A stretch of 64,000 nt of DNA from Escherichia phage Pollock, in the sequence record NC_027381.1; one strand, given 5' to 3'. This document shows, one piece after another, positions 1 to 64,000 of this stretch. Numbering within the stretch: the first letter of the stretch is position 1; every line of letters starts with the position of its first letter. The notes beneath the pieces were generated by a model. The model was not told the origin of the DNA and ran no database searches. It saw nothing but the letters and a program-made list of their open reading frames with translations. The translations under genes and the position numbers were made by a program.

Positions 1-60
1 AATGCACACAATCATTCTGTAAGCAAAGTACTCCCCCCCCCCCATACTTCACACATTGAT

Positions 61-85
61 GAGTCTTCGACTCTAGTGGAGCAAT
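61..85 (+). promoter_or_regulatory. Hairpin promoter-like motif copy 1 (candidate virion-RNAP early promoter)
   Basis: Inverted repeat gagtc-TTC-gactc (5-bp stem, 3-nt loop) followed by tagtggagcaat; same architecture recurs at 1501, 1551 and 3828; lies about 45 nt upstream of ORF 119..454. N4 vRNAP promoters are small DNA hairpins with 3-nt loops. Confidence 0.5.
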
Positions 86-118
86 GGTGCTCTACTTAAT
101 CATGATTAGGAGTATGTT

Positions 119-454
119 ATGAAACCTGTTAACTCTATCGGTATCTTTGGTGCTGTATCTTCCTCTACTGTATCTGCATTGAATGCAATTGAACGTGGTG
201 CAGTAGCTGTAGCTAATACTGCTAACATGGCAGTAGCTCTTACTGAATGGGGTAATGAGGAGATTGAGAACCTTCGTCATCATCGTGCTATGAAGCGTGA
301 AGTAGAAGGTGAAATCTTCCGAACCAAGTATGTAATGGAAGCAGCTAAAGAAGTAGCTGAAGTACATGCAGAAGCCAATAAAGCTATGGAGAGTGCATCT
401 CCCGAAGTTAAAGCAGTATTTGATGCATTAGTAGCTAAGCATCTCAACAAGTAA
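119..454 (+). CDS. Early hypothetical protein, Ala-rich, 111 aa
   Basis: ORF directly downstream of hairpin motif copy 1; followed by hairpin plus T-run terminator at 463..487; no recognisable domain. Confidence 0.5.
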   Translation: MKPVNSIGIFGAVSSSTVSALNAIERGAVAVANTANMAVALTEWGNEEIENLRHHRAMKREVEGEIFRTKYVMEAAKEVAEVHAEANKAMESASPEVKAVFDALVAKHLNK

Positions 455-462
455 TTACTAAG

Positions 463-487
463 CCTACTCTTCGGAGTAGGTTTAAAA
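463..487 (+). terminator. Rho-independent terminator
   Basis: cctactc-ttcg-gagtagg stem-loop followed by TTT, immediately after the stop of ORF 119..454. Confidence 0.6.
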
Positions 488-696
488 ATTCTAATTCACA
501 CATTACACATCAGATAGATAGTATGTACATAAACACATGTGTATCCATACATATCGCTATAACGCTCTAGGAAGCTCTACAATGAGATTAAGGGTAGAGG
601 TAATAGGGTAACTCATGTTGATTTAATTCAATTGATTCTAGCTATGCTAGAAGACTTATACATTACTTACTTCTTAAGCTTCTCACTTCGTGAGTA

Positions 697-1035
697 ATGG
701 GTAGAAGTAAAAGGAGTATTTCAATGGCTATCATCAAATCAATCATAGGTTCTAATACAGAACCAGAAACACTTGTAGTAAACAAATACAAAGAGCCATA
801 CGATGTATACATCGGTAGAGGTTCAATATGGGGGAATCCCTTTACAATTCAAGAATATGGTAGAGGCAGATGTATAGCCATGTATGAGCAATACATACGT
901 CAAAGACTACATCAAGAACCAGACCTATACCTTCAATTACTTGAGCTTAAAGGTAAGCGATTAGGATGCTTCTGCAAACCTAAAGCATGTCATGGAGACA
1001 TACTTATTAAGCTTATCCAAGAGTACTCAAACTAA
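697..1035 (+). CDS. DUF4326-like protein
   Basis: Motifs YDVYIGRGSIWGNPF and C-terminal GCFCKPKACHGD resemble the DUF4326 family signature. Confidence 0.5.
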   Translation: MGRSKRSISMAIIKSIIGSNTEPETLVVNKYKEPYDVYIGRGSIWGNPFTIQEYGRGRCIAMYEQYIRQRLHQEPDLYLQLLELKGKRLGCFCKPKACHGDILIKLIQEYSN

Positions 1036-1500
1036 TATCCTAATTTTCCTTATTTTCAATAAATATACTATAGAACACCTAAAGACTATCTAGATATTTA
1101 AAAGGGTTATTTATGGTTACTCAAATCACAGTAGCTGAATGCGTTCGATTGGAATGGGAAAGTCATTATTACTTACCATTTATTGAACGTTACAAACTAA
1201 TCTCATTAATCAAAAGAATACTGGAGAACTAAATGGAATGGTGGAAAGCAGAACTAATCCAGTCAGTAATTGGAGCAATTATTGGTTTAGTTGTTGTCTA
1301 TGCAATGGTTAAGTTTGGAGGAGATGAAGATGCGTAAATCATTAATCATGGGTACTAAAGCTGATGTTATTAAGATGAAAGCTAAACGTCAGATGTATAA
1401 AACAGTGACTTTTGCAGAACGTTATAGTACATCTGAACCAGTGAATCGTATTGTTACTTTCAATCATCCAATCCTTAAAACTATGTAACCCTTTTCATCA

Positions 1501-1525
1501 CCGTCTTCGACGGTGGTGGAGTAAT
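1501..1525 (+). promoter_or_regulatory. Hairpin promoter-like motif copy 2
   Basis: ccgtc-TTC-gacgg followed by tggtggagtaat. Confidence 0.5.
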
Positions 1526-1550
1526 CCTCAAGATTCTCCTTCGTTTGTAA

Positions 1551-1577
1551 GAGCGACTTCGTCGCTGGTGGAATAAT
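1551..1577 (+). promoter_or_regulatory. Hairpin promoter-like motif copy 3
   Basis: agcgac-TTC-gtcgct followed by ggtggaataat; about 40 nt upstream of ORF 1607..2020. Confidence 0.5.
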
Positions 1578-1606
1578 CCAATTAATTAACTATCGAGGTA
1601 TATATC

Positions 1607-2020
1607 ATGGCTATTCTGAATGGAAATAACGCTTCTTCTATCATCGGTGCTGCTCTGAATGGTAAAGCTACAAACAATACTCAACGTCCTCAAGCTGAAA
1701 TCTTTCTGAATGTAGGTATTACTGTTCAGTTACCTAACGAAGAAGGAGAAATGGTTGATACTTTCCTGTCTCTGCCATTTGGTTTACCACTGGATACTAT
1801 GAATGAATTAGTAATTCGCGGTAGTAACGCTCAATGGAATGGGCAAGCTGCTGCTCGTAATGAGTTACTGAAGGCTTTGATGAAAATGGGTGAATCTCTG
1901 GAAGCTGGTAGTGGTACAGAGTTACCTAAACTTCAGGTTCAATTATATCGTCGTAAAGCACAGGAAGAACATATTGCAAGCAACAATGCAATGTCTCAAA
2001 TCCTTGCTGCATTAAGCTAA
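1607..2020 (+). CDS. Early hypothetical protein, 137 aa
   Basis: ORF downstream of tandem hairpin motifs; codon choice (CTG, CGT, GGT) differs from neighbouring AT-rich ORFs, suggesting high expression; terminator follows. Confidence 0.5.
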   Translation: MAILNGNNASSIIGAALNGKATNNTQRPQAEIFLNVGITVQLPNEEGEMVDTFLSLPFGLPLDTMNELVIRGSNAQWNGQAAARNELLKALMKMGESLEAGSGTELPKLQVQLYRRKAQEEHIASNNAMSQILAALS

Positions 2021-2028
2021 TACTAATC

Positions 2029-2053
2029 GGGGAGCCTTCGGGTTCCCCTTTTA
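2029..2053 (+). terminator. Rho-independent terminator
   Basis: ggggagcc-ttcg-ggttcccc stem-loop followed by TTTT. Confidence 0.7.
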
Positions 2054-2055
2054 AA

Positions 2056-2250
2056 TTGGAGGTAGGTATGAAGATATTAGCAGTGTTTCTATTGTTCTTA
2101 TTACTGCTTAGTAATGTATTACTGGAAGTACTTGATAAGGATACAGTGCAATATCAACAACAAATGGAATGCATTAAGAAGAAAATATCTCATGGCATTC
2201 CACGTAGTTCAATCCAGTTAACAGACAGTTCTTGTAAGGTGATTAAATGA
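2056..2250 (+). CDS. Small membrane or secreted protein, 64 aa
   Basis: N-terminal hydrophobic stretch ILAVFLLFLLLLSNVLL. Confidence 0.35.
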   Translation: MEVGMKILAVFLLFLLLLSNVLLEVLDKDTVQYQQQMECIKKKISHGIPRSSIQLTDSSCKVIK

Positions 2251-2426
2251 GTATCTTTATTGTAGTTTTATTTTTCTTTCTTCTTCTCCCTTCTTTTAGA
2301 AGATTAGTATTTAAAGCACTTCGTGCTCTTCTCAGAGTATTTGGATTTGTTTTATTTATTCCAGTAATTATATGTACTGTTATTTATGCATCAATAAAAG
2401 AAGCAAATCATAAAAGAAGATATTAA
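2247..2426 (+). CDS. Small hydrophobic protein, 59 aa (hand-called, below ORF-track cutoff)
   Basis: ATG overlapping the upstream stop (ATGA); product largely hydrophobic (IFIVVLFFFLLLP, FGFVLFIPVIICTVIY). Confidence 0.3.
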   Translation: MSIFIVVLFFFLLLPSFRRLVFKALRALLRVFGFVLFIPVIICTVIYASIKEANHKRRY

Positions 2427-2476
2427 ATAACAGCTCCCAATTAAGGGAGCTTATTAAACTATTAAAGAGATAGTCG

Positions 2477-2722
2477 ATGAATAAAGAATTAATATTTATT
2501 CTTAGTTGCATACGTGAATCAATGTGTGATTACACAGAAGATGAATATGAAAATGATACATCTCAATATACGAAAACAGATGACTTATGTCTTGAAGTAA
2601 TGCTCCATAAATGTTCTTCCTTTCCTAAAGAAGAAAAAAATTGTAATGCTTGCCTATTAACTTATAAAAATAATATTGGGTATTCATCTCAAATAACAAT
2701 AGTTATTCAAAAATTAATCTAA
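2477..2722 (+). CDS. Small Cys-rich protein, paralog family member (MNKELIxIL N-terminus)
   Basis: N-terminus MNKELIFILSCI shared with ORFs at 3044, 3214, 3387, 3599, 4381, 5732 and 5923; several Cys in C-x(n)-C ... C-x2-C spacing. Confidence 0.45.
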   Translation: MNKELIFILSCIRESMCDYTEDEYENDTSQYTKTDDLCLEVMLHKCSSFPKEEKNCNACLLTYKNNIGYSSQITIVIQKLI

Positions 2723-2795
2723 AGATTATCAATATTGGTAGTCCAATATTAATGTCTCTTTAGATAGTTACTCGTTAATCCAAAAGGATATCAAT

Positions 2796-3035
2796 ATGTC
2801 AAAGAAACCTAAATCACTTAAACTGCAAGAAGTTAAATTAGGAGATGTTCCTGATTATTTAGTTACTTATAGTCGTGTAGACCGTATCTGGGGAGTACAT
2901 ATTAATGGTACTTCTGTATATATTCTTAAACGATTAGTAGGTAAAAAGTACATGTATTATGTAGGTAGTCGTTATTTTAAGACACTACGTAATGCAATAT
3001 TTAGTGTTGTATTAGGAAATTCACTTCCTTTCTAG
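2796..3035 (+). CDS. Hypothetical protein, 79 aa
   Basis: ORF with AAGGA upstream; no recognisable domain. Confidence 0.35.
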   Translation: MSKKPKSLKLQEVKLGDVPDYLVTYSRVDRIWGVHINGTSVYILKRLVGKKYMYYVGSRYFKTLRNAIFSVVLGNSLPF

Positions 3036-3043
3036 GAGAAGTA

Positions 3044-3217
3044 TTGAACCAAGAATTAATACTTATTCTCTCATCTATAAGTAAATCAAAACTTTGGTGT
3101 AATTGTTATCCTATAGCATGTACTGGAGTACATTGTTTTCATTGCGTTTTGTATGAGGATATCCAACCTAGTATGTATATTGCTAAAATTTTAAAAATAG
3201 GTGAGAGAATACTATGA
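3044..3217 (+). CDS. Small Cys-rich protein, paralog family member (TTG start, hand-called)
   Basis: Translation LNQELILILSSISKSKLWCNCYPIACTGVHCFHCVLYED; AGGAG about 7 nt upstream of the TTG; stop overlaps the next paralog start. Confidence 0.4.
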   Translation: MNQELILILSSISKSKLWCNCYPIACTGVHCFHCVLYEDIQPSMYIAKILKIGERIL

Positions 3218-3390
3218 ATAAAGAATTGATAGCTATTCTTAATTATATAGAATCATGTCCAAATTTGTGTATTCACCTAACTCCACATATTGCTTGTAAT
3301 AATATTTCATGTACTTGTTGTCCTATGTTTAGAGTAATTAGAAGAACTTACTTTAAAGACATAGCAAAAGTAGTAGAAAGAATAGTATGA
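3214..3390 (+). CDS. Small Cys-rich protein, paralog family member (hand-called, 58 aa)
   Basis: Translation MNKELIAILNYIESCPNLCIHLTPHIACNNISCTCCPMF...; ATGA overlaps with both neighbours. Confidence 0.45.
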   Translation: MNKELIAILNYIESCPNLCIHLTPHIACNNISCTCCPMFRVIRRTYFKDIAKVVERIV

Positions 3391-3602
3391 ATCAGGAATT
3401 AATACTTATTCTTAAATCTCTGTGTAATATAGAAGATTACTCAATAAGAGGAATTCTATGTACAGTCATAATAGCAAAACCAAATGAAATAGGATGTGAA
3501 CACATATCATGTAGTAATTGTTATTTTGTTAGAACAGGGCCTGTAAAACACGAATATAAATTAAAAATTAGAGAAACAATTGAGAACTTTAAAACAATAT
3601 GA
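3387..3602 (+). CDS. Small Cys-rich protein, paralog family member
   Basis: MNQELILILKSL N-terminus; CEHISCSNCYF Cys cluster; 4-nt overlap with the next paralog. Confidence 0.5.
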   Translation: MNQELILILKSLCNIEDYSIRGILCTVIIAKPNEIGCEHISCSNCYFVRTGPVKHEYKLKIRETIENFKTI

Positions 3603-3805
3603 ATAAGGAATTATTATTAATAATTCAATCACTAGTTAATTTAATTTATCTTTATCATAAGAATATGCTTTGTAAAGAAATAAGAGGAAAAGCTCCGAAA
3701 TTACACTGTATCGGTGTAGAGTGCGCTAATTGCTATTATTCTTTGTCTTCTCCTGTAGAAAAAAGATATGGCTTAAAGATAGAAACCACCATTAAACAAT
3801 TCTAA
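3599..3805 (+). CDS. Small Cys-rich protein, paralog family member
   Basis: MNKELLLIIQSL N-terminus; CIGVECANCYY Cys cluster. Confidence 0.5.
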   Translation: MNKELLLIIQSLVNLIYLYHKNMLCKEIRGKAPKLHCIGVECANCYYSLSSPVEKRYGLKIETTIKQF

Positions 3806-3827
3806 TTCTCTTTGTCGCTTCGCTCCT

Positions 3828-3852
3828 CTGCCTTCGGCAGTTCTGGGGTAAT
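3828..3852 (+). promoter_or_regulatory. Hairpin promoter-like motif copy 4
   Basis: ctgcc-TTC-ggcag followed by ttctggggtaat; about 30 nt upstream of macro-domain ORF 3870. Confidence 0.45.
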
Positions 3853-3869
3853 TTCATTTAGAGGTACTT

Positions 3870-4373
3870 ATGTTAGAAGCTCGCGGTAATATGCTTGAGA
3901 TGGATTGTGATGCTCTATGCATTACTACTAATGGATTTGTTAAAAGCAATGGTGCATCAGTTATGGGTGCAGGTATTGCTAAACAAGTTCGAATAGCTAT
4001 TCCGGGAATTGATAAGATTTTAGGACAGAAAATTGCTCGTGAAGGCAATAACGTTCATCCAATCATTAACCATAATAATATCTGGATAGTATCCTTTCCT
4101 GTTAAACCAATAACTGAAATCAGTAATGGGAGTAACTTCGTAAAACATAAATATTTCCCTGAAGGGACAACAGTTCCGGGATGGGCATGTAAAGCGAATA
4201 TCAACTTGATAGTACGTTCCTGTCATCAGTTAGTAAAACTAGCTAATCAGTATGGTTGGCAGAAAGTATTACTACCTAGACCGGGATGTGGTGCTGGAGA
4301 ACTTAACTGGAATTATGTGAAAAAGGTTATCGAACCTTTATTAGATGACAGATTTATTGTCTGTACTTATTAA
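3870..4373 (+). CDS. Macro-domain-like protein (putative ADP-ribose binding or hydrolysing)
   Basis: N-terminal DALCITTNGFVKSNGASVMGAGIAKQ resembles the macro-domain DA-x-V-N-A-A-N ... G-G-G-V motif region; C-terminal LLPRPGCGAGEL resembles the second glycine-rich loop. Confidence 0.5.
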   Translation: MLEARGNMLEMDCDALCITTNGFVKSNGASVMGAGIAKQVRIAIPGIDKILGQKIAREGNNVHPIINHNNIWIVSFPVKPITEISNGSNFVKHKYFPEGTTVPGWACKANINLIVRSCHQLVKLANQYGWQKVLLPRPGCGAGELNWNYVKKVIEPLLDDRFIVCTY

Positions 4374-4380
4374 AATATTT

Positions 4381-4587
4381 ATGAAAGATGAATTAATCAT
4401 CATTTTAAATGAAATATGGTCATTACCAGAATACCAAAATATACGTGGTCCTAAGGAAGAATTATGTAGAAGAATAACATGTACCGGAGTTCACTGTACA
4501 AATTGTCCTCTTGGTTATTTCTTAAAAGACGAAGATTACGTCTCTCAAATCCATAAAATATTGGAAGTCATTAATCATGAAATATGA
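4381..4587 (+). CDS. Small Cys-rich protein, paralog family member
   Basis: MKDELIIILNEI N-terminus; CTGVHCTNCPLGYF Cys cluster (same CTGVHC as ORF 3044). ORF track begins at 4345; ATG 4381 after the macro-domain stop is the likelier start. Confidence 0.5.
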   Translation: MKDELIIILNEIWSLPEYQNIRGPKEELCRRITCTGVHCTNCPLGYFLKDEDYVSQIHKILEVINHEI

Positions 4588-5500
4588 AACTCAACTCCTG
4601 ATTGAATCTATGTTCAACCGTCATCAAGAACGTGAACTCATTAGAAATGAATTAAGAAGTTCACCTGAAATTATGGAGTTAGTTAATGCTGCTGTTAGTA
4701 AAGCATTGGAATGGGTTAAAGGAGATTACTTTGAAAGTAAGAATAAACGTTTAGCTTTATTAGATACCAATATTTTAGAAGATTTTTATATTGATGTTGC
4801 TGGTTCATTGGCTCAGTTTGGTAAAGCTAAGTATACCCAAGTAGTAGGTATGGTGTCTGGGATGATAACTACTATGTCTCAGAAAGAGGCTATACGTACT
4901 GCTGGCGAGTTAATTTCATTAGCAGCTATGGTAGACCTAGTTGATGTGATTCCTGCGTCTATGAGCATTACAGGCTCTATGGAATTGGTTTCTCGTATTC
5001 AACTTGAACCAAAAACATTAGAACTGATTGACCAGTATCAGTATCTTCCTCCAATGATTGTTCCACCTGAACCAGTTAAATCAAATACTGGTAGTGGATA
5101 CCTGTCTATTAAATGGGATTCGTTAATTCTTAAAAAGAATCATCATGAACATGATATCTGTTTAGATAATATCAATAGATTCAATTCTGTAGCATTTTGT
5201 CTGAATGAACGAGTTATCCGTAATATTCGAGATAATCGTAAACATCTGGATAGTGCTAAAGCAGATGAGACTGCTGATGAGTTTAAAGCACGAGTAGAGT
5301 CATTCCTAAAAATGGAAAAAGAATCTATGAAAGTATTTGCAATGCTCATCAATGAAGGAAATAGATTTTATCTAACTCATAAATATGACAAACGAGGACG
5401 TACTTACTGTCAAGGTTACCATGTCTCCTACCAAGGTAATACGTATCGTAAAGCTATTCTTGAATTAGCTGATAAAGAAATAGTACCTATTGAGGAATAA
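4577..5500 (+). CDS. Phage RNA polymerase II subunit 1 (N-terminal portion of a T7-like RNAP; N4 RNAP II small-subunit analog)
   Basis: C-terminal DKRGRTYCQGYHVSYQGNTYRKAILELADKE aligns with T7 RNAP DWRGRVYAVSMFNPQGNDMTKGLLTLAKGK; upstream of the catalytic subunit ORF as in N4-like phages. Confidence 0.7.
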   Translation: MKYETQLLIESMFNRHQERELIRNELRSSPEIMELVNAAVSKALEWVKGDYFESKNKRLALLDTNILEDFYIDVAGSLAQFGKAKYTQVVGMVSGMITTMSQKEAIRTAGELISLAAMVDLVDVIPASMSITGSMELVSRIQLEPKTLELIDQYQYLPPMIVPPEPVKSNTGSGYLSIKWDSLILKKNHHEHDICLDNINRFNSVAFCLNERVIRNIRDNRKHLDSAKADETADEFKARVESFLKMEKESMKVFAMLINEGNRFYLTHKYDKRGRTYCQGYHVSYQGNTYRKAILELADKEIVPIEE

Positions 5501-5502
5501 TT

Positions 5503-5739
5503 ATGGCTGAATTATCTAAACCAGAACAACTCATTAAGATTACGTTATTACTCCGTAATATTCCAAATGAGTTAGATACGCATTTTTGTAGTACTCATCC
5601 TGCATGTGAAAAATTATGTGGACCTAAACATGATAAAAGTAAATGTGCTTTATTTACATGCTCTGAAGAAGAGATTAAGAAAACTATCTTTGGATTAGAT
5701 GCAGCAGGGAGAATGTTAGGAATTATCCCTGATGAATAA
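5503..5739 (+). CDS. Small Cys-rich protein, 78 aa (divergent)
   Basis: Multiple Cys (CSTHPAC, CGPKHDKSKC, FTC); lies between the two RNAP subunit genes. Confidence 0.4.
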   Translation: MAELSKPEQLIKITLLLRNIPNELDTHFCSTHPACEKLCGPKHDKSKCALFTCSEEEIKKTIFGLDAAGRMLGIIPDE

Positions 5740-5926
5740 AGAATTAGTTTTAATCCTTAAAGAAATAAAAAGAGTATCTGAAACTTCTAAACATGGATGT
5801 ACTGGTAGTAAATTTAAAGAATTATTTCGTTGTTTAAATGTATCTTGTGGAGTATGTATATTAAATAATATACAAAATCCAAAAAAGTATAATTATCAAA
5901 TATTCTCTATTCCAATAAATCTATGA
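5732..5926 (+). CDS. Small Cys-rich protein, paralog family member
   Basis: MNKELVLILKEI N-terminus; CLNVSCGVC cluster. Confidence 0.5.
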   Translation: MNKELVLILKEIKRVSETSKHGCTGSKFKELFRCLNVSCGVCILNNIQNPKKYNYQIFSIPINL

Positions 5927-6135
5927 ATAAACAATTTATTCTTATATTGGATTCAATTAGGGATTGGGCAAAATCAGAATTTTCTTGTAAGGGTGGACTG
6001 TTAACTATACGCGATACATATATAAATGAACATTTATGTGGGTATTTATGTACCTCATGCCCTATTGTTCAAGTAAGAAGTAAACAACTTTATCCCGACC
6101 AAATCATTCAAACTTCCTCTCAACTAATTAAGTGA
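5923..6135 (+). CDS. Small Cys-rich protein, paralog family member
   Basis: MNKQFILILDSI N-terminus; CGYLCTSCP cluster; 4-nt overlap with the RNAP catalytic subunit start. Confidence 0.5.
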   Translation: MNKQFILILDSIRDWAKSEFSCKGGLLTIRDTYINEHLCGYLCTSCPIVQVRSKQLYPDQIIQTSSQLIK

Positions 6136-7370
6136 GACTCAATATGCAACAGTTTACAGCTTTCCAATATATCAAATTAGATATTGCTAACTCTTTTGGT
6201 TTAGATAAAGAACTGTTTGATGACCGTATCAAATGGTTTGAAGAAAACAAAAATAATTTAGCTAATTTGGTAAATGATGCAGATGAACCTGCTCAATTCT
6301 ACGCAGGTATGTTGGCATACCAAGATGTACTGGAAGGTAAACCAATTGGTTATTTAGTAGGTATGGATGCTACTGCATCTGGATTGCAGTGTATGGCTGC
6401 ATTAACTGGCTGTAAGACTACCGCTGAAACAGTAAATCTTATTGACCCTAATTGTCGTAAAGATGCTTATACCGATGGCTATAAAGTCATGGGAGAACTA
6501 CTTAATGGCAAGATTGATAAGATTGACCGTAAGGATTTGAAGGGAGCTATTATGACTCACTTCTATGGTTCTCAAGCAAATCCTAGAAGTGTATTTGGTG
6601 AAAATACTATAGAACTACAAAAGTTCTATGAAACTGTTCAAACCATTGCTCCCGGTGCAAATATGCTACGAGATGATTTAATCAATCTCTGGCAACCAAA
6701 AGCACTTCAACATTTATGGGAATTACCAGATGGCTTTACTGCTGTCGTTAAAGTAATGACCATGAAAGAAGAAAGCTTTGAAGTAAATGAATTAAATAGT
6801 TCCTTTACTCATCGTTATTGGGTTAATGAGGGTCAGGATTTTGGTTTATCACTTGCTGCTAATGTTGTTCACTCTGTAGATGGGATGGTAGTACGTGAGA
6901 TGAATCGTCGTGCTAACTACGATGAAACCAAAATACAGCGTGTATATGAGCTTCTGACTGGTTCAAACAATACAGGTATTGTGGACTATACAGTAGATGA
7001 TAAACAGCTTAAGAGAGCTATTGAGCTTGCTGAAAGACATCGTTTTGTTTCTACTGTGATGATTGAGTTCATTAACCATGAGAATGTACATATGATTCCT
7101 TTATGGATTAAGAACCAACTCATCGAAATTATTGAGAAGATGTTGGCTCATAAACCATATGCATTAATTGCAATTCATGATTGCTTTAAATGCCATCCTC
7201 TGTATATGAATAACGTGCGTCAGAACTACATTGATATCTTTGCTCAGATTGCAGATAGCACAATGCTTCAAGCAATTGCATCTCAAATCTCTGGTAAACG
7301 TATTCCAGTAACTAAACTGTCTAATGACCTTTCAACATACATTCGTAAATCCAACTACATGCTTAGTTAA
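6132..7370 (+). CDS. Phage RNA polymerase II catalytic subunit (T7-like single-subunit RNAP palm and fingers)
   Basis: Motif A-like GMDATASGLQC (T7 DGSCSGIQH), motif B-like RKDLKGAIMTHFYGS (T7 KRSVMTLAYGS), NVVHSVDGMVVRE (T7 NFVHSQDGSHLRK), motif C-like IAIHDCF (T7 LIHDSF). Confidence 0.85.
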   Translation: MRLNMQQFTAFQYIKLDIANSFGLDKELFDDRIKWFEENKNNLANLVNDADEPAQFYAGMLAYQDVLEGKPIGYLVGMDATASGLQCMAALTGCKTTAETVNLIDPNCRKDAYTDGYKVMGELLNGKIDKIDRKDLKGAIMTHFYGSQANPRSVFGENTIELQKFYETVQTIAPGANMLRDDLINLWQPKALQHLWELPDGFTAVVKVMTMKEESFEVNELNSSFTHRYWVNEGQDFGLSLAANVVHSVDGMVVREMNRRANYDETKIQRVYELLTGSNNTGIVDYTVDDKQLKRAIELAERHRFVSTVMIEFINHENVHMIPLWIKNQLIEIIEKMLAHKPYALIAIHDCFKCHPLYMNNVRQNYIDIFAQIADSTMLQAIASQISGKRIPVTKLSNDLSTYIRKSNYMLS

Positions 7371-7379
7371 GGAACTTCT

Positions 7380-7760
7380 ATGTCCATTTTCACTAATGTA
7401 ACTATTACCATTGACCCATTAGGTCATTACGTATCTATACCTCGTGACCGTATCCGTGATTCTTTAGGATACATTCCTCAAATTGTGGAACGTGGAGTAC
7501 GTCAAGCCAAAGATGAAAAAGATGCTGGTTTCTGGATTTGGACAATTTATCAGTATGGTAATCCTCTAAATCCACCTGAAACCAAATTGAAATTTAAAGA
7601 TGGTATTCTGACCTATCCAAAAGAAGAACCAAAATATCCAATAGCTGTTTATCACCTTAATAATGTTGCCGGATTAGATATCCGGTTTTGGCAATATGAA
7701 CATGCTATGACTGTATATACAGTTAATGGTAAAGCAATTTTATTCGGGAGAATGGATTAA
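7380..7760 (+). CDS. Hypothetical protein, 126 aa
   Basis: ORF only; no recognisable motif. Confidence 0.45.
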   Translation: MSIFTNVTITIDPLGHYVSIPRDRIRDSLGYIPQIVERGVRQAKDEKDAGFWIWTIYQYGNPLNPPETKLKFKDGILTYPKEEPKYPIAVYHLNNVAGLDIRFWQYEHAMTVYTVNGKAILFGRMD

Positions 7761-8101
7761 TGATTAAAGTAGGTAATATGGTCAGAATGGTCTTTACTAA
7801 AGACCCAGAACAACATACATCCAATGTAATAATCAAAGGGTTATACATGGATAAAGCATGGGTAATGTATGAACAGTCAGGTAAAGATGAAATTATTGAT
7901 TTAGCTGACGTAAGCTTTGGCAACCCTATTCCAGAAGAACCTGCAAATCATTCTTTTGTAGCCAGAGACTATAGTGGTAATTGGCTATATTGGGACCATA
8001 AAAAAGGTTACTGGTATGAATGCAATGACCCAACACAACACGAAGAACAAGAAGTCTCTTTACCGATTAATCAAAGCAAGCCAACTCAACCCATTTACTA
8101 A
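7760..8101 (+). CDS. Hypothetical protein, 113 aa
   Basis: ORF with ATGA overlap to the upstream gene. Confidence 0.45.
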   Translation: MIKVGNMVRMVFTKDPEQHTSNVIIKGLYMDKAWVMYEQSGKDEIIDLADVSFGNPIPEEPANHSFVARDYSGNWLYWDHKKGYWYECNDPTQHEEQEVSLPINQSKPTQPIY

Positions 8102-8224
8102 AATCTGGTTAAATGGGCGTCATTATGACGTCCATAATGTCTTTGATAAAGGGGAATATATTCAAGCTTACTTATGGACAGGCTGGGTATATTCCCCCTG
8201 CTTATTTAATAAAGAGGATTATAT

Positions 8225-8476
8225 ATGGCATTTAGTAAATTATGGAAAGCTATCCTAGTATTCACTTTTTTGTTAATTGGTAGTGCTTATAGTAAGGAAC
8301 ACACATTAAATCCTATATCTGAAGAAATGGATGTTCAAAGAATCCATGATGATGAAGCAGGCGTTACTTGCTGGATTTTATATGTTCCTAATACATCTAG
8401 ATATCAAATGCCTGACCATTACAGTATGAGTTGTTTACCTAATACTGTAATCAAACCAGAAGCAATTAAAAAATAA
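8225..8476 (+). CDS. Small secreted protein, 83 aa
   Basis: N-terminal signal-peptide-like stretch AILVFTFLLIGSAYS. Confidence 0.4.
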   Translation: MAFSKLWKAILVFTFLLIGSAYSKEHTLNPISEEMDVQRIHDDEAGVTCWILYVPNTSRYQMPDHYSMSCLPNTVIKPEAIKK

Positions 8477-8502
8477 ATAATTAAAACTTATAACTTCATA
8501 CT

Positions 8503-8532
8503 AAGCCTCCTTTTATGGAGGCTTTTAGTTTT
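8503..8532 (+). terminator. Rho-independent terminator
   Basis: aagcctcc-ttttat-ggaggctt stem-loop followed by a T-rich run. Confidence 0.65.
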
Positions 8533-8579
8533 ATACAAATGCTTCTTATACAGGAGCATCTTTATAAAACTATGTAGGA

Positions 8580-9035
8580 TTGGATATGAAAGTTAAACTG
8601 AAAGTACTTCCATTTAATAACACCAATATGAGCTTACCTAAACCAGCAACAGATGGTTCTGCTGGTATTGATTTACGAGCCAATACAGTTATGCCATTCG
8701 AACTTAAACCGGGAGAAACTACTCTGGTAAATACTGGTTTAGCTATCCATCTGGATGATGTTCACTATGCAGGTATGATTTTACCTCGTTCTGGGTTAGG
8801 GCATAAACATGGTATTGTGCTTGGAAATCTTACAGGTCTCATTGATAGTGATTATCAAGGGGAACTGATGGTAAGCCTCTGGAATCGCTCTACAAAGCCT
8901 TTTACTATTAATCCAGGTGACCGTATTGCTCAGTTAGTTATTGTGCCTGTAATGCAGCCTGAATTTGTTATAGTAGACTCTTTTGAAGCTACTGAAAGAG
9001 GCGAAGGTGGTTTCAACTCTACTGGAGTTAAGTGA
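8580..9035 (+). CDS. dut: dUTP pyrophosphatase (dUTPase)
   Basis: Conserved trimeric dUTPase motifs: [33 protein letters not shown], and C-terminal glycine-rich motif. Confidence 0.85.
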
Positions 9036-9208
9036 TGACTGAACCAATGAGTAAGTTTGAGCTAGAAAGACATATCCATAATCTTAAGGAATATGATTCC
9101 AAGATTGCTGGTCATGAATCTGAAGTAGTTCGTCTACAAGAAGAACGTCGAGAGTACATTAATCGACACAATCTTAACAAGATTGCAGAGAAGGTATTTC
9201 CTGCTTAA
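9035..9208 (+). CDS. Small hypothetical protein, 57 aa (hand-called)
   Basis: ATG overlapping the dUTPase stop; charged helical sequence. Confidence 0.3.
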   Translation: MTEPMSKFELERHIHNLKEYDSKIAGHESEVVRLQEERREYINRHNLNKIAEKVFPA

Positions 9209-9234
9209 GCGCCTACGGCGCTCTCTTTGGTTAT
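9209..9234 (+). promoter_or_regulatory. Second-class hairpin motif (TAC loop plus TCTCTTTGG)
   Basis: gcgcc-TAC-ggcgc followed by tctctttggttat; similar elements at 10011 and 18161; function unknown. Confidence 0.3.
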
Positions 9235-9263
9235 AGCTACCTTCGGGTAGCTTTTTATTTTTT
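9235..9263 (+). terminator. Rho-independent terminator
   Basis: agctacc-ttcg-ggtagct stem-loop followed by TTTTTATTTTTT. Confidence 0.75.
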
Positions 9264-9582
9264 GGGGAAAATGATGGCTAAAGAACCAATCTCCAAACTA
9301 TGTATTCCTATTGGAGATAAATATGAAATTACCTCTAATGGGTATTCATATGTATTAGTTGAGAAAAGAACTGTTCAATCAGGAGTTAAAGCTGGGACTA
9401 CTGCTTCCAGTAATGTTGGTTATTTTCAGACTTTAGGTTCTCTTGCTAAACAGTTAATTAATAAAGAAGTATGTGAAACTAACATTACTTCTTTACAACA
9501 ATTAAATGAGCGTATCGAAGAACTAGGTATTGGTATAGCTCAGTTACTTGAACAACTTGTTAAACAAAATGAAGGTAAATGA
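9262..9582 (+). CDS. Hypothetical protein (likely true start ATG at 9271)
   Basis: ORF after a terminator; C-terminal coiled-coil-like sequence. Confidence 0.4.
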   Translation: MGKMMAKEPISKLCIPIGDKYEITSNGYSYVLVEKRTVQSGVKAGTTASSNVGYFQTLGSLAKQLINKEVCETNITSLQQLNERIEELGIGIAQLLEQLVKQNEGK

Positions 9583-10006
9583 AATGGCACTAACCAATGA
9601 ACAAAAGCAAGCACTTGAAATTGTAGCTGACTTGATTAAACAACAAGAGAATCCTCTAGTTGTTTCGGCTGGATTGGCTTTGCTGTTTAAATTGGAAATT
9701 TCCAATATGTCTCCTCGTGAAGTATTGGAACAGATTGGTAAAGAACTTAAAGCTGAACATGACCATGATTCAGGATGTACTTGTCTTGAACGTCATCATT
9801 TCTTATTGAACGTTCTGAACAATCTGGAAAAACAGAAGTTCAATGATGAAGTTACTTATAAATTGTTGAGTACTGCTGAAGATGCTTGGGACACGTTTGA
9901 AGAACGTTATGAACGTATTCCTACTGTTACCTATACACCTTCGCAATTCACCATTCAAACTGGTGTACCGGGTATTTATTTTATTCACCCTGCTGTACAG
10001 AAGTAA
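9548..10006 (+). CDS. Hypothetical protein, about 140 to 152 aa
   Basis: ORF; the start may be the downstream in-frame Met (MALTNEQ). Confidence 0.45.
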   Translation: MNNLLNKMKVNEMALTNEQKQALEIVADLIKQQENPLVVSAGLALLFKLEISNMSPREVLEQIGKELKAEHDHDSGCTCLERHHFLLNVLNNLEKQKFNDEVTYKLLSTAEDAWDTFEERYERIPTVTYTPSQFTIQTGVPGIYFIHPAVQK

Positions 10007-10010
10007 TTCT

Positions 10011-10030
10011 CGCACTTCGTGCGTCTCTTA
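10011..10030 (+). promoter_or_regulatory. Second-class hairpin motif (TTC loop plus TCTCTT)
   Basis: cgcac-TTC-gtgcg followed by tctcttagg, then a terminator-like hairpin. Confidence 0.3.
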
Positions 10031-10053
10031 GGAGTCATTTTGGCTCCTTTTTA
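10031..10053 (+). terminator. Rho-independent terminator
   Basis: ggagtca-ttt-tggctcc stem-loop followed by TTTTT. Confidence 0.6.
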
Positions 10054-10078
10054 TTAACATCTGAAAGAGGAATTTATT

Positions 10079-10528
10079 ATGGGTTTATTTGGTTTTGGTA
10101 AGAAAAAAGTTAGTCAGAAAGTAGAACAAATGCGAGCTACCGCTGGAAAGATGGAAAATAAAGATATCGTTGAAGCAGGTATCGCTGTAATGGTTGGTGT
10201 AGCATTTGCAGATAAATCTTGCTCTGATGAAGAAATTGAAATTCTGGAAAATATCATTGAATCTGATGACACCTTTGCAGAATGGCGTTCTGAAACTCAG
10301 GCAATGACTAATAAATGGATAAGCAAATTCCAGAAATTCCATCGTGGTGCAATGATGGATTTGGAAAAAGAATTTAACGACCTGAAAGGAGACCCTGCTG
10401 GTCAGAAACGTGCTTTGCTGTGTGGTATTGCCGTAGCAGAAGATGATGAAGGCATGGGTGCAGAAGAAAAAGCTTTTCTTGAAAAAGTTGCAGGTTGGGC
10501 AGGCATCCGTTTGGATACTTTACTGTAA
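10079..10528 (+). CDS. TerB-like protein (tellurite-resistance TerB domain)
   Basis: Two-repeat architecture comparable to TerB: AGIAVMVGVAFADKSCSDEEIEILENII and ALLCGIAVAEDDEGMGAEEKAFLEKVA, length about 150 aa. Confidence 0.55.
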   Translation: MGLFGFGKKKVSQKVEQMRATAGKMENKDIVEAGIAVMVGVAFADKSCSDEEIEILENIIESDDTFAEWRSETQAMTNKWISKFQKFHRGAMMDLEKEFNDLKGDPAGQKRALLCGIAVAEDDEGMGAEEKAFLEKVAGWAGIRLDTLL

Positions 10529-10690
10529 ATGGCACTGAAATTACGAGGAATAATAGTAGCCGTATTATTGTTCCTTGTAGTTGCTATCGACTTCACTAGT
10601 AAGGTGATGTCGATACTAGCAGACGGTGTATTAGTTGCTGCTGTAATAGCAATAATGTGGCCTGTATTTAAAAGGACTAACAATGAGTAA
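10529..10690 (+). CDS. Small membrane protein, 53 aa (hand-called)
   Basis: Start overlaps the TerB-like stop; hydrophobic IIVAVLLFLVVAI and VLVAAVIAIMW segments. Confidence 0.3.
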   Translation: MALKLRGIIVAVLLFLVVAIDFTSKVMSILADGVLVAAVIAIMWPVFKRTNNE

Positions 10691-11015
10691 ACCAAAAATT
10701 GAAATTGAAAAGATTGATGCTTTACGTAATGCATTTAATGCAATGTACGTATCTCATCAAGAAATATCTGTAGGTGATATTGTTATTCTACACCCTTCAG
10801 TTCCGGGAATTTTTAAAGTTCCTACTGAAGAACGTCCGGGTATCGTTACTAAATTTCTACCAAAACCAATGTATGCGTATGAAATGGCTGACGATACACG
10901 TCCAAGCCATCCTTCTTCAGCAATACAATATGATTGTGTAATCAATATCATTAATGACGATGGTGAAATTGTTCCATTCTTAATGGATTCTCGTCGCCTC
11001 CTTAAAGTTAATTAA
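10683..11015 (+). CDS. Hypothetical protein, 110 aa
   Basis: ORF; terminator follows at 11021..11050. Confidence 0.45.
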   Translation: MSKPKIEIEKIDALRNAFNAMYVSHQEISVGDIVILHPSVPGIFKVPTEERPGIVTKFLPKPMYAYEMADDTRPSHPSSAIQYDCVINIINDDGEIVPFLMDSRRLLKVN

Positions 11016-11020
11016 TCTAT

Positions 11021-11050
11021 AAGCCTACTTAGTAGTAGGCTTTCATTTTT
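11021..11050 (+). terminator. Rho-independent terminator
   Basis: aagcctact-tagt-agtaggctt stem-loop followed by a T-rich run. Confidence 0.7.
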
Positions 11051-11069
11051 CATCTGTAAAGGTAATCCT

Positions 11070-11153
11070 ATGCGTCCTACAGCTATTAAAAAAGCTATTG
11101 AAAGAGCTTTTGCAGCAGGACTTGTTCCTTTTATTAAAGGTAGTCCGGGTATT
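11070..11153 (+). CDS. MoxR-like AAA+ ATPase, exon 1 (N4 gp24-like)
   Basis: Encodes MRPTAIKKAIERAFAAGLVPFIKGSPGI, ending in the first half of a Walker A motif (GSPGI) right before an in-frame TGA. Confidence 0.65.
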
Positions 11154-11543
11154 TGATTTTACAAGATACCCTAAGCAGTGATGCTTAGTAAAAAATCCCT
11201 TGAATTGCTGGAAACCCTTAAAGCTGAATTAACTACTGCGAGTTGAAAAACAAAGCCAATGTTTAAAAATAATTCAGATATGTAGGCAATCAGCAGCCAA
11301 GCTCCTAAGGTTTAGGATATTAAGCTATGGAGAAGGTTCAACGACTAGGCGTAAGCCGTACACTCAAGTGAGTGGAAGTGGGGGACTCTTTACAAACTTA
11401 CCACCATGGAATACCTTTTGTATTTGCAAAGAAAGGTCTATGTCGTAAATGTAGTAAAGATGAAGATATAGTCTCGTCTTATGTGAAAGCATAAGCTGTT
11501 TAATAAACAGAGGGTAGCTTAACGAACTACCCTGAAGATTACG
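11154..11543 (+). ncRNA. Group I intron, ORF-less (intron 1 of the MoxR-like ATPase gene)
   Basis: Contains td-type core elements: P-like AATTGCTGGAAA, Q-like AATCAGCAGCC, R-like GTTCAACGACTAG, S-like AAGATATAGTCT; 5-prime exon ends in U and intron ends in G; splicing restores Walker A GSPGIGKS. Confidence 0.7.
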
Positions 11544-11786
11544 GGTAAATCTGCAATTATTCGTCAAATTGCAAAAGAAGCTAAATTATTGGTTATTGAC
11601 CTTCGTTTAGGTCAATGTGACCCAACTGATTTATTGGGATTTCCAAATATTGAGAATGGACGGTCTGTATATCATCCACCAAAAGATATTCCAATTATTG
11701 GGGATGAAATTCCTAAAGGATATAACGGTTGGCTGTTATTCCTTGATGAAATGAATACAGCACCTAAAGCTGTTCAGGCTGCTGCT
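11544..11786 (+). CDS. MoxR-like AAA+ ATPase, exon 2
   Basis: Encodes GKSAIIRQIAKEAKLLVIDLRL...GWLLFLDEMNTAPKAVQAAA: Walker A completion plus Walker B LLFLDEMN, matching MoxR LLADEINRAPPKTQSALLE. Confidence 0.7.
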
Positions 11787-12630
11787 TAAATTAATAGGCA
11801 TTTATGGGGGAAACCTCATATCTAAAGCTACTTAAAACGGGGAACTCTTAGTAGTGTATATACACTAAAGACAATCCGTTGCTAAATAGGAATTAAGATG
11901 CAAGAAGTTTGGAAAGCTATTCCCGGATATGAGAAAGAATATGAAATTTCTACTCATGGACGGATTAAGAGTTTAGATAGAGTCGTTCCTTGTAAACATG
12001 GCACTCGCCTTGTTAAAGGAAAATTATTAAAAACCTATATTAATCGAAAAGGGTATTTAATTGTTACTTTATCTAAAGAAAATAAACTGAAAACATATAC
12101 CGTACATCAGTTAGTTGCTCTTACATTTATTCCAAATTTCATTAAAGGCACAGAAATTAATCATAAAGACGGTAATAAATCCAATCCAGTATTAGATAAT
12201 TTAGAAATTAGCAACCCTAGCCATAACCAGTTACATGCTATAGCTACAGGTCTTAAAGCAAAGGTTGGTAAGAGTAAATACCACAATGTAACTTACATTA
12301 AAAACCCACGGGCTAAGAAAAAGTGGGCTGCAAGTATAAGTTATAATGGGGAAAAATCTTTTGGATGGAAAACATTTATGACAGAAGAAGAAGCTGCAAG
12401 ATATGTAGATAAACTTCTTGATGAAATAGGTGATACTTCCCGTTTAAGAAATTTCTAATTAATTCCTTAAATGCCCAACGACTAGTCGAAAGACGTAGGC
12501 TCAAGTGAGTCGAAAAAGTAGCTCCCCAAACAAGTAAAGTTGTGGGGATTGATATAGTCTGCTCTATATAGAAATATATAGCTGGATTAATTATCCGGGT
12601 AATGATTAACGACCATTACTGAACATAAGG
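11787..12630 (+). mobile_element. Group I intron carrying an HNH homing endonuclease (intron 2 of the MoxR-like ATPase gene)
   Basis: R-like CAACGACTAG and S-like GATATAGTCT elements downstream of the HNH ORF; exon ends in U, intron ends in G; splicing yields AVQAAAYKLLDRMVGQT, matching MoxR QSALLEAMQERQVTIGGQT. Confidence 0.7.
11898..12458 (+). CDS. Intron-encoded HNH homing endonuclease
   Basis: N-terminal WKAIPGYEKEYEISTHGRIKS (NUMOD4-like), HNH core HQLVALTF...NHKDGNKSNPVLDNLE...HNQLH, C-terminal AP2-like WAASISYNGEKSFGWKTFMTEEEAARYVD. Confidence 0.8.
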   Translation: MQEVWKAIPGYEKEYEISTHGRIKSLDRVVPCKHGTRLVKGKLLKTYINRKGYLIVTLSKENKLKTYTVHQLVALTFIPNFIKGTEINHKDGNKSNPVLDNLEISNPSHNQLHAIATGLKAKVGKSKYHNVTYIKNPRAKKKWAASISYNGEKSFGWKTFMTEEEAARYVDKLLDEIGDTSRLRNF

Positions 12631-13320
12631 TATAAACTGTTGGACCGTATGGTAGGACAAACCAAATTACATCCTAGTGTTTATATTGCTGCTGCTGGTA
12701 ACAAAGATACAGATGGAGCAATTACTACTACTATGAGTAGTGCAACTCTATCTCGTATTGTTAGTATGGAACTAGAAGTTAACTTTAATGATTGGGCTGT
12801 ATGGGCATTAGCCAATAACATTGACCATCGCATCATGGGATATCTTCAGTTCAAACCAGAAGCATTCCATAAATTTGACCCTAAAAATCTTAAAGAACCT
12901 TTTCCATGCCCACGTACATGGGAGTTCATTAACCGTGCTATTAATGGATTAGATGTATCTTTAAATTCTGATTTGGGTTTATTGTCTGGAATTATTGGTA
13001 ATGGCACTGCTCGTGAATTTATTGAGTATTGTGCTATCTATGGTGAGATTGCTTCCTTTGAAGAAATTATGTCTAATCCAGAAAGCATTGTCATCAAAGA
13101 CAGACCAGACATTAAGTATGCATATGCTGGTTTTGTAGCTTCTCGCATTACCCCTGAAAATGCATCTCAATTAATGAAATTCATTAATCGACTGCCCGTT
13201 GAATTTCAGATTGTAACTTTGAGTAATGCTTTTAAAGCTAAACCTCTCATTTCTCAAGTTCCAGAAATAATGGAATGGATTACTCGTTATGCCAACGAGT
13301 CAGGTGAAGGGATGCTCTAA
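12631..13320 (+). CDS. MoxR-like AAA+ ATPase, exon 3
   Basis: Encodes YKLLDRMVGQTKLHPSVYIAAAGNKDTDGA..., the sensor and C-terminal region of an AAA_5/MoxR ATPase; an in-frame stop lies a few codons upstream of 12631. Confidence 0.7.
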   Translation, partial: YKLLDRMVGQTKLHPSVYIAAAGNKDTDGAITTTMSSATLSRIVSMELEVNFNDWAVWALANNIDHRIMGYLQFKPEAFHKFDPKNLKEPFPCPRTWEFINRAINGLDVSLNSDLGLLSGIIGNGTAREFIEYCAIYGEIASFEEIMSNPESIVIKDRPDIKYAYAGFVASRITPENASQLMKFINRLPVEFQIVTLSNAFKAKPLISQVPEIMEWITRYANESGEGML

Positions 13321-14434
13321 TAAGGAGTTTCCTATGGATAAGAATAAAGCACTGGATTTAGCCAAAGTAGATTTATTTGCCCGTAAACAAAATACTTTTA
13401 TTTGTTCCATCTTTTGCTCACTTCAGCTTAAGTGGGACGATACCATCCCTACAGCTTGTACTGATGGTTTGAGTATCTTGATAAATCCAGATTATTTTAT
13501 GGATTTACCACGTCCAATGCGAGTGACACTTCTTGCTCATGAGACGTGGCATGTTGCTTTAAAACATGTCTTAAGGGTTACGGGAAGAAATCCAAAATTA
13601 TGGAATTATGCTTGTGATTATTACATCAATAATATGCTTGATGATGCTAAGTATGTTATTGGTACTGGTTGGCTATTAGACCATCAGTATGATGGCATGA
13701 GTGCTCCAGAAATCTATAACAAGCTACAAAAATCCAGTAAAAACCTGCCTCAAAATTTATTAGGTATGGATATTAAACCCTGTCCTTCTTCATCAGAAGA
13801 AGCTATTGAATCACAAATTGATTCTATGCTTATTCGTGGCTCTATTGCTGCAAAGCAAGGAGGACAAGCTGGAAGTATCCCCGGAGATATCCAAGCATAT
13901 ATTGATGAGCTTCTGAATCCTAAATTACCTTGGAACGATATTCTCAGAAATTTTATTAATGAGATGACTCGTAATGACTACACTTGGGCTAAACCTAATA
14001 AACGGTATTTGCCTGATATTTATTTACCTTCTCTAAATTCTGAAGGTCTAGAACATATCATTTTTTATACTGATATTTCTGGTTCAGTATCTGATACACA
14101 ATTTGGTGTGTATATCAGTGAAATTCATGCAATTAAAACAACATTGAATCCAAAACGAATTACAGTATGTACGTTCGATACAAAGATTCATGAAGTGTAT
14201 GAATTAGAAGAAGGAGATGATATTAGTAAGTGTACGTTTACAGGTAGAGGAGGTACATCTCTTACTTGTGTGTATGAACATGCTAAGAAAGAGAAACCAG
14301 AACTCATCGTAATATTTTCTGATTTGGATTGTGCTCCAATGAAGGAACAACCTACACCTAATGTCATTTGGGTATGTTTGGACAATCCAACAAAAACAGT
14401 TGATTTTGGTCAACTGATTCATGTGAAAAGTTAA
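13289..14434 (+). CDS. VWA-domain protein with HExxH motif (MoxR partner; N4 gp25-like)
   Basis: HExxH-like LLAHETWHVALKH in the N-terminal half; MIDAS-like FYTDISGSVSD in the C-terminal half; sits directly downstream of the MoxR-like ATPase. Confidence 0.65.
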   Translation: MPTSQVKGCSNKEFPMDKNKALDLAKVDLFARKQNTFICSIFCSLQLKWDDTIPTACTDGLSILINPDYFMDLPRPMRVTLLAHETWHVALKHVLRVTGRNPKLWNYACDYYINNMLDDAKYVIGTGWLLDHQYDGMSAPEIYNKLQKSSKNLPQNLLGMDIKPCPSSSEEAIESQIDSMLIRGSIAAKQGGQAGSIPGDIQAYIDELLNPKLPWNDILRNFINEMTRNDYTWAKPNKRYLPDIYLPSLNSEGLEHIIFYTDISGSVSDTQFGVYISEIHAIKTTLNPKRITVCTFDTKIHEVYELEEGDDISKCTFTGRGGTSLTCVYEHAKKEKPELIVIFSDLDCAPMKEQPTPNVIWVCLDNPTKTVDFGQLIHVKS

Positions 14435-14477
14435 TCTGCATGAGTAGGTAAATTTTAATTTACCTTTCAGATGTTTT

Positions 14478-14506
14478 TGCCCTCTTTGTGAGGGCATCTT
14501 TTTTTG
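14478..14506 (+). terminator. Rho-independent terminator
   Basis: tgccctc-tttgtg-agggca stem-loop followed by TCTTTTTTT. Confidence 0.75.
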
Positions 14507-14516
14507 GAGTTGTCTC

Positions 14517-14921
14517 ATGTTTAATATTCATAAAGCTGTACGTGATGCAGCTAATTCTATGTACCCAAAGAAAATTAAAATGGAAGTACCAAGTAATCTT
14601 CCTTTATCTAATAACCGTTGTCATTACAACGCTGTACAAGCAGTTAAAAATAATTTAGCTGCTGGAATATTAGAAGTAGTTATTATTTATAAAAATGACT
14701 GTACAGTTCATTATGTAAATGTATTACCTAATGGTACTTGTGTAGATTTCACATTAGGAGTCATGTGTATAAATGATGATTATCGTTTTATACGTCATGT
14801 TTCTCCTAATGAATATGACACCATTAATAAAACTTTAAAAAATGCTAAGGATAAGTTATATGCTTCAACCCCTTGGTACATACAGAAATTAATAAAACTT
14901 TCTGGTAAAGATTGGTGTTAA
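14517..14921 (+). CDS. Hypothetical protein, 134 aa
   Basis: ORF; Cys-containing; no recognisable family. Confidence 0.45.
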   Translation: MFNIHKAVRDAANSMYPKKIKMEVPSNLPLSNNRCHYNAVQAVKNNLAAGILEVVIIYKNDCTVHYVNVLPNGTCVDFTLGVMCINDDYRFIRHVSPNEYDTINKTLKNAKDKLYASTPWYIQKLIKLSGKDWC

Positions 14922-15736
14922 TAATGAAAGAACAAGAACAACTTAGAAAAGATATTTCTCGTATCTTTTCAATCTTTAAAGCCAGTGAATGTAAATTACG
15001 TCCTCATTTCATTCTTACTGGAGAAAGTGGTACTGGAAAAACTTTCTTAATTAAGTCTTTAACTGAACAGCATAAAATGGATTATATTGAAATTAATGCT
15101 GCTCAGCTAACTAAAGAAGGTTTATCGGGAAATAGCTTAAGTAAGGCACTTGCTCCTTTACGCCAAGCTAATGGTAATCCTGTCATCTGTTTTGTAGATG
15201 AATTCGATAAATTATTTATCGCAGGGAATAACAATAGTGAATTAGCTCATGAATCTACCAATGGAGTTCAAAACGAATTCCTTAAGATTCTTGAATCTGA
15301 ATGTACTTCTGTATTTGGTGATTATGGTAAATATGTAGATGTTCCTGTAAATAATGTTCTATTTGTATTTGCAGGAGCATTCAATGGTGAACCAAATATC
15401 ACTTTAGATAAGCTACGTACTTTTGGTGTTAAAACTGAATTTTTAGGTCGTGTGGGTTTAGTTTATAACACTGTCAAAATTAGCTTAGAAAGTCTTATTC
15501 AAGTCTTAAAAGATTCAGACACTCTCACTATGTATCTGGATTTATTTCCAGAAGTTAAACGAGAGAAAGCCATCAAAGATATCTCAGCATTTATCAAAGA
15601 TAATTATGAGATGAATACTTTGGGTATTCGTATGGTTAATACGTTAATTACTCAATATTTCATTCAAGATGGAAAACTCACCCGAGATGAAGTTAAAACC
15701 AGTACTTTCCAAAATAAACTTAAATTTGGTGAGTAG
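14912..15736 (+). CDS. AAA+ ATPase, ClpX/HslU-like nucleotide-binding domain
   Basis: Walker A GESGTGKT; TKEGLSGNSL resembles ClpX TEAGYVGEDV; Walker B ICFVDEFDK resembles ClpX IDEIDK. Confidence 0.55.
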   Translation: MVLIMKEQEQLRKDISRIFSIFKASECKLRPHFILTGESGTGKTFLIKSLTEQHKMDYIEINAAQLTKEGLSGNSLSKALAPLRQANGNPVICFVDEFDKLFIAGNNNSELAHESTNGVQNEFLKILESECTSVFGDYGKYVDVPVNNVLFVFAGAFNGEPNITLDKLRTFGVKTEFLGRVGLVYNTVKISLESLIQVLKDSDTLTMYLDLFPEVKREKAIKDISAFIKDNYEMNTLGIRMVNTLITQYFIQDGKLTRDEVKTSTFQNKLKFGE

Positions 15737-15871
15737 TACGTCTAAATCTCCTATTGCATGGGATATCTTTCGTATCCCTTCAAAACATGTATGTCGAACC
15801 AAGAAACGCACTGTAGCCACTATTGCTCGTAATAAGGGTTATCGTGTGATTCCTGTGTTCGGAAGAAGTTA

Positions 15872-15888
15872 AAGCCCCTTCGGGGCTT
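15872..15888 (+). terminator. Hairpin, possible terminator or RNA processing site
   Basis: aagcccc-ttcg-gggctt perfect stem-loop but no clear T-run. Confidence 0.35.
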
Positions 15889-15966
15889 GCCTCGGAAAGA
15901 AAGAGGAATTAATCCTCTTCAAATTAAACTCTATTTTTAATCCCAATCTGAAAAGGTAAATGAAAA

Positions 15967-17409
15967 ATGGCTAAGACTCTTGAAAATGAAGAAAAGAAAG
16001 TTCACGTTGCTGACGTTGTTAAACACGGTGAGAAACTGATTCTCCCTGAAAACATGTCTATGTCTGATGCAATTGATTTGCTGAAGCGTCGTCAGAAGTA
16101 CGAAGAAGAAGAAGTAATTGTTCGTCGTACTTATAACGTATTCCCATGGGATGGTGCTCATGCACTGATGCTGGCTCTGACTGAACGTTATGGTTGGGCT
16201 GCTGCTGAAGCAACTCCGGGATTCTTTGGTTCTAACCCTCCGCAAATGCTGGATGTTCAGGTTGGTTATGGTCAAACCAAGAAAGTACCTTGGGGTCGTT
16301 TCTCTTTGCCTCAAGTAGATGGATTTGTTCAGTGCTCTGCACAGAAGAAAGATGGTCGTATTAGCTTTGAACTAGTTGGTAAAGTTCTGCGTAAAGACGA
16401 AAAGACCATCGAACTGCTATTTGATACTGTAGAAAAAACTCTGCGTACTAATTCCATTTATATGGGTCAGGCTATCAAAATTCGTTTCCGTGATAACGAT
16501 GGTGAACTGTTGGAAATGCCTGAACCAGAATTTATGGATTTACGTGGTATCAGCCGTAATTCTCTGGTTTATTCTGATGATGTTCAAAATCTGATTGAAA
16601 CTAATCTGTTTACTCCGATTGAGCGTGTAGCAGATTGCATCATCAATGAAATTCCAGTTAAACGTGGTGTACTGCTTGGTGGACCATATGGTACTGGTAA
16701 AACTATGGCTGCAACTGTTGCTGCTTCTCTGGCTACCAGCGTTGGTGTTACTTACGTATATGTACCTCGTTGTGATGAACTGTCTGATGCAATTCAGTTT
16801 GCTAAGCAGTATAGCGATAAAGCGTGTGTAATCTTCTGCGAAGATATTGACCGTGCTGTATCTGGTGAACGTAGTGTTAAGATGGATGACATCCTGAATA
16901 TTCTGGATGGTATTGATACTAAAACGTCTCGCATCATCACTGTTCTGACTACTAACCATCTGGAAAATATTAACCCAGCAATGCTGCGTCCGGGTCGTCT
17001 GGATGCAATCATTGATGTTACTCCGCCAGATGCTAAAGCAGTTGAAAAACTGGTACGTCTGTATGGTCGTGATACCATTGCTGCTGATGCAGACCTGACT
17101 CTGGTTGGTGAAGCTCTGGCAGGTACTATCCCTGCGGTAATTGCAGAAGTTGTTAAACGTGCTAAGTTGCACCAACTTCAGTATCAAGAGCCGGGTACTA
17201 TGATTAAAGAAATCAGTGGTCAAGCTCTGCTGGATTCTGCTCTGACTATTCAAGCACAGCGTAAGCTGCTGGAAGAACAGTCTAAACCAAAAGTTAAAGA
17301 ACCTACCTTTAACGAAACTATTGCTTCTGCCGTTGCTCCTGCAATTGAAGCTGCGGTAAGCAAAGTTACTAATCAGGTATCTGAACTGCACGAGCGCATC
17401 TGCGACTGA
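15967..17409 (+). CDS. AAA-family ATPase, 480 aa, codon usage suggests high expression
   Basis: Walker A GGPYGTGKT; Walker B VIFCEDIDR; second region of homology NPAMLRPGRLD typical of classic AAA proteins; strong preference for CTG, CGT and GGT codons unlike most neighbours. Confidence 0.65.
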   Translation: MAKTLENEEKKVHVADVVKHGEKLILPENMSMSDAIDLLKRRQKYEEEEVIVRRTYNVFPWDGAHALMLALTERYGWAAAEATPGFFGSNPPQMLDVQVGYGQTKKVPWGRFSLPQVDGFVQCSAQKKDGRISFELVGKVLRKDEKTIELLFDTVEKTLRTNSIYMGQAIKIRFRDNDGELLEMPEPEFMDLRGISRNSLVYSDDVQNLIETNLFTPIERVADCIINEIPVKRGVLLGGPYGTGKTMAATVAASLATSVGVTYVYVPRCDELSDAIQFAKQYSDKACVIFCEDIDRAVSGERSVKMDDILNILDGIDTKTSRIITVLTTNHLENINPAMLRPGRLDAIIDVTPPDAKAVEKLVRLYGRDTIAADADLTLVGEALAGTIPAVIAEVVKRAKLHQLQYQEPGTMIKEISGQALLDSALTIQAQRKLLEEQSKPKVKEPTFNETIASAVAPAIEAAVSKVTNQVSELHERICD

Positions 17410-17435
17410 ATCATATTCGTTAAGTGATTCTCTAA

Positions 17436-17460
17436 TAGCCCTTCAATGAGGGGCTATTTT
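17436..17460 (+). terminator. Rho-independent terminator
   Basis: tagccc-ttcaatga-ggggcta stem-loop followed by TTTT. Confidence 0.6.
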
Positions 17461-17479
17461 AGTTATCACTGGAGGAATC

Positions 17480-18160
17480 ATGAAAAATCTTTATCAGAAG
17501 ATTAATGGAAGCCAGTACAACCGAATCTTCGTTGTGGGAGATTTACATGGTTGTTTCGATGCTCTTCAAAAAGAAATGTGGGCTGTTCAATTTAATACTG
17601 AAACAGACCTTATTATATCTGTAGGTGATTTAATTGACCGTGGTACTCAAAACGTAGAGTGTTTACGTCTATTAAAAGAACCTTGGTTTAAAGCTGTTTT
17701 AGGTAATCATGAAGTAATGGCATTGAATGCCTTATCTTCTGAACTTGACAGTGAAGAATCCAACTTAGCCTATTATAACTGGTTTAGTAATGGGGGTAGT
17801 TGGATTATGGATATTACGGAAGAACAGAAACCAGAAGTATTAGAGTTATTTGGTCTGGTAGCTGAATTACCGGGAATCATCGAAATCTCTGTAGATGATA
17901 AAACTATTGTTGTTTGTCATGCAGACTACCCTTCAAATCAGTATGAATTCAATAAACCTATTGATGAAAATACCCTTATTTGGGGAAGAGGACGTATTGT
18001 TCTAAACCAAAATAAAAAAGGTACTGTTATTGAAGGTGCTGATGAATTCTATTTTGGACATACCCCAGTTAAAGAACCTACTAAATTCTATAATCAAAAC
18101 TATATTGATACAGGAGCAGTATTTCCTGTTGGTCAATTAAGTATGATTCAAATCAAATAA
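17480..18160 (+). CDS. Ser/Thr protein phosphatase (calcineurin-like metallophosphoesterase)
   Basis: Motifs GDLHG, GDLIDRG, GNHE and a later histidine motif, as in lambda-type phosphatases. Confidence 0.8.
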   Translation: MKNLYQKINGSQYNRIFVVGDLHGCFDALQKEMWAVQFNTETDLIISVGDLIDRGTQNVECLRLLKEPWFKAVLGNHEVMALNALSSELDSEESNLAYYNWFSNGGSWIMDITEEQKPEVLELFGLVAELPGIIEISVDDKTIVVCHADYPSNQYEFNKPIDENTLIWGRGRIVLNQNKKGTVIEGADEFYFGHTPVKEPTKFYNQNYIDTGAVFPVGQLSMIQIK

Positions 18161-18187
18161 CTGCCTACGGCAGTTTCTTTGGTTAAT
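18161..18187 (+). promoter_or_regulatory. Second-class hairpin motif (TAC loop plus TTTCTTTGG)
   Basis: ctgcc-TAC-ggcag followed by tttctttggttaat, upstream of ORF 18203. Confidence 0.3.
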
Positions 18188-18202
18188 TTCACATCTGTAT
18201 AG

Positions 18203-18517
18203 GTGCTCAATATGAATATTCAAAAATTTGGGGAGATTACATTTATTGGTAAATCTAATTTACCTGCAATGACTAACTTTGTTTTTGAAGTAGAAAACAA
18301 AGCAGAATCTGAAATGATTGAAAATCATCAAGTTAAAACATTGCTTATGTTAACTGCTGTACGAAATCATTTCGATAGTGTAATCAGTATGGTTCAAAAC
18401 AAGCTTGATAAAGCTTCTATAAGTGATTTTGAGGACTTTTCTGTACCAGTAGGTAAAAGTGATAAGTCTCCTAAAGAAATCGTATTAGAGAGCCTCTCAC
18501 GAATTATGAATAAGTAG
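18203..18517 (+). CDS. Hypothetical protein, 104 aa
   Basis: ORF only. Confidence 0.4.
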   Translation: MLNMNIQKFGEITFIGKSNLPAMTNFVFEVENKAESEMIENHQVKTLLMLTAVRNHFDSVISMVQNKLDKASISDFEDFSVPVGKSDKSPKEIVLESLSRIMNK

Positions 18518-18545
18518 TATTGAGCCTCTATAGTTAAGGGGGTTT

Positions 18546-18809
18546 ATGTCAGATTCTTCAAACAATACATATCGTGGAAACATGATGTGTATTAAGTTTT
18601 CCTATGACTTTAAGATAATCCTCCCTATTGAAGATGGTAAAGCCTTACTAGAATTATTGAGTAAAGCTGAACTCTTCAAAGAAGAGTATCAAAAAGAACC
18701 TCATATTGAACCAATGGATAAAGACATTGATATTAGGTTCTTAGCAAGAACTACATATGAACGTCTTAAACTTAACTTTTTAAGGTCTGATAATAATGAG
18801 CCTGACTAG
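18546..18809 (+). CDS. Hypothetical protein, 87 aa
   Basis: ORF only. Confidence 0.4.
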   Translation: MSDSSNNTYRGNMMCIKFSYDFKIILPIEDGKALLELLSKAELFKEEYQKEPHIEPMDKDIDIRFLARTTYERLKLNFLRSDNNEPD

Positions 18810-20040
18810 TTGCCAAGAGCAAGCAGCTAAACAGTTCTTATCGTTTCTTTGTACTTCAGAGAAACATATGGTTATTTCAGGTCCTCCCGGAGTAGGCAAA
18901 ACATTCATGCTTAATCACATGATTGAGATGTTGCCTAGTAGCAGGCGTATTACAACTATTATGGGAGCAGAACCTCTTCATAATATTGCTATAACAGCTA
19001 CTACTAATAAAGCTGCTGAAGTACTTCAGGAAAGATTCCCTGATAGACAAGTAACAACAATTCATTCAAAGCTAGGGCTTACAGTAAGAGATGATTACCG
19101 TACAGGTAAAACATTTACTGATAAGAGTAAAGGCTTTACACCTCTATCCGACACTCTCGTCTTAATGGACGAATCTTCAATGGCGGATACTCAATTACTG
19201 AAATTGATTGATGAAGGTACTTCTAAAAACTGTAAGATAGTTTTTATTGGAGACCATTGTCAGTTAGCTCCAGTGTCAGAAACAATGAGTCCAGTCTTCA
19301 ACTCGGGCTACATTACTTCATATCTAAATACCCAAATGCGTACTAGTAATAGTCCTGCATTAACTTTGCTGAATGAACAATTGCGTCAAACAGTAGAAAC
19401 GGGTGTCTTCAGACCAATTACTCCTGTTCCCGGTACTATCGAATTCGTTGATGACGATACGATGAGACAATTGATGAATGCTAATTTCATCTCACAGGAA
19501 ACTCCCGGTCACAAAATCCTTGCATACACAAACAATGGGGTTCAAGAATACAACACGTATATTCGAACCAAAAAGAATCTACCTCCGACATTAATAGTTG
19601 GTGATACTGTTGTATCAAACAATAGTATTGAGACTGCTGGTTCTCGAACAATTATTGAAAAAGCATACAATGTATATCATGTATCTGAAATCCAATATGA
19701 TGATGTAATTCCTTATTACTTAGTTGATATTGGAGTTGGTGGTTTAGTAAAACAACCAGTTAACTTTTCACAGCTACAAACTCATATCAGAGAAGAAGCC
19801 AGTGAAAAGAATTGGGTAGAGTATTTCCGTTTAAAGAATGAATTTGCTGACCTACGGTTTGCATATGCATCAACGGTTCATAAATCTCAAGGTTCAACCT
19901 TTGATACTGTATATATAGATTTAACTGATTTATGTATCTGTAAAGACATGAATCAATTAGCCCGTATGCTTTATGTAGCTGTAAGTCGTGCTACTACTCG
20001 TGTTGTGTTCTATGGTAATCCTCCTCATTTTATGAGGTGA
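18796..20040 (+). CDS. SF1 DNA helicase (Dda/RecD-like)
   Basis: Walker A GPPGVGKT, Walker B LVLMDESSM, C-terminal ASTVHKSQGSTFDTVYID and YVAVSRATTRV motifs typical of Dda/RecD-type helicases. Confidence 0.8.
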   Translation: MSLTSCQEQAAKQFLSFLCTSEKHMVISGPPGVGKTFMLNHMIEMLPSSRRITTIMGAEPLHNIAITATTNKAAEVLQERFPDRQVTTIHSKLGLTVRDDYRTGKTFTDKSKGFTPLSDTLVLMDESSMADTQLLKLIDEGTSKNCKIVFIGDHCQLAPVSETMSPVFNSGYITSYLNTQMRTSNSPALTLLNEQLRQTVETGVFRPITPVPGTIEFVDDDTMRQLMNANFISQETPGHKILAYTNNGVQEYNTYIRTKKNLPPTLIVGDTVVSNNSIETAGSRTIIEKAYNVYHVSEIQYDDVIPYYLVDIGVGGLVKQPVNFSQLQTHIREEASEKNWVEYFRLKNEFADLRFAYASTVHKSQGSTFDTVYIDLTDLCICKDMNQLARMLYVAVSRATTRVVFYGNPPHFMR

Positions 20041-20516
20041 TTATGTCTTCATATACAGAACCAACAAAATTACAGAAAGAGATTCTTATAGATTGGTTAT
20101 TAAACTCAATTACAGATAGTTTCTGTACTTTTGTTTATAACAGGGAAAAACAACTCTGTATTGATAATGATGCTCCTAATGGATTTATGTTTAATAACAT
20201 GGTCTTTAGGGAATCATCTAATATGGTTTTTTACTGTAAACCAGAATTAGTTGAAACAGCTAAAGAAGTGTGGAAACTCAAACAAAAAGTTAAAAGAGAT
20301 TGGTTATATCTCGAAAACTATTTTAGAAAAGTTTTTGCACGAATAACTCACTACGGTCAGTTGTATTGTTATGTTCCTTCATTCATGCATAAAAACTTAG
20401 ATAAAGTATTCTCTACTACTGTTTTAGGGGAGAAGACTATTATCGAAGGATTAATGCCTGATGAATCTATGCATAAGTTAATCTCTTTCTATGTAATGAC
20501 ACGATTGGTTATTTAA
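20037..20516 (+). CDS. Hypothetical protein, 159 aa
   Basis: ORF with start overlapping the helicase stop. Confidence 0.45.
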   Translation: MIMSSYTEPTKLQKEILIDWLLNSITDSFCTFVYNREKQLCIDNDAPNGFMFNNMVFRESSNMVFYCKPELVETAKEVWKLKQKVKRDWLYLENYFRKVFARITHYGQLYCYVPSFMHKNLDKVFSTTVLGEKTIIEGLMPDESMHKLISFYVMTRLVI

Positions 20517-20761
20517 TGGATATCGCATTTGTAGTTTCCAAATTGATTGTTACAGAGTACACGTTGCTTAGACAATGGTGGCCTGAACAATTACGTCAAT
20601 CCAGATATGTAGATAATGGAATGACTAGAACTTACTTCTTAGATACACATCCATCCCCTGAACTTCAAGAACTCATAGAAGAGTTACATAAGTTTGGGAG
20701 AGAGTATCGACTTATAGATTTAAGAGGAGTGGAAATAGATAATGCGTCATATAATCTTTGA
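20516..20761 (+). CDS. Hypothetical protein, 81 aa
   Basis: ORF only. Confidence 0.4.
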   Translation: MDIAFVVSKLIVTEYTLLRQWWPEQLRQSRYVDNGMTRTYFLDTHPSPELQELIEELHKFGREYRLIDLRGVEIDNASYNL

Positions 20762-22688
20762 ACAAAATCAAAGATATCCAATCGCCATTCTTATTAAACC
20801 TCAACAACTAAAGAAGAAAGAGATATTAGAAGCTTATATCAATCCTACTGGAATCAAGCCAAATCAATTTATTGCATTTGACCTTGAGTACAATGGGAAA
20901 AAAGCTCCTGTATCTATGCAGAAAGACTATCTTAAAGTCTTACTACCAGAGCTTTGTAATTTAAGAACAGAATATATTCTGTGCTGTGATAGTGCATATT
21001 TCAAAACCTTAACCAAGCAATCTAAAGCAGAACCTCATTGTGGTTATGTATTGCCTTGTGTCATTCCTGGTTTTGAACATCTAAATATTATTTTCTGTCC
21101 TAATTATGCTCAGATTTTCTATGACCCTTCTGTACAGGATAAAGTTAATCTGGCTCTCAAAGTTCTAGTAGATAAGGTAAATGGTCAATACCAAGAGATT
21201 GGTAAGAACATTATCCATACTGCTTACTATCCTTCTACAGTTGAAGAAATTGAAGCTTGGCTTGAATCTCTACATCAATATCCAATTCTAGCTTCAGATA
21301 TAGAGGCATTTAGTCTTAAATTCTATAAAGCAGGTGTAGGTACTATTGGATTTGCATGGGACCAACACAATGGAGGAGCATTCGCTGTTGATTATACGAA
21401 TGAACCAGACAAGGCTGAAAGAATTAGGCAGGCTCTTAAGAAGTTTTTTGAAACTTATGAAGGCAAACTGATTTGGCATAACTCAAGTTATGACTTAACA
21501 GTGCTTATTTACCAGCTTTGGATGAATGGTTTAGTAGACCAAAAAGGATTGCTTAAGGGTTTGCACATCATGTGTCGTAATTTTCACGATACTAAGATTG
21601 TGACATATCTGGCTACAAACTCTTGTGCAGGTAATGAGTTAGGGCTAAAAGCTCAAGCTCATGAATTTGCAGGAAACTATGCACAAGAAGATATTGATGA
21701 TATTACTAAAATCCCATTACCAGACCTTCTGGAGTACAACTTAATTGACTGTCTAAGTACTTGGTATGTTGCAGACAAACATGCAGATACTATGGTATTG
21801 GATGAACAATGGGAAATTTATAATACTCTGATGTTACCTTCGCTGAAGAATATTATTCAGATGCAATTAACTGGTATGCCTATTGATATGGCAGAGGTTA
21901 AGAAGGTTAAAGCAGAAATGATTAAAGAGCGAGATGGTTATCTTAGAGCCATCAAGTCATTTGCAGTAGTAGATTTGTTAGTTAACAACCTACGTAAACA
22001 ACATGTTGCTACTAGAAATGCTACGCTCAAAACCAAGCAAATTACAATGTCTGATGAGGAGACATTAGCAATAGAGTTTAATCCAAACTCTAACCCTCAA
22101 ATGCAGGAACTTTTGTATGAAATTATGGGATTACCTGTAATTGATTTAACTGATTCTAAGCAGCCTGCTACTGGTGCAGATACTCTAGAAAAGTTAATTC
22201 ATCATACAGATGATGATAGACAGAAAAAGATTCTTGAATGCCTTATTAAATATTCTAAGGTAGAAAAAATTCTTTCTGCATTTATACCTGCATTCGAAGA
22301 AGCACCTTTAGCTGAAGATGGTACTCATTATTTATTCGGAAGCTATAACTTAGGTGGTACTGTATCTGGTCGTTTGAGTTCATCAAAACCAAACATGCAA
22401 CAAATTCCTTCCTCTAAGAGTCCTTACGCCAAACCTATAAAACGATGTTTTAAAGCTGGTAAAGGTTGGCTTCTTATTGGATTAGATTTTGCATCTCTTG
22501 AAGACCGTATTTCTGCTCTAACAACCAAAGACCCTAATAAATTGAAAGTGTATATGGGGGTGAATGTTTATACGGTTACTATAGAGGGGGTTGACCATCA
22601 TATTCGAGATGACGATACAATCATTTATGATGGTAAAACTTACACTGGTGAAGAGTTCTATGATGCTTTTACCTGTGGCCTTCTATGA
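20742..22688 (+). CDS. Family A DNA polymerase, N-terminal segment (3-prime to 5-prime exonuclease domain through polymerase motif A)
   Basis: Pol I-type motifs SGRLSSSKPNMQQIP and motif A LDFASLEDR; the ORF then runs about 45 codons further to a stop; motifs B and C lie in a different frame downstream of an HNH ORF. Confidence 0.8.
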   Translation: MRHIIFEQNQRYPIAILIKPQQLKKKEILEAYINPTGIKPNQFIAFDLEYNGKKAPVSMQKDYLKVLLPELCNLRTEYILCCDSAYFKTLTKQSKAEPHCGYVLPCVIPGFEHLNIIFCPNYAQIFYDPSVQDKVNLALKVLVDKVNGQYQEIGKNIIHTAYYPSTVEEIEAWLESLHQYPILASDIEAFSLKFYKAGVGTIGFAWDQHNGGAFAVDYTNEPDKAERIRQALKKFFETYEGKLIWHNSSYDLTVLIYQLWMNGLVDQKGLLKGLHIMCRNFHDTKIVTYLATNSCAGNELGLKAQAHEFAGNYAQEDIDDITKIPLPDLLEYNLIDCLSTWYVADKHADTMVLDEQWEIYNTLMLPSLKNIIQMQLTGMPIDMAEVKKVKAEMIKERDGYLRAIKSFAVVDLLVNNLRKQHVATRNATLKTKQITMSDEETLAIEFNPNSNPQMQELLYEIMGLPVIDLTDSKQPATGADTLEKLIHHTDDDRQKKILECLIKYSKVEKILSAFIPAFEEAPLAEDGTHYLFGSYNLGGTVSGRLSSSKPNMQQIPSSKSPYAKPIKRCFKAGKGWLLIGLDFASLEDRISALTTKDPNKLKVYMGVNVYTVTIEGVDHHIRDDDTIIYDGKTYTGEEFYDAFTCGLL

Positions 22689-23205
22689 ACAACGGTATAA
22701 GATTTTTGATGAAGGTTTCATCTTAAATCTTGCAAACAATCAACTCCTAAAACCAATTCTCAATTCTAATGGATACCTTAAAGTTGGATTAGCTAATGGT
22801 GATGGTACTCATCATCAAGAGCTACTTCATATTCTGGTAGCTAAACACTTCATTCTAAATCCTTATGGCTACAAACAGGTAAACCATAAAGATGGTAATA
22901 AACTGCATTGCCATAAGGACAATCTGGAATTGTGTTCTGCTACTCAGAACGTCAAACATGCATTTAAAACAGGACTACGCCCCGGTTATATGTCTGCTGA
23001 TGATAAAGAGAAATATCTCTTTGAGGTACTAGCAGGCAAGCAAGTTAAGGACATTGCTTTTGAAATAGGCAGACGTCCTGAAACTCTGCACAAGATGCTT
23101 AGAATCACTGCTGACCGACTTGGTATCCGAAATGAATGGGACGATGTTATGAGGAGAAATAGAAAAGATGTTGCTTTACGACAGCTTGCCAAAATCAACT
23201 CATGA
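22591..23205 (+). CDS. HNH homing endonuclease inserted in the DNA polymerase gene (true start probably downstream of 22591)
   Basis: HNH_3-type core NGYLKVGLANGDGTHHQELLHILVAKHF...VNHKDGNKLHCHKDNLE...NVKH; paralogous to the intron-encoded HNH at 11898. Confidence 0.7.
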   Translation: MTIIFEMTIQSFMMVKLTLVKSSMMLLPVAFYEQRYKIFDEGFILNLANNQLLKPILNSNGYLKVGLANGDGTHHQELLHILVAKHFILNPYGYKQVNHKDGNKLHCHKDNLELCSATQNVKHAFKTGLRPGYMSADDKEKYLFEVLAGKQVKDIAFEIGRRPETLHKMLRITADRLGIRNEWDDVMRRNRKDVALRQLAKINS

Positions 23206-24028
23206 CTTCACTGGCAAGAAAATTGACAACGTAGTCAAGGCTGGTAATTCGTCAGGGTATGATGGTCATAGTTTGAGGGCATTTGCTTACTTTGGCGACC
23301 AGATGCCTGATATTGTAGATACTGTGGAAAGTATCAATAGTATTCAGGAATTATATAAGGACTTTAGACAAGACTCTAAAGCTCCTACTTTTGCATTAAC
23401 TTATCAAGGTACTTATCACACATTAATGGCTAACTGTGGTTTCCCAGAGGATAAAGCCAAAATGGTTGAGAAGAGGTATCACGAACTCTACTTCGTATCT
23501 GACCAATGGGTAAACGCTAAATTAACTCAAGCCAGTAAAGATGGATATATCACTGCTGCATTTGGATTAAGAATCCGTACTCCATTACTTAAAAATGTTG
23601 TCTGGGGAATTAAACAAACTCCTTATGAAGCTAAAGCTGAAGGCAGAACTGCTGGAAATGCTTTAGGTCAATCATGGTGTTTATTAAATAACAGGGCAGC
23701 AAATGAATTTATGGAACGAGTATGGAATTCTCCATACGCATATGTAATTAAACCATGTGCTCAAATCCATGATGCTCAATATTATCTGGTTCCAGATAAC
23801 ATCGACATTGTTCATTGGGTTAATGAAAATTTAGTCGAATGTATTGAGTGGCAAAACCATCCTGATATTTATCACGATAAAGTGAAATTAGGAGGGGAAT
23901 TAAGCGTCTTTTATCCATCATGGGCTAATGATATTTCATTGAAAAATGGAGCCTCTAAAGAGGAAATCTTAAGCACATGTGAAATTGGATTAGATAAGTA
24001 TCTTTACCCGGAGAAATATAAAAAATGA
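23168..24028 (+). CDS. Family A DNA polymerase, C-terminal segment (motifs B and C)
   Basis: DGHSLRAFAYFG (Pol I DIHRATAAEVFG), motif B RQDSKAPTFALTYQG (Pol I RRSAKAINFGLIYG), motif C CAQIHDAQ (Pol I VHDE); GAGGAG lies about 10 nt upstream of ATG 23168. Confidence 0.8.
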   Translation: MLLYDSLPKSTHDFTGKKIDNVVKAGNSSGYDGHSLRAFAYFGDQMPDIVDTVESINSIQELYKDFRQDSKAPTFALTYQGTYHTLMANCGFPEDKAKMVEKRYHELYFVSDQWVNAKLTQASKDGYITAAFGLRIRTPLLKNVVWGIKQTPYEAKAEGRTAGNALGQSWCLLNNRAANEFMERVWNSPYAYVIKPCAQIHDAQYYLVPDNIDIVHWVNENLVECIEWQNHPDIYHDKVKLGGELSVFYPSWANDISLKNGASKEEILSTCEIGLDKYLYPEKYKK

Positions 24029-24402
24029 ATATCTTACAGTCACCTATTGATAATGCTCCTGCAATTTTACAGGAAGCAAGTCGTTGTATTGCTGCCAGAG
24101 CACATGAACGAGATAAAGAATCTGAACGTTCAATGTCTCGTTGTGTAGCGGCTTTTAATGCCATGTATGATTTAAATTTAACAGAAGAACAAGGTTGGAT
24201 GTTCATGGTTTTTTTGAAAGCTGCTAGAGCATCAGGAGGTGCATTTAAACTTGATGATTATGTTGATGGTTCTGCTTACTTTGCATTAGCTGGTGAAGCT
24301 GCTATCCCACATCCTCAAATGAAATTATCTCTATCTACCTCAGAATTAGTTAAAAAACATATGGAACATTTTGGTATTCCAGCAAGTAAGGAACAAATTT
24401 AA
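24025..24402 (+). CDS. Hypothetical protein, 125 aa
   Basis: ORF only. Confidence 0.45.
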   Translation: MNILQSPIDNAPAILQEASRCIAARAHERDKESERSMSRCVAAFNAMYDLNLTEEQGWMFMVFLKAARASGGAFKLDDYVDGSAYFALAGEAAIPHPQMKLSLSTSELVKKHMEHFGIPASKEQI

Positions 24403-25034
24403 TGCAAGTTAAATTAATTACTGTAACTCCTGATGCAGAAAAAATCATTGGTTATATTGCTCGTGTATCCAATCCAGATAACCAAGATAATCCATCTGTA
24501 GCTGGTTTACTTCGTTACTGTATTAAACATGCTCATTGGAGTGTGTTTGAACAAGCAGACATGACTCTTGAGATTGAAACTACTCGTGCTATTTCTGCAC
24601 AAATTATTCGTCATCGTAGTTTTACTTTCCAAGAATTTAGTCAGCGATATGCAGAAGTTAAACAAATTCCTGCTGTTTTTGATTTACGTTCTCAGGATGA
24701 AAAGAATCGTCAAAATTCTATCGACAATATTCCTGCCGATTTAAAAGCTGACCTTCAAACCAAGATTCAAACTCACATTGTAGAAACTCAACGTTTGTAT
24801 GAAGAGTTATTGGCTCAAGGTGTAGCTAAAGAATGTGCTCGTATGATTCTGCCAATGTGTACTCCAACTAAGATTTACATGAAAGGTAATATTCGTAGCT
24901 GGATTACATATATTCAATTACGTAGTGCAAATGGTACTCAGAAAGAACATATGGAAATTGCTTTAGCTGCTAAAGAAATTTTCAAAACACAATTCCCAAT
25001 TATCTCTGAAGCCCTAGGATGGGATAAGGATTAA
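24402..25034 (+). CDS. thyX: Flavin-dependent thymidylate synthase ThyX
   Basis: ThyX signature RHR-x7-S motif (IRHRSFTFQEFSQRY); length about 210 aa. Confidence 0.85.
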   Translation: MQVKLITVTPDAEKIIGYIARVSNPDNQDNPSVAGLLRYCIKHAHWSVFEQADMTLEIETTRAISAQIIRHRSFTFQEFSQRYAEVKQIPAVFDLRSQDEKNRQNSIDNIPADLKADLQTKIQTHIVETQRLYEELLAQGVAKECARMILPMCTPTKIYMKGNIRSWITYIQLRSANGTQKEHMEIALAAKEIFKTQFPIISEALGWDKD

Positions 25035-25037
25035 TTT

Positions 25038-25670
25038 ATGTCTGTACGCTTAACTAATGCTGCTCGTGATGAAATTATAAAAGCTGCCCTAGATAAATCT
25101 GGTTTTCCTGAACGTCTCAAAGAAGCCCGAGATGAAGTAGAAAAAGTTAAAATGGAATGTCTGATTGCATCTTTTGGTGGGTTAAAAGCATATCGTCGTA
25201 TTTGCGATAAATTTAAAACTATTGAAGATAAAATTGATGCTCTCTCTAAAGAAGGAATCTTAGTTAAATCTTCTCGTGATTACAGTACTTGGAATGCAGA
25301 TAAAATGAATTTGGGGGGTATGAATGTGTACTATCCAAATCATTCTGCATTAAGTGGTGAGTTTGAAGATTTGATGATAATCCATTTAAGTAATGGAGTA
25401 AAACCAACTTTACCTGCTGATAATTCTTTGGTTCAAAAATTTCTTGATGCAGAAGCAAAAGTAAAAGAACTGGATTCTAGTATTAAAACTATTAGAGAAA
25501 ACGTAAGAGCAGTAGTTTATTCAGTAACTACTGTTAAACGTTTAATTGAAGTATGGCCTGAATCTGCGGAATTAATCCCAAAGGAAGTTGAAGTAGTCCG
25601 TGCAGGACTACCAGCAATTAATTTCGAAAGTCTTAATGCTGCTATCGGTATTCCCTCTAAAAAGGCTTAA
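25038..25670 (+). CDS. Hypothetical protein, 210 aa
   Basis: ORF only. Confidence 0.45.
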   Translation: MSVRLTNAARDEIIKAALDKSGFPERLKEARDEVEKVKMECLIASFGGLKAYRRICDKFKTIEDKIDALSKEGILVKSSRDYSTWNADKMNLGGMNVYYPNHSALSGEFEDLMIIHLSNGVKPTLPADNSLVQKFLDAEAKVKELDSSIKTIRENVRAVVYSVTTVKRLIEVWPESAELIPKEVEVVRAGLPAINFESLNAAIGIPSKKA

Positions 25671-25672
25671 TC

Positions 25673-26659
25673 ATGAAGTTAACCAATAACACTAACATCG
25701 CATTGTCGATGGCAGTATGGTTAGCTCAAGATGATTATGACTATATTGAAAAACCTAACTACATCTCTGCTACCAGTCTATTAAAGAGTGTTCGACAGTT
25801 AGTTCTAATGAAACGTCTTACAAGCGTTTCTAACGCATCAACTGATGTAGCTGACCGAATCTCTAATCGTATGGGTTCTGCCTTTCATGATGCGATTGAA
25901 AGAGCGTGGAAGGGTAATTATCAACAGTCTCTTAATGCTCTTGGTTATCCAAAAAGGGTTATTGAATCAATTCGTATTAACCCAACTCCTGAAGAGTTAA
26001 ATGAAGATGTAATTCCTATTTGGTTAGAACAGCGGGTTGAAAAGGAATTCAAAGGATGGATTATCGGAGGAAAGTTCGACATGGTTATGGAATATCGCTT
26101 AAGAGATGTTAAGTCTACTAGCGTATTCACATACATGAACAAATCCAATGATGAAAAATTCCGTATACAAGGAAGTATTTATCGTTGGCTCAATCCAGAA
26201 AAAATCAAACATGATTACATGTACATAGATTATCTCTTTACTGATTGGTCAGCTAATCAAGCCAAAAGTAATAAGGATTACCCACAGCAGAAGATTTTAG
26301 AATACCCCTTACAGTTGAAATCAGTACATGAAACGGAGCAGTATATTGCCTCCAAACTTGCTGCTTTGGAGAAGTATAAAGACTCTCCTGAACCAGAGTT
26401 ACCTGAATGTACAGAAGAAGAGTTATGGCGTGCTAAACCAGTTTATAAGTACTACAAAAATCCTAATTCAACGGGACGTAGTACAAAGAACTTTGACAAC
26501 CTGCACGATGCCAATTTGAGATTAGCTCAGGATGGTGGAGTAGGAATTGTTGTTACAGTTCCGGGTGAAGTTAAAGCTTGTAAACACTGTCCTGTCTATT
26601 CTCTTTGTACACAAAAAGATAGGTATCTGGCATCAGGAGAACTTGTCATTTCAGATTGA
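25673..26659 (+). CDS. Putative PD-(D/E)XK-type nuclease with C-terminal Cys cluster
   Basis: D...E-x-K-like segment GGKFDMVMEYRLRDVKS; C-terminal CKHCPVYSLC plus upstream PECTEEE Cys; placement in the replication module. Family assignment uncertain. Confidence 0.35.
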   Translation: MKLTNNTNIALSMAVWLAQDDYDYIEKPNYISATSLLKSVRQLVLMKRLTSVSNASTDVADRISNRMGSAFHDAIERAWKGNYQQSLNALGYPKRVIESIRINPTPEELNEDVIPIWLEQRVEKEFKGWIIGGKFDMVMEYRLRDVKSTSVFTYMNKSNDEKFRIQGSIYRWLNPEKIKHDYMYIDYLFTDWSANQAKSNKDYPQQKILEYPLQLKSVHETEQYIASKLAALEKYKDSPEPELPECTEEELWRAKPVYKYYKNPNSTGRSTKNFDNLHDANLRLAQDGGVGIVVTVPGEVKACKHCPVYSLCTQKDRYLASGELVISD

Positions 26660-28830
26660 GGAATCCAATGTTTGACCTATCATCAGCCACATACCATCCA
26701 ATCTCAGAAGAGATTGTAGATGTGCTATGTAAAAAAACCCTTAATAGTAATCGCTTGTTCTTTAGAGTTCAGGTTAGTTACTTTCTGGCTAAGATGGCAT
26801 CCAGTATGCGTTGTACTCTGGATACATTAGACAGAGGAAAGATTCCTGTTAATGTTTATGCCCTTAACTTAGCTCCATCAGGTTCAGGTAAAGGGCATTC
26901 CACTAATATCATTGAAGGTCAGTTCCTGAATCAATTTAAGGGTACTTTCCTTCAGGATACATTTCCATATATAGCTAAACAGAATCTTATAGATGTAGCT
27001 GCTAAAAGAGCAGGTAAAAATGGTACAGACCCAGCAGATGAACTTGTTAAGGTAGAAAAGGAATTTGCTAGTACGGGTGCTTTAGCATTTTCGTTTGATA
27101 GTGGTACTGTTCCTGCCCTTAAACAATTACGTCATAAGTTACTTTTAGCAGGAATTGGTGCTGCATCTTTTGAATGTGATGAGTTAGGTAAAAACTTAAT
27201 TGCAAACATGGATTTGTTAACAGCTTTTTTAGAGTTGTATGACCAAGGACTTATCAAACAAAAGTTAACCAAAAATACAGCAGACTCTCAACGAATGGAG
27301 GAATTAGAGGGGAAAACCCCAACTAATATGCTTCTGTTTGGTACTCCAAATAGTTTGCTGAATGGTGGTAAAGAAGAAGATGAATTCTATGCATTGTTAA
27401 TAGCAGGCTATGCAAGACGTTGTTTATTTGGATATTCTCGTAAAGAGGATTTTCAAAAAGACATGTCTCCTGAAGAAGTCTTCGATATGCTTACCGATTC
27501 TACGTCTAATGCTACTGTAGCTAGACTATCTCAGCATTTTGGTATGTTGGCTGATGTAGCCAAATATAACCAACATATAGCAGTTAACAGAGATGTAAGT
27601 ATTAAACTTATTGCTTATAAACTTCACTGCGAACAAATAGCTGATAAGCTTCCTGACCATGAAGAAATTCGTAAAGCTGAATTACGACACCGTTATTTCA
27701 AAGCATTGAAGTTAGCAGGCGTATATGCATTTGTAGATGAAACTCCAGAAGTAACTGAAACTCAATTACTATCTGCAATTAAATTAGTTGAAGAGTCTGG
27801 TGAAGCTTTTAATAAAATTCTCAGTCGTGAGAAGAATTATGTGAAGCTTGCTAATTATATTGCAGAAATAGGAAAAGAAGTTACTCATGTAGATTTGGTA
27901 GAAGACTTACCATTCTATAAAGGGAGTAATGCACAGAAGCAAGAGCTTATGAATTTGGCTATTGCTTATGGGTATAAGCATCACATTATTATTAAGAAAA
28001 CATATATTGATGGTATTGAGTTCTTTAAAGGTGAAGCTCTTAAACCAACTGACCTCAATAAACTTATTGTTTCTTATAGTAATCATATAGCCTATAACTA
28101 TCTCTCAGAGACGATATCCTTTAGTAACCTAGAATCCTTATGCAAGATGGAAGACATGCATTGGATTAATCATGCATTGGTTAAAGGTGCTAGTGGGGAT
28201 GGTCACAGAGAAGGTGGAAATATCATTCCTGGTTTTAATGTTATCGTCATTGATGTTGATGGAGGAACATCTCTGGATGAAGTTAGAGTATTGATGAAAG
28301 ACTATACGTATATCATCCATACTACTAAACGGCATCAAACAGAAGGATATGGCGATAGATTCAGATTAATTATACCTATCAACTATCATCTAAAATTAGA
28401 TGAGAATGAATTCAAAGAATTTATGTCAAATATCTTTGAATGGCTTCCATTTAAAGTAGATGAACAGACTAGTCAACGTGCTCGTAAATGGGCAACACAT
28501 CCGGGTATTTCATTTTCTAATGAAGGTGAAATCTTAGATGCTTTAGCTTTCATTCCAAAAACCAGTAAGAATGATGAGCTAAAGAAAACTATGGTTGATT
28601 TAGGTAATCTGGATAATCTTGAACGTTGGTTTGCTCAACGTATGGGCAACGGAAACCGAAACAATCAACTGCTAAAATTTGCTATGATGCTTGCAGATAC
28701 TGGTATGAATTATCAAGATATTCTGCATAAGGTAATTGATTTCAATTCTAAATTGAGTAATAGCCTTCCAGAGATTGAAATCCATAACACTATCATGCGT
28801 AGCGTCAGCAAAAAGTTATCAGAAAAATAA
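26656..28830 (+). CDS. Replication protein with primase-polymerase (AEP)-like C-terminal domain
   Basis: C-terminal NVIVIDVDGG ... YIIHTTKRH ... motifs resemble AEP primase-polymerase motifs I and II; 724 aa; in the replication module. Confidence 0.45.
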   Translation: MRNPMFDLSSATYHPISEEIVDVLCKKTLNSNRLFFRVQVSYFLAKMASSMRCTLDTLDRGKIPVNVYALNLAPSGSGKGHSTNIIEGQFLNQFKGTFLQDTFPYIAKQNLIDVAAKRAGKNGTDPADELVKVEKEFASTGALAFSFDSGTVPALKQLRHKLLLAGIGAASFECDELGKNLIANMDLLTAFLELYDQGLIKQKLTKNTADSQRMEELEGKTPTNMLLFGTPNSLLNGGKEEDEFYALLIAGYARRCLFGYSRKEDFQKDMSPEEVFDMLTDSTSNATVARLSQHFGMLADVAKYNQHIAVNRDVSIKLIAYKLHCEQIADKLPDHEEIRKAELRHRYFKALKLAGVYAFVDETPEVTETQLLSAIKLVEESGEAFNKILSREKNYVKLANYIAEIGKEVTHVDLVEDLPFYKGSNAQKQELMNLAIAYGYKHHIIIKKTYIDGIEFFKGEALKPTDLNKLIVSYSNHIAYNYLSETISFSNLESLCKMEDMHWINHALVKGASGDGHREGGNIIPGFNVIVIDVDGGTSLDEVRVLMKDYTYIIHTTKRHQTEGYGDRFRLIIPINYHLKLDENEFKEFMSNIFEWLPFKVDEQTSQRARKWATHPGISFSNEGEILDALAFIPKTSKNDELKKTMVDLGNLDNLERWFAQRMGNGNRNNQLLKFAMMLADTGMNYQDILHKVIDFNSKLSNSLPEIEIHNTIMRSVSKKLSEK

Positions 28831-28855
28831 CCCCTTAATTGGGGTTTTCTTATTT
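28829..28855 (+). terminator. Rho-independent terminator
   Basis: aacccc-ttaatt-ggggtt stem-loop followed by a T-rich run. Confidence 0.7.
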
Positions 28856-28869
28856 AAGCAGGAGATACA

Positions 28870-29598
28870 ATGTCAGAACCAATTAAAGATTTGGTATTGA
28901 TTGCAGGTGCATCCTCTTCAGGTAAATCATCTTCATTGATGAATTTGCCAGACCATCCGGGAGTGATGTATTTAAACTGTGAATCAGGTAAACGTCTGCC
29001 ATTTCCAAACAAGTTTGATAAATATGTAATCACTGACCCACTTCAAGTATACGAAGCATTTGATGCTGCTGAACAGATGCCTCATATTCATACCATTGTT
29101 GTAGATTCACTTACATTCTTGATGGATATGTTTGAATCTCTTTATGTAGTTGGTTCTACCAATACCATGAAGGGATGGGCAGATTATAACCAATATTTTA
29201 AAAACTTGATGCAGGATAAAGTAGCTAAGTCTACTAAACGTGTAATTTTCACTGCTCATACTCTATCTCAATTAAATGAGAATGAGATGATTATTGAAAC
29301 TAAAATTCCGATTAAAGGTGCTTTAAAGAACCAAGGAATTGAAGCGTATTTTACCTGCATTGTTTATGCCAAGAAGATGCAGCTTAAGCATCTGAAACCA
29401 TATGAAAATGACTTATTAGTCATTACTCCTGAAGAGGAAATTCTTGGCTATAAGCATGTATTTCAAACATGTATCACTAAAGATACTGTGCATGAACGTA
29501 TTCGTTCTCCACGCTTTATGTGGAAGATGAATGAAAGTTTCATTGATAATGATGTAACTAAAGTATTGGACCGTATTAAAGAATTCTACGAAGAGTAA
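28870..29598 (+). CDS. RecA-fold P-loop NTPase (AAA_24/Sak4-like)
   Basis: Walker A AGASSSGKSS near the N-terminus, Walker B-like IVVDSLTFLMD; about 240 aa as typical for phage Sak4-type ATPases. Confidence 0.5.
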   Translation: MSEPIKDLVLIAGASSSGKSSSLMNLPDHPGVMYLNCESGKRLPFPNKFDKYVITDPLQVYEAFDAAEQMPHIHTIVVDSLTFLMDMFESLYVVGSTNTMKGWADYNQYFKNLMQDKVAKSTKRVIFTAHTLSQLNENEMIIETKIPIKGALKNQGIEAYFTCIVYAKKMQLKHLKPYENDLLVITPEEEILGYKHVFQTCITKDTVHERIRSPRFMWKMNESFIDNDVTKVLDRIKEFYEE

Positions 29599-29607
29599 GG
29601 AATAAAT

Positions 29608-30348
29608 ATGTCTCTGTTAAAAAATCTGGAAACTAAAGCTGGTGTTGAAGGTGAAAAGGATACCCTAGGTGGAGGTGGTGTACTTGACTCTGGTCTGTAT
29701 GACCTGATTGTAAAAGTAGCTTATATCTCTGCTTCTAGTGGTGGTGCTTTAGCTCTAAATACTATCTTTGATTATGATGGTAAAGAAGTACGTCAGCAGT
29801 TCTGGATGACTTCTGGCAATGATAAAGGCAATAAGAACACCTATATCGGTAAAGATAATAAAGAACATTATCTACCGGGTTTCTTAGCTGCTAATAGTTT
29901 GGCTCTTTTGACTGTTGGTAAAGAAATTAGCCAACTGGAATTGGAAGAGAAAACTATCAAGCTGTATGACTATGAGGCTAAAGCTGAAGTACCTACTAAG
30001 GTACAGGTATTTGTTGAATTAACTGGTCAAAAAATTACTGCTGGTATTCAGAAACAGACCGTTGATAAGAACATTGATTCTGGTCAGGTTGACGGTAATG
30101 GTAGAAAAATTTATGTAGCATCTGGTGAAACTCGTGATATTAACGAAGTAGTTAAATTCTTCCGTCACGATGATGGTTTGACTGTACCTGAAATTGAAGC
30201 TGGTAAAACTGAGGCTCAATTTAAAAATGATTGGGATGCTAAATTTACTGGTAAAACCATCAATAAAGCTAAAGGCTCTAAGGATGGTGTAACAGCAGGT
30301 GCTCCATCAGCAACAGCAAAACCAACTAAATCCCTATTTGCTAAATAA
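29608..30348 (+). CDS. Putative single-stranded DNA-binding protein (by position; N4 SSB analog)
   Basis: Gly/Lys-rich 246-aa protein between replication genes and the vRNAP gene; ends in tail KPTKSLFAK shared with ORF 31002; strong terminator follows. No direct OB-fold motif recognised. Confidence 0.4.
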   Translation: MSLLKNLETKAGVEGEKDTLGGGGVLDSGLYDLIVKVAYISASSGGALALNTIFDYDGKEVRQQFWMTSGNDKGNKNTYIGKDNKEHYLPGFLAANSLALLTVGKEISQLELEEKTIKLYDYEAKAEVPTKVQVFVELTGQKITAGIQKQTVDKNIDSGQVDGNGRKIYVASGETRDINEVVKFFRHDDGLTVPEIEAGKTEAQFKNDWDAKFTGKTINKAKGSKDGVTAGAPSATAKPTKSLFAK

Positions 30349-30352
30349 AAAA

Positions 30353-30377
30353 GAAGCCCTCTACGGAGGGCTTTTTA
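30353..30377 (+). terminator. Rho-independent terminator
   Basis: aagccctc-tac-ggagggctt stem-loop followed by TTTT. Confidence 0.75.
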
Positions 30378-30389
30378 ATAGGTATTTTT

Positions 30390-30623
30390 ATGACAATCAA
30401 AGTAAGAATGTTCCAAAATGTCTCTGGTACAGCTTATCAGAAAGTGTCATATAAAATCATTCAAGGGATTATAGAAAATCCTAATGATAAAGAAATTGAT
30501 GTTCTTCTTACTGGTTGGGAACATGCTAGTTCTAAATCAGTAATGAGAACTAAAATTTTACAACAACTAGAGTGGTTTAAGTCTCAAGGGTACACTGTCA
30601 TTTTTAATAATGAGAGACTTTAA
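30390..30623 (+). CDS. Hypothetical protein, 77 aa
   Basis: ORF only. Confidence 0.4.
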   Translation: MTIKVRMFQNVSGTAYQKVSYKIIQGIIENPNDKEIDVLLTGWEHASSKSVMRTKILQQLEWFKSQGYTVIFNNERL

Positions 30624-30625
30624 TC

Positions 30626-31009
30626 ATGTATAAACTTATTGCCCCTCTTCGAGTACACAAATCTAAAAATAAGTTATTTAGTCTCAATTTGAATGCATAC
30701 AGGAATGAGAATAGATTTGCTTTGGACAATGCCAAAGTTAATTTTAAAAAGGTTATGGAAGAACAAATTAGTGAGTTACCTGAGTTCACTAAAGTTCATA
30801 TTACATATGTCTTTTATCCTGGAACCAAACATTTAAGTGATATTGGTAATGCGTGCTCGATAGTTGATAAGTTTTTTGCAGATGCTTTAGTTGAACTAGG
30901 GAAACTCCCAGATGACAATTATCTTTATATTCCTGAATTGGTTTTTCGGTTTGGGGCTGTAGACCAAAAAAATCCACGAGTAGAAATCTTTATTAAGGAA
31001 ATTGAATAA
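30626..31009 (+). CDS. RusA-like Holliday junction resolvase
   Basis: SDIGNACSIVDKFFADALVELGKLPDDNYL aligns with the RusA catalytic region [25 protein letters not shown]; about 125 aa. Confidence 0.6.
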   Translation: MYKLIAPLRVHKSKNKLFSLNLNAYRNENRFALDNAKVNFKKVMEEQISELPEFTKVHITYVFYPGTKHLSDIGNACSIVDKFFADALVELGKLPDDNYLYIPELVFRFGAVDQKNPRVEIFIKEIE

Positions 31010-31433
31010 TATGCAAATTACTCTGAACCAAGATGAAATTCTTGAAGCTCTGAAGAACTATGCTTTCTCTGTTATCAACGTAGCTCCGGGTAATGATATT
31101 ACTATCGACCTGAAAGCTGGTCGTGGTGAGAACGGATATTCTGCTACTTTAGAAATTACTCCTCAACGTAAAGAAGTAAAAACTTCCAACGTACATACAG
31201 GTTCTACTGAAAATACTGTAGGACTTCGTACAGAAGTTGTAGAACGTACTGTTGAATCTGATAAAAGAGTTATGCATGAAGTAACTCCAGAACTTCCAGT
31301 AGAAGGAGTAGACATTATAGATACTGAAGCTAAAGACCCTGCTGCAGACATGACTGAAGAAGAAGTTGATGCAGAAGTAGATGCATTTATGGCTACCCAG
31401 AATCCAACTAAATCACTCTTCGCTCGTAATTAA
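31002..31433 (+). CDS. Acidic hypothetical protein with SSB-like C-terminal tail
   Basis: Asp/Glu-rich; C-terminus NPTKSLFARN nearly identical to the C-terminus of ORF 29608. Confidence 0.45.
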   Translation: MNNMQITLNQDEILEALKNYAFSVINVAPGNDITIDLKAGRGENGYSATLEITPQRKEVKTSNVHTGSTENTVGLRTEVVERTVESDKRVMHEVTPELPVEGVDIIDTEAKDPAADMTEEEVDAEVDAFMATQNPTKSLFARN

Positions 31434-31446
31434 TTAAGGAGCTAAA

Positions 31447-31596
31447 ATGAAAGCACTTAAAGCTGCTTTCATTACTGCTCTCATAGTAGGGGTCTTTTTT
31501 ACATGGCCCCTAGTATTAACAGTAGCTGTGATAGCAGGATTATTTTGGTTTATCTATATGGCTCTGATTCAAACAGAAGAGGAAGAAGATAATTGA
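31447..31596 (+). CDS. Small membrane protein, 49 aa (hand-called)
   Basis: Hydrophobic ALIVGVFFTWPLVLTVAVIAGLFWFIYMAL followed by an acidic tail. Confidence 0.3.
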   Translation: MKALKAAFITALIVGVFFTWPLVLTVAVIAGLFWFIYMALIQTEEEEDN

Positions 31597-31823
31597 TTGT
31601 TTGGATTGTAATTGGATTAATTGTAGTCATTTGTCGTCTATCAATTTTTAGACAAAATGACCCAAAAGTAAAGAAAACTATGAGGAATGTTAAAATAGCC
31701 TTTGAAGATGAAAGACTTTATTGGGCTATCATTACTCCTTCTTTAATATTTTGGAGCATTATACTAGCTATATTTTGGCCTGTTGTAGTGTATACAAGAT
31801 TTTTCTACAAACAGAAAAAATAA
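31593..31823 (+). CDS. Small membrane protein, 76 aa
   Basis: Two hydrophobic segments (IVWIVIGLIVVI and IITPSLIFWSIILAIFWPVVV). Confidence 0.35.
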   Translation: MIVWIVIGLIVVICRLSIFRQNDPKVKKTMRNVKIAFEDERLYWAIITPSLIFWSIILAIFWPVVVYTRFFYKQKK

Positions 31824-31828
31824 ATAAT

Positions 31829-31855
31829 AAGCCTCTTCCATGAGGCTTTTTCTTT
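31829..31855. terminator. Bidirectional terminator between convergent transcription units
   Basis: aagcctc-ttccatg-aggctt stem-loop flanked by an A-run upstream and a T-run downstream; sits between the plus-strand block and the minus-strand vRNAP gene. Confidence 0.7.
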
Positions 31856-34800
31856 TAGTACAGACTTACTAAAGGATGGATAGTAAATCCATTTAGTGCT
31901 GTACCCATTCCAACGTTATAACTTAAGCTACCTGTTGCTAAGTTTGCTTCCATGATATTAGGTAATCCAGATTCAGCAGTATTACCAAACATAAGGAATA
32001 ATGCTCTTAATGGGTTTTCCCTAATCGTTCTTAAGATAATTTTCTGAATACGAATCTTATAGTTTAAGAACCATGTTAAACCAATAGCATCCAAATAGAA
32101 TCTGGTGCGACTAGGTAATATGTCATAGTTCACAAACTCATCCATTACTCTATTCAATGCACTATCTTTATCCATTGGATTACGAGAACGAGTAGTTAAA
32201 TGCTTATATAGAGAGTATTTAGCAACGAAGTCACCATACTGAATTGAACGATTCAATAAGAAGTACACATTACTATCTCTAGATAAAGTGATTTCTTTAG
32301 CAACACGTTTAACACTATCTGGAATACCAGAAGTGTACTCATCCATTTTAGTAAGTAGTTTATCCTTCAAAGAGTAATCATCCTGCTGACCTAAATCTTC
32401 TGCGATAGTTGGTAACAAACCAGCTTTAATTAAATCAGCTACTGGGTTACGAGCTTGAGAATCTTTAAGTTCAGATATTTTTCTCTGATACTCTTCAGCC
32501 ATTCTTGGATTATGGTTTACAGCCAGATAATGAGAATACTCGTTAATTAATTTCTCATTTCTTCTGTACTCCTCAGCAGCCAGTACAGCAGTAGACATAT
32601 CTTTAGCCATAGTAATTGGGCTAATACCTACCGTAGCCAAATGTACCATGTTAGATAAGATATTCCCTGCGGATACAACTACTGAACGAACTACAATCCA
32701 GTCCTTCATTTCCTTCACAAATTCCATCAAACCACGTTCACCAAGTCTTAGATAGCGTGCAGCATTCTTACCTAAGAATGTTTCTGCAATGTTTACAAAT
32801 GCTTTCTGAAACTCTTTAGAGAAATTGGTTTGACCAGTCCATAGATTCAGTACAGAAGGTTCACGATAACCAAATGCATTATTCAGTAAATCCTTACGTA
32901 CTTTAATTTTCCCATTAGGCCAAATACGTTTGGCTGCTTCTTTCATCTCAATAGGCATCAGTTCATAGATTTCTTTTAACTGATGGTCTGTAGAGTTTTC
33001 ATCTATAGTGATGTATTGATATGCTTTTCCTTCTCTAGCATCCTTCTTATAGATTTCACCAAGTCTTTCTAAAAGCATCTCATTGTATTTGGCAGCCTGA
33101 ATCTCTTCAGCAATACGACCTTCCCAAGCAGCTAATACTTTAGTGAAGTCATTATCTACATTTAATTGAGCTTCTCTATTAGCTCTTGGCATTTGGTACG
33201 AGTATCCCATTATTGAACCAGCGCGGTTTAAAACAGGCTGCATCTGTCCATCATAGTTCTGAGGCATTGGTTTAGAAGCATCAAATAAATCATTGATAGC
33301 AGCTTGTTTATTAGCTGATACCTTGTTCTTTTCTGATGTCTTCCATGCACCCGGGGTCATAGAACCATTAACACTTCTGCCTGTAATTGGGTTTACTCCA
33401 CCTACGGTGCTTTGCAGGGTACTCATTACACCAGCAATCCAACGAGGTTCACCACCATTGTTAGAATGGTAGTAGTACATTGGAGTTTTATCTGTATCTG
33501 CTGGGTCACGTTTAACTTGAGCACCTCTGGTATAGCCTCTACGAGATAAGCTTGGTTCATCCTTAATGGATGCAATAATTACTTTTTTGTTTGGGTCAGT
33601 GATAGTAGGAGTAAATCCTTTAACTGCTGCCAAAGAATAGTTATTACCAGATTTAGCTAACTCAGCGCCTTTAAGGCTTTCATAGTATTTGAGAGTAAAA
33701 GTCATACCATTATTATCTGGTTCACCTTTAGTCATCTCTCTACTGATTACATTACTTACTGTTTCTTTATCTGCTTGAGATAATTCAGTAAGAGCACTCA
33801 ATGAAGCCAAGGTATCAATTAACTGAGTAGCTATTTCAACAGCATCATTTGATGGTCTTTCTCTACCAGTACCAATCAAACGTGCAATAGCAGCAGCATT
33901 TGATAATTGGTATGCCAGTGGAGATACTCCATGCACCATCTGTTTAGCTAAACCATGAGCAGATTTAATATAGAATGCAGAGTTTTGAGCACCTGCTTTT
34001 TGTAACTGAGATTCTATTAAATCTATCTCTTTAGCTAACTCATTTGGATTAGTTAATAATTCATTTAAACGAACCAAGTCATACCCATTAGCAAACAGGT
34101 ATGCCATATCTGTATTGGCAACTACTCTCTGAATAGCCTCTTTCTCATTTTGGTTTAAAGAAACAAACGTTTTTTCAATCATACCCGGAACCATCTCACG
34201 AATAATCTGACGTGCTCTATCAGCAGCCATATTTTTCTGAGTTAATAAGGTATGAATACTACTGTTGGTTTCATTAGAACCAATAAATTCATTAATGAGT
34301 TCAGCGATAGTACCTAGTTTTCCATCCTGATGAATGGTCATATAAATGTGAGTTATAGCCTCACGTACATCATGAGCATCTTGTTCATTAAATACTGCTG
34401 CTCCAACAGTAATACCAAATGCTACAGACTTAGGTACTTTCTTCTCTACTTTGCTTAACTGCTTACGAATAGAGTTACCAAAAGCTCTCAACCTATCTTG
34501 AGTAGCTTCAGTGATTTCTTCTGTACCTCTACCAATTCTGGTAAAGAGATTATCTCTTGCCTGACTATCTACATGACTAATGTTCTTAGCCAGTTTAGAT
34601 AAACGAGAAGCAATATTTGTATCTCTTAAAGATTTAGTAGCTAAGCCAGATAACCAAGTAAGAATCATATTAGTTAAATCACCAATACGTTCTCTAAGAG
34701 ATGTAGCCTGATTCTGTCTGGTACGTTTAACACTAATTTGAGACAGCTTATTTCTTAATTGTTCATTGGTTTCAGCCAATGCAATAAAGTTAGCAAGTCT

Positions 34801-37800
34801 GTTAGTACGACCAGTAGCATCAGTAGTAATAGCTGTATTGCCAAATACTGCATCATATCTTTGTTTAGCTAATGCCATTTCATTAGCAGAACGATTGTTA
34901 GGGTCAGTTAAGAAATCTTCTACTTTTAAGTTTTCTCTGGCTTGCGAGTACAAACTACGTGCAACCAGAACACTTGGAGAAAAGTTCTCTAACCCATATT
35001 TCATAGATACTTGCAGCATCTTGAATACAAATGCTTCTTTCTCACTCATGTTAAAACCATGAGCAATTAATGCATTTGGTGAGTCATCAATTTCTGGGTC
35101 AATGCTATCTACCAAAAGTTTATCTTGGTAATGCTCTAAACCAGATATTTGCTGACCAGTATTTTTAATTACTTTAATGATATTGGATTGTAAGTAATCC
35201 AGAGTATCTGTTAGATGATTTACATGTTCCTGAGATGCTTTACCTGCATCCAATTTATTAAATAATGTTTCTGCATCTAATCTATTAATGTTGTTAGCAT
35301 TTTGCTGAGCATAGCTTGTTGTATCTCTGGATTTAACAGGATTGGTAGCATCAGCCAAAGCAACGGTATGGCCTAACAAACGAGTCCAGTAAGAAGTAAT
35401 GTCTGGATTAGAGCCAATAGCAAACAGACGTTTAATAGATTCAGCTAATTGCTTAAGTACCTTTGTTACAGTTCCTGTAATAGTTTTTTTAGTCATTGCA
35501 TCAATCATCCTTGGGTTAACAAGACCCCATGCAATGAATTCAGCAGTAGCCTGAGCCATATCACCAGAAGCAATATGATTATTAATCAAGTCTACAACAC
35601 TATCTGTTTCAGGATTCGTACTAGAATACTCATTAACAAATTTAGTCATGAGTGCTTCTATTGAAGCAATCTCTACTTTTTGAGCAGGAGTTAATGCTTC
35701 TGGATTACTGTAATAATTGTGAACAGCATTAGCAGTAGCAGCATGAATTAACTCATGCATTACAGTCTCAATAGACTGAGAACCAATATAGATATTCTGT
35801 CCCTGTGTAAGCCCTAAGAATGAGTTATTAAACTCAACCTTAGTATCAGGTGTCATTTCCTGTTGAACGGCTGAGAGAGCTTCTGGAGAGCCTACATACA
35901 CATTAATATCTTCAGGAATAGAGTTAGCAATCTTATCTAATACGAAGCTAGTAATTCTATTTTGACGAGAAGGTAAAGATTTAGCTGCTTCTTTAATAGC
36001 AGCAATCACATCACCTTTAGACAGTACTTTAATTCCATCATGTCCTGATACATTTCTTCCATTTTTAGCCAATGCTTCAATCATTTGACGAGTAGGAGGA
36101 ATAGTTACTCTACCTTTAGGGAGAGATACTGATTCCATAGTAGGAAGTTCTGTATTAGCAATTAACTGTTCTAAAGGAGTTCTGGTATCAATTGCTTCTT
36201 TATCAGTCTGCTTACCATTCTGAACATTGAATGGAATATTAGCCCCGGTCATTTGGTTAATAGAAGTAACTGCTTCTCCTCCTAATAAACCTTGTTTAAT
36301 AGCAGTTTGAGTAGCAGCTTCTTTTTTAAGAAGTGTAGTAAATGCTTCTAACACTTCTGGGCTAGTAGGTGAATTGGTTTCATCTGCTCCAATCATTTCC
36401 ATAATTCCACGGAAAGATTGTTCCAAACGTGTATCTGCATCTGGACCTAATTCTTCAGTTAGATTTACTCCTTCCATCGCTTGCTCAAAACGATTAGTAA
36501 AATCTTGAAGTAAATCAAATTCATTCCAACTTTGCAGAACACCTTGGTTAATAGCTTGAGAACCAGTATCTAAATGAGCTACAGCATTAATATAACCATC
36601 AAATACGTTAAGGGCATTGTTAGGGTTAATATCACGAGCAATAGCCTGCATAGCTGCTTCTACAGATTGAACCAATAAAGGCATTACACGAGTACCTGGT
36701 TCAGTATAAGTAGGAGTATCTACACCAAAAGTAGCACGACGCATTTTACCATCCAGATTTCTACGTCCTCTGGATTCCATACGATAAATATCAAATGTGA
36801 CTCTACCTTCTTCACTCAGAAGAATACCTTCATTTAATTTAGCTGCATCAGTATTACCAGCAGTAAACCAAGAGTTAAAGATAGGCATCTGAGTAATCAG
36901 TTCTCTCTTAATCTCGTTATATTGCTGCTGAGAAAGAGATTCATACTTAGATAATTTACCTGCTTCTCTAAGTTCTTTTTCTTTAGCTTCTACTACTTTA
37001 TTCCAACGAGACATGAATACTTCATGCATTACAGCAGCAGCATAAACCATCATCTTGCCGCGATTGATTACAGTACCAAATTCATTAGCAATTGATTCAT
37101 TTACTGCTGCACCAATACCAATTTTGATGTTTTGGGTAATTGCTTCAATCTGCTCGCTAGTAAACTCAAATTTAGTTACATCTTTTCCTAAATTGATAGG
37201 AGCACCAATTTTTACCCAAGAACCATTACGAAATACTTGAGCAGTAGTTAATTCATTAGTTGTATTGGTCAAATCATTAATATGAGCAATTGCAGCATCT
37301 CTATCTTCCTGATTAGTAGCTGAATCTACTGCTCTTAATGCTTCTGTGATTGCTTCGTAATAACCATTAGCAATACCCATAGCAATCTTTCTATTGATTG
37401 CATTAGCACCACCAGAATAAACAGTAACTGTTACTGGATTTTTAAGTAATCCTCGACCTATTTGGATTGGATGTTCTACATCCTCTCCTTCAACAATATT
37501 TACATCACCAATTAGTTTTGATGCAGCAAGAGTTACCCTTACCTGATTTTTCAAGCGTTCAATATCTCTCATCTCTTTTTGTTGGAATTGTCGAGATTTA
37601 TTTTTAAGGGCAGCTAACCTGTTAGGGATATTACTGTAAGCATCCATCATGTTGTTGATGTATTGCTGTGAGCCAGCAGCAGCAGTTTTATACAGGTCTA
37701 AGAATCCCGGTTCTTCAGCAGCATCATTGTATAGACGGTCTGATTGCCCATAGAACAAACCACCTTTCTCTAACTTATTCAGTAAATCTTGGTTCACGTC

Positions 37801-40800
37801 TTTTAAACCAAGCTGAACAATAGAGTTAAATGGTCCATTAGTTACACCATCAAGCTCCAGCATCACATGAGTCTGGAATGAGGATTTACCTTGTTCTACT
37901 GCTAATTCATATTGAGCTTGTGCATATAAAGCATGGAGTGTTTTAGTTTTCTCCTTACCTGCTTTTACAGCTTCTAAAAGAACCTCTGCATCAGCATCAC
38001 TAATTGAATCTTGGTTTTCAGCAGCTTTTAGAATATTGATAGCATCTCTAAATAAACCAGTACTGATAGCTTTATTTAGCTTATCTCTGGCAGTCTCAGA
38101 AGAGAGTTTATCAACAGCAATATCCAATCCTTGAGCAATAGCATAATCAAGAAATGCACCATGTTGAGGATTGTTGAGTTCAATAGTAGAAGGTTCAACA
38201 GTAATTAATTCACGATGTAATTTAGCTGACTGAGGGTTTAAATCCCCTGAGTTAAGCATCATACGGAAGTTACTAATTACGTTATATGCAAAATAAATAG
38301 GTGTATTAGCCAGAGGTAATCCAGCTTCTGACATACGAGTTAAACCGTTAATCAGAGTATTAATATCTCTTTCAATAGTACGGTTAGAACCTTGAATGGA
38401 TTTCAGATGAGCACCATTAGCATTCTCTTCTGATTGAATGCCTAACATTCTACCAATCCATTCTGTACCTAATTTATCCAGCATAAGGTCATGAAGACCC
38501 ATGTTGATATAATGAGGTTGTTTACTGGCTTTGTTACGTGCAGCAAGCATCTTTTCAGGAATATCCTGACCACCACCATTTTTAACTTTAGTGCTCTGAC
38601 CTTTTGGTGGAGTACCAAAGTATGCTCCTGCTTTTTCTCTCTGAGGATTAGTTAATTGACCTAAGAGGTCATTGGAATCCTTCATTAAGTCTACTAAACG
38701 TTTAGCAGCTTCAGATTCTTCATTCATACGAATGAATATACGAGAGTTTTTAATGTTGGATTCATTTACTTTAGTAGAACCAACAGCAGCTAATTCACTG
38801 TTTTTAACAACAGATTCTTGAACCAGATTAGCATTAATCATTACGTTCAATACTTCAGTTGCTAGTGCTTTAGATACAGCATCACGAACAGAGATAGGAG
38901 TATTAGGGTCAGCATTAATACCTAAGATTCCAAAAATCTCTCTGCTTAAATAATCAATAACATTTTGCCGGTCTGTACCTACATTACGTAATAAATCTGT
39001 TTGCTCTACAGTAGGTTTAGTTTTGTTATCTAAACCAAGAATATCCATTACTGTACGGTCATCATTGAATGTAGTTTCAACTGCATTACGTACAAACCAC
39101 TGCATCATACCAGCAGTCATTGCTTCAATTACTGGCTGAGGTAAGAAGTAAACATTTTCACCATTGATATTTCTTACTTCACTAAAATATTCGACAGGGT
39201 ATGTTTCCCAGAAGATACGTTGACCTTCAGGAGTTAATTTACCCCAAGATTGAATTAACGATTGTTCAATAGCAGGGACTAAACCAGCAAATTGACGTAG
39301 TACTTTTACTTCTTTCTCTGTTACTTGTTCTGGTTTAATAAATCCTTTAAACAGATTTTGAATCTGAGTAATAGGATTAGAACCATTGGTAAAAATGTTA
39401 TTAAGTCTTCCAGAGAAATTAGAAGTTCTCAGGAATGCAGAACGTTTACCTGTAGGTTTAAACCATTTTTTAACTTGGTTAGTAGCCTGATAGTTCTTAT
39501 CTGCTTCTGAAGTAGATTTAGCATCAGAACGTACAGTTTCTGATTGCAGACTACTCAGAATATCGAAATTAACACCTTTATCTAAACCAAGTTCTAATTG
39601 AGACTCATCCATTAAATCAGTCTCAACTTCAGTTGGTTTTTCCTGAATCTGAATTTCAGATTCAACTACATCTGGTTTCTCAAATAGTTCTCCTTGAACT
39701 GGAGTACTAGTAGGAGCTTCTGTAACAGCTTCTGGCTGTGTTTCTACAGTCTCAGAAGGTGTTTGTACCTGTTCTTCAGAAACCTGTGCAGAAGCCTCTA
39801 TAGGAGCTTCTGATTCTTGAGTTGAGACTAATTCCTCTGTAGCAACTGGAGCAGATTGTGCTGGCACAGATACAGGTTTACCATCTACTAATTGACTAGT
39901 AATGGTATGTGCTTGACGAACAGCATTAGCATCATTACGAATTTCTTTGATTAATCCTTTAGAACGTACCGGATGATACGTCATAGGATTTCCATCTAAA
40001 GATAAATATGGTTGTCCTGTAGTTGGATTAATTACTTCTACAGGTTGATTACCAGTAAAGTTTTGAGCAGCCTGTTCAAATGCATTAGCTTTAGTTTCCA
40101 TGTGCTCTGCAAAACGGTTTAAATGGTCTAATAAACCTTGAGCACGAGCAGTATCCCCTAAAGATAATGCACGGAAGATACCTTGCTGATACTGTTGAAT
40201 ACCAATAAATCCATCAGAACCTTTACGTACATCTTCTCCTACTTGGCTCATTGCTTTACCAGTAGCAGAGATAATTTTTAATTTATCTACATCCTGCTGG
40301 TTCAAACCAATGGTTTCTGCTGAATTAACTAAACGGTCAGCAACTTCTGGAGTAATAGAAGATGCATCTAAATTCATTTGAGCCAGAACAGATTTAATGT
40401 TCTTTTGTACTTCAGGAGATTTATAAGTTTCTGGAGTAATTTCAGAAGGTAAAGACTCCATAATCTTATTCATTTCTTCTGGAGTCAGTCTGAAGCTTTC
40501 AGCAGTAGTTTTAACTGCTTGTACATCAGGATGGTTCAGCACAGCATTGATATTATCAATAGCTGTTTGATACTGAGCTTTCTCTTCTTCTGGTGCAACT
40601 TCCATCTGTGCTTGAATTTGAGGTAAAGCTTCCTCATAAGCAGAGATAACATTATTACCTACAACAGCTAAATCTCTACGAGAAGCTTCATCCAAATTAC
40701 GTTCTTTAATTGCACGGGAAATTCTCAAAATAGAATCTGGAGAACTAATTTCCTCTTCAGGAATAGCTTTAAATACTTCTTTAGCAGCAGGTTCAGTAAC

Positions 40801-42468
40801 AGCATCAACAGCTTTAACTACAGTTGGTTCTGCTACTGCTTCAGCATCTGTTTGTTGTACTGTTTGTTTAACTGATTCATTAGCAGCAGATACAGTATTC
40901 CTAAAAGATTGTGCTCTGGATTCTGCTTTACGGGCTTCTCTTGCTTCAAATGCTTCACGACCTTGTTGAGCACCTTCTTGAATTGCTCTAGGTGTTTCAC
41001 TGATAGCCGAGCCAAAAGCACCCATACCCGCACCAGCAATAGCAGACTCAACAGCGTTTGAACCAATGTCTTCAGCAAGGGACTGAGATTCATCAGCAGA
41101 AGTCCGTATGCCGAGGTTAGAAGCAAATTGACCAGTAATCCCTTGGGAGGTTTCTTCAATAGTTTCTTTGAAAGCATTGTTAAGAACTCGTGAGGAAGCA
41201 CTAAAGAATCCCGTACCTTCAAGTAAGGAAGGAGTGAATATACGAGATTCAAATGGAGCAGCAACCTTACCAGTCAGAGCACCAAGAGTACCTGCTACCA
41301 AAGCAGTGACATTACCTGTTTGAGTACGTACTTGTCTTCTGGCTTGCTCTGGAGACATACCATCAGCAATTAAATCACGATACATAGGTGATTTTTCTGC
41401 TAATTGCTTATCAGTCATTCCATCAATCTGGTCTAATGTTTGTTGGGCATTAGAACCTGCTTCTTGGAAACCTACATAACCAACCAATGCTCTTTCAGCA
41501 GCATCCTGAAGACGTTTTCTACCATACTGAGTTGAAGCTAGCTTGGTAGCAAAATCTGCACCATATTCTTCAGCTAATTGTTTAAATGCTCCACGAGAAG
41601 CAATCTTACCTACTAAACCACCAGTTAATATATCTGGAGCAGATTCAGCAATAAGTGTAGTTAATGCTCCCGGAGCACCACCATATTGTTCAGCAGTATT
41701 AACAAACTGACGTAATTGTTCTTTAGCCCCTGCAACTAAAGGATTATCACCTTTAGCTATATCAGCAGCTTCACGAGCTTCAGCACCTTGTTTAAATCTC
41801 TCTTTTTCTGCTTCAATTACAGATTGTTCATATTGAACACGCGGAGAATATTGAGAACGTTGTTCTTCAACATACTGTTTTAATGGTACATCAATACCCA
41901 CTTGTTCTAATAAAGTAGGTTGTCCTAATTGTTCTTCTTGACCAGTAACATTAGCAATTAAATCTTGAGTATTTTGTAATGCTAAGTTACCCAAACCAGT
42001 AACAAATCTAGCTGTATTACCTGCCCATATCTGTGCAGCATTACCTACATCAGATAATTCTATAGGAGCATTTTCAAATATATCTGTATTGGCTTGAGCA
42101 ATATTTAAAGACAGTTTGTCTCTAGCTGCCTGAGGACCATATTTCTGCTGTAATGCAGATAAAGGCATATCTCTTAAATCAGCCAAATATTGCTCAGAAG
42201 GATTAGTTTGAGTAGCAGTAGTAGTAGTTCTTTGTCCAGATAGCATCTGATTCATCTGTTCTCTTGTATATTTAGGACCAGATTCTGCTAACTGGATTGC
42301 TTGCTGTGCTCTTTGATACTGTGGAGAACCTACAGCAAAGTCTATTTCTACCCCGGGTACTGGAGTACCTAACTCTAATTTCTTCTGTTGAGTAGCTATA
42401 TTTAATTGTTGTGTTTTTTGTAAGGCAGCATTAGCTAATTCTTGCTGTTTCTCAAATCCGGTGGCCAT
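31855..42468 (-). CDS. Virion-encapsidated RNA polymerase (vRNAP; N4 gp50-like), 3537 aa
   Basis: Single 10.6-kb ORF; a protein of about 3500 aa adjacent to the virion-protein block is the hallmark of N4-like podophages; synteny with the downstream late genes matches N4. Confidence 0.85.
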   Translation of the reverse strand: MATGFEKQQELANAALQKTQQLNIATQQKKLELGTPVPGVEIDFAVGSPQYQRAQQAIQLAESGPKYTREQMNQMLSGQRTTTTATQTNPSEQYLADLRDMPLSALQQKYGPQAARDKLSLNIAQANTDIFENAPIELSDVGNAAQIWAGNTARFVTGLGNLALQNTQDLIANVTGQEEQLGQPTLLEQVGIDVPLKQYVEEQRSQYSPRVQYEQSVIEAEKERFKQGAEAREAADIAKGDNPLVAGAKEQLRQFVNTAEQYGGAPGALTTLIAESAPDILTGGLVGKIASRGAFKQLAEEYGADFATKLASTQYGRKRLQDAAERALVGYVGFQEAGSNAQQTLDQIDGMTDKQLAEKSPMYRDLIADGMSPEQARRQVRTQTGNVTALVAGTLGALTGKVAAPFESRIFTPSLLEGTGFFSASSRVLNNAFKETIEETSQGITGQFASNLGIRTSADESQSLAEDIGSNAVESAIAGAGMGAFGSAISETPRAIQEGAQQGREAFEAREARKAESRAQSFRNTVSAANESVKQTVQQTDAEAVAEPTVVKAVDAVTEPAAKEVFKAIPEEEISSPDSILRISRAIKERNLDEASRRDLAVVGNNVISAYEEALPQIQAQMEVAPEEEKAQYQTAIDNINAVLNHPDVQAVKTTAESFRLTPEEMNKIMESLPSEITPETYKSPEVQKNIKSVLAQMNLDASSITPEVADRLVNSAETIGLNQQDVDKLKIISATGKAMSQVGEDVRKGSDGFIGIQQYQQGIFRALSLGDTARAQGLLDHLNRFAEHMETKANAFEQAAQNFTGNQPVEVINPTTGQPYLSLDGNPMTYHPVRSKGLIKEIRNDANAVRQAHTITSQLVDGKPVSVPAQSAPVATEELVSTQESEAPIEASAQVSEEQVQTPSETVETQPEAVTEAPTSTPVQGELFEKPDVVESEIQIQEKPTEVETDLMDESQLELGLDKGVNFDILSSLQSETVRSDAKSTSEADKNYQATNQVKKWFKPTGKRSAFLRTSNFSGRLNNIFTNGSNPITQIQNLFKGFIKPEQVTEKEVKVLRQFAGLVPAIEQSLIQSWGKLTPEGQRIFWETYPVEYFSEVRNINGENVYFLPQPVIEAMTAGMMQWFVRNAVETTFNDDRTVMDILGLDNKTKPTVEQTDLLRNVGTDRQNVIDYLSREIFGILGINADPNTPISVRDAVSKALATEVLNVMINANLVQESVVKNSELAAVGSTKVNESNIKNSRIFIRMNEESEAAKRLVDLMKDSNDLLGQLTNPQREKAGAYFGTPPKGQSTKVKNGGGQDIPEKMLAARNKASKQPHYINMGLHDLMLDKLGTEWIGRMLGIQSEENANGAHLKSIQGSNRTIERDINTLINGLTRMSEAGLPLANTPIYFAYNVISNFRMMLNSGDLNPQSAKLHRELITVEPSTIELNNPQHGAFLDYAIAQGLDIAVDKLSSETARDKLNKAISTGLFRDAINILKAAENQDSISDADAEVLLEAVKAGKEKTKTLHALYAQAQYELAVEQGKSSFQTHVMLELDGVTNGPFNSIVQLGLKDVNQDLLNKLEKGGLFYGQSDRLYNDAAEEPGFLDLYKTAAAGSQQYINNMMDAYSNIPNRLAALKNKSRQFQQKEMRDIERLKNQVRVTLAASKLIGDVNIVEGEDVEHPIQIGRGLLKNPVTVTVYSGGANAINRKIAMGIANGYYEAITEALRAVDSATNQEDRDAAIAHINDLTNTTNELTTAQVFRNGSWVKIGAPINLGKDVTKFEFTSEQIEAITQNIKIGIGAAVNESIANEFGTVINRGKMMVYAAAVMHEVFMSRWNKVVEAKEKELREAGKLSKYESLSQQQYNEIKRELITQMPIFNSWFTAGNTDAAKLNEGILLSEEGRVTFDIYRMESRGRRNLDGKMRRATFGVDTPTYTEPGTRVMPLLVQSVEAAMQAIARDINPNNALNVFDGYINAVAHLDTGSQAINQGVLQSWNEFDLLQDFTNRFEQAMEGVNLTEELGPDADTRLEQSFRGIMEMIGADETNSPTSPEVLEAFTTLLKKEAATQTAIKQGLLGGEAVTSINQMTGANIPFNVQNGKQTDKEAIDTRTPLEQLIANTELPTMESVSLPKGRVTIPPTRQMIEALAKNGRNVSGHDGIKVLSKGDVIAAIKEAAKSLPSRQNRITSFVLDKIANSIPEDINVYVGSPEALSAVQQEMTPDTKVEFNNSFLGLTQGQNIYIGSQSIETVMHELIHAATANAVHNYYSNPEALTPAQKVEIASIEALMTKFVNEYSSTNPETDSVVDLINNHIASGDMAQATAEFIAWGLVNPRMIDAMTKKTITGTVTKVLKQLAESIKRLFAIGSNPDITSYWTRLLGHTVALADATNPVKSRDTTSYAQQNANNINRLDAETLFNKLDAGKASQEHVNHLTDTLDYLQSNIIKVIKNTGQQISGLEHYQDKLLVDSIDPEIDDSPNALIAHGFNMSEKEAFVFKMLQVSMKYGLENFSPSVLVARSLYSQARENLKVEDFLTDPNNRSANEMALAKQRYDAVFGNTAITTDATGRTNRLANFIALAETNEQLRNKLSQISVKRTRQNQATSLRERIGDLTNMILTWLSGLATKSLRDTNIASRLSKLAKNISHVDSQARDNLFTRIGRGTEEITEATQDRLRAFGNSIRKQLSKVEKKVPKSVAFGITVGAAVFNEQDAHDVREAITHIYMTIHQDGKLGTIAELINEFIGSNETNSSIHTLLTQKNMAADRARQIIREMVPGMIEKTFVSLNQNEKEAIQRVVANTDMAYLFANGYDLVRLNELLTNPNELAKEIDLIESQLQKAGAQNSAFYIKSAHGLAKQMVHGVSPLAYQLSNAAAIARLIGTGRERPSNDAVEIATQLIDTLASLSALTELSQADKETVSNVISREMTKGEPDNNGMTFTLKYYESLKGAELAKSGNNYSLAAVKGFTPTITDPNKKVIIASIKDEPSLSRRGYTRGAQVKRDPADTDKTPMYYYHSNNGGEPRWIAGVMSTLQSTVGGVNPITGRSVNGSMTPGAWKTSEKNKVSANKQAAINDLFDASKPMPQNYDGQMQPVLNRAGSIMGYSYQMPRANREAQLNVDNDFTKVLAAWEGRIAEEIQAAKYNEMLLERLGEIYKKDAREGKAYQYITIDENSTDHQLKEIYELMPIEMKEAAKRIWPNGKIKVRKDLLNNAFGYREPSVLNLWTGQTNFSKEFQKAFVNIAETFLGKNAARYLRLGERGLMEFVKEMKDWIVVRSVVVSAGNILSNMVHLATVGISPITMAKDMSTAVLAAEEYRRNEKLINEYSHYLAVNHNPRMAEEYQRKISELKDSQARNPVADLIKAGLLPTIAEDLGQQDDYSLKDKLLTKMDEYTSGIPDSVKRVAKEITLSRDSNVYFLLNRSIQYGDFVAKYSLYKHLTTRSRNPMDKDSALNRVMDEFVNYDILPSRTRFYLDAIGLTWFLNYKIRIQKIILRTIRENPLRALFLMFGNTAESGLPNIMEANLATGSLSYNVGMGTALNGFTIHPLVSLY

Positions 42469-42513
42469 TTGAAATCCTCTAAAGGAATGTAACTGGATAG
42501 GAGTGTACTAAAA

Positions 42514-42537
42514 GAAATCCCTCACTAGGAGGGATTT
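42514..42537 (-). terminator. Hairpin between virion gene and vRNAP gene (possible terminator or attenuator)
   Basis: aaatccctc-n5-gagggattt inverted repeat with a T-rich run on the minus strand. Confidence 0.4.
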
Positions 42538-42542
42538 TGTCA

Positions 42543-43958
42543 TTATCTCGTAGATTTATTCACTTTTGGATTACCTAATGTATCCTCAAGGAACTTTCTT
42601 AACTGTTGTCGTTGTCCACTGTAATCAGGAACAACTGGTTGGAATGATTCCACAGGAGTACCAGAAATATTAGCTCTAGGTAGTTTTCTCTGAAACTCAA
42701 TTAAAGGAGCATTTGCTTCTTTAAGAAGTGATTCTTGAGATTTATCTACCAGTCTTAATGCATCAGTTAAAGCTTGTTTAGCAGCAGCATTACTTGCTGT
42801 TTTCTTAGCTTGTTCTGCATTTCTTTCTACAGTACCAAATGAAATAGATACCCCATCTGTAAACCAATTAGGAGATAACGATTGTTCCATGATATACCCA
42901 ACAGTGGCTGGCGTAGCATTGGGGTATTTTTTCTTAATACGAGTATATGCTTCTGTAGCTTCATCTGGGTCTGATAATCTAGACTGAAAGCTTTTGATAA
43001 CATCATCTGCTTTAGTCTTCTTATCATCCTGTAGATTGAATACAGTAGGGTCAATACCAGAACTAAGAAATGCAGCATTAACTTCCTGTATTGCATCCTG
43101 CTTGTATTGGTCTGCTGCTTCTTTATTAAGAACACTTTGGTTCTGAATAATAGTTGCTTGTTCAGGAGTAGGAGCACCTAATGTACTAATGTTCTGGGAT
43201 ACAGCAGTAGCAACCTGATTACCAGTAACAGGGTTAACATTAAATTTCTTCTGCAATTCAGCAGCTTTAGCCCCAATAGGTTTATCTGGATTATCCAATA
43301 CCCATTGGTTTAATTCCTGAGCATAATTTCTTAAACCAATACGTTCTTCAGCAGCAAGCTTTCTTTCTGCATTTGCAGATGCTCTGGTAGCACGAGATTC
43401 AGCTAGTTGTGCCTGTCTTAAACCAAGCTCTGCTAATTGCTGTCTACGATTAGTTAAATCACCATATAGTTGACGAGCATTAGCAAAATTAGCTTCATTT
43501 TGTCTAAGGAATGCTTCTGCCTGATTAGGATTACTAGCCAATAAAGAATAGAACTGGTTCTCATATGGTTGAGATGCCTGTTCTTTCTGTAGATTCTCTA
43601 ATTGAATCTGACCAGAAATATCTTGTCTTAACTGCCCCGGTCTTGTAGCTAAAATTTGGTTAATAGCTGATTGGTCTACAGCAGCACCAAATCTACTTCT
43701 TAAATTATCAGCAGCAAACTGTTGTCTGGCTGCTTCTAATGAAGCAGGGTCAGTAAAACCAAGTAATTCATTTTGTAATGCAGCAGTGTTTTGAGTACGT
43801 GCAGTATTAAAATTGATATTACTTAGTTCTTGCTGTCGTTGGACAGGAGCCAATAAACCAGAAAGAGCATCTCTGATGCTTTGAGCACCTACTTGTTGGA
43901 GTCTTGCTATTCCTGTTAAATCAGGAGCATCAATATTTCTCCATGTTATCTGAGCCAT
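42543..43958 (-). CDS. Virion structural protein (N4 gp51 position)
   Basis: Gln/Ala-rich 471-aa ORF in the late block upstream of the vRNAP gene. Confidence 0.45.
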   Translation of the reverse strand: MAQITWRNIDAPDLTGIARLQQVGAQSIRDALSGLLAPVQRQQELSNINFNTARTQNTAALQNELLGFTDPASLEAARQQFAADNLRSRFGAAVDQSAINQILATRPGQLRQDISGQIQLENLQKEQASQPYENQFYSLLASNPNQAEAFLRQNEANFANARQLYGDLTNRRQQLAELGLRQAQLAESRATRASANAERKLAAEERIGLRNYAQELNQWVLDNPDKPIGAKAAELQKKFNVNPVTGNQVATAVSQNISTLGAPTPEQATIIQNQSVLNKEAADQYKQDAIQEVNAAFLSSGIDPTVFNLQDDKKTKADDVIKSFQSRLSDPDEATEAYTRIKKKYPNATPATVGYIMEQSLSPNWFTDGVSISFGTVERNAEQAKKTASNAAAKQALTDALRLVDKSQESLLKEANAPLIEFQRKLPRANISGTPVESFQPVVPDYSGQRQQLRKFLEDTLGNPKVNKSTR

Positions 43959-43967
43959 GATTACTCC

Positions 43968-44432
43968 TTAGAGACGATTTTTATTTAAGTAGGCTTGAAC
44001 GTCTTCTTCTTTACCAGCGTAATCAGAAGTACGTCCTCTGATTCTGTCTTCAAGGGCTGTGTTATATGCTTGTCTTTGGTTTGCTAGATTAGTGTTATAT
44101 GCGTTTCTTTGGAAATTTAACTGGTCTTTAGCTAAACCAAGATTCTGCATACCTGACCATGCTTGGAATATAGAACCTAATCCTTGTAAGGTAGGGGAGA
44201 TGATTCCTTGACTCTGAAATCCAGTTGACGGGTCAGTACCACCAAATAAAGTGCGTGCAGTATCCCCATTCAACCAATCAGAGAATGCAGAAAACATTCC
44301 TGAATTACCTAATGCAGAAGTATCTACAGTAGATAAAGGTGTGTTTAATATACTACTTTGTGTTGGATTATAGTTTTGGTAAACCAAAGGTAATTGCTGT
44401 TGGTTCATACCAAAGTTTAAATCAAAAGCCAT
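43968..44432 (-). CDS. Virion structural protein (N4 gp52 position)
   Basis: Late-block ORF; position only. Confidence 0.45.
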   Translation of the reverse strand: MAFDLNFGMNQQQLPLVYQNYNPTQSSILNTPLSTVDTSALGNSGMFSAFSDWLNGDTARTLFGGTDPSTGFQSQGIISPTLQGLGSIFQAWSGMQNLGLAKDQLNFQRNAYNTNLANQRQAYNTALEDRIRGRTSDYAGKEEDVQAYLNKNRL

Positions 44433-44434
44433 AG

Positions 44435-46810
44435 TTAACTCCTCATAGAATTTAAGTCAGTAGGTAATGTTAAAGCATAATCAACATAATTCTCTATACT
44501 TTCTAAGGTAACAACACCTGGATTTGTACTTAAAGTTCTAGTAAAGAATTCATCTGGCTGTTCAAATAAATTAAAGAATGCAGAGTTAATTAATGCATCT
44601 ATATCAATATTAGGATTTATAGTTCCTAAAGCATCCATAGCATCTTCAATCTCTTCCATCTGCTTCTTATAGTTTTCAGCATTCTTCTGCATCTCTTTAA
44701 CGATATTTTGTAAATCTTGCTGTAGACGCATTTGAGCACCCTTAGCAACTGAAGGTACTAAATTCATTACTTCAGTAGCATAAGGGAGTCCTTTGTTACC
44801 TGTAGTACCATACGATTGATATGCAGATACTGCTCCATAGGTAAGCATTGCAATAGTAGCAATGAACATAATATTTGGACTAACAAACTTAGCTAAAATA
44901 GAAACACCAAAACTAATAGCTAAACCAATAGCTACTTGAGTAGTGATGTATACAGCTACAGCAGCAGCAACAGAAGTACCAGCAGCAGTAGCAGCACTTG
45001 CAGCAGCAGTAATACCAGCAGATAAAGTACCCAATGAATACACAGCAATTACTACAGCAATAGCTATAGTAACTACTTTAAATATTCCAGATTGATACCA
45101 CTTAGCTTTAGTAACTTGATATGAGTTAACTACAATATGTAAGCAGTCATATGTCATCTGAGTACGATGAACAATTTGTTGTGCATCTACAATATTTGCA
45201 CATAAGGGAATAAGAAATCCTTCATTATCTGGGTCAGATAAACTAGCTTCTCCAGTAATATTTACTGAATGCCCTTTGTATATATAGTTGATATGTTCTA
45301 ATCCACATATCTCTACTTCTTCATATTGAGTTTCAGATATCTGTTTTCTGAACAAGATAGTAGAAACATCAGCAGTCATTTCTACTGATGCATTAAGTAT
45401 GTTTACTACATTGATTGTAGCCTTATTACCTACGCTTCTAGTTACAGTACCAATACTGCCAATGCTTCCATTTTTTACAGTAAGGTCTGAATATTGATAT
45501 GCAATGGTAATATCATAAGGGTCTTGTCTTAGGCTTAATCTGTTAACAGGAGGTTTGCTATCAGTGTTAGAAATAGTACCTTCTTCATTAACATTCTCTG
45601 TATACCATTTAATATAATTTTCTTTATCGTTAGGAGATACCTGAGCCAGATATTTAAAGAACTCATGTAAGTAATCTATGGAAGATTCATACTTTGAATT
45701 TAAAGAAATACCCATTACAAAGAATGCATGGTCTATATCTTTAATATCTGGATTCTCATTTAAGGTATCCCCTAAATCTGTAAATCTGAGATTCAATTTA
45801 TTAAGTAGAGTTTTACTGGTTTTGAATTGTTCTGCACTGACATTATTTGGGTCAGTTAAATCTGTATTATTTACTCTTAAAGGTACAACAGGATAATAGG
45901 CAGAATCCCTAACTACATCAGTTAAGATTTTATCCAGTATAGGATAAGTTCCTGAACCAGCTTCATAAATAAAATATTTTTTACGAGATAGAGTACTTAC
46001 AACAACTGTAGTTGTAATAGTGGTTTCAGTCTTATCTTCATTAATAGTTGCCTGTACTGTAGTAACAGTTGAAGTTATTAAACCAAAATTATTATTAATG
46101 GTTTCATCAGTAGTAGTACCTTCTTCATCTCCTTCTTCATATGCTCTGGTTTCTGTAGTTACTTCAGGAGTACCCGGAGTACGTACACGATAAATTACCT
46201 GATAGTATTCAGAACCATAGTTAATATCTGAGAAGGAAACTTGTTCTGTAAAATCAATTTCAGAACCAGTACCCATTGTAATGGTGACTACACCATTATT
46301 ATCAATAGACCAGTCAATGGTAGCTGTAGAAGCTACTCCTGCTGGTGGATTACCCATACCACCATAGTCTGCATCCCAATCATATGTATTAGTCAGATAC
46401 CGTTCTATCCAATAAGATAGGTCAGCTACGTTATAATCTGACATTACAATAGATACTTCTTTTCCTTCATTTAATGAAGAAAGTACAGTCATCAAATCAT
46501 CGTAGTTAGGTACAACATAAAAAATAGAACCATCTGGTAATCCTAATGAATAATAATCTCTACCATATCTATATGCTTGTCTAATCTGAGTACCCATACC
46601 ATTCAAGTATGCTTGGTTTAAAGTACTTCCAATACCACTACCATTCATAACAGCAGTGGTAATAGTTTTCTGTAAAAAGTTTTCAGCATCATCTCCAGCT
46701 AAATTAACTGTAACTGAAGATACTGAAATAATTTTCTTTCTACTAAATAATCCCATATACATTAAAGGGGGCTTTCGCCCCCTCTCCTTAATATGTAACA
46801 CTAACTCCAT
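44435..46810 (-). CDS. Large virion protein with long hydrophobic segment (N4 gp53 position)
   Basis: 791 aa; contains an extended Ala/Val/Ile-rich hydrophobic stretch (VVTIAIAVVIAVYSLG...VAIGLAISFGVSILAKF). Confidence 0.45.
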   Translation of the reverse strand: MELVLHIKERGRKPPLMYMGLFSRKKIISVSSVTVNLAGDDAENFLQKTITTAVMNGSGIGSTLNQAYLNGMGTQIRQAYRYGRDYYSLGLPDGSIFYVVPNYDDLMTVLSSLNEGKEVSIVMSDYNVADLSYWIERYLTNTYDWDADYGGMGNPPAGVASTATIDWSIDNNGVVTITMGTGSEIDFTEQVSFSDINYGSEYYQVIYRVRTPGTPEVTTETRAYEEGDEEGTTTDETINNNFGLITSTVTTVQATINEDKTETTITTTVVVSTLSRKKYFIYEAGSGTYPILDKILTDVVRDSAYYPVVPLRVNNTDLTDPNNVSAEQFKTSKTLLNKLNLRFTDLGDTLNENPDIKDIDHAFFVMGISLNSKYESSIDYLHEFFKYLAQVSPNDKENYIKWYTENVNEEGTISNTDSKPPVNRLSLRQDPYDITIAYQYSDLTVKNGSIGSIGTVTRSVGNKATINVVNILNASVEMTADVSTILFRKQISETQYEEVEICGLEHINYIYKGHSVNITGEASLSDPDNEGFLIPLCANIVDAQQIVHRTQMTYDCLHIVVNSYQVTKAKWYQSGIFKVVTIAIAVVIAVYSLGTLSAGITAAASAATAAGTSVAAAVAVYITTQVAIGLAISFGVSILAKFVSPNIMFIATIAMLTYGAVSAYQSYGTTGNKGLPYATEVMNLVPSVAKGAQMRLQQDLQNIVKEMQKNAENYKKQMEEIEDAMDALGTINPNIDIDALINSAFFNLFEQPDEFFTRTLSTNPGVVTLESIENYVDYALTLPTDLNSMRS

Positions 46811-47432
46811 CCGCTACCTTTTTGGTAAATGCATCAACTGCACTTGTATCAAATCCTGTAGGTAGAGGAGTGCCATCATCAACCGTCTTACGAGTAATCC
46901 AAGTATCAGCAATTATCTTCAGAGCTTTCTGTTCAGCATCTCGTAAGAAACCTTCTTTCTGCTGTTTATATAAAGCTACCTGAGCACCAATAATTCCTGT
47001 TACTGAAGTACCATCAACTGTATCAGATATTTGAGCTATCTCAGTTTTAACCTTTTGAGCAATAAGGTCAGCATTAAGCTGTTGAAGTTCAATTTGTTTA
47101 TCTAACAATTGAAGTTCTTTATCTGCTTTCTCAAGTTCTTTATCTGCTAATTCAATTTGTTTATTAGCCAGATTAATTTGAGATTCAACTAAAAGGTTAT
47201 TGAGATAGGTCTTATCCTTTTCAATAAGAAAAGTGACAGCTTGAGCTAGTACTGCTGTTAACTGGCCTAAATATACTTCTGCATATTGAGTACCAGTAAT
47301 TCTGTCTTTATCCCACTGGTTATCTAGATGAGCATTGGCTGCTGACATCAACTCATCAAAGATACCAGAACCACCAACTACCTTAGTAGTTAGGTCTTCA
47401 TTTGTAATTGGATTGATAACAACAGCCATCAT
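46788..47432 (-). CDS. Virion structural protein with coiled-coil region (N4 gp54 position)
   Basis: Heptad-like repeat region LANKQIELADKELEKADKELQLLDKQIELQQ. Confidence 0.45.
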   Translation of the reverse strand: MMAVVINPITNEDLTTKVVGGSGIFDELMSAANAHLDNQWDKDRITGTQYAEVYLGQLTAVLAQAVTFLIEKDKTYLNNLLVESQINLANKQIELADKELEKADKELQLLDKQIELQQLNADLIAQKVKTEIAQISDTVDGTSVTGIIGAQVALYKQQKEGFLRDAEQKALKIIADTWITRKTVDDGTPLPTGFDTSAVDAFTKKVADGVSVTY

Positions 47433-47439
47433 CTATTCC

Positions 47440-47991
47440 TTAGTCAATAGACTTAGCAGCAGCTTGTTTAGCTTTAAGGTCAGCAAGCTCTTGTGCAGTC
47501 AGTTGAGGGAGTACCTGAATGCTGTATGCATTGGCTTGGATGTTCTGTTGAGTATCACCTTTAGGACCTTTAATGGTTTTAATAGATGAATACTTACGGT
47601 CTCTCAGGAATTTATAAATGATGTTTGGTACATGGTAACCATCTTCATAGAACTCTTCACGATACGGTACAAAGACTTTAACGTTACCTACTACGTCATT
47701 ACCTACAGTAATGATTTCACCATGATAATCAGCTTTAGATGGGTCCATACAGGTAAGACGAATACGTACAAGCTTCATAGCTTCACTATAGGCTTCAGCA
47801 CGTAATTGAGAAGCAGTTTTAGCTTTAGTAATAAACTCAGAATTATCAGCTTCTTCTGTTACATTGGCTTGACCTGACAATTTAGCTTGTACTTTTTCAC
47901 GTAATTTATCTACACCAATATTTGGATGGTAAGAAATACCTAATTGGTCAGCACGTTGTTTCAGTAAATCAAGTTCATTTAATTCGGACAT
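47440..47991 (-). CDS. Virion structural protein (N4 gp55 position)
   Basis: Late-block ORF; position only. Confidence 0.45.
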   Translation of the reverse strand: MSELNELDLLKQRADQLGISYHPNIGVDKLREKVQAKLSGQANVTEEADNSEFITKAKTASQLRAEAYSEAMKLVRIRLTCMDPSKADYHGEIITVGNDVVGNVKVFVPYREEFYEDGYHVPNIIYKFLRDRKYSSIKTIKGPKGDTQQNIQANAYSIQVLPQLTAQELADLKAKQAAAKSID

Positions 47992-48064
47992 AAATATTTT
48001 CCTTTTAACTTTCTGGGTGGAACCAGTTTTATATGGTCTCGGTAAGTTTACCGTATTTTAAGGA

Positions 48065-48092
48065 TAAAAAAAGAGTGGGTTTCCCCACTCTC
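48065..48092 (-). terminator. Rho-independent terminator after the major capsid gene
   Basis: On the minus strand agagtggg-gaaa-cccactct stem-loop followed by TTTTTTT, immediately downstream of the capsid stop. Confidence 0.7.
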
Positions 48093-48107
48093 TTTGCACT
48101 TACTGCA

Positions 48108-49295
48108 TTACATCTGAGCTACAGTTTTGTACAAACCAATCCACTCAGGACGCAGAATCAGAGAACCGTAGTACCACTTGATAGAAGTGAAACCTAATTC
48201 ACCGAATGGGTCAGAGTAAGATGCAGTAGCTTCACCCGGTTTTTTAGTGTAGGTAACAAACTTAACAGTCTTACCATCAGTCTGGAAGCCAATAGTAGTA
48301 AAGGAACCAGAACCAACACACAGCATTGGGAATACGTCATACTTATCATCAGTAGCGTAGTAACCCGGATTGATAGTTACAGAATCACCTGCACCTGCCC
48401 ATTTCATCATCTTAGGTACAACGATGATACGGAAAGAAGCAATAGAACCAATCTCACCTTTTAACAGATTACCTGCATCTGCATAATGCTGTACTGGAAT
48501 GAATGCTGCATTACCAAATGGGTCTTGCATCTTACGTAACATCAGTTCCAGTTCAGAACCAATATACAGAGCACGAGCACCTGGGATAACACGAGTATCA
48601 GTCATTAGAGAACCTTTAATCATCTTCGTCTGAAGAGGACACAGGTTATCGTTTAAAGTGATACCTAACTTAACCAGACCATCATAGGTAACTACGTTAG
48701 GAGAATTACCTTCACCAGTCATTTCACTGTTTTCTGTAGCTGTACCCGGATAGCGGATAACACCAGCACCATTCAACAGGTCAATCTGTAACTGGTCTTC
48801 AGTGATTTCATTAGCACCTTTAACAGCTTCCTGAATCAAATGCATATCCAATTCTTCATCAGAATCGAAATCCATTGATTCTTGGGTCCATTCATAGAAG
48901 AAACCAAATTTCTTAATAGTGCCTTCTAATTGAATACGTGTAAAACCAACACGGTTAACACGACCACCATTCTCAGTCAGAGTTGGTAGTTTACCCGGAA
49001 TAGTACCAATGTCTTTACTAGAGCCGTACAGGTTACCTTTATTATCAGAGGTAGTACCATCAGCATTAATACCTTGGTCATTCATGTTACGGTCATCCAG
49101 TAACGGAACATAATGGTACATCTTAATTTTTTTACCCATATGCTTTGGCATAGCAGTGACATCAGCAAGCTGGCTGAAGTACATTTCTTTTGCTGCATCT
49201 ACCAAAGCCTTCTTATAGTAATAATCCAGACGAATCTGAGGACCAATGGTAGAAGCCTTTGGACTGGAATCAGCTCCGGGGGTATTGTACTGCAT
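48108..49295 (-). CDS. Major capsid protein (N4 gp56 position)
   Basis: 395-aa ORF with highly-expressed codon usage, followed by a strong terminator, preceded by an acidic scaffold-like gene and the portal gene. Confidence 0.6.
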   Translation of the reverse strand: MQYNTPGADSSPKASTIGPQIRLDYYYKKALVDAAKEMYFSQLADVTAMPKHMGKKIKMYHYVPLLDDRNMNDQGINADGTTSDNKGNLYGSSKDIGTIPGKLPTLTENGGRVNRVGFTRIQLEGTIKKFGFFYEWTQESMDFDSDEELDMHLIQEAVKGANEITEDQLQIDLLNGAGVIRYPGTATENSEMTGEGNSPNVVTYDGLVKLGITLNDNLCPLQTKMIKGSLMTDTRVIPGARALYIGSELELMLRKMQDPFGNAAFIPVQHYADAGNLLKGEIGSIASFRIIVVPKMMKWAGAGDSVTINPGYYATDDKYDVFPMLCVGSGSFTTIGFQTDGKTVKFVTYTKKPGEATASYSDPFGELGFTSIKWYYGSLILRPEWIGLYKTVAQM

Positions 49296-49311
49296 AGATT
49301 ATCATCCTATT

Positions 49312-50385
49312 TTAACGAAATTTTAATTTAAACGTTTTTTCAAACTCTTCATCATCCATAGCCAAAGGACTTACTTCTTGCTCTTTAGCTTTGTTTGAAG
49401 GTTTGGTTGGACTTGCAGCTTTACGCTTTGCAGCCCTCTCAGAGTCTTCTTGCGTTGGAATACGAGGTTTAACTTCTACAGGTTGTTTAGGAGTTGCTTT
49501 ATTAAAGGCTCCTTTAGCTGCTAGTTCTTTACCTACATATTCATACGCTTGTAAATCTGAAAGACCACTCAAATTACCCAATGCTCTTTGCTTCGTTATT
49601 TCCGTAGCGATTGTATCAAAGATTCCATTTGCTACATGCTCGTTAATAAGTGGAATAAGAGTTGGTTCATTTGCAAGTGCACGTTTACTATTATCATCCC
49701 ATTCGTCAAGAATGACGGTCATTGTCCGATTGTATGTTGGAGTATGTTCAATACTATCCAACACCATATCTAGATTAACCTGTGCATCTGGAACAGAATA
49801 ATCTCTAGGTGTGTACTTTGGTTCTTCCTGAGTATTTACATCTAGTGGGTCAATCCCACTTTCACGAATAAGTTTACTAATTGCTTCAGGATTCTTCTTA
49901 TCTAAATCTATTAAATAAGAAAGTTTCTGTTCATCTAATAAACCATTATTTTCAAGCATCTTAAGAACTTTCAAAGATGGTTTCAAGGCTTCCATCTTCT
50001 TATTATAGTTTGCTCCTTTTTGCATGAGCTTAATAGCGTCATCAACATTATCAATTTGAATGTCTCGACCATTAGCTTTAAAAGGAGAAAACAGTTTCTT
50101 AAGCTGTTCCTCTGCATTAGTAATTTTTACTTCTTCAGTCTGATTTTCTTCAGACTCTTCAGTAGATTCTGTTTCTTTATTTTCTTCTACTGATTCATCA
50201 GAAGTATTAATTTCTTCTTCAGAAGTATTTTCTTCAGTAGTTAATGCTTCTTCTTCAGTATCTTGTTCCTGAGTATTTTCCTGTTGCTCAAATGAAGATG
50301 CCGACTCGAAAGTCGGCATTGGAGCATTCAGGAAATCAGCATCAGACATACCAAGAATAGATTGTTCAACACTGTTTCCAGACAT
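49312..50385 (-). CDS. Scaffolding-like acidic protein
   Basis: Highly acidic Glu-rich N-terminal half (EEEALTTEENTSEEEINTSDESVEENKETESTEESEEN); directly upstream of the capsid gene. Confidence 0.45.
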   Translation of the reverse strand: MSGNSVEQSILGMSDADFLNAPMPTFESASSFEQQENTQEQDTEEEALTTEENTSEEEINTSDESVEENKETESTEESEENQTEEVKITNAEEQLKKLFSPFKANGRDIQIDNVDDAIKLMQKGANYNKKMEALKPSLKVLKMLENNGLLDEQKLSYLIDLDKKNPEAISKLIRESGIDPLDVNTQEEPKYTPRDYSVPDAQVNLDMVLDSIEHTPTYNRTMTVILDEWDDNSKRALANEPTLIPLINEHVANGIFDTIATEITKQRALGNLSGLSDLQAYEYVGKELAAKGAFNKATPKQPVEVKPRIPTQEDSERAAKRKAASPTKPSNKAKEQEVSPLAMDDEEFEKTFKLKFR

Positions 50386-50391
50386 AAGCTA

Positions 50392-50730
50392 TTACTCCTG
50401 TACTTCTTCTTCTAACAGTTCGACCTGAGTCTCTTCATCTGCTGGCAAGGAATTACGTGCCTGTTCAGCAAACATTTCAGTACGACCTAAGAAGTTACGG
50501 AAATATGCAATAGCTAACATCTGATTGCGAATTTCAGTCTGGGAAACTTCATCCTGCATATTTGGATGAGCCAACAGAGATACAAGACGCTTAGGTTCAT
50601 TCTCAAAGAACTCAGTATCAATTAGACGTTTCCAATCACGGTTCTTAGTGAGACGTGATACAGAATCACCTAAAGCAATCATCTCTTTTTTTTGTTCGAT
50701 AGTAATACGAATTTGTTCAATCTGACTCAT
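50392..50730 (-). CDS. Hypothetical virion-associated protein, 112 aa
   Basis: ORF between the portal and scaffold-like genes. Confidence 0.4.
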   Translation of the reverse strand: MSQIEQIRITIEQKKEMIALGDSVSRLTKNRDWKRLIDTEFFENEPKRLVSLLAHPNMQDEVSQTEIRNQMLAIAYFRNFLGRTEMFAEQARNSLPADEETQVELLEEEVQE

Positions 50731-50753
50731 ACGTGTGTCCTCATAATGAGATA

Positions 50754-52874
50754 TTAAATTTCACTTAATGGCTTACCAGATTTAAGAATGTAATCAACAA
50801 TCTTAGTTTGAGTTTGACTTTCAGCTTGTGCAGAAATCTTCTCAACATCTCTGGCTTGTTTAACCCCAGACTCTTGTTCAATATAATCCAAGTTTTTAAG
50901 GTCTGTATCACTTTGAACATTTTGAGCTTGGGTAGCTTTATACCCTGCATTAGCTCTGTTTTCAATTGCTTTAGATTGCTTCTCAGCGATTTCAGCTTCT
51001 AAAAGTGCAATTTCTAGTTCAGCTTTACGTTGTGCTAATGGGTCAGGTTGTGGCTGATAGGATTCAATTCTTTTAGCTAAGTCAGGCATATTTCTTAAAC
51101 GAGCAATATCACTTAATACCATTTGAGTCATTTCAAAAGGCATACTATTACCCATTGTTTGTAGCATAAATGCCAATTCTTGAGCTTTTTGGTTATCAGC
51201 TTCAGCAGTAGAGATACTTAGTTTAAGGTCAAAATCACCAGCTAATTCATCTCTTCGTACTCTAACAAATTCATCATTAGTAATACGTACTACTTCTTCC
51301 TCAGATAAGAACTCAGCATTCATAGAAACAAACTTACGTCCAATTTCTATAATACCTTGAGCCAATCTACGTAAAATTCCTAATTCACGTTTAGAAGCTG
51401 CATCTAATGCACCACGAATACCAGCAGCAACATCACCTAATGCTTGTGATGCAATACCTTGAGAGAAGGATTTAACACCTGTAAGAGATTCTGCTTCATT
51501 ATTCTGATACTGAATCATTACAGCAGCAGATTGAGGAATCTCAGGGGCTGTATGCATGTAGATACCTTGTCTTGGGTCTACGTTAGCATTGAACTCATAA
51601 TCCTCACCCTTATCAAACTTACGTCTGTTGGTAATATCCAGCATGTCTTTACGAATACCAGTTTGACCGTTAGCACTACGAGCCAAGATATCAATCATTG
51701 CTCTAGTAGTAGCTCCAATAATCTTCTGGTTATCTTCCAGTAATGCACCATCTGGTTCACCATATACAGAACGAGTAACAGGTAAATATGGAACCACAAT
51801 AAATGGAATTTGTTTATCTGGATAAGGATTCTCTTCAAGACGAATCATAGTATTACCTACAAAAGTAGCTACTATAGGTACAGTCTTACCATTACCTGAA
51901 ATATCCCACCAACCCCAATACTCATAAGCTACAAATTTCTTACGAGGTTCATCTTTAAAATTAAAACCAGATGAATCTTCAGTTTCATGGTCAGGGGTAT
52001 TTAAAGGGCTAGTTGAAGATACAGAAATCTTATCCAGATTCTTATATCTACCATCTTTCTCTAAATCGGATTTAGAAGTTTCAAAACTATAGATAACAAA
52101 CTGTGCCTGAGAAATATCACCATTACATGTTGGGTCAATTACTACGTTTTGAGGATTAACTACTTCAACAGTAGGATGGTTTTTAATAACTTTCTCATAC
52201 TCAATTTCTTCAGTACCAGTTTGTACTGCTACATATGCACCATTGTTCTCATATGAGTAATCTACTGAAGCAATAATATCATCAGGAAGATTATGATATT
52301 CATTTGGATTATTAACTTTAAGTTGTAGAGCTTCTTGAATAGCCTGTACTTGGTCTTCATTCTCAGCAGGATAATAAGCATATACAGGTACAGTTTCTTT
52401 AACTGTTTCTGTTTGACTTACCCAACCAACTCTAGCAATAACAGTCCCTTCATTAACAGCAGCACGTACATACTCATCAATGAAACGAACCTTATTTATC
52501 TTTATATTGAATTGGTAATTAAGAACTAACTGGTTTTGAATAGCAGCATCTCTGTCTTCCCATGTAGCAGGAGAAACAGTAAATAATTCATCAGTACTTA
52601 AGAAGGGTTCTGTAAGAGCAGAGTATCTCCACTCAGCTTGCTTACGAATAAGCATAGGTTGAACAGAAGAACGTCCCGGACTTTTCTTTGGTTTGGCTGA
52701 ACCTTCAATCTTTAGGTTATTAAGCCAAGTAGTGATTTGGGACATCTGAGCACTATGAGAGCTATATGCAGCATTATAGTCTGCCCTCAAATCTGAGACT
52801 GTAGGTTCATTTTTCCAGTCTGTTAGATTGCTGGTTTCTTCTGGGTTTACTATACGTAAATCGTCTTTAGACAT
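50754..52874 (-). CDS. Portal protein (N4 gp59 position)
   Basis: 706-aa ORF at the head of the capsid-assembly gene order portal, scaffold, capsid. Confidence 0.55.
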   Translation of the reverse strand: MSKDDLRIVNPEETSNLTDWKNEPTVSDLRADYNAAYSSHSAQMSQITTWLNNLKIEGSAKPKKSPGRSSVQPMLIRKQAEWRYSALTEPFLSTDELFTVSPATWEDRDAAIQNQLVLNYQFNIKINKVRFIDEYVRAAVNEGTVIARVGWVSQTETVKETVPVYAYYPAENEDQVQAIQEALQLKVNNPNEYHNLPDDIIASVDYSYENNGAYVAVQTGTEEIEYEKVIKNHPTVEVVNPQNVVIDPTCNGDISQAQFVIYSFETSKSDLEKDGRYKNLDKISVSSTSPLNTPDHETEDSSGFNFKDEPRKKFVAYEYWGWWDISGNGKTVPIVATFVGNTMIRLEENPYPDKQIPFIVVPYLPVTRSVYGEPDGALLEDNQKIIGATTRAMIDILARSANGQTGIRKDMLDITNRRKFDKGEDYEFNANVDPRQGIYMHTAPEIPQSAAVMIQYQNNEAESLTGVKSFSQGIASQALGDVAAGIRGALDAASKRELGILRRLAQGIIEIGRKFVSMNAEFLSEEEVVRITNDEFVRVRRDELAGDFDLKLSISTAEADNQKAQELAFMLQTMGNSMPFEMTQMVLSDIARLRNMPDLAKRIESYQPQPDPLAQRKAELEIALLEAEIAEKQSKAIENRANAGYKATQAQNVQSDTDLKNLDYIEQESGVKQARDVEKISAQAESQTQTKIVDYILKSGKPLSEI

Positions 52875-53035
52875 TTCAAATATCCTTTAGTTACTTTGCA
52901 AGCAGTATATATGTTTATCCTCTTTCTAAACATACTTTGTCTTCTTGCGTAAGAATTATCTAATATTTCTTTGGATTTCTATTGTATTCTTGACGAACTT
53001 CTAGAGAAGTATTTCTTATTTACTGGAGGATTCTT

Positions 53036-53410
53036 ATGCATGAACCAGTTTCTGGTACAGCTATTACATCAGGACTATGGGCTACTACTCTACTATCCTA
53101 TTGGGCTGGTATACCTTCTGGGGTAATCATTGGTTCTTTTGCAGGTGCAGTTGTCTATGTGTTAACTAACTCTGATGTTCCTATCTTTAAGAGATTAACT
53201 TTTTTCTTAATTTCTTTTCTTGTAGGGATAATAGGAGCAGGATATACAGCTAAAGTTATTGAGGGATTTACTCGTGTATGGACTCAATCAGATGTTCATG
53301 TAGACCACTCTATAGGGGCACTCATAGCAGCAGCACTAGCTATTAAAGTACTATTCAATTTAATAGCTAAAGCTAAGGTTCCCAATGTTTCAGCAGGGGG
53401 AAACCAGTAA
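53036..53410 (+). CDS. Holin-like membrane protein
   Basis: Multiple predicted transmembrane segments; first gene of the plus-strand cassette ending in endolysin and spanins. Confidence 0.45.
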   Translation: MHEPVSGTAITSGLWATTLLSYWAGIPSGVIIGSFAGAVVYVLTNSDVPIFKRLTFFLISFLVGIIGAGYTAKVIEGFTRVWTQSDVHVDHSIGALIAAALAIKVLFNLIAKAKVPNVSAGGNQ

Positions 53411-53700
53411 TGACAATCATAGAGTATTTTGCTTCTTTTTCTCCAATGGAGTTAGTCAATGCATTTGTCTGTATAAGCATTGCTCTAAGATTAATGGTAT
53501 TTAGACAAGGAAATGCCAAACATAAACTAAGTTATTCAATTTTTGCTTATGTTCTTACAGTATCATCTGTTGCAATTGCTATACGTATAATTATGAAGCA
53601 CTATACAAATATTGACCCTTGGGAAGTATTTCTCAACTCGTCAATTTTAATTGGTGTATTTTGTGCTAAAGGTAATGTAGCAAAGTTACTAAGGGTATAA
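53410..53700 (+). CDS. Small membrane protein (holin or antiholin candidate)
   Basis: Hydrophobic segments (FVCISIALRLMVF, LTVSSVAIAIRII, SILIGVFCA); ATGA-coupled between the holin-like gene and the endolysin. Confidence 0.4.
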   Translation: MTIIEYFASFSPMELVNAFVCISIALRLMVFRQGNAKHKLSYSIFAYVLTVSSVAIAIRIIMKHYTNIDPWEVFLNSSILIGVFCAKGNVAKLLRV

Positions 53701-53702
53701 GT

Positions 53703-54203
53703 ATGTCTCGTGATATTTCAAATAATGGATTGAAATTTACTGCTGCTTGGGAACAGTTAAGAACCAAAGCATATAGAGCTACACAAAATGAGAAGTACCT
53801 AACGATAGGGTATGGTCACTACGGTCCTGATGTTAAACCGGGTGACACTATCACTGCTGATGGTGCTTTAAATTTACTGTACAAGGATATGGCTAAAGCT
53901 GTTCGTAAAGCATCAGAATTAGTTCATCCATCTTTTAATCAAGCTCAATTCGATGCCATTGTAGACCTATGTTTTAACGTAGGTATTGGTGTTATCGAAA
54001 AAGATAATGTTCTTGGTGATTTCGATGATGCTGTTCGTTTAGGGGATATTCCCAAAGCCAGAGAAATCATGGGGCAATTTATCTATCAAAATAAAAAACC
54101 ATTATTAGGATTAAAAAGACGAGCAGTAGGACGTATTGCTCTGTTTGATGGTAAGTCTTGGTTAGAAGCAGAAGCTATCGGGAGAGGAGTTAAATCTCTA
54201 TGA
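53703..54203 (+). CDS. Endolysin, GH24 (T4-type lysozyme family)
   Basis: GLKFTAAWEQLRTKAYRATQNEKYLTIGYGH and QAQFDAIVDLCFNVG match lysozyme-family conserved regions (catalytic Glu region, TIGYGH, DALvs.aFN.G). Confidence 0.8.
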   Translation: MSRDISNNGLKFTAAWEQLRTKAYRATQNEKYLTIGYGHYGPDVKPGDTITADGALNLLYKDMAKAVRKASELVHPSFNQAQFDAIVDLCFNVGIGVIEKDNVLGDFDDAVRLGDIPKAREIMGQFIYQNKKPLLGLKRRAVGRIALFDGKSWLEAEAIGRGVKSL

Positions 54204-54748
54204 TAAATAAAACCAAGTTATTAATGCTTGGTTTGACTGCTATAGCTCTCACTTCGGTGGGAGCTTTTTTATCTTGGTATATAGCCAGTAATAAGTATGA
54301 ATATGAAATAGCTATATTAAAGTCAGATTACAGTCTGAAATTAAAAGCTATATCAGATGAAGCAGCATTCAAACTAGGTAATGAAATAGTACGTAATAAC
54401 CAACTACAACAAGAATTGAATGAATTAGATTCTAAATATTATAGAGATTTAGAGTATGAAAAAGAACGTAATAAACAACTTAGCATTGATGTTAGTAATG
54501 GTACTCGTAGGGTGCAATTCGCAGAAACAAGTCTTGCAACCTGTAAGCAATCCAGAAATACAGGAACAATCTCCCCCAGCATGGGTAATGGAACCACCAT
54601 CGAACTCTCTCCAATTGCTGGACAAAACATTCTCAATATCCGAGAAGGAATTATTGCAGACCAAATTAAATTGAGATATTTACAAGATTACATTCGTAAA
54701 GTAGAGGCATCCAGATATGGCAAAACTAACATCCAAACAAAGAAATAA
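54200..54748 (+). CDS. i-spanin (Rz-like)
   Basis: N-terminal transmembrane helix LLMLGLTAIALTSVGAFLSWYIA followed by a charged coiled-coil-like periplasmic domain; directly downstream of the endolysin. Confidence 0.6.
   Translation: MINKTKLLMLGLTAIALTSVGAFLSWYIASNKYEYEIAILKSDYSLKLKAISDEAAFKLGNEIVRNNQLQQELNELDSKYYRDLEYEKERNKQLSIDVSNGTRRVQFAETSLATCKQSRNTGTISPSMGNGTTIELSPIAGQNILNIREGIIADQIKLRYLQDYIRKVEASRYGKTNIQTKK
54456..54674 (+). CDS. o-spanin (Rz1-like lipoprotein) embedded in the Rz frame
   Basis: Fully nested in an alternate frame of the Rz-like gene; signal peptide with lipobox LVGC (MKKNVINNLALMLVMVLVGCNS); Pro-rich mature part. Confidence 0.6.
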   Translation: MKKNVINNLALMLVMVLVGCNSQKQVLQPVSNPEIQEQSPPAWVMEPPSNSLQLLDKTFSISEKELLQTKLN

Positions 54749-54917
54749 ACTTCCTGATTCAGCTTTTGCTGGTCCAGATAGGAGTTATCCGGTACATGAT
54801 AAAGCTCATGCAGCTAATGCTAAAGCTAGAGCAACACAGCAATATGAAGCAGGTAATCTCTCTAAGTCACAAAGAGATAAGATTCGAGCCAGAGCTAATA
54901 AAGTTTTATATGGTTAA
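54717..54917 (+). CDS. Small basic protein, 66 aa
   Basis: ORF followed by a strong bidirectional terminator. Confidence 0.35.
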   Translation: MAKLTSKQRNKLPDSAFAGPDRSYPVHDKAHAANAKARATQQYEAGNLSKSQRDKIRARANKVLYG

Positions 54918-54920
54918 AAT

Positions 54921-54946
54921 AAGCCCCCAAATAAGGGGGCTTTTTA
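54921..54946. terminator. Bidirectional terminator between the lysis cassette and tail fiber genes
   Basis: aagccccc-aaataa-gggggctt stem-loop with an A-run upstream and a T-run downstream. Confidence 0.7.
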
Positions 54947-54950
54947 TTAC

Positions 54951-57806
54951 TTACTTATTCTCAAGTGCATCTATTCTACTAACCAATACATTAACAGTTT
55001 CTGCTAATGAATCAATTTGATTAATAGTAGCTCTCAGACACCACCAAAGAAGTTCTTCTTTTCTAAAGCGATATCGAGTACCTGCTTCTAATGCAGGACG
55101 TACTAGAACTTTTTGAGATTCTCTTACAAGTACTAAGGTTGTACCACTTAATAGCTCTCCTTCATCAGAGTAGATAGCAGGTTGTACAGGTACTTCTTCA
55201 TACTCTGCTGGAATCTCTTCATATTCTGCTTCAACAGCATCCCAAGAATCTAAACAGAAAGCACTGTATTTTCTCCAATCCAGTCCATGTTTAGTCATGA
55301 TATCAATTGCTGCTTGCACAGTAGGACCAGAATGTAATCTGGCATCATCACCTTCTTCTTCAATTCGTTGTAACCATCTCCATACAGAAGGTAAACGAGC
55401 TATTTCTGCAAATGCAGCAATCTCTGATGAATTGATATCTCTTGGTTCATCTTTCAATGTTGCATCAGATACAACAGTCGGTGAATTATTAAAGTAAGCA
55501 TTACTGAATGCTTTACTAGAAGAACCAATATTATAGGTATTGTTAGTTGAAGGTAAGAAGTTACCTTTAATATCTGTATCCATCTGCATGAATGCAGTGC
55601 CGTTACTACGGGCTGCAATTACATAAGCGTCAGCAGAATCGTCATAAATACCCAGATTCCCGGATGTTGATACCTGGAAAGCTCCCGCCTTCAGCGTGGT
55701 ACTGATAGTCATGCGCTTCTGGGTTTTGTCATCCGATTTAATATTCACGCCCTGCAGGTATGCCACATTCCAGCGATTTGGCGATGACCCCAGATTCATT
55801 GCCTTGTCCTGGTCGGGATGAAATGACGGCGAGACCGGACTCAATAATACAGACCAGGTCTCGCTGCCATCGGTACAATAAAGCCTTGTGCGCCCCGCCG
55901 ACTGAGTATCGTTCATTGAGTAAAGGTTAATCCCGCCACCGCTCAACAAATTCACGTCAGCGCGTATTTCCAGACAATCGTGCACGGCGTTCAGGCGGTG
56001 TTTCCACTGAACGAAGCGGCCTGTGTATTCTCCGGTTCGGAACGCATCCCCGAACAAACGAAAAACAGCAGCAGAAGTGTCTGTATCCGGAGCCTCCTTT
56101 CTGACCTCAAATAACGGGCGATGCGAGCGCAGATTCTGCTCATAGGCTGCCACCTGGAAGTCTTCATTGGGTGACAGGGCAATATTTACAGCATTGGGAC
56201 ATAGAAAAAGACTGGCATGACTATCAGGATAAGCTACACCAAAAATTGAATACCCAGTACCATCATAAGGTTCTACAGAGACAATAGCTTTAGTACGCTT
56301 TGTTCTTGTACCACGAGTATAAGTCTTTGTTGAATCCCATTGACTTGCATTACTTGTTCCATAAGTAGTAGGTGTCCAATAAGTTGGGTTTACTGGAGAA
56401 TACCCGGAAAAATTAGCTGTTCTTGCAGCAAAGTATTTTCCTTCAAATAAAACAACATCTGCTGTGGCATACCAAAAATCCATATCAAGCAGATATAGTT
56501 TACCTTTATATAAAGCTAATCCTTCTGGTTCTTGTAAACATGGATAACCTAATTCTGCATTACCAAGCATTTTCTCACGTCCATACTTAGCACGCACACC
56601 ATCTACATTAAACCATCTAATAATCTCACCTGTGAATAAATTATAAATAACAATACGGTGGGTTAAGAAAACACCATTGTATCCATAATATACATATAGA
56701 TATTGGTCATCACTTGCCATCCCTTGGAAAGATTGAGCCACCATAGGGATATTATTTATATGAAATCTATATTTAAATGTTAAAGAAACACGGTCAAATA
56801 CATAAATTATACGGTGGTCATCTCTGTTATACTGTACGTGAACAGGCTCACCTATAGTTTCAATAACTAATGTTTTACCACTTTCAGATAATGCAAGTGT
56901 GATAATTTCATCGTTGTTATAGAAGTCTGATTTAAATACTTCTACTCTAGTAATATTTGATGTAGTAGTATCTCTTCCTTTCCAATTAATTATATTGATA
57001 CCTTTACTGTCTTCAGTAGGTAAATACAAAATTACACCACCATTCTCATATATAGCCCCGATACTCTGATGACCTATATCTTCAAATACTGGAGAGAAAG
57101 AAATAACAGTAGGGTTTTCATTGTCCCCTTCTGGATTAAATGTTGTTTCAACAATTCTAACTCCACCTGTTACTGGTTGATGGATAAACATACGTAAACC
57201 ATCTGGAGTTTCACAAATACAGAATCCCTGACTTAAATTTTCTGCACCTTCAAAAATTCCTGAATAATCAATATCATGTACAACTTTATGTTGTAGAGCT
57301 ATATTATCAACAATAGGGTTATGTGTTGCTAAAGTTCCTACAGGAACCCATGCACCAACATGAATACCTCCACTTTTTTCTGGAGTAGAATCTGGTTCAA
57401 CTACTTTAGGTAGTTCTCCATCCCATCTATATAAACCAGAAATACTTGTAAGTACTTCATTCTTAGTAGTTATAGTAGTTCCTGTAGTAAATGAACCAGG
57501 TACAGTTATAAACTCTTCTCGTTGTGCCCCTAATTCACCTAAATCTACAGAACCTTGTGAATGTACAAGTACAGCATCAGTACCAAGACTGATGGCAGTA
57601 GTACCAGAAGAAATGTCAGTAGGTAAGGAATAAGCTCTTTGTGTTGTCTTATCATAAATAACCTTATAACCACCTAAATCTACTCCTTCTGAGAAGTAGA
57701 CTACTTCACTCTGTTTAACACCAAACTTACGAGCAATAGCTTGTTTGTTGGTTAAGATTCCAGTTGAACCTCTACCACCTTGGCTGAACATTTCGTTCAT
57801 ATACAC
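54951..57806 (-). CDS. Tail fiber or tailspike with C-terminal intramolecular chaperone (peptidase S74-like) domain
   Basis: C-terminal region contains SDATLKDE (S-D-x-x-x-K cleavage-site motif) and DDARLHSGPTVQAAIDIM (S74-like core); contains a locally GC-rich internal segment. Confidence 0.6.
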   Translation of the reverse strand: MYMNEMFSQGGRGSTGILTNKQAIARKFGVKQSEVVYFSEGVDLGGYKVIYDKTTQRAYSLPTDISSGTTAISLGTDAVLVHSQGSVDLGELGAQREEFITVPGSFTTGTTITTKNEVLTSISGLYRWDGELPKVVEPDSTPEKSGGIHVGAWVPVGTLATHNPIVDNIALQHKVVHDIDYSGIFEGAENLSQGFCICETPDGLRMFIHQPVTGGVRIVETTFNPEGDNENPTVISFSPVFEDIGHQSIGAIYENGGVILYLPTEDSKGINIINWKGRDTTTSNITRVEVFKSDFYNNDEIITLALSESGKTLVIETIGEPVHVQYNRDDHRIIYVFDRVSLTFKYRFHINNIPMVAQSFQGMASDDQYLYVYYGYNGVFLTHRIVIYNLFTGEIIRWFNVDGVRAKYGREKMLGNAELGYPCLQEPEGLALYKGKLYLLDMDFWYATADVVLFEGKYFAARTANFSGYSPVNPTYWTPTTYGTSNASQWDSTKTYTRGTRTKRTKAIVSVEPYDGTGYSIFGVAYPDSHASLFLCPNAVNIALSPNEDFQVAAYEQNLRSHRPLFEVRKEAPDTDTSAAVFRLFGDAFRTGEYTGRFVQWKHRLNAVHDCLEIRADVNLLSGGGINLYSMNDTQSAGRTRLYCTDGSETWSVLLSPVSPSFHPDQDKAMNLGSSPNRWNVAYLQGVNIKSDDKTQKRMTISTTLKAGAFQVSTSGNLGIYDDSADAYVIAARSNGTAFMQMDTDIKGNFLPSTNNTYNIGSSSKAFSNAYFNNSPTVVSDATLKDEPRDINSSEIAAFAEIARLPSVWRWLQRIEEEGDDARLHSGPTVQAAIDIMTKHGLDWRKYSAFCLDSWDAVEAEYEEIPAEYEEVPVQPAIYSDEGELLSGTTLVLVRESQKVLVRPALEAGTRYRFRKEELLWWCLRATINQIDSLAETVNVLVSRIDALENK

Positions 57807-57852
57807 CTCTTTGTTTTTCTAAAAAAATCCCCTCCGAAGAGGGGAGTAAAGC

Positions 57853-60800
57853 TTAGTAAAATTTCTTTTCAGTAGAAGATTCTAAAACAGAAAGACGTTC
57901 TTCTATTCTTTCTAATCTTCTGCGTAGATAAGCAGCCTCAAGCCATAAGCATTGGTCTGCACGTATTCCCCAACGATTACCAGCCTCTCTTACGAGAACT
58001 TTTTCACCAGTATCATATTCTTCCTCTACTTCTGTTTCCACACCATCAATAATGGTAGATACTTTTCTAGTTGCTAATACTGGCTCATAAGAGTCTTCCC
58101 ATTCGTCATAACAAAGAAGACCAAATTTAGTTCCATCTAAACCATGAGCAAGGAAAGCATCTCTTACCTGTTGAGCTATTACACCAAAATGCCAACGAGC
58201 ATCATCATTTTTAAGTTTGATAGCAGAGAGCCAACGGAAAGCTATGATTCTTACATCTTCCCAAGCATCCAGAATTGCATCTCCATCATATTCTGAAGAC
58301 AGAGATGAGCTAAGTTCACTGGTAGTTACTGGCTCTGTTTTCTCTCTTTCATCAGATGTATTTATTGTTCCAGATACAGCATAAACCTGAGTAGGTCTAT
58401 TATCTGCAACACCAAGACTATAGGAGTTATCCAGATAAGGATGCCAATGACCATTTGGACTTACTTTCCATCTCCATGTGTCATTACTTCCCAAATGTAA
58501 ATCAGCTCCATTTGCAGCCATTAAAGCTACATTGGAAGTGCTCATGTACATCTGGAAATAACCAACGCCTTTTCTCTGCCATTCATAAAGCAAGCCTGTT
58601 TCCTGTTCGTTGTTGAACTTTAATGCTTTTATAGGTGAATTTTCTCCCCATGTTGTATCACCCGAATAAATTACATGAGGAACCACCTCAGGATTATCAG
58701 AGATACATATTTCTTTAGATGGTAGAGATAGCGTTCTTTTATCTCCTGCACCAAGCGCATAAATCAGAATGGTGCGTCTGGTTGCCCCCATAACATCAGA
58801 ATGCTCAGATACTATTGTTACCGATGGATATAGAACACCATCGTAATCAACAAAATGCATTCCTTCTGATTCACGGAATGTAGGAGTAGAACCAATGATT
58901 CTAGGTAAATCAGTATCACCTAAATCAGAGATAGCTTTCCGTACATCATTACCTAACAAGTCACAACTGGATAAGTACTGGGTTTGTCCAAATGTAATAT
59001 TCCCGCAATACATATACAGATGCGAGCCATCAGAACAAAATCCACTAAGTGATGTGGTTTCATCACCACCGACTTGTGAAAGTTGAAGAGTAAACTCATG
59101 AGTACACATAGATGAATAATCACCTTGTGTATCAAAAATATCTGTAGAGAAAATGCGGAATGTTTGATTGTTGTAGTCAGCATTATCAGTAAATCTAACA
59201 ATCAACCATTTACCATCAAGAGAAATAGTAGGTGTAGTTGAGCTACCTGCTGTACGAGTTTCTTCTACAACTCTAAACAATTCAGGCGCATCAATTTCAC
59301 CGTCTGTGTTACTTCTCCAAGAAAATCTAACAATCCCGTGAGAACCGCCTACAGAAAAATCAAAATCAGTATGGGTAGTAGAACCTGCTGGTGTATCTGG
59401 TGCTGTAGTCCATAACTTAATTGCATTATTTAAATTCTGTACTGCTATACCCTGATGACCCAATCTGTCTTCAGGTAACATAAAGTCAGTAGAACTATTA
59501 ATAATTCTTGAGTCAGCAGAATACTTATTCCAGATAGAAACAGTAGTGGCATTACCATCTATTTCTGTATTGTGGTTAGAGTAATAAGCCCTATCTACAG
59601 GGTCATATGTGAATGTCTGTAGTGTTCTTATTTGTCCACGACCCTGAGCAATAGGAATGAATCTTACTGCTGAATTAGATTCTCGACCTATAGTATAAAC
59701 ATCCCATGCTGGCTTCTTATTAGTAAGAAGCTCCCCATTCATAGGAATGGATTTTCCGTTTATAAGCCAAGTACCATTAATATAGATATTTTTAAAGAAG
59801 GTTTTAGTAGTGGCATATACTTTGCCATCCATATCTATAACCTTGGATGTAACATCTGATTCTAGTTGCTCAAATGCACTAGTATCATCAGTAACACCAT
59901 TACCTACTATTCCCCATGCACGAGGGTCATACTCATCTTTCCAACGAGCTATCTGTAAATCAGGATATAAAGTAGCACCATCAGGATTACTAATTTTATC
60001 CTGAAGGTCTAAACCAGTAATTACTTCATCTAAGATAACTACTACGTTACCGGGAGTATAAGTAAGTTTTCCATCTGCTACTGTAGAGATATAAACATTT
60101 CTTAAAGCAGTAGGTAACCTATAGATTTTCTGTTCATCTACAGAATAGATAATAGTTTTATTATCTAATGCCTGACTGGTATTAGTACTTAAAATTACTT
60201 CTGAATTTTTTACATTAGTGGCTCTTGCTACCTCTTGAATAGTACGGTCAGCAATCTCAATAACTTCTTGCTCACCTCCAATCTGAATAATCAAACGGTC
60301 ATTAGCAACCAATGGTTCAGTAAGAGTAATGGTTTGAGCATTAGCATCTACAAAGTAGGATTGAGTTTGTAATCCCTTATAGAATCTCAAACCATTCTTA
60401 AATACCGCAGGAATATCCTGAAAGGTATATGGAATATTGATAGTAGTTTCACCACCAACAGCAGCACCTTCATTGTATAACCAGTTAAAAATAGTCCAGT
60501 TATCAATATTTGGATTATCAGGTACAGCAGGAGTACCACTAAGAAGTAAAACTACTTCATCTCCTTCCTCTAAAGCTTGAGATAATGTAACCAAGTTATT
60601 GGAAATAGAGAATTGAAATCCATAACCAACAGATTGCATGTAGCCATTAACAATAATAAATGGAACACTTACAGTTCCATTGGGTACTGTAATAGTAGTT
60701 TCTCCACCTAAAGCAAAGCCACTCTTATAAACATAAGGAATGTAGGAACCACCACCATTTCCACCAGACGAGGATGTACCTACAACAATCCAACTACCTG

Positions 60801-61119
60801 TAGCTCCAGATTCATTAGGAATGATTCCAGAAGTATCGTTTTCTACATACAAATAATCTGTATAGATTATGTAACTAGAATCAAAAGTATTATAGATACG
60901 TGCATACTTGACAGATACAGGAAGTGCTTTTAATTCATCTTCTGAAGTAACACAAATAAGTACTCCATACTTATTTAGAAATTCATAGATAAAGTGAATT
61001 TCTCCTAAGCTATCATATACAGCTTTAACTACGTCATATGCTGTACCAATAAACTTTTCTACTAATGGAGCATTGTTACCACAACAAGTATTAGTAGTTC
61101 TGATTGACATTATACCCAT
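57853..61119 (-). CDS. Tail fiber or tailspike with C-terminal intramolecular chaperone (peptidase S74-like) domain
   Basis: C-terminal SDEREKTE motif and DDARWHFGVIAQQVRDAF (matches the G-x-IAQEV core of S74 chaperone domains); 1088 aa, Gly/Thr/Ser-rich. Confidence 0.65.
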   Translation of the reverse strand: MGIMSIRTTNTCCGNNAPLVEKFIGTAYDVVKAVYDSLGEIHFIYEFLNKYGVLICVTSEDELKALPVSVKYARIYNTFDSSYIIYTDYLYVENDTSGIIPNESGATGSWIVVGTSSSGGNGGGSYIPYVYKSGFALGGETTITVPNGTVSVPFIIVNGYMQSVGYGFQFSISNNLVTLSQALEEGDEVVLLLSGTPAVPDNPNIDNWTIFNWLYNEGAAVGGETTINIPYTFQDIPAVFKNGLRFYKGLQTQSYFVDANAQTITLTEPLVANDRLIIQIGGEQEVIEIADRTIQEVARATNVKNSEVILSTNTSQALDNKTIIYSVDEQKIYRLPTALRNVYISTVADGKLTYTPGNVVVILDEVITGLDLQDKISNPDGATLYPDLQIARWKDEYDPRAWGIVGNGVTDDTSAFEQLESDVTSKVIDMDGKVYATTKTFFKNIYINGTWLINGKSIPMNGELLTNKKPAWDVYTIGRESNSAVRFIPIAQGRGQIRTLQTFTYDPVDRAYYSNHNTEIDGNATTVSIWNKYSADSRIINSSTDFMLPEDRLGHQGIAVQNLNNAIKLWTTAPDTPAGSTTHTDFDFSVGGSHGIVRFSWRSNTDGEIDAPELFRVVEETRTAGSSTTPTISLDGKWLIVRFTDNADYNNQTFRIFSTDIFDTQGDYSSMCTHEFTLQLSQVGGDETTSLSGFCSDGSHLYMYCGNITFGQTQYLSSCDLLGNDVRKAISDLGDTDLPRIIGSTPTFRESEGMHFVDYDGVLYPSVTIVSEHSDVMGATRRTILIYALGAGDKRTLSLPSKEICISDNPEVVPHVIYSGDTTWGENSPIKALKFNNEQETGLLYEWQRKGVGYFQMYMSTSNVALMAANGADLHLGSNDTWRWKVSPNGHWHPYLDNSYSLGVADNRPTQVYAVSGTINTSDEREKTEPVTTSELSSSLSSEYDGDAILDAWEDVRIIAFRWLSAIKLKNDDARWHFGVIAQQVRDAFLAHGLDGTKFGLLCYDEWEDSYEPVLATRKVSTIIDGVETEVEEEYDTGEKVLVREAGNRWGIRADQCLWLEAAYLRRRLERIEERLSVLESSTEKKFY

Positions 61120-61814
61120 CCTCTCATTTCAGGCTTCATATTAGATTGACCAATGTAAGCATTGTTCAAATCCAAATCCTCTATTCTCTTACACTCTGCT
61201 TCATATCTTTGAGACCATTCAACACCTTTAGCAGCAGTCTCTTGATTTGGTGAGTTAGAGTACAGTTGAGATGCAATGTAATAAGTAAGAGCTTTTTCAT
61301 GACTAGCAGGAATACGAATATCAGTATTTAAATCTGTAGTATCCAAAGGAATCTTTGGATGATTGGCTCTATACGTAACAAACAATGCATTAGTTTCGAT
61401 AGGAGATACTATCTGAATACAATCAAATGATGGAGTCATGATTGAACCACATTGAGGTTCATCATTTAAATAGAGGCAACAACCTACTTCACTAAAAACA
61501 CTCTCTACTCTAATTACATCCTCAGAGAATCTGTCAAAAGGAGTATCTTTAATGTATTTATATGGTTCAGTAGATTCAGTATTCATTTCAGCATACTGAA
61601 CTCTTAGATAGTATTTACTAATGTGTTCATACTGCTGAATGATTACTTCCTTTTCTAGTAAAGGAAATCTTGTATGTAATGCAGTTAAGCCTGCATTAAG
61701 TTGAGCAATAATTTTAGGATAATCTTGTTCACGAATACCCTCTCCATTATTACCTACCCTAATCAGGCTTAACTCACCTACAGACAGCATCTGGAATAGT
61801 TCAGATAATTTCAT
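61110..61814 (-). CDS. Hypothetical virion or assembly protein, 234 aa
   Basis: ORF between the terminase and tail fiber genes; position only. Confidence 0.4.
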   Translation of the reverse strand: MKLSELFQMLSVGELSLIRVGNNGEGIREQDYPKIIAQLNAGLTALHTRFPLLEKEVIIQQYEHISKYYLRVQYAEMNTESTEPYKYIKDTPFDRFSEDVIRVESVFSEVGCCLYLNDEPQCGSIMTPSFDCIQIVSPIETNALFVTYRANHPKIPLDTTDLNTDIRIPASHEKALTYYIASQLYSNSPNQETAAKGVEWSQRYEAECKRIEDLDLNNAYIGQSNMKPEMRGWV

Positions 61815-61857
61815 AATGTAGTCCCATAAATTAATGTCGCTACATTATATGCTTAAC

Positions 61858-63480
61858 CTAAACCAGATAACTATCAATTCCATTGGTTTGATGAGGTGTA
61901 GACATATCCCATATACTATCTTCTTGTACGGCTCCTGAGATGCCCTGAGATGGTTTCCACACCTTCAAACAAGACAACATACTGATGGTATCAATGAAGT
62001 CATCATGCTTACTTTTAAAGCCTTCTACAGTAGCCATACGAAGTTCATCCATAGCTTCAAGCATGATTTTTTCTTCCTTCATTTCTTCAGGGAAGTAAAA
62101 CTTACCTGTTTTAAACCAAGGAAGTACTGTATTGAATCTCACCATCTTATTGGTATTAGGTCTAATACCCGGTCTATTGTTATTGCCTTCAGAAGCAAAG
62201 TTAAACCAGATATTACGTCTCATCATCTCATCCTGAAGTAGAGGGATGAATCCACCTTGTTGACCTGTAACTTCAATACCTACAGATTGAGGTTGGTATT
62301 CAACTACCAATCTAAATAAATCATCGAAGTTTTTATCCATAAGCTGACGTCTACAGATACCATCAACCCAGAACCAGTCACCATTACTATTGATAGCCCA
62401 TACAGATATTACAGAGAAGTCTGCTGATTGCTTATCAGAGGTAGCAAAGTCAGTAGTGATATAAAAATTAAAATGCCCTCTATTCAGTAGTAGAGATTTA
62501 CGTTTATACCACTGAATATCTGACTCAAGAATTAGTCGTTCTTCATCAGAAGTAATACGTAACATCAATTCTTGGTTAAATGCAGCTACCTGTCCTGTAG
62601 ATACAGCAAGGTCATACTGACCTTTAACAAAGTCATAAGAGAATCTGTCTTCCCATGCTCCTACAAATTCTTCTCTCGTACATGGGAATTTCTCACATAT
62701 TGGGAATACGTTGACGTACCAACCCCCAGACTCAACAGCTTCATAAAGAATATCGTTCTTGTTAAAGGGTGTGCCACTGAAAACAATTTTTCTACGAGTA
62801 GGGTCAAGAGCATAGTCTACTCCTTTATACACAGTATCTTTAATTGCCTGCATTGTGCTCTTAGATTTAGCATCATCATCACTAACCAAATCATCAAGCA
62901 CAGCTAAAACAGGACGTTTACCAAAGATTTTAGTACCACGTAAACCAGTTTTAGCACCAAACATACGAACACCTAACTTATGTCCATCAGCATTAGTAAA
63001 TTCTAAGTAGGCATCAGTGAATTTAGCTTCAGGAATGTACTTCTGAAGAAATTCAGAGTTGTTATAGCGATATTCGATGTTTTTTCTTAATGATTTAACC
63101 CCGTTTTCCATAGAATCCGAGATATAAATCATACCCTCGATTTCACCAAATCCATCAATTTCACCATAAAGTGCTATGTATAAAACTAGATACTCACCAA
63201 ATAGAGTAGTTTTAGCCATACCACGAGAACATAGATTAGCTAATCGAGTACGTTTACCTGCTAATTCATCTAACATCTTAAGATGAACTACAGGAGTTAG
63301 ATTTGACTCTCCTGCTTCACCATTAACTAACTTAATAAAGTTAACGTAATTAAGTGCGAATACAGAAGGAACATAATTTCCAGAGTTCAAGGAAGCATAA
63401 TCGACAGAATTAAGCCATTCCTCTACTGTCTTTTTAACCATTGGGTCTTCTTTAATCGACACGTTCTGATTCCCCATCAA
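61858..63480 (-). CDS. Terminase large subunit
   Basis: Walker A-like CSRGMAKTT, Walker B-like VLAVLDDL, C-terminal RNase H-like nuclease acidic residues (ITTDFATSD, KHDDFIDT). Confidence 0.75.
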   Translation of the reverse strand: MMGNQNVSIKEDPMVKKTVEEWLNSVDYASLNSGNYVPSVFALNYVNFIKLVNGEAGESNLTPVVHLKMLDELAGKRTRLANLCSRGMAKTTLFGEYLVLYIALYGEIDGFGEIEGMIYISDSMENGVKSLRKNIEYRYNNSEFLQKYIPEAKFTDAYLEFTNADGHKLGVRMFGAKTGLRGTKIFGKRPVLAVLDDLVSDDDAKSKSTMQAIKDTVYKGVDYALDPTRRKIVFSGTPFNKNDILYEAVESGGWYVNVFPICEKFPCTREEFVGAWEDRFSYDFVKGQYDLAVSTGQVAAFNQELMLRITSDEERLILESDIQWYKRKSLLLNRGHFNFYITTDFATSDKQSADFSVISVWAINSNGDWFWVDGICRRQLMDKNFDDLFRLVVEYQPQSVGIEVTGQQGGFIPLLQDEMMRRNIWFNFASEGNNNRPGIRPNTNKMVRFNTVLPWFKTGKFYFPEEMKEEKIMLEAMDELRMATVEGFKSKHDDFIDTISMLSCLKVWKPSQGISGAVQEDSIWDMSTPHQTNGIDSYLV

Positions 63481-63988
63481 TTATTAGTTTAGTATGAGCA
63501 ACTTCTTTAGCGGAATACAAACCACCTTCAATGAGTTGTTGCTGCTTCGCAGCTAATCTTGAAGTTATTTCTCTTAATTCATTAATAACTCCACCTTCCT
63601 GAATACCAACATTGAGTTCAATCTTACTGGCTTCAGGACGTTTAAGATGATTAAGCAATGAGTTGGCTGCATCACATCTAACTTTTTCACTTTTAGCTGT
63701 CAACATTAAATCAGCTTGTACATTAATAGCTTTCTGGAATATGTCAGCATTAAGTACATGAGTTGGAACCAAAGTTTGCTCATAAATTAAATTAACTAAT
63801 TTATTTTTATTATATGCAGATACATAACAATGAATGTCCTTAGTAGGAGTATTGTTATTTAAGAAGTTCTGATATCTATCAGGGAATGTTTTTATGTAAG
63901 CTTCAAAGTTAGTGTGTCCCATCAGTTTAAAACTTACGTACTTAACAGCAGAGATATAGTCTTCAATCTTAAACCTACCTTCTTTCAT
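63452..63988 (-). CDS. Hypothetical protein upstream of large terminase (possible small terminase; may extend beyond called start)
   Basis: ORF immediately upstream of and overlapping the terminase large subunit start; near the window edge. Confidence 0.35.
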   Translation of the reverse strand: MKEGRFKIEDYISAVKYVSFKLMGHTNFEAYIKTFPDRYQNFLNNNTPTKDIHCYVSAYNKNKLVNLIYEQTLVPTHVLNADIFQKAINVQADLMLTAKSEKVRCDAANSLLNHLKRPEASKIELNVGIQEGGVINELREITSRLAAKQQQLIEGGLYSAKEVAHTKLIIDGESERVD

Positions 63989-64000
63989 GACATGGGTATA

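Follow-up and report, generated by a model that had tools for sequence, protein, structure and literature searches.

The alignments in this study show that a predicted zincin-like domain and an intact MIDAS are joined in one polypeptide of Escherichia phage Pollock, here called the gp25-like protein, and that both are evidently under strict purifying selection. Together with the gene of a putative MoxR/gp24-like ATPase just upstream, the gene forms a pair that is, by sequence similarity, the orthologue of gp24/gp25 of Escherichia phage N4. The function that we consider reasonably probable, by analogy with other MoxR-VWA systems, is that of a MIDAS-targeted, AAA+-assisted zinc protease working with the upstream gp24-type ATPase. 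The combination of a peptidase-VWA protein with a MoxR protein is already known, being Pfam's own annotation and having been published for phages by Iyer et al. 2021 (PMC7824862), and the gp25-like gene is a routine orthologue in a very large known family.

The window, i.e., the whole stretch of 64,000 nucleotides that was analysed (NC_027381.1), is by its predicted gene content that of an N4-like podophage of the Schitoviridae. The virion RNA polymerase (vRNAP) is the defining protein of the N4-like group, and a 3537-aa ORF of vRNAP size lies on the minus strand at 31855-42468; an RNAP II subunit, a RecD-like helicase and a family A DNA polymerase are also encoded. Nucleotide matches of the region 11000-15800 by megablast were to Salmonella phages FSL SP-058 and SP-076, Shigella phage B2 and relatives, of the genus Ithacavirus, at only about 80-83% identity. 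The gp25-like gene and its features are as follows, residues of the protein being counted from the M at 13334.

13323-13328, plus strand: Shine-Dalgarno-like AAGGAG, five nt before the ATG at 13334, read from the sequence
13334-14434, plus strand: gp25-like gene; its 366 codons before the stop join a zincin-like domain to a VWA/MIDAS domain
13334-14041, plus strand: aa 1-236; N-terminal domain made up of a zincin-like core, in the order helix, three-stranded sheet, HExxH helix and second helix, and of a helical extension
13538-13567, plus strand: HETWHVALKH, with H69, E70 and H73 (HExxH) and H78, from the translation; HETWH itself at 13538-13552
13604-13630, plus strand: NYACDYYIN, with N91, A93, D95, I98 and N99; invariant columns on the helix after the HExxH helix
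13769-13774, plus strand: D146-I147, an Asp-hydrophobic pair in a hypervariable loop of variable length; D in 69 of 71 homologues
14054-14431, plus strand: compact VWA domain, about aa 241-366 (some 125 residues)
14072-14086, plus strand: MIDAS DxSxS, with D247, S249 and S251, from the translation; DISGSVSD spans 14072-14095
14255-14257, plus strand: MIDAS threonine T308, in an invariant G-x-G-G-T (alignment, translation)
14321-14323, plus strand: MIDAS aspartate D330 (alignment, translation)

The first-pass annotation had placed this ORF at 13289-14434, with an N-terminal HETWH and a C-terminal DISGSVSD. An ORF with these limits is present on the plus strand (381 aa as read from 13289), both motifs are encoded and the end holds. 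The start probably does not; the ATG at 13334, 45 nt downstream of 13289, is the more likely one. This ATG is preferred because it follows AAGGAG, because the upstream MoxR-like gene has its stop codon at 13318-13320, because the nearest homologues are 364-367 aa long and because the annotation of Shigella phage B2 uses the equivalent start.

Two Pfam domains were matched in N-to-C order, both far above their gathering thresholds. PF13203 (DUF2201_N, "putative metallopeptidase domain") covers aa 30-249 of the 381-aa ORF (147.5 bits against a cut-off of 23.2, E 7.6e-43), and PF09967 (DUF2201, "VWA-like domain") covers aa 258-379 of the same ORF (87.9 bits against 26.4, E 7.3e-25). The protein matched no NCBIfam model, and neither it nor exon 3 of the ATPase matched a PADLOC defence model. 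It is a typical DUF2201_N plus DUF2201 member, in which no difference from the family was found; the corresponding COG3864 is named "predicted metal-dependent peptidase" in the notes of the SP-058 record and in JGI names. The family is large: 28,170 members were recovered at E <= 1e-3, and 10,239 at E <= 1e-30, in a profile search of cluster representatives at 50% identity, homologues occurred in 785 of 50,697 phage records (tblastn), and among the matches listed from a search of 5.8 billion proteins, 120 of 120 shared the same two Pfam domains.

The HExxH would sit in a zincin-like core. In the AlphaFold2 models (mean pLDDT 87.6 for the whole protein and 86.7 for residues 1-236 alone) the motif is located in the predicted helix 60-75, and the next predicted helix, 87-104, carries NYACDYYIN. 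The best structural neighbours of the N-domain model were all zinc peptidases, namely BlaR1, proabylysin, ArdC, selecase, Spartan, deuterolysin, M48 and Wss1, so that the peptidase-like character suggested in the first-pass annotation holds at the level of predicted fold. Minigluzincins ranked highest in Foldseek against the PDB, but with E values of 0.6-2 and no independent confirmation. The three-stranded sheet, the HExxH helix and the helix after it are common to the model and to minimal zincins and M48/M56 peptidases (proabylysin, projannalysin, selecase, BlaR1, Ste24, BepA), and zincins of the SprT/Wss1/ArdC type share this core as well. Neither the protein nor the family profile had a significant sequence match in the PDB; the marginal matches were to VWA domains and, around the HExxH, to BepA (E about 0.1-1), a weak and local similarity. 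A Pfam scan of the catalytic core alone gave no second zincin family at E <= 10, and no solved structural relative was found for the helical stretch of some 130 residues after the core.

Conservation was examined in an alignment of 71 homologues spanning 37-81% identity to the gp25-like protein. H69, E70, H73, R81, N91, A93, D95, I98, N99, D247, S249, S251, T308 and D330 were invariant in 71 of 71 sequences, and H78 was kept in 70. The same residues recurred in 83-84 of a set of 84 related loci from phages and viruses, and the MIDAS DxSxS in all 84. Eighty of these loci came from IMG/VR; the other four, with 20-26% identity, were those of the rV5-like LL12, the Rak2-like K64-1, a Moorella phage and the Pseudomonas jumbo phage Cassandra. 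The candidate third zinc ligands suggested by the alignment are H78, in an HExxH-x4-H arrangement (70/71), and D95 (71/71), which lies 22 residues after H73 and, in an N-x3-D-x3-N pattern, on one helix face with N91 and N99. The Glu of HExxH motifs is the catalytic general base and not a metal ligand, and the invariance of E70 therefore argues for hydrolysis rather than metal binding alone.

The VWA/MIDAS motif of the first-pass annotation proved to be part of a complete site (D247-x-S249-x-S251 ... T308 ... D330). As modelled, the C-terminal domain appears to adopt the Rossmann-like VWA fold, and comparison of structure models indicated a resemblance to the VWA domain of NorD and the MIDAS of Midasin. 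It is unusually compact in comparison with the cellular MoxR-VWA systems and Midasin/Rea1. None of the VWA partners of RavA-ViaA, NorQ-NorD, CbbQ-CbbO, CoxD-CoxE and Midasin/Rea1 is known to have a zincin domain.

The upstream gene and the signals that flank the pair are the following.

11021-11042, plus strand: terminator-like hairpin upstream of the pair (consensus scan, pattern match only)
11070-11153, plus strand: ATPase exon 1, aa 1-28, ending in ...GSPGI inside Walker A (located by tblastn with the ATPase of Shigella phage B2; junction seen in the sequence)
11544-11786, plus strand: ATPase exon 2, aa 29-109, with the GKS of Walker A and the Walker B LFLDE (tblastn with the B2 ATPase)
12631-13320, plus strand: ATPase exon 3, aa 110-338 plus stop (tblastn with the B2 ATPase)
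14478-14496, plus strand: terminator-like hairpin and T-run at a distance of 44 nt from the gp25-like stop (consensus scan, pattern match only)

The ATPase gene had been described as intron-containing. Its interruption stands, with two predicted introns, both of group I, rather than a single one. T is the last nucleotide of each 5' exon, and G that of each insert. The insert that splits Walker A (GSPGIGKS), the first of the two, reached 101 bits with Rfam's model for group I introns, and the second gave partial group I matches flanking a NUMOD4/HNH ORF at 11898-12458. The predicted spliced product of 338 aa, with its Walker A and Walker B, is a putative MoxR/Midasin-type AAA+ ATPase. Its score for AAA_5 (PF07728), 26.2 bits, only narrowly exceeds the cut-off of 22; the AAA ring of Midasin was its sole sequence match in the PDB (E 1.8e-6), and the SP-058 orthologue is annotated as COG0714.

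The first-pass annotation paired the gp25-like protein with this ATPase, and the pairing is borne out by gene linkage. In 73 of 80 IMG/VR loci the gp25-like gene was preceded on its own strand, at gaps of 14-3681 nt, by that of an ATPase homologue, and of the seven loci without one, three have too little upstream sequence to judge. The linkage was also found in K64-1 (labelled "gp24-like/gp25-like"), the Moorella phage, N4 and a prophage-like region of Dyella; in the rV5-like LL12 the upstream gene encodes a 325-aa "anti-sigma factor" with no MoxR homology by Pfam or phmmer. It is solely from this linkage that we infer the putative interaction between the two proteins.

Two further AAA+ ATPases had been described as lying next to the pair. 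Their position is as given (14912-15736, ClpX-like; 15967-17409, classical AAA), but they were rejected as parts of the system, because homologues occurred in only 16 of 80 and 4 of 80 loci, respectively, and because a terminator-like hairpin follows the gp25-like gene. They are lineage-specific neighbours, not conserved partners, and the contrast of these counts with the linkage to the MoxR-like ATPase indicates that the conserved unit is the two-gene pair and not a four-ATPase cluster. The hairpin at 14478-14496 likewise suggests a two-gene unit, and the ATPase and gp25-like genes have the look of a single transcription unit among the middle genes.

Based on comparison with N4, the orthology proposed above extends to both genes. 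N4 gp25 shares 37% identity with the gp25-like protein over its full length (376 columns, E 2e-78, BLASTP), and N4 gp24 shares 39% identity with the predicted spliced ATPase (E 2e-83). In N4 these two proteins are known as a vWFA protein and an AAA+ ATPase, respectively. The two phages also agree in the order and strand of the pair and in genome type, with a vRNAP of 3537 aa. The differences are that the ATPase gene, with its two introns here, is uninterrupted in N4, SP-058 and B2, and that the pair is followed by two AAA+ genes here and by a dCTP deaminase in N4. In B2 the pair is labelled "MoxR-like ATPase" and "putative metallopeptidase". PMC4193335 includes gp24 and gp25 among the 14 core genes of N4-like phages, and they are treated as core middle genes there (Table 3) and in PMC7650795. 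In PMC4193335 they stand amid replication and nucleotide-metabolism functions, and the pair is not named in the virion-protein lists among the passages searched. For jumbo phages, a MoxR protein paired with a metallopeptidase-vWA protein was described as a "chaperone/co-chaperone" pair by Iyer, Anantharaman, Krishnan, Burroughs and Aravind (2021, Viruses 13:63), and a role in virion assembly with proteolytic processing was proposed (PMC7824862). By its description that pair has the same architecture, an N-terminal metallopeptidase joined to a vWA domain with the MoxR gene adjacent, and homologues with these two Pfam domains are present in Rak2-like jumbo phages, K64-1 among them. However, the jumbo-phage proposal concerns virion assembly, whereas the N4-like pair lies among middle and replication genes.

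In the model put forward for MoxR-vWA systems, the VWA MIDAS binds an acidic residue of the client, and ATP hydrolysis by the AAA+ protein remodels and releases the client (PMC7159879). In an AAA+-assisted zinc protease, a client protein would first be captured by the MIDAS ion through one of its acidic side chains; the hexameric ATPase, on the assumption that the VWA protein docks to it, would then use ATP to remodel either the client or the gp25-like protein; and the zinc site, with E70 as the general base, would finally cut the client. For the gp25-like protein we infer the protease activity, the binding to the ATPase and this order of events. The substrate could be a phage protein that is being matured or assembled, or a host protein; no candidate was identifiable at the locus.

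NorQ/NorD, the chelatases and CbbQ/CbbO are well-studied MoxR-VWA systems that act without a protease. The pair could accordingly be a non-proteolytic chaperone or metal-insertion machine like NorQ/NorD, CobS/CobT, BchI/BchD and CbbQ/CbbO, in which the HExxH domain holds a metal or binds the client. This explanation, the main rival, which we regard as rather unlikely, agrees with the similarity of the VWA domain to those of NorD and Midasin, with the AAA_5/Midasin type of the ATPase and with the general description of MoxR-VWA systems as chaperone/co-chaperone pairs (PMC7159879, PMC2147016). It also agrees with a full-text literature search in which only genome-annotation tables surfaced for the DUF2201/COG3864 family, with no functional study and no report of proteolysis. 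On the other hand, the nearest folds of the N-domain are peptidases and not chelatase subunits, the general-base Glu is invariant throughout the family, and in Pfam the domain goes under the name of a putative metallopeptidase.

The protease reading also has a narrower form, in which the enzyme would be latent and self-inhibited until unlocked by the ATPase. The Asp-hydrophobic pair at D146 would then act as a pseudo-substrate (an "aspartate switch") lodged in the active-site cleft or on the MIDAS, from which the MoxR ring would pull D146 out. The near-invariance of D146 stands beside flanking loop stretches that vary between 7 and 22 and between 10 and 43 residues. DSSP assigns a beta-bridge at residue 147 in both AlphaFold2 models, and in the N-domain-only model the strands of the zincin sheet (31-34, 41-43 and 47-50) are the only partners on offer. 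Moreover, proabylysin and projannalysin, structurally the nearest solved proteins, are self-inhibited zymogens according to their PDB titles. However, the pLDDT of the loop is only moderate (76-86) and a conserved D146 could be purely structural, and we hold the latent form to be improbable. In its fullest form, to which we give less credence again, gp24/gp25 would be an ATP-gated zymogen in which D146 plugs the zinc site or the MIDAS and is extracted by the MoxR ring, switching on a MIDAS-targeted protease that is needed in mid-infection by every N4-like phage and by several unrelated large phages. If this were true, the pair would be the first MoxR-VWA system with proteolysis as its output, and it might process a replication, assembly or host protein.

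An HExxH alone is weak evidence, because the motif is expected by chance at a rate of about 0.7% for one 366-aa protein of the same composition and because two other ORFs of the window also contain one. It could be thought fortuitous, or else the inactive remnant of a site in a domain that serves as a scaffold; this is very improbable, as the motif is invariant in the 71 aligned homologues, is conserved in nearly all of the 84 loci down to about 20% identity, and falls in the helix that corresponds to the active-site helix of zincins. Almost no credence is given to identity with an HNH or homing endonuclease, a name carried by PHROG 1314 ("HNH endonuclease"), by RefSeq N4 gp25, by SP-058 and by many other GenBank/RefSeq phage records, and rejected here because Pfam gave no HNH family in the protein at E <= 0.01 (only DUF2201_N, DUF2201 and VWA_CoxE matched), because the predicted folds are zincin and VWA, and because the actual HNH protein of the locus is that of the intron ORF. 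The HNH label on records of the DUF2201 family is best explained as a propagated mis-annotation, and it should be corrected in the many public records that carry it.

The catalytic Glu and the full MIDAS stay strictly conserved even at about 20% identity. The value of the case lies in the reach of this candidate ATP-coupled protease: all Schitoviridae have gp24/gp25 in their conserved core, and the pair also occurs in Rak2-like and other large phages, with at least the gp25 homologue in rV5-like ones.

The first-pass annotation described the MoxR/gp24-like ATPase gene upstream of the gp25-like gene as intron-containing, and interruption by a group I intron was confirmed; the number of introns, however, is two and not one. 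The same gene is intact in Salmonella phage FSL SP-058, Shigella phage B2 and N4, whereas in Pollock it is interrupted as follows:

11154-11543, group I intron 1 of the ATPase gene (390 nt; Rfam 101 bits)
11787-12630, group I intron 2 of the ATPase gene (844 nt)
11898-12458, NUMOD4/HNH homing-endonuclease ORF inside intron 2

Intron 1 is without an ORF and divides the Walker A motif of the ATPase (GSPGI / GKS). The last base is T in both 5' exons and G in both introns.

Inserts of ~870-880 nt also break the ATPase gene in three N4-like IMG/VR contigs:

L023, 2413-3295, insert with the break at aa 109/110
L036, 2007-2875, insert with the break at aa 109/110
L038, 3241-4123, insert with the break at aa 58/59

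The break at aa 109/110 is exactly the site of intron 2 in Pollock. Since the ATPase genes of three other N4-like contigs are interrupted, two of them at the intron 2 site, it is suggested that this gene holds a recurrent homing site.

The family A DNA polymerase gene (20742-24028) also appears to be split:

20742-22688, N-terminal part, with the exonuclease and the beginning of the polymerase domain
22591-23205, ORF with HNH_3
23168-24028, C-terminal part

Because the group I intron model found no match in 22300-23500, several readings are left for this interruption: it could reflect a different class of intron, a split polymerase gene or a free-standing endonuclease.

Many public phage records wrongly call members of the gp25 family itself 'HNH endonuclease' or 'homing endonuclease' (e.g., NC_008720 11164-12306, PHROG 1314 family), and the annotation of PHROG 1314 is the apparent source of this mislabel. 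Within the peptidase domain of the gp25-like protein, D146-I147 (13769-13774; numbered from the M at 13334) is the lone conserved Asp-hydrophobic pair in a hypervariable loop, which is rich in G, P, Q and acidic residues and varies in length. A possible role for this pair of residues is that of an internal ligand or plug.

The ATPase and gp25-like genes are flanked by the following:

10079-10528, TerB-domain (tellurite-resistance-like) protein, just upstream
10529-10690, small hydrophobic ORF after the TerB-domain gene, TciB-like according to the SP-058 record
14912-15736, ClpX/HslU-like AAA+ ATPase (274 aa), downstream
15967-17409, classical Cdc48/FtsH/PAN-like AAA ATPase (480 aa), downstream

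The 480-aa protein is also similar to the anti-phage ATPase IetA (PADLOC E 3.6e-13). Both downstream genes are kept in Ithacavirus and are rare among other N4-like loci (16/80 and 4/80, respectively).

Within 3-5 kb per flank, no gp24-like ATPase was detected near the gp25-like genes of the Vibrio pVa5-like phages (L016-L018) and a further related locus, L027; the partner may be located elsewhere in the genome or may have diverged past detection. The gp24-like/gp25-like pair was found on a bacterial contig (Dyella sp. ASV21, JAELTT010000005.1, 1588-15209), accompanied by thymidylate synthase, a RecD-like helicase and DNA polymerase A, and a tyrosine integrase directly adjoins this gene set. 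An N4-like element may have integrated here; if so, this would be unusual for the lytic N4-like group.

Follow-up and report, generated by a model that had tools for sequence, protein, structure and literature searches.

A shared C-terminal tail on the SSB and an unrelated acidic protein of Escherichia phage Pollock, a putative docking motif of N4-like phages

Two tail-bearing genes in the Pollock locus

The stretch of DNA analysed here (the window) comprises 64,000 nucleotides from Escherichia phage Pollock (NC_027381.1). Genes for a primase (26656-28830), a Sak4-like ATPase (28870-29598) and a single-stranded DNA-binding protein (SSB; 29608-30348) follow one another in it, and the virion RNA polymerase (vRNAP) gene lies beyond them on the minus strand (31855-42468). 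The same order of primase, Sak4-like ATPase and SSB, upstream of an opposed vRNAP gene, was found in N4 and in 24 other loci. The features that matter for our argument are the following.

28870-29598, plus strand: Sak4-like ATPase (RecA core, AAA_24; PF13479, E=2e-13; phrog_124, E=5e-47), directly 5' of the SSB gene; candidate receptor of the tail
29608-30348, plus strand: N4 gp45-type SSB, 246 aa (phrog_743, E=4e-75, residues 1-246)
30274-30321, plus strand: flexible Gly/Ala/Pro/Ser linker of the SSB (aa 223-238), varying in length and sequence across the family alignment
30322-30345, plus strand: C-terminal tail of the SSB, PTKSLFAK, with the core S-L-F (S242, L243 and F244 near-invariant or invariant in 54 diverse SSBs)
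30354-30373, no strand assigned: G+C-rich hairpin AAGCCCTC-TACG-GAGGGCTT, just 3' of the SSB stop codon, from a scan for terminator-like elements
30626-31009, plus strand: RusA-like Holliday-junction resolvase (phrog_1682, E=2e-39), immediately 5' of the second tail-bearing gene
31011-31433, plus strand: second tail-bearing protein, CPT_Pollock56, of the N4 gp47 / Ab09 gp61 ('Bes2') family, 140 aa (phrog_27655, E=6e-82)
31011-31175, plus strand: its N-terminal domain (aa 1-55, MQITLNQDEI…KAGRGENG…), with near-invariant I3, A13, A36, R38, G39, G42 and A45
31176-31391, plus strand: its acidic linker (aa 56-127, net charge -13), poorly conserved, unalignable and variable in length within the family
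31404-31430, plus strand: its C-terminal tail, PTKSLFARN (F137 invariant and S135 near-invariant in 59 diverse homologues)

The Pollock SSB matched 463 phage records by tblastn, almost all of them N4-like, and is 37-42% identical to the Escherichia N4-type SSBs; it is an orthologue of N4 gp45. Its AF2 model has a confident β-rich core (mean pLDDT 87.5), and a Foldseek search of the PDB gave only a weak match, the best being to the OB-fold protein PrgE; as modelled, the fold would be only remotely OB-like. Residues 226-241 fall below a pLDDT of 50 in the full-length model, as do the equivalent residues in a model truncated at the N terminus. The hairpin behind the SSB gene was scored on the minus strand, and on the plus strand just a short T run follows it. 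The open reading frame of the second gene spans 31002-31433, with translation more likely to begin at the ATG at 31011, since orthologues begin MQITL, the RusA stop codon occupies 31007-31009 and the resulting product is 100% identical to CPT_Pollock56. The N-terminal domain of this protein had no Pfam match in our scan and no match among PDB sequences in a profile search (best E 0.2).

The SSB reading frame ends ...SATAKPTKSLFAK (…AKPTKSLFAK) and the second frame ends ...MATQNPTKSLFARN (…QNPTKSLFARN), so that the heptapeptide PTKSLFA is encoded twice, at 30322-30342 and 31404-31424, with three of its seven codons differing synonymously (tcc/tca, cta/ctc, ttt/ttc). The original prediction, that the SSB shares this peptide with an otherwise unrelated acidic protein, was borne out: any two of the 102 open reading frames of at least 60 aa shared a 7-mer within their last 13 residues in only 1 of 2000 shuffles. 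BLASTP aligned the last 12 residues of the two proteins and no others (9/12 identical), and a profile-profile comparison of the two families aligned seven columns, which are the tail and nothing more; since both alignments are limited to the tail, the rest of the two proteins is unrelated, as had been claimed. An SLF tail is absent from all other open reading frames of at least 100 aa in the window. The Pollock SSB tail, PTKSLFAK, carries a net charge of +2.

Conservation and co-variation of the tail

The original prediction hung on the tail being kept in orthologues, and throughout Schitoviridae both families have indeed kept it. Among database homologues of the SSB, 119/120 (~99%) end in S[LM]F followed by 0-3 residues, the N4 SSB itself ending AKSLFGKK, and a ΦF tail was present on the SSB at each of 26 loci drawn from many genera. 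Single-protein scans yielded 14 additional loci. The second family is large (2878 cluster representatives match its N-terminal domain at E<=1e-3) and carries S-[LI]-F near the C terminus in 118/120 homologues and in 112/116 further cluster representatives (~98% of 236), with at least two copies in 31 of the 116 and a maximum of four to five. In the 70 unique SSB tails that were profiled, F has one to three residues after it, and among the SSBs it is terminal only in BUCT194; in the second protein 1-14 residues follow, and internal copies occur. Tails of the Pollock group conform to K-P-T-x-S-L-F and those of the family as a whole to S-Φ-F, a core that is invariant among phages of α-, β- and γ-proteobacteria. 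Most schitovirus tails have a net charge of +1 to +4, with an acidic run only in some lineages (GDDPFTM, QSDLFL, SLFED); the non-schitovirus relative SBP2phi2, which keeps the Sak4-SSB pair, has the acidic SSB tail DDDLNF*.

The residues that flank the core vary in step between the two proteins of one phage. Flank similarity between SSB and second protein was 9.75 within the same genome and -0.38±1.45 in shuffled pairings (p<5e-5), and the residues downstream of F gave this co-variation on their own (p<5e-5). In Nepra, for example, the SSB ends QSDLFL* and the second protein VLDLFS*, with three internal DLF motifs, while Nepra-like contigs pair QDNLFM* with AINLFA*. Klebsiella phage HS106 pairs GDDPFTM* with EDDPFANFD* (with internal D[LP]F), an Alcaligenes phage GMSLFD with KMSLFGD and a Ruegeria phage KKSSLFDD with KKSSIFDAE; Litunavirus has SLFS* on both proteins alike. 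Where tail residues are identical between SSB and second protein, 43/92 are encoded by different codons, including switches between TCN and AGY serine codons, so selection acts at the level of the peptide. These synonymous differences rule out recent gene conversion or duplication of the tails; ancient gene conversion followed by synonymous drift could in principle be a source of the co-variation.

They also bear on the idea that there is no common partner at all, the tails reflecting either occasional gene conversion between 3' ends of low complexity or some general signal at the C terminus, such as a degron or a membrane-targeting tip. It is true that 3' ends can recombine, and a deletion in phage Ab09 used a 7-bp microhomology exactly there. 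Basic-hydrophobic ends such as SLFGKK and SLFAGLKK also loosely resemble membrane-targeting tips, of which the amphipathic tip of MinD (…KRLFGG) is an example. However, S and F have been kept invariant over thousands of clusters while their codons diverged synonymously; the motif is shorter than a membrane helix requires; the acidic variants (DDPF, DLF, SLFDD, SLFED) cannot bind membranes; and the internal repeats, together with the 0-14 residues past F, count against a degron. Degron and membrane tip were both rejected on the internal repeats, the variable distance to the C terminus and the acidic variants, and we regard the absence of a common partner as extremely improbable.

The original proposal of one partner on which the SSB and the second protein both dock by their tails is well supported, because each family preserves the motif and its flanks co-vary within genomes in the face of differing codons and without DNA identity. 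Judged by these sequence patterns, a single receptor for the SSB tail and the second-protein tail is very probable.

Candidate receptors

The genomic setting of the two genes points to recombination and replication. The order Sak4-like ATPase, SSB, resolvase (RusA or RuvC-like) and second protein is kept across the sampled loci, with Sak4-SSB adjacency in 26/26 of them and in the non-schitovirus SBP2phi2. The second protein lies directly after the Holliday-junction resolvase, between SSB and vRNAP, in the sampled loci, with an intervening HNH gene in JWAlpha. In RHEph22, Ruegeria V13, Vibrio JA-1, P0242, P0276, P0351 and P0352 it is fused to RusA, and at least three phage lineages have acquired such fusions; the profile of the fused family (phrog_33948) matches the Pollock RusA reading frame over positions 3-128 and the next frame over positions 135-255. 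For phage HK620, the last six residues of the SSB are needed for loading of Sak4 (PMC5928155).

The pattern of variation also says something about where the receptor is encoded. Enterobacterales phages carry tails as unlike one another as KSLFGKK, TKSLFAK, QSDLFL and GDDPFTM, each matching the second protein of its own phage, and the charge of the tail flips from +4 to -2 among phages that share one host order. Tails track phage lineage rather than host, with several types found among the phages of each of Vibrio, Pseudomonas and Klebsiella. Because tails that vary within one host order are nonetheless matched phage by phage, a phage-encoded receptor explains them more easily than an invariant surface on the host RNA polymerase subunit β′. 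We suggest that the co-evolving receptor belongs to the phage recombination/replication module and is most likely the adjacent Sak4-like ATPase, a proposal that we would rate at somewhat under an even chance. Uncorrected for phylogeny, tail charge anticorrelates with net charge both for the Sak4-like protein (rho -0.52) and for the SSB core (rho -0.53, p=0.005); the correlation for the primase is weaker. The first two of these phylogeny-uncorrected correlations are equally strong and do not tell the two proteins apart.

The other leading candidate is the host RNA polymerase β′, in which case the gp47/Bes2 protein would be a competitor that delays or limits late transcription, or a DNA-independent co-activator. 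The original prediction was correct in stating that the C-terminus of the N4 SSB activates host RNA polymerase for late transcription (reviewed in PMC4496689); this is the sole experimentally documented role of that C-terminus, activation needs the C-terminal residues and not ssDNA binding, and N4SSB binds the highly conserved C-terminal region of β′ (PMC4496689). The end of the N4 SSB, AKSLFGKK, is the motif, and an invariant S-Φ-F core would fit a surface that is strongly conserved in the host. [quoted passage not shown] Moreover, since the trigger of Thoeris II is a late protein, a modulator of late transcription could plausibly alter immune activation. However, the flanks are drastically unlike among phages of Enterobacterales, hosts with near-identical β′, and yet are pair-matched in each phage; the tails follow phage lineage rather than host; and the second protein is tied to a resolvase, not to transcription genes. 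As the shared receptor, RNA polymerase seems to us rather unlikely. The two candidates may nevertheless both be touched by the tail: in N4-type phages it may contact β′ in addition to a phage-encoded receptor, which would make SSB tails multi-partner hubs.

A phage-encoded receptor could also be the SSB core itself, which would explain the co-variation. The tail would then dock on a neighbouring SSB, giving cooperativity or auto-inhibition, possibly alongside an N-terminal SLFGNL/SLLKNL helix, and the second protein, with its tail copies and an acidic linker that mimics ssDNA, would serve as chaperone or unloader of the SSB. The anticorrelation of tail charge with core charge fits this, although the correlation with the Sak4-like protein is just as strong. 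PrgE, the OB-fold and SSB-like protein that is the best PDB match to the fold, oligomerises through an N-terminal tail, and the N termini of the SSBs (MSNLFGNL in N4, MSLFGNL in Zuri) look like second-protein tails such as SLFGNL, SLFANL and SLFAGL. Against it, AF2 docked the C-terminal tail nowhere, either in the full-length SSB or in the SSB without residues 1-22 (tail pLDDT 46 and 49), a result that lends the idea no support but says little as a negative, and neither tail co-varies with the N-terminal motif (p=0.66 and 0.18). For this lack of co-variation we rejected the view that the N-terminal SLFGNL/SLLKNL, similar in sequence as it is, represents a third copy, and we consider the SSB core an improbable receptor.

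A further host candidate is the β-sliding clamp, to which both proteins would be tethered if the tail were a variant of the clamp-binding motif QL[SD]LF that recognises DnaN. S-L-F makes up the last three residues of that consensus, and the clamp motif of E. coli δ is QAMSLF. A position at the end of a disordered C terminus is typical of such motifs, and the linker that bears S-L-F has a pLDDT below 50; the SSB tails of the Cbunavirus type (QSDLF, QDNLF) and those of their partners (LDLF, INLF) come near to QLDLF and QLNLF. The phage T4 proteins gp43, gp33 and gp55 likewise share a clamp-binding tail, which links late transcription with replication in the way that has also been proposed for N4SSB, and the resemblance extends to unrelated proteins that share a short hydrophobic C-terminal peptide and so compete for one hub. 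Unlike the clamp clients of T4 and bacteria, however, the tails described here lack the defining Gln, and a phage clamp is not encoded. Gln stands at position 1 in 0/70 unique SSB tails of the Pollock-related set (position -4 holding T in 52, A in 9 and other residues in the rest) and is rare in the second protein, falling outside the seven commonest residues at -4 of 187 unique tails; the Cbunavirus-type SSBs (QSDLF, QDNLF) are exceptions. Position 2 is mostly K, T, S or R. Variants of the DDPF type do not fit, co-varying flanks speak against an invariant host pocket, and N4 replication is said to have been reconstituted without the host clamp. A canonical clamp-binding motif was rejected for want of the defining Gln, and a variant one appears very improbable.

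A proposed docking motif and the gp47/Bes2 family

The explanation that we favour, and about which our confidence is evenly balanced, is that the two tails are instances of the same short linear docking motif (basic-S-[L/I]-F, then small or basic residues) carried at the tips of flexible linkers. N4 gp45-type SSBs would use it throughout the family as their tip for protein interactions, and it would correspond in function to the acidic …DDDIPF tip in bacterial SSB and to the tails at the C termini of T7 gp2.5 and T4 gp32. Its partner in the genome, the second protein, would be a mimic of the SSB tail at the receptor site of that tail: either an adaptor that brings its N-terminal domain, and the RusA resolvase where fused, to the receptor, or a multivalent competitor that tunes the exposure of the receptor to the SSB tail.

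Work from the Richardson laboratory offers a close precedent. The C-terminal tails of the T7 SSB, gp2.5, and of the helicase-primase, gp4, reportedly both dock on T7 DNA polymerase and are said to be interchangeable at this one receptor, with a critical Phe. In T7 as here, a phage SSB shares its type of short terminal tail with a phage protein to which it is unrelated. The T7 tails, however, are acidic and have Phe as the last residue, whereas those described here are mostly basic or neutral, with a Ser-Φ-Phe core, 0-14 residues after it and internal repeats; and gp4 is a replisome enzyme, whereas the second protein is mostly disordered, acidic and adjoins, or is fused to, a resolvase. N4SSB and the Pollock SSB are orthologues with the same terminal motif, and the published N4 work covers the SSB only. 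As in bacterial SSB and the HK620 SSB (NDYPPF; PMC5928155), a flexible linker leads to a short Phe tip and a Sak4-like gene adjoins ssb. Schitovirus lineages with GDDPFTM, and SBP2phi2 with DDDLNF*, resemble the canonical acidic SSB tip, whereas the tips of Pollock and most schitoviruses are basic and, in contrast to bacterial …DDDIPF-COOH, do not end in Phe. To our knowledge, a multivalent mimic of the tail on a protein of its own occurs neither in the bacterial systems nor in HK620.

The second protein is a member of the N4 gp47 / Ab09 gp61 family, with Pollock and Ab09 only distantly related in sequence: the N-terminal domain HMM matches the Pollock protein at 4e-34, N4 gp47 at 5e-24 and Ab09 gp61 at 1e-4, and synteny is alike. 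A 1-nt difference in the N4 reference genome, either a sequencing error or a real frameshift, explains why gp47 is annotated there without the tail. Ab09 gp61, like the Pollock protein, follows a resolvase and has the same N-terminal domain, an acidic linker and a tail (…GGSLFS*); its partner resolvase is RuvC-like, that of Pollock RusA-type. In this Pseudomonas phage, gp61 has been described as Bes2 ('broad evasion of signaling 2'), an anti-Thoeris/CBASS protein that does not bind the signals, has low AlphaFold confidence over most of its length and no fold similarity, and is dispensable for growth, as Ab09 grows without Bes1 and Bes2 (bioRxiv 10.64898/2026.06.04.730250); the trigger of Thoeris II in that study is a late protein, the side tail fibre. 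Since the double mutant grows, any adaptor role would be inessential in the laboratory. The counter-defence phenotype is reported for Ab09 gp61 only, and the host of Pollock is a different one. Neither the Bes2 preprint nor the N4SSB review (PMC4496689) mentions a second tail-bearing protein, a family-wide motif or co-variation, and the text of the preprint mentions neither the motif nor disorder nor similarity to the SSB tail.

The published end-points of the Ab09Δ57-61 deletion, 41,096 and 42,899, coincide with two CCGGCAG repeats 1803 bp apart, from which the mutant is predicted to encode SSB residues 1-246 in frame with the last 17 residues of Bes2 (…STGGSLFS*). The viable mutant is thus probably, as read from its sequence, a natural tail swap in effect, and the predicted fusion suggests that the tails are interchangeable, as in T7.

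In the favoured explanation, the anti-signalling effect of Bes2 would follow indirectly from DNA maturation or late development that runs faster or is better timed, and not from signal sequestration. We further propose, tentatively and with more doubt than confidence, that gp47/Bes2 proteins are multivalent SSB-tail mimics (1-5 copies) that act on β′ and/or the Sak4-like ATPase to govern when and how strongly late transcription and DNA maturation proceed, and thereby defeat Thoeris and CBASS without sequestering their signals.

In summary, the interaction tip of a large and structurally divergent SSB family is now a precise, testable peptide, and N4 genetics had implicated this very segment in the switch to late genes by the host RNA polymerase. 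The N4 gp47 annotation is corrected, Ab09Δ57-61 is re-read as a probable in-frame tail swap, and natural pairs of matched and mismatched tails (SLF, DLF, NLF, DDPF) can be used for specificity experiments. For Bes2/gp47, carrying the docking peptide of the SSB, often in several copies and coupled to a resolvase, is a first mechanistic clue; if our proposal is true, these proteins would represent a class of phage regulators and counter-defence factors not recognised before, which act by mimicking a motif of the SSB that the phage itself encodes.

A common tail on two otherwise unrelated proteins

Phage Pollock's single-stranded-DNA-binding protein (SSB), an N4 gp45-type protein of 246 aa, ends in …ATAKPTKSLFAK, and the 140-aa product of a nearby gene (here the second protein) ends in …ATQNPTKSLFARN. 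Reading both ORF ends directly confirmed the original prediction that the two have a common C-terminal tail, and its claim that they are otherwise unrelated also held: BLASTP aligned only the last 12 residues (9 identical), and a profile-profile comparison of the two families gave seven aligned columns, the tail and nothing else. The seven common tail codons differ synonymously at three sites. Of 2000 shuffles, 1 gave two window ORFs with a common 7-mer among their last 13 residues, and no further window ORF of at least 100 aa carries an SLF-type tail. The ATG at 31011, rather than the TTG at 31002, is most likely the start of the second gene, whose product matches CPT_Pollock56 of Escherichia phage Pollock with 100% identity.

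Pollock is an N4-like podovirus, with a virion RNA polymerase (vRNAP) of 3537 aa on the minus strand and its replication block on the plus strand. The closest genomes in the phage collection are those of Salmonella phage FSL SP-058 and relatives (Schitoviridae, Humphriesvirinae; ~85% nucleotide identity).

Local gene order in the window
26656-28830, plus strand: primase, first in the order
28870-29598, plus strand: Sak4-like AAA_24 ATPase, between primase and SSB
29608-30348, plus strand: SSB, directly 3' of the Sak4-like ATPase gene
30390-30623, plus strand: 77-aa ORF (phrog_20544, E=1e-47), between SSB and RusA
30626-31009, plus strand: RusA-like resolvase, directly 5' of the second protein
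31011-31433, plus strand: second protein, between RusA and two small membrane proteins
31447-31596 (49 aa) and 31593-31823 (76 aa): two small predicted membrane proteins, 3' of the second-protein gene
Beyond these, opposite strand: vRNAP, end of the order

The 77-aa ORF is kept in Humphriesvirinae and TR2 and is missing here in most other genera; its region has been described as a hotspot of anti-defence genes (Acb4, Sequestin, Tad2/3, RyR-Tad; bioRxiv 10.64898/2026.06.04.730250). A small hydrophobic ORF also lies 3' of the orthologous second gene in most other sampled genera (for example Zuri gp70, Ea9-2 64A, OLIVR1 gp26 and Pylas gp62/63). Directly 3' of the SSB stop codon is a perfect 8-bp G+C-rich hairpin (30354-30373; AAGCCCTC tacg GAGGGCTT), which scores as terminator-like on the minus strand and is followed by just TTT on the plus strand; similar, bidirectional hairpins mark gene-block boundaries at 28829-28846 and 31829-31848.

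Conservation and co-variation of the tails

The tail is conserved in orthologues of both proteins. S-[L/M]-F, with 0-3 residues after it, ends 119 of the best 120 database homologues of the SSB, the exception being a truncated entry, and across 54 aligned, diverse SSBs F244 never varies and S242 and L243 hardly do; N4 SSB ends in …AAKSLFGKK. For the second protein, [S/G]-[L/I/V]-F lies within the last ~16 residues of 118/120 homologues, and the same motif is found in 112/116 further representatives drawn from a family that forms 2878 clusters at 50% identity. The profile of Pollock-related SSB tails reads K-K-P-T-[KTS]-S-L-F-[AKGS]-[K/R/end], and that of the second-protein tails [K/P]-[P/R/T/K]-[K/R/G]-S-[L/I]-F-[A/S/G/N]-[K/F/G/R]-[L/A]-x-K. 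About one quarter of the second-protein homologues have at least two motif copies, with four or five in, for example, Pectobacterium phage Nepra, Klebsiella phage HS106 and Vibrio phage BUCT194.

Tail pairs from 24 phages of different genera were scored for similarity of the flanking residues, leaving out the Φ-F core. Mean flank similarity within a genome was 9.75, whereas shuffled pairings gave -0.38±1.45 (p<5e-5), and the residues that follow Phe, taken alone, gave the same outcome. The two tails, as judged from these pairs, appear to co-evolve. Different codons are used at 43 of the 92 identical residues, TCN/AGY serine switches among them, which rules out recent DNA exchange between the two tails. 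The simplest reading of the co-variation would be a common structural constraint, that is, one receptor site.

Examples of SSB and second-protein tails
Nepra: SSB QSDLFL*; second protein VLDLFS* and three internal DLF
Nepra-like contigs: SSB QDNLFM*; second protein AINLFA*
HS106: SSB GDDPFTM*; second protein EDDPFANFD* and internal DLF/DPF/APF/ELF
Alcaligenes phage: SSB GMSLFD*; second protein KMSLFGD…
Ruegeria V13: SSB KKSSLFDD*; second protein KKSSIFDAE*
Litunavirus (YH6, Ab09): SSB SLFS*; second protein SLFS*
Vibrio 1.026.O: SSB SLFG*; second protein SLFG*
BUCT194: SSB PSLF*; second protein PPLF*
Burkholderia HN05: SSB RPSLF; second protein RPSLF
JWAlpha: SSB RPSLF; second protein KPSLF

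The SSB also has a conserved short N-terminal helix (residues 1-22, 29608-29673; pLDDT ~74, AF2), which reads MSLLKNL in Pollock. Elsewhere in the alignment it reads MSNLFGNL, MSLFGNL or MFGNL, resembling the second-protein tails SLFGNL, SLFANL and SLFAGL; this N-terminal motif co-varied with neither tail (p=0.66 and 0.18).

The second protein and its resolvase partner

The second protein combines a conserved N-terminal domain (~55 aa), a linker that is acidic (net -13 in Pollock), varies in length and cannot be aligned across the family, and the tail. No sequence relatives were found in Pfam or the PDB. The top match of an N-domain profile search, the giant, repetitive P0241 (4728 aa), matches profile positions 28-45 only (a KAGRGENG-like segment), 42 times, and is almost certainly a low-complexity artefact rather than a relative.

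The protein belongs to the N4 gp47 family, an assignment that the depositors of JWAlpha likewise gave its homologue, and to that of Pseudomonas phage Ab09 gp61. A June 2026 preprint names the latter Bes2 and gives the name Bes1 to the RuvC-like gene before it; either one singly restores to a deletion phage resistance to Thoeris of types I and II and to CBASS of type II-A, neither of the two proteins binds or cleaves the tested signals, and Bes2 has no recognisable fold (bioRxiv 10.64898/2026.06.04.730250). Its authors suggest that Bes1 and Bes2 may help phage development rather than directly inhibit immunity; the text does not mention a motif, disorder or SSB similarity of Bes2.

In every locus examined the second gene lies 3' of a Holliday-junction resolvase, with an HNH gene between them in JWAlpha. 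The resolvase is of the RusA type in Pollock and in Vibrio, Rhizobium and Ruegeria phages, and RuvC-like (N4 gp46/Bes1) in N4 and in Pseudomonas, Erwinia, Achromobacter, Burkholderia and Klebsiella phages. Comparison of window 30626-31009 with its equivalents in loci L005-L010, L013, L016-L020, L024 and L025 indicates non-orthologous displacement of the resolvase at a fixed position, the downstream tail-bearing protein remaining unchanged. In Rhizobium RHEph22, Ruegeria V13, Vibrio JA-1 and several metagenomic proteins the second protein is fused to the RusA C-terminus, and a PHROG family of such fused proteins is matched end to end by the two Pollock ORFs.

Annotated N4 gp47 ends in …KNQYKPNLLCLQV, seemingly without the tail, and another frame reads …EAKEPVQAKPSLFAGLKR*. 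We compared this site (L008:7979-8125; NC_008720, 31,978-32,124) with that of PMBT57 (L026:601-750), a phage of N4's species. The run GAAGAAG(A)AAAAG has one A more in PMBT57, whose orthologue ends in …QAKPSLFAGLKR*, as does N4 when given the extra base. Because PMBT57 has both the additional A and the tail, the N4 reference carries a 1-nt frameshift in gp47, either a sequencing error or a laboratory-strain change.

The published end-points of Ab09Δ57-61 (41,096 and 42,899; HG962375) are exactly two CCGGCAG repeats 1803 bp apart, one within the SSB linker and the other within the Bes2 linker, and a deletion between them is in frame. This predicts SSB(1-246) followed by the last 17 Bes2 residues, ending …PAPAAKQAAPASTGGSLFS*. 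The Cas3-generated Ab09Δgp57-61, described only as missing 51 bp of gp57 and the greater part of gp61 (bioRxiv 10.64898/2026.06.04.730250), should then encode an in-frame SSB::Bes2-tail fusion, …GRPAPAAKQAAPASTGGSLFS*, not a tail-less SSB, and in the viable mutant the SSB would retain an S-L-F tail. That outcome, a single event with a prior of 1 in 3 for being in frame, is consistent with interchangeable tails and perhaps with a need for the SSB tail.

Candidate receptors and a proposed tail-mimic model

A common receptor for both tails probably exists. The original prediction looked to host RNA polymerase, pointing out that the C-terminus of N4 SSB activates it for late transcription. This idea has real experimental backing for N4, since late-promoter activation there dispenses with DNA binding but not with the C-terminal residues, and N4SSB binds a conserved C-terminal region of β′ (review PMC4496689). 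However, β′ as the only receptor fits poorly with tails that track phage lineage rather than host: in Enterobacterales phages they run from KKSLFGKK (+4) to GDDPFTM (-2), always matching the phage's own second protein. We consider it less likely than not that the receptor is β′; a co-evolving phage-encoded one explains these patterns better than an invariant host surface would. That it is a recombination or replication protein is a tentative proposal, somewhat short of probable, with the Sak4-like ATPase as best candidate. Its gene adjoins ssb in every locus examined and in the non-schitovirus SBP2phi2, and in HK620 the last six SSB residues are needed for Sak4 loading on SSB-coated DNA (PMC5928155). 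Tail charge anticorrelates with the net charge of the Sak4-like protein (rho -0.52) and equally with SSB-core charge (rho -0.53), both correlations ignoring phylogeny. The SSB core is itself a candidate, but AF2 left the tail undocked from it, with or without the N-terminal 22 residues. Another is the host β clamp. The clamp-binding consensus ends much like the S-L-F core, but its defining Gln is missing from the tails. SSB tails are typically hubs with several partners, so binding to RNA polymerase would not preclude a phage partner as well.

Stenotrophomonas phage SBP2phi2 (49.8 kb, not N4-like; L027:5252-6597) encodes, beside its Sak4-like ATPase, a distant N4-type SSB homologue (25% identity) with a canonical acidic tip, …QFQDDDLNF*, and no gp47-like gene was seen near it. 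On this evidence the basic schitovirus S-L-F tip may have been derived from, or have replaced, an acidic SSB tip.

Unrelated proteins are known to use a common short terminal peptide to reach one hub: T7 gp2.5 and gp4 place their tails onto T7 DNA polymerase, and T4 gp43, gp33 and gp55 theirs onto the clamp; bacterial clamp clients and the bacterial SSB tip are further cases. No prior description of the tail motif on an SSB and a mimic protein was found in the accessible literature. Apparently new are the motif (Ser-Φ-Phe, mostly in a basic context, terminal position not required), its occurrence on a resolvase-coupled acidic mimic protein that is dedicated to it and often multivalent, the co-variation of both tails lineage by lineage, and the link of the N4SSB activation tail with Bes2. 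We propose that the second protein is an SSB-tail mimic, which would reach the SSB-tail receptor through one or several copies of the docking peptide and there either deliver its N-domain, with the fused or neighbouring resolvase, or titrate the receptor. Such a model would fit a protein that is acidic, disordered and often multivalent, that is coupled to a resolvase and dispensable in the laboratory, and whose Ab09 counterpart, Bes2, resembles Bes1 in phenotype.

Follow-up and report, generated by a model that had tools for sequence, protein, structure and literature searches.

The virion RNA polymerase gene of Escherichia phage Pollock: domain layout, catalytic motifs, and predicted hairpin promoters

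A well-described counterpart of the locus analyzed here is gp50 of phage N4, a virion RNA polymerase (vRNAP) whose mechanism is known (PMC4496689, PMC12633501). The NTD of the N4 protein binds membranes, and its C2 domain is an autoinhibitory domain with a novel fold (PMC12633501). Hardies et al. 2016 described the homology of the C1 subdomain to gp16-class ejection proteins, and the absence of Cys from the ejection proteins is a published trait of the family. Escherichia phage Pollock (Schitoviridae, Humphriesvirinae, Pollockvirus) was described in the genome announcement of Patel et al. 2015 as encoding homologues of vRNAP, RNAPII, and SSB. The vRNAP gene is a hallmark of the Schitoviridae and that of Pollock is already annotated in GenBank, so that its presence is a known and ordinary finding which carries little weight as a discovery. 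Neither the GenBank record nor the announcement gives an account of domains, motifs, or promoters.

The window, i.e., the whole stretch of 64,000 nucleotides of Pollock DNA that was analyzed (NC_027381.1), contains a 10.6-kb ORF that almost certainly encodes the virion-encapsidated RNA polymerase of this phage (vRNAP, N4 gp50 family). The gene and its start region are as follows.

31855..42468, minus strand: vRNAP gene (N4 gp50 homologue), 3537 codons and a stop, with a product identical to YP_009152160.1
42475..42480, minus strand: Shine-Dalgarno sequence AGAGGA, 6 nt ahead of the vRNAP ATG

The preliminary description had reported a single ORF, the largest in the window, and this is borne out by the ORF listing, in which the runner-up has only 1088 aa. 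When relatives are aligned, the ATG coincides with the point at which their annotated vRNAPs begin (residue 1), and the protein is an exact match to the entry "virion RNA polymerase [Escherichia phage Pollock]" (YP_009152160.1, also deposited as AIX12418.1; genome KM236242). The strand and position were also described as those expected for a vRNAP, and the gene indeed closes a leftward gene block, as gp50 does in N4. The following features surround it.

42543..43958, minus strand: gp51-like ejection protein, 471 aa, no Cys, with an N-terminus (MAQITWRNIDAP) common to N4 gp51
43968..44432, minus strand: gp52-like ejection protein, 154 aa, no Cys, matching N4 gp52
42515..42537, minus strand: terminator-like 9-bp hairpin between the gp51-like and vRNAP genes, identical in SP-058 and Pylas
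31829..31848, no single strand: bidirectional terminator-like hairpin at the convergence of the rightward genes and the vRNAP gene

The gp52-like and gp51-like genes lie directly upstream of the vRNAP gene, which is the final gene of that operon and is convergent with the rightward replication genes; the GC skew changes sign near 31.8 kb. The two smaller proteins match N4 with E values of 1e-14 (gp52 homologue) and 9e-8 (gp51 homologue), the latter resembling N4 gp51 at the N-terminus only. At the same intergenic place, N4 has a different hairpin and a T-run. An 11-mer, CTTTTAGTACA, found after the hairpins at both gene ends was rejected because it occurs at chance level (3 vs. 2.9 expected, one mismatch allowed). 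Cys is absent from the vRNAP (0/3537), the gp51-like protein (0/471), and the gp52-like protein (0/154), compared with 0.97% among the remaining proteins (P~1e-15), and 134 of 140 full-length family representatives have none. This was striking at first, but it is the family trait already published and cannot be counted as a novelty.

Within the vRNAP gene there are 11 plus-strand (antisense) ORFs of 50 to 98 aa, which had been regarded as likely spurious. As the null for overlapping frames, synonymous codons of the main ORF were shuffled 300 times; the longest antisense open runs (71, 109, and 54 codons) do not exceed the means of the shuffles (105, 123, and 68 codons). The antisense ORFs are thus no longer than in the shuffles, which confirms that they are spurious. 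It might also be proposed that a second protein of 143 aa is encoded on the same strand as the vRNAP, in the +1 frame within the NTD-coding region (40833..41264), where a run of 146 stop-free codons exceeds all 300 shuffles (mean 74, maximum 139) and the homologous stretch is open in Salmonella phage SP-058 (115 aa) and Klebsiella phage Pylas (103 aa). However, these relatives are too close for the retention of the ORF to be informative, and SP-058 has a stop near the start of the stretch. The Pollock ORF would start at a TTG without an RBS, its first ATG is also without an RBS, Leu makes up about 30% of its junk-like translation, and its synonymous-difference fraction of 0.28 is inside the gene-wide range of 0.23 to 0.51. 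We therefore consider a second protein very unlikely, and the ORF was set aside: it stands out statistically but has no other feature in its favor.

The vRNAP itself matched PHROG 2206 "virion RNA polymerase" with an E value of 0 over aa 59 to 3536 (profile positions 15 to 3404 of 3406), and the Pfam vRNAP domains PF21894 (50.7 bits), PF21867 (40.8), and PF21769 (35.0) all scored above their gathering cut-off of 27; Pfam PF00940 (RNA_pol) gave no match on the protein. Sequence matches to N4 gp50 reached E values of 1.8e-183 for the full-length structures and 2e-44 for the mini-vRNAP, and N4 gp50 aligned over 638 to 3535 and 204 to 586. Over its full length, the protein shares 88% amino acid identity with SP-058, 82% with Pylas, and 30% with N4. 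An exhaustive representative search gave 884 family representatives (clustered at 50%), almost all of them 3300 to 3800 aa long.

The Pollock vRNAP is one chain composed of an NTD, an acidic linker, a T7-like single-subunit RNA polymerase, a C1 subdomain with an HExxH motif, and a large helical C2 subdomain. This residue-level map of domains and motifs is a by-product of the analysis.

39859..42468, minus strand: NTD, aa 1 to ~870, equivalent of the N4 membrane-binding NTD
39580..39861, minus strand: acidic E/V/P/S/Q/T-rich low-complexity linker, aa ~870 to 963, equivalent of N4 residues 907 to 1006
36154..39579, minus strand: single-subunit RNA polymerase module, aa 964 to 2105, assigned from catalytic residues, Pfam, and fold
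35323..36081, minus strand: CTD subdomain C1, aa 2130 to 2382, with HELIH and a conserved E2310
31858..35322, minus strand: CTD subdomain C2, aa 2383 to 3537, colinear with N4 C2

The NTD is the least conserved part of the protein; over the first 256 aa, identity to SP-058 is 62%, and about 58 aa are deleted near aa 80 to 90 relative to that phage. It is alignable to the N4 NTD with 32% identity. In a Kyte-Doolittle scan of the NTD, a single weakly hydrophobic 19-mer (aa 387 to 405) passed the threshold, and the hydrophobicity of aa 267 to 308, which align to the membrane-spanning helices of N4 (N4 224 to 278), is not distinctive.

For the polymerase module, the preliminary description made the identification depend on RNA polymerase motifs in the central domain. 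The refuting condition, a lack of such motifs, does not hold: alignment to N4 located every catalytic residue of the mini-vRNAP within aa 964 to 2105, namely, R1402 (the Arg of T/DxxGR), K1416, R1419, D1540, Y1593, R1672, K1676, Y1684, and D1957. The motifs placed by alignment to the N4 mini-vRNAP are as follows.

37849-37851, minus strand: motif A, D1540
37417-37455, minus strand: motif B, R1672/K1676/Y1684
36598-36600, minus strand: motif C, D1957

In mini-vRNAP numbering, R424, K437, R440, D559, Y612, R666, K670, and D951 are invariant in 51 of 51 diverse modules and are all present in Pollock, and the Y678 column is Y or F across the 51 modules. The T/DxxGR motif reads ISNFR in Pollock versus TRVGR in N4; T and G are lost, and only the Arg is family-invariant. 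A model of the module generated by AF2 from 21 input sequences (pLDDT 85.9, pTM 0.81) superposes on the N4 mini-vRNAP promoter complexes. The best Foldseek matches were the N4 mini-vRNAP structures 3c3l, 3c2p, and 3c46 (E~9e-44, TM 0.79/0.82), and over 3c3l, 3c2p, 3c46, 9pnq, and 2po4 the E values ranged from 1e-42 to 9e-44 and the TM scores from 0.76 to 0.82; the next matches were T7 and mitochondrial RNAPs (TM 0.35 to 0.5, E~1e-13). The residues that read promoter bases in N4 (K114, R119, D901, and R904) are not conserved. An aromatic residue occupies the W129 stacking position in 47 of 51 family members, and its Pollock equivalent is F1086, W1087, or Y1094, varying by alignment; the placement of W129, K114, and R119 by global MAFFT was discarded as unreliable, since HMMER and the family alignment disagree with it.

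Hairpin promoter motifs had been mentioned at the left end of the window, and five predicted sites, conserved in two other genera, were identified there.

61..78, plus strand: P1, template-strand hairpin GAGTC-GAA-GACTC with a 4-nt spacer, predicted +1 at 78
682..699, plus strand: P2, CTCAC-TTC-GTGAG on the plus strand, predicted +1 at 699
1499..1518, plus strand: P3, 7-bp stem, predicted +1 at 1518, in tandem with P4 and upstream of the gp2-like gene
1552..1570, plus strand: P4, 6-bp stem, predicted +1 at 1570
3828..3845, plus strand: P5, predicted +1 at 3845, upstream of a phosphatase-like gene and the two RNAPII subunit genes

The predicted promoters share a 5'-C-GAA-G-3' template-strand hairpin, a 4-nt spacer, and a +1C, and all lie in the first 3.9 kb, ahead of early genes. 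The pattern CTTCGN7TGG occurs at 5 sites in the window, all on the plus strand within 3.9 kb, versus 0.56 expected. As a positive control, the hairpin scan was run on N4 and returned exactly three hairpins, located just upstream of gp1, gp2, and gp15. The template strands of P1 to P5 fold like the N4 hairpins, and the same five hairpins are present in SP-058 and Pylas with compensatory stem changes, among them a change in the P5 stem relative to both phages. Template position -8 is not G in the Pollock promoters. Considering this together with the lack of conservation of the N4 base-reading residues, the promoter specificity must differ from that of N4. The five-promoter set and the non-conserved base readers would together amount to a naturally occurring counterpart of the N4 promoter-polymerase pair with altered specificity; no published description of five GAA-loop promoters for the Humphriesvirinae was found in the literature searched.

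The protein might alternatively be viewed as a T7-gp16/IVP-D-type ejectosome scaffold whose polymerase module has degenerated into a relic without catalytic function. This view is barely tenable, given that the metal- and NTP-binding residues are all invariant in 51 diverse members, Pollock included, that the module fold is intact, and that five cognate promoters are conserved with compensatory changes; besides, a scaffold role complements a polymerase role and is no alternative to it. The proposal that the gene encodes the injected vRNAP of an N4-like phage is supported by PHROG, Pfam, catalytic motifs, fold, synteny, promoters, and the identity to the deposited protein, and no result of the analysis speaks against it. 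The chance that faulty assembly or annotation produced the giant ORF, with at least two genes joined by a sequencing error, is negligible, because although its size is extreme and the Pollock genome was originally assembled from 454 reads, 18 of the 19 other cluster members, which come from independent assemblies in Logan/ENA, have precisely the same length of 3537 aa, relatives carry ORFs of 3595 aa and 3819 aa, and the ORF is colinear over its full length with N4 gp50 and PHROG 2206.

The C1 subdomain of the vRNAP carries two conserved elements.

35743-35757, minus strand: HELIH, aa 2238 to 2242, in C1
35521-35544, minus strand: AEFIAWGL with the conserved E2310, in C1

H2238, E2239, H2242, and E2310 are invariant in 17 of 17 sequences of the C1 profile, and the distance from the second His to the Glu is 49 to 83 residues in the family. 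The C1 model matches N4 9pnt/9pnr, and C1 is a homologue of one domain found in T7-gp16/IVP-D-class ejection proteins. This homology seemed unreported in recent structural papers, but the work of Hardies et al. 2016 precedes it and we do not claim it as new; the link between vRNAP and the gp16 class through the HExxH subdomain is independently confirmed and is now tied to the solved structures 9SFN and 8VB2. Pfam and structure comparison gave neither a zincin fold nor a curated peptidase family match for C1, and its designation as a zincin protease from the HExxH and Glu motif, without fold or family support, was rejected. From the sequence motif, it is conceivable, though doubtful, that the HExxH...E module works as a zinc hydrolase and is not simply structural. 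In that case C1 could, for example, process peptidoglycan peptides or proteins, an activity reportedly missing from the N4 ejectosome, or could instead process the vRNAP itself and so relieve CTD autoinhibition. The HExxH motif is invariant in hundreds of lineages, and such a hydrolase would be family-wide rather than specific to Pollock.

By homology with N4 and DEV, for which experiments are available, we infer the probable course of packaging, ejection, refolding, and early transcription. A few copies of the vRNAP would be packaged in the capsid. The two small ejection proteins may first form an envelope-spanning channel, and the vRNAP would then leave through the tail partly unfolded, like beads on a string, with the lack of Cys possibly avoiding disulfide trapping in the periplasm. 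The NTD would anchor the vRNAP at the inner membrane, where the protein is expected to refold. It would recognize supercoil-extruded single-stranded template hairpins (5'-C-GAA-G-3' loop, 5- to 7-bp stem), initiate at +1C, 8 nt downstream of -8, and transcribe the early genes (gp1-like, gp2-like, and RNAPII subunits), and it probably helps to pull the genome in. The CTD may allosterically dampen the polymerase.

Compared with known systems, the Pollock vRNAP shares its organization with N4 gp50 (PDB 2PO4, 3C2P, 3C3L, 9PNQ, 9PNR, and 9PNT), which has the same order of NTD, linker, RNAP, C1 (HExxH), and C2, the same catalytic residues throughout, a module fold similar at a TM of ~0.8, no Cys, and the same operon context. 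The promoters of both phages have a 3-nt G-R-A loop closed by C:G, a 4-nt spacer, and a +1C. However, the proteins are only 30% identical, Pollock has five promoters as opposed to three in N4, and its loop is always GAA. Salmonella phage FSL SP-058 (Ithacavirus) and Klebsiella phage Pylas (Pylasvirus), both Humphriesvirinae, share the five hairpins and the intergenic hairpin, but the Pollock vRNAP is shorter by 58 aa than that of SP-058 and by 282 aa than that of Pylas, and its N-terminal region is more diverged.

The gp16/IVP-D class, including the phiKMV-type internal virion protein (PDB 9SFN chain G) and PhiM1 gp48 (PDB 8VB2), has the HExxH...E-x-x-AWGLT module in common with the vRNAP, and in both cases the protein is the largest, last-ejected, Cys-poor ejection protein. 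T7 gp16 and many of its relatives carry a lytic transglycosylase/endolysin domain, whereas no SLT or lysozyme Pfam domain was found in the Pollock vRNAP at E<=1. The T7 and mitochondrial single-subunit RNAPs have the right-hand fold and the chemistry of motifs A, B, and C in common with the polymerase module, but with TM scores of 0.35 to 0.5 and an identity of ~10% they are structural relatives only. Unlike them, the vRNAP uses promoters in the form of single-stranded hairpins and is contained within an ejection protein of 3.5 kaa.

The virion RNA polymerase (vRNAP) of Escherichia phage Pollock is encoded by one reading frame, and the borders of the domains in its product were transferred from N4 gp50 as resolved in a 2025 cryo-EM preprint.

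The vRNAP gene and the domains of its product
31855..42468, minus strand: vRNAP ORF, ATG start, 3537 codons and a TAA stop
aa 1-~870: N-terminal domain (NTD), mapped from N4
aa ~870-963: linker, acidic, rich in E/V/P/S/Q/T and of low complexity
aa 964-2105: polymerase module, mapped from N4
aa 2106-2129: short linker, mapped from N4
aa 2130-2382: C1, first subdomain of the C-terminal domain (CTD), with HELIH at 2238-2242
aa 2383-3537: C2, second subdomain of the CTD, mapped from N4

The ORF is by far the biggest in the window, the second largest having 1088 aa, and its coordinates and length are those of the preliminary description. The product had been read there as the injected RNA polymerase of an N4-like phage, which is correct: RNAP motifs, fold and an identical deposited protein agree. 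The Shine-Dalgarno sequence AGAGGA lies 6 nt 5' of the ATG, and in relatives the annotated starts of the homologues line up with residue 1. The sign of the GC skew flips at ~31.8 kb, the point at which the vRNAP gene meets convergent rightward genes (Sak4-like, SSB, and RusA). In a megablast search of phage genomes, the ORF showed ~85% nucleotide identity over 98% of its length to the Salmonella phage FSL SP-058 group (Ithacavirus) and ~80% to the Klebsiella phages Pylas and KpCHEMY26, all of which carry the counterpart annotated as virion RNA polymerase. An exact-sequence look-up returned AIX12418.1/YP_009152160.1, "virion RNA polymerase [Escherichia phage Pollock]", as identical, and 18 more near-identical members come from independent assemblies. 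Pollock is placed in Schitoviridae, Humphriesvirinae, Pollockvirus, and its 2015 genome announcement reported homologues of N4 vRNAP, RNAPII, and SSB. Because the identical named protein is deposited and the announcement includes a vRNAP homologue, the gene was already known and annotated; Pollock vRNAP is an ordinary member of a well-studied family.

The RNAP motifs of the central domain, whose lack had been named beforehand as refuting, were looked for and found. Three curated vRNAP Pfam domains scored above their gathering thresholds (aa 1310-1422, 1644-1806, and 1940-2073), PHROG 2206 "virion RNA polymerase" matched end to end (E=0), and matches reached E 1.8e-183 for full-length N4 gp50 structures and E 2e-44 for mini-vRNAP crystal structures. 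When the protein was aligned with N4 gp50 and 49 diverse family representatives, R424, K437, R440, D559, Y612, R666, K670, and D951 (mini-vRNAP numbering) were invariant in 51/51 sequences, and Y678 was Y or F. The Pollock residues are R1402, K1416, R1419, D1540, Y1593, R1672, K1676, Y1684, and D1957. The T/DxxGR motif reads ISNFR in Pollock, where the Arg alone is retained, and the Arg alone is family-invariant. The AlphaFold2 model of aa 964-2105 (pLDDT 85.9, pTM 0.81) superposes over its full length on the N4 mini-vRNAP promoter complexes 3c3l, 3c2p, and 3c46 (E ~9e-44, TM 0.79/0.82), whereas the structure matches to T7 and mitochondrial RNAPs rank second, far behind (TM 0.35-0.5).

Identity to N4 gp50 is even along the chain (27-42%); over the whole protein, SP-058 is 88% identical and Pylas 82%. 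Divergence is greatest at the N-terminus, where aa 1-256 have 62% identity to SP-058 vs 88% overall. At 42207-42468 (aa 1-~90), ~58 aa found in SP-058 and Pylas are missing from Pollock.

Within the gene there are eleven antisense ORFs, 50-98 aa long. The earlier judgement that they are likely spurious holds, because synonymous-codon shuffles yield antisense open runs of equal or greater length; the 98-aa ORF is kept in SP-058 and absent from Pylas. A same-strand ORF in the +1 frame (40833..41264, minus strand, 143 aa) has 146 codons free of stops, a run that none of 300 synonymous-codon shuffles reached, and the corresponding stretch is likewise open in SP-058 and Pylas. The ORF lacks an RBS and a distinctive synonymous constraint, and its translation is Leu-rich and junk-like; it is probably compositional.

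The hairpin promoter motifs that had been noted at the left end were recovered by an N4-type hairpin scan, which yielded five sites. In the N4 vRNAP promoter, the template strand forms a hairpin whose stem has 5-7 bp and whose 3-nt loop, 5'-G(-10) R(-11) A(-12)-3', sits on a closing C:G pair; a 4-nt spacer and +1C come next. N4 itself was the positive control, and there the scan returned exactly three sites, which immediately precede gp1, gp2, and gp15.

Predicted vRNAP promoters from the hairpin scan
61-78, plus strand: P1, hairpin 61-73
682-699, plus strand: P2, hairpin 682-694
1499-1518, plus strand: P3, hairpin 1499-1515
1552-1570, plus strand: P4, hairpin 1552-1566
3828-3845, plus strand: P5, hairpin 3828-3840

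Pollock thus has five predicted promoters, compared with three in N4. The template-strand loop is GAA with a closing C:G pair in 5/5, with NNNT and then GG downstream, and the initial transcribed sequence is GGRRTAA in 4/5. The pattern CTTCGN7TGG occurs 5 times in 64 kb vs 0.56 expected by chance, always on the plus strand and inside 3.9 kb. SP-058 and Pylas have counterparts of all five in unchanged order, and the set spans three Humphriesvirinae genera. The P5 stem carries a compensatory change (CTGCC/GGCAG in Pollock, CAGCC/GGCTG in SP-058 and Pylas), and the P2 stem is wholly different in Pylas, again through compensatory changes. Template-strand folding energies (-2.9 to -6.9 kcal/mol) are similar to those in N4 (-3.7 to -6.7). 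The genes downstream are gp1-like, gp2-like (behind tandem P3/P4), and phosphatase-like with two RNAPII subunit genes. The template -8 position is G in N4 but not in the Pollock promoters, and the N4 base-reading residues K114, R119, D901, and R904 are variable family-wide; judged from these sequences, promoter specificity has co-diverged with the polymerase. At the W129 stacking position, 47/51 vRNAPs have an aromatic residue. A literature search found no description of Humphriesvirinae hairpin promoters. The ATG (697-699) of ORF 697..1035 overlaps the predicted P2 +1, which is the G of that ATG, and the homologous SP-058 CDS is annotated from the same ATG. Since the N4 spacing rule leaves this ATG off the transcript, the true start probably lies further downstream.

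Directly upstream of the vRNAP gene are encoded two small ejection proteins, one like N4 gp51 (E 9e-8, match confined to the N-terminus) and one like N4 gp52 (E 1e-14). All three proteins (31855-44432) have 0 Cys, against 0.97% in the remaining proteome (P ~1e-15), and 134/140 full-length vRNAP representatives have none. Suppression of Cys in the Schitoviridae ejection operon has been published as a family trait; Pollock virion genes are Cys-poor overall (0.56% vs 1.25% for plus-strand genes). Between the gp51-like and vRNAP genes, a 9-bp terminator-like hairpin is followed by CTTTT (42515-42537, minus strand). It is unchanged in SP-058 and Pylas, whereas N4 has a different hairpin and T-run at the same place, and its folding energy is within the ordinary range (z -0.7). 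Attenuated read-through at this hairpin could set a low vRNAP copy number. Sigma-70-like promoter matches are strongly depleted at 31000-45000 (16 vs 44.7 +/- 6.7 in dinucleotide shuffles).

Domain architecture, intact active site, fold, operon context, Cys-free composition, and a cognate promoter set are established here from sequence and model, and the steps from virion to transcription follow N4 and DEV experiments. Few vRNAP copies would be packaged per virion, and the gp52-like and gp51-like proteins would build an envelope channel before vRNAP is ejected. The N4 preprint discussion and the DEV paper assign the outer-membrane pore to gp52 and the periplasmic tunnel to gp51, whereas the preprint abstract gives the roles reversed. 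The NTD would anchor vRNAP at the membrane, where the refolded enzyme would recognise gyrase-extruded hairpins, start at +1C, transcribe the early genes, and possibly pull the genome in; the CTD may dampen the polymerase allosterically.

Elsewhere in the window, the family A DNA polymerase (20742-24028, plus strand) consists of two ORFs split by an HNH endonuclease ORF (22591..23205), as the genome announcement reports. ARAGORN found no tRNA genes in window 1-64000, and the four announced may lie in the ~4 kb outside it or outside the ARAGORN criteria. Two large tailspike or tail-fibre genes (54951-57806 and 57853-61119, minus strand, 951 and 1088 aa) match PHROGs in a mosaic fashion, which suggests dual receptor-binding proteins.

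In the 17-sequence profile of C1, H2238, E2239, H2242, and the downstream E2310 (in AEFIAWGL) are invariant. The HExxH motif was noted in the N4 gp50 2025 preprint, and the DEV paper mentions a "putative zinc-binding motif". The C1 model (pLDDT 81.8) has N4 gp50 as its sole Foldseek match, and neither a zincin fold nor a peptidase family match that would support catalysis was found with Pfam or Foldseek. The profile matched 9sfn_G, a 1337-aa phiKMV-type "internal virion protein" (E 3.5e-22, both motifs in register), and 8vb2 chain A (PhiM1-like, E 0.003). It also matched 23sg_S "gp10" (1239 aa, E 0.006). Reciprocally, tblastn with the 9sfn segment finds Schitoviridae vRNAPs, and the pairwise match to Pollock C1 gives E 3e-10. 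The recent structural papers checked do not mention this link, and Hardies et al. had already published the homology of C1 to gp16-class ejection proteins, so that our result is a confirmation and not a discovery: C1 (35323-36081) has an HExxH...E-x-x-AWGLT module in common with ejection proteins of the gp16/IVP-D class in phiKMV-like and PhiM1-like phages.
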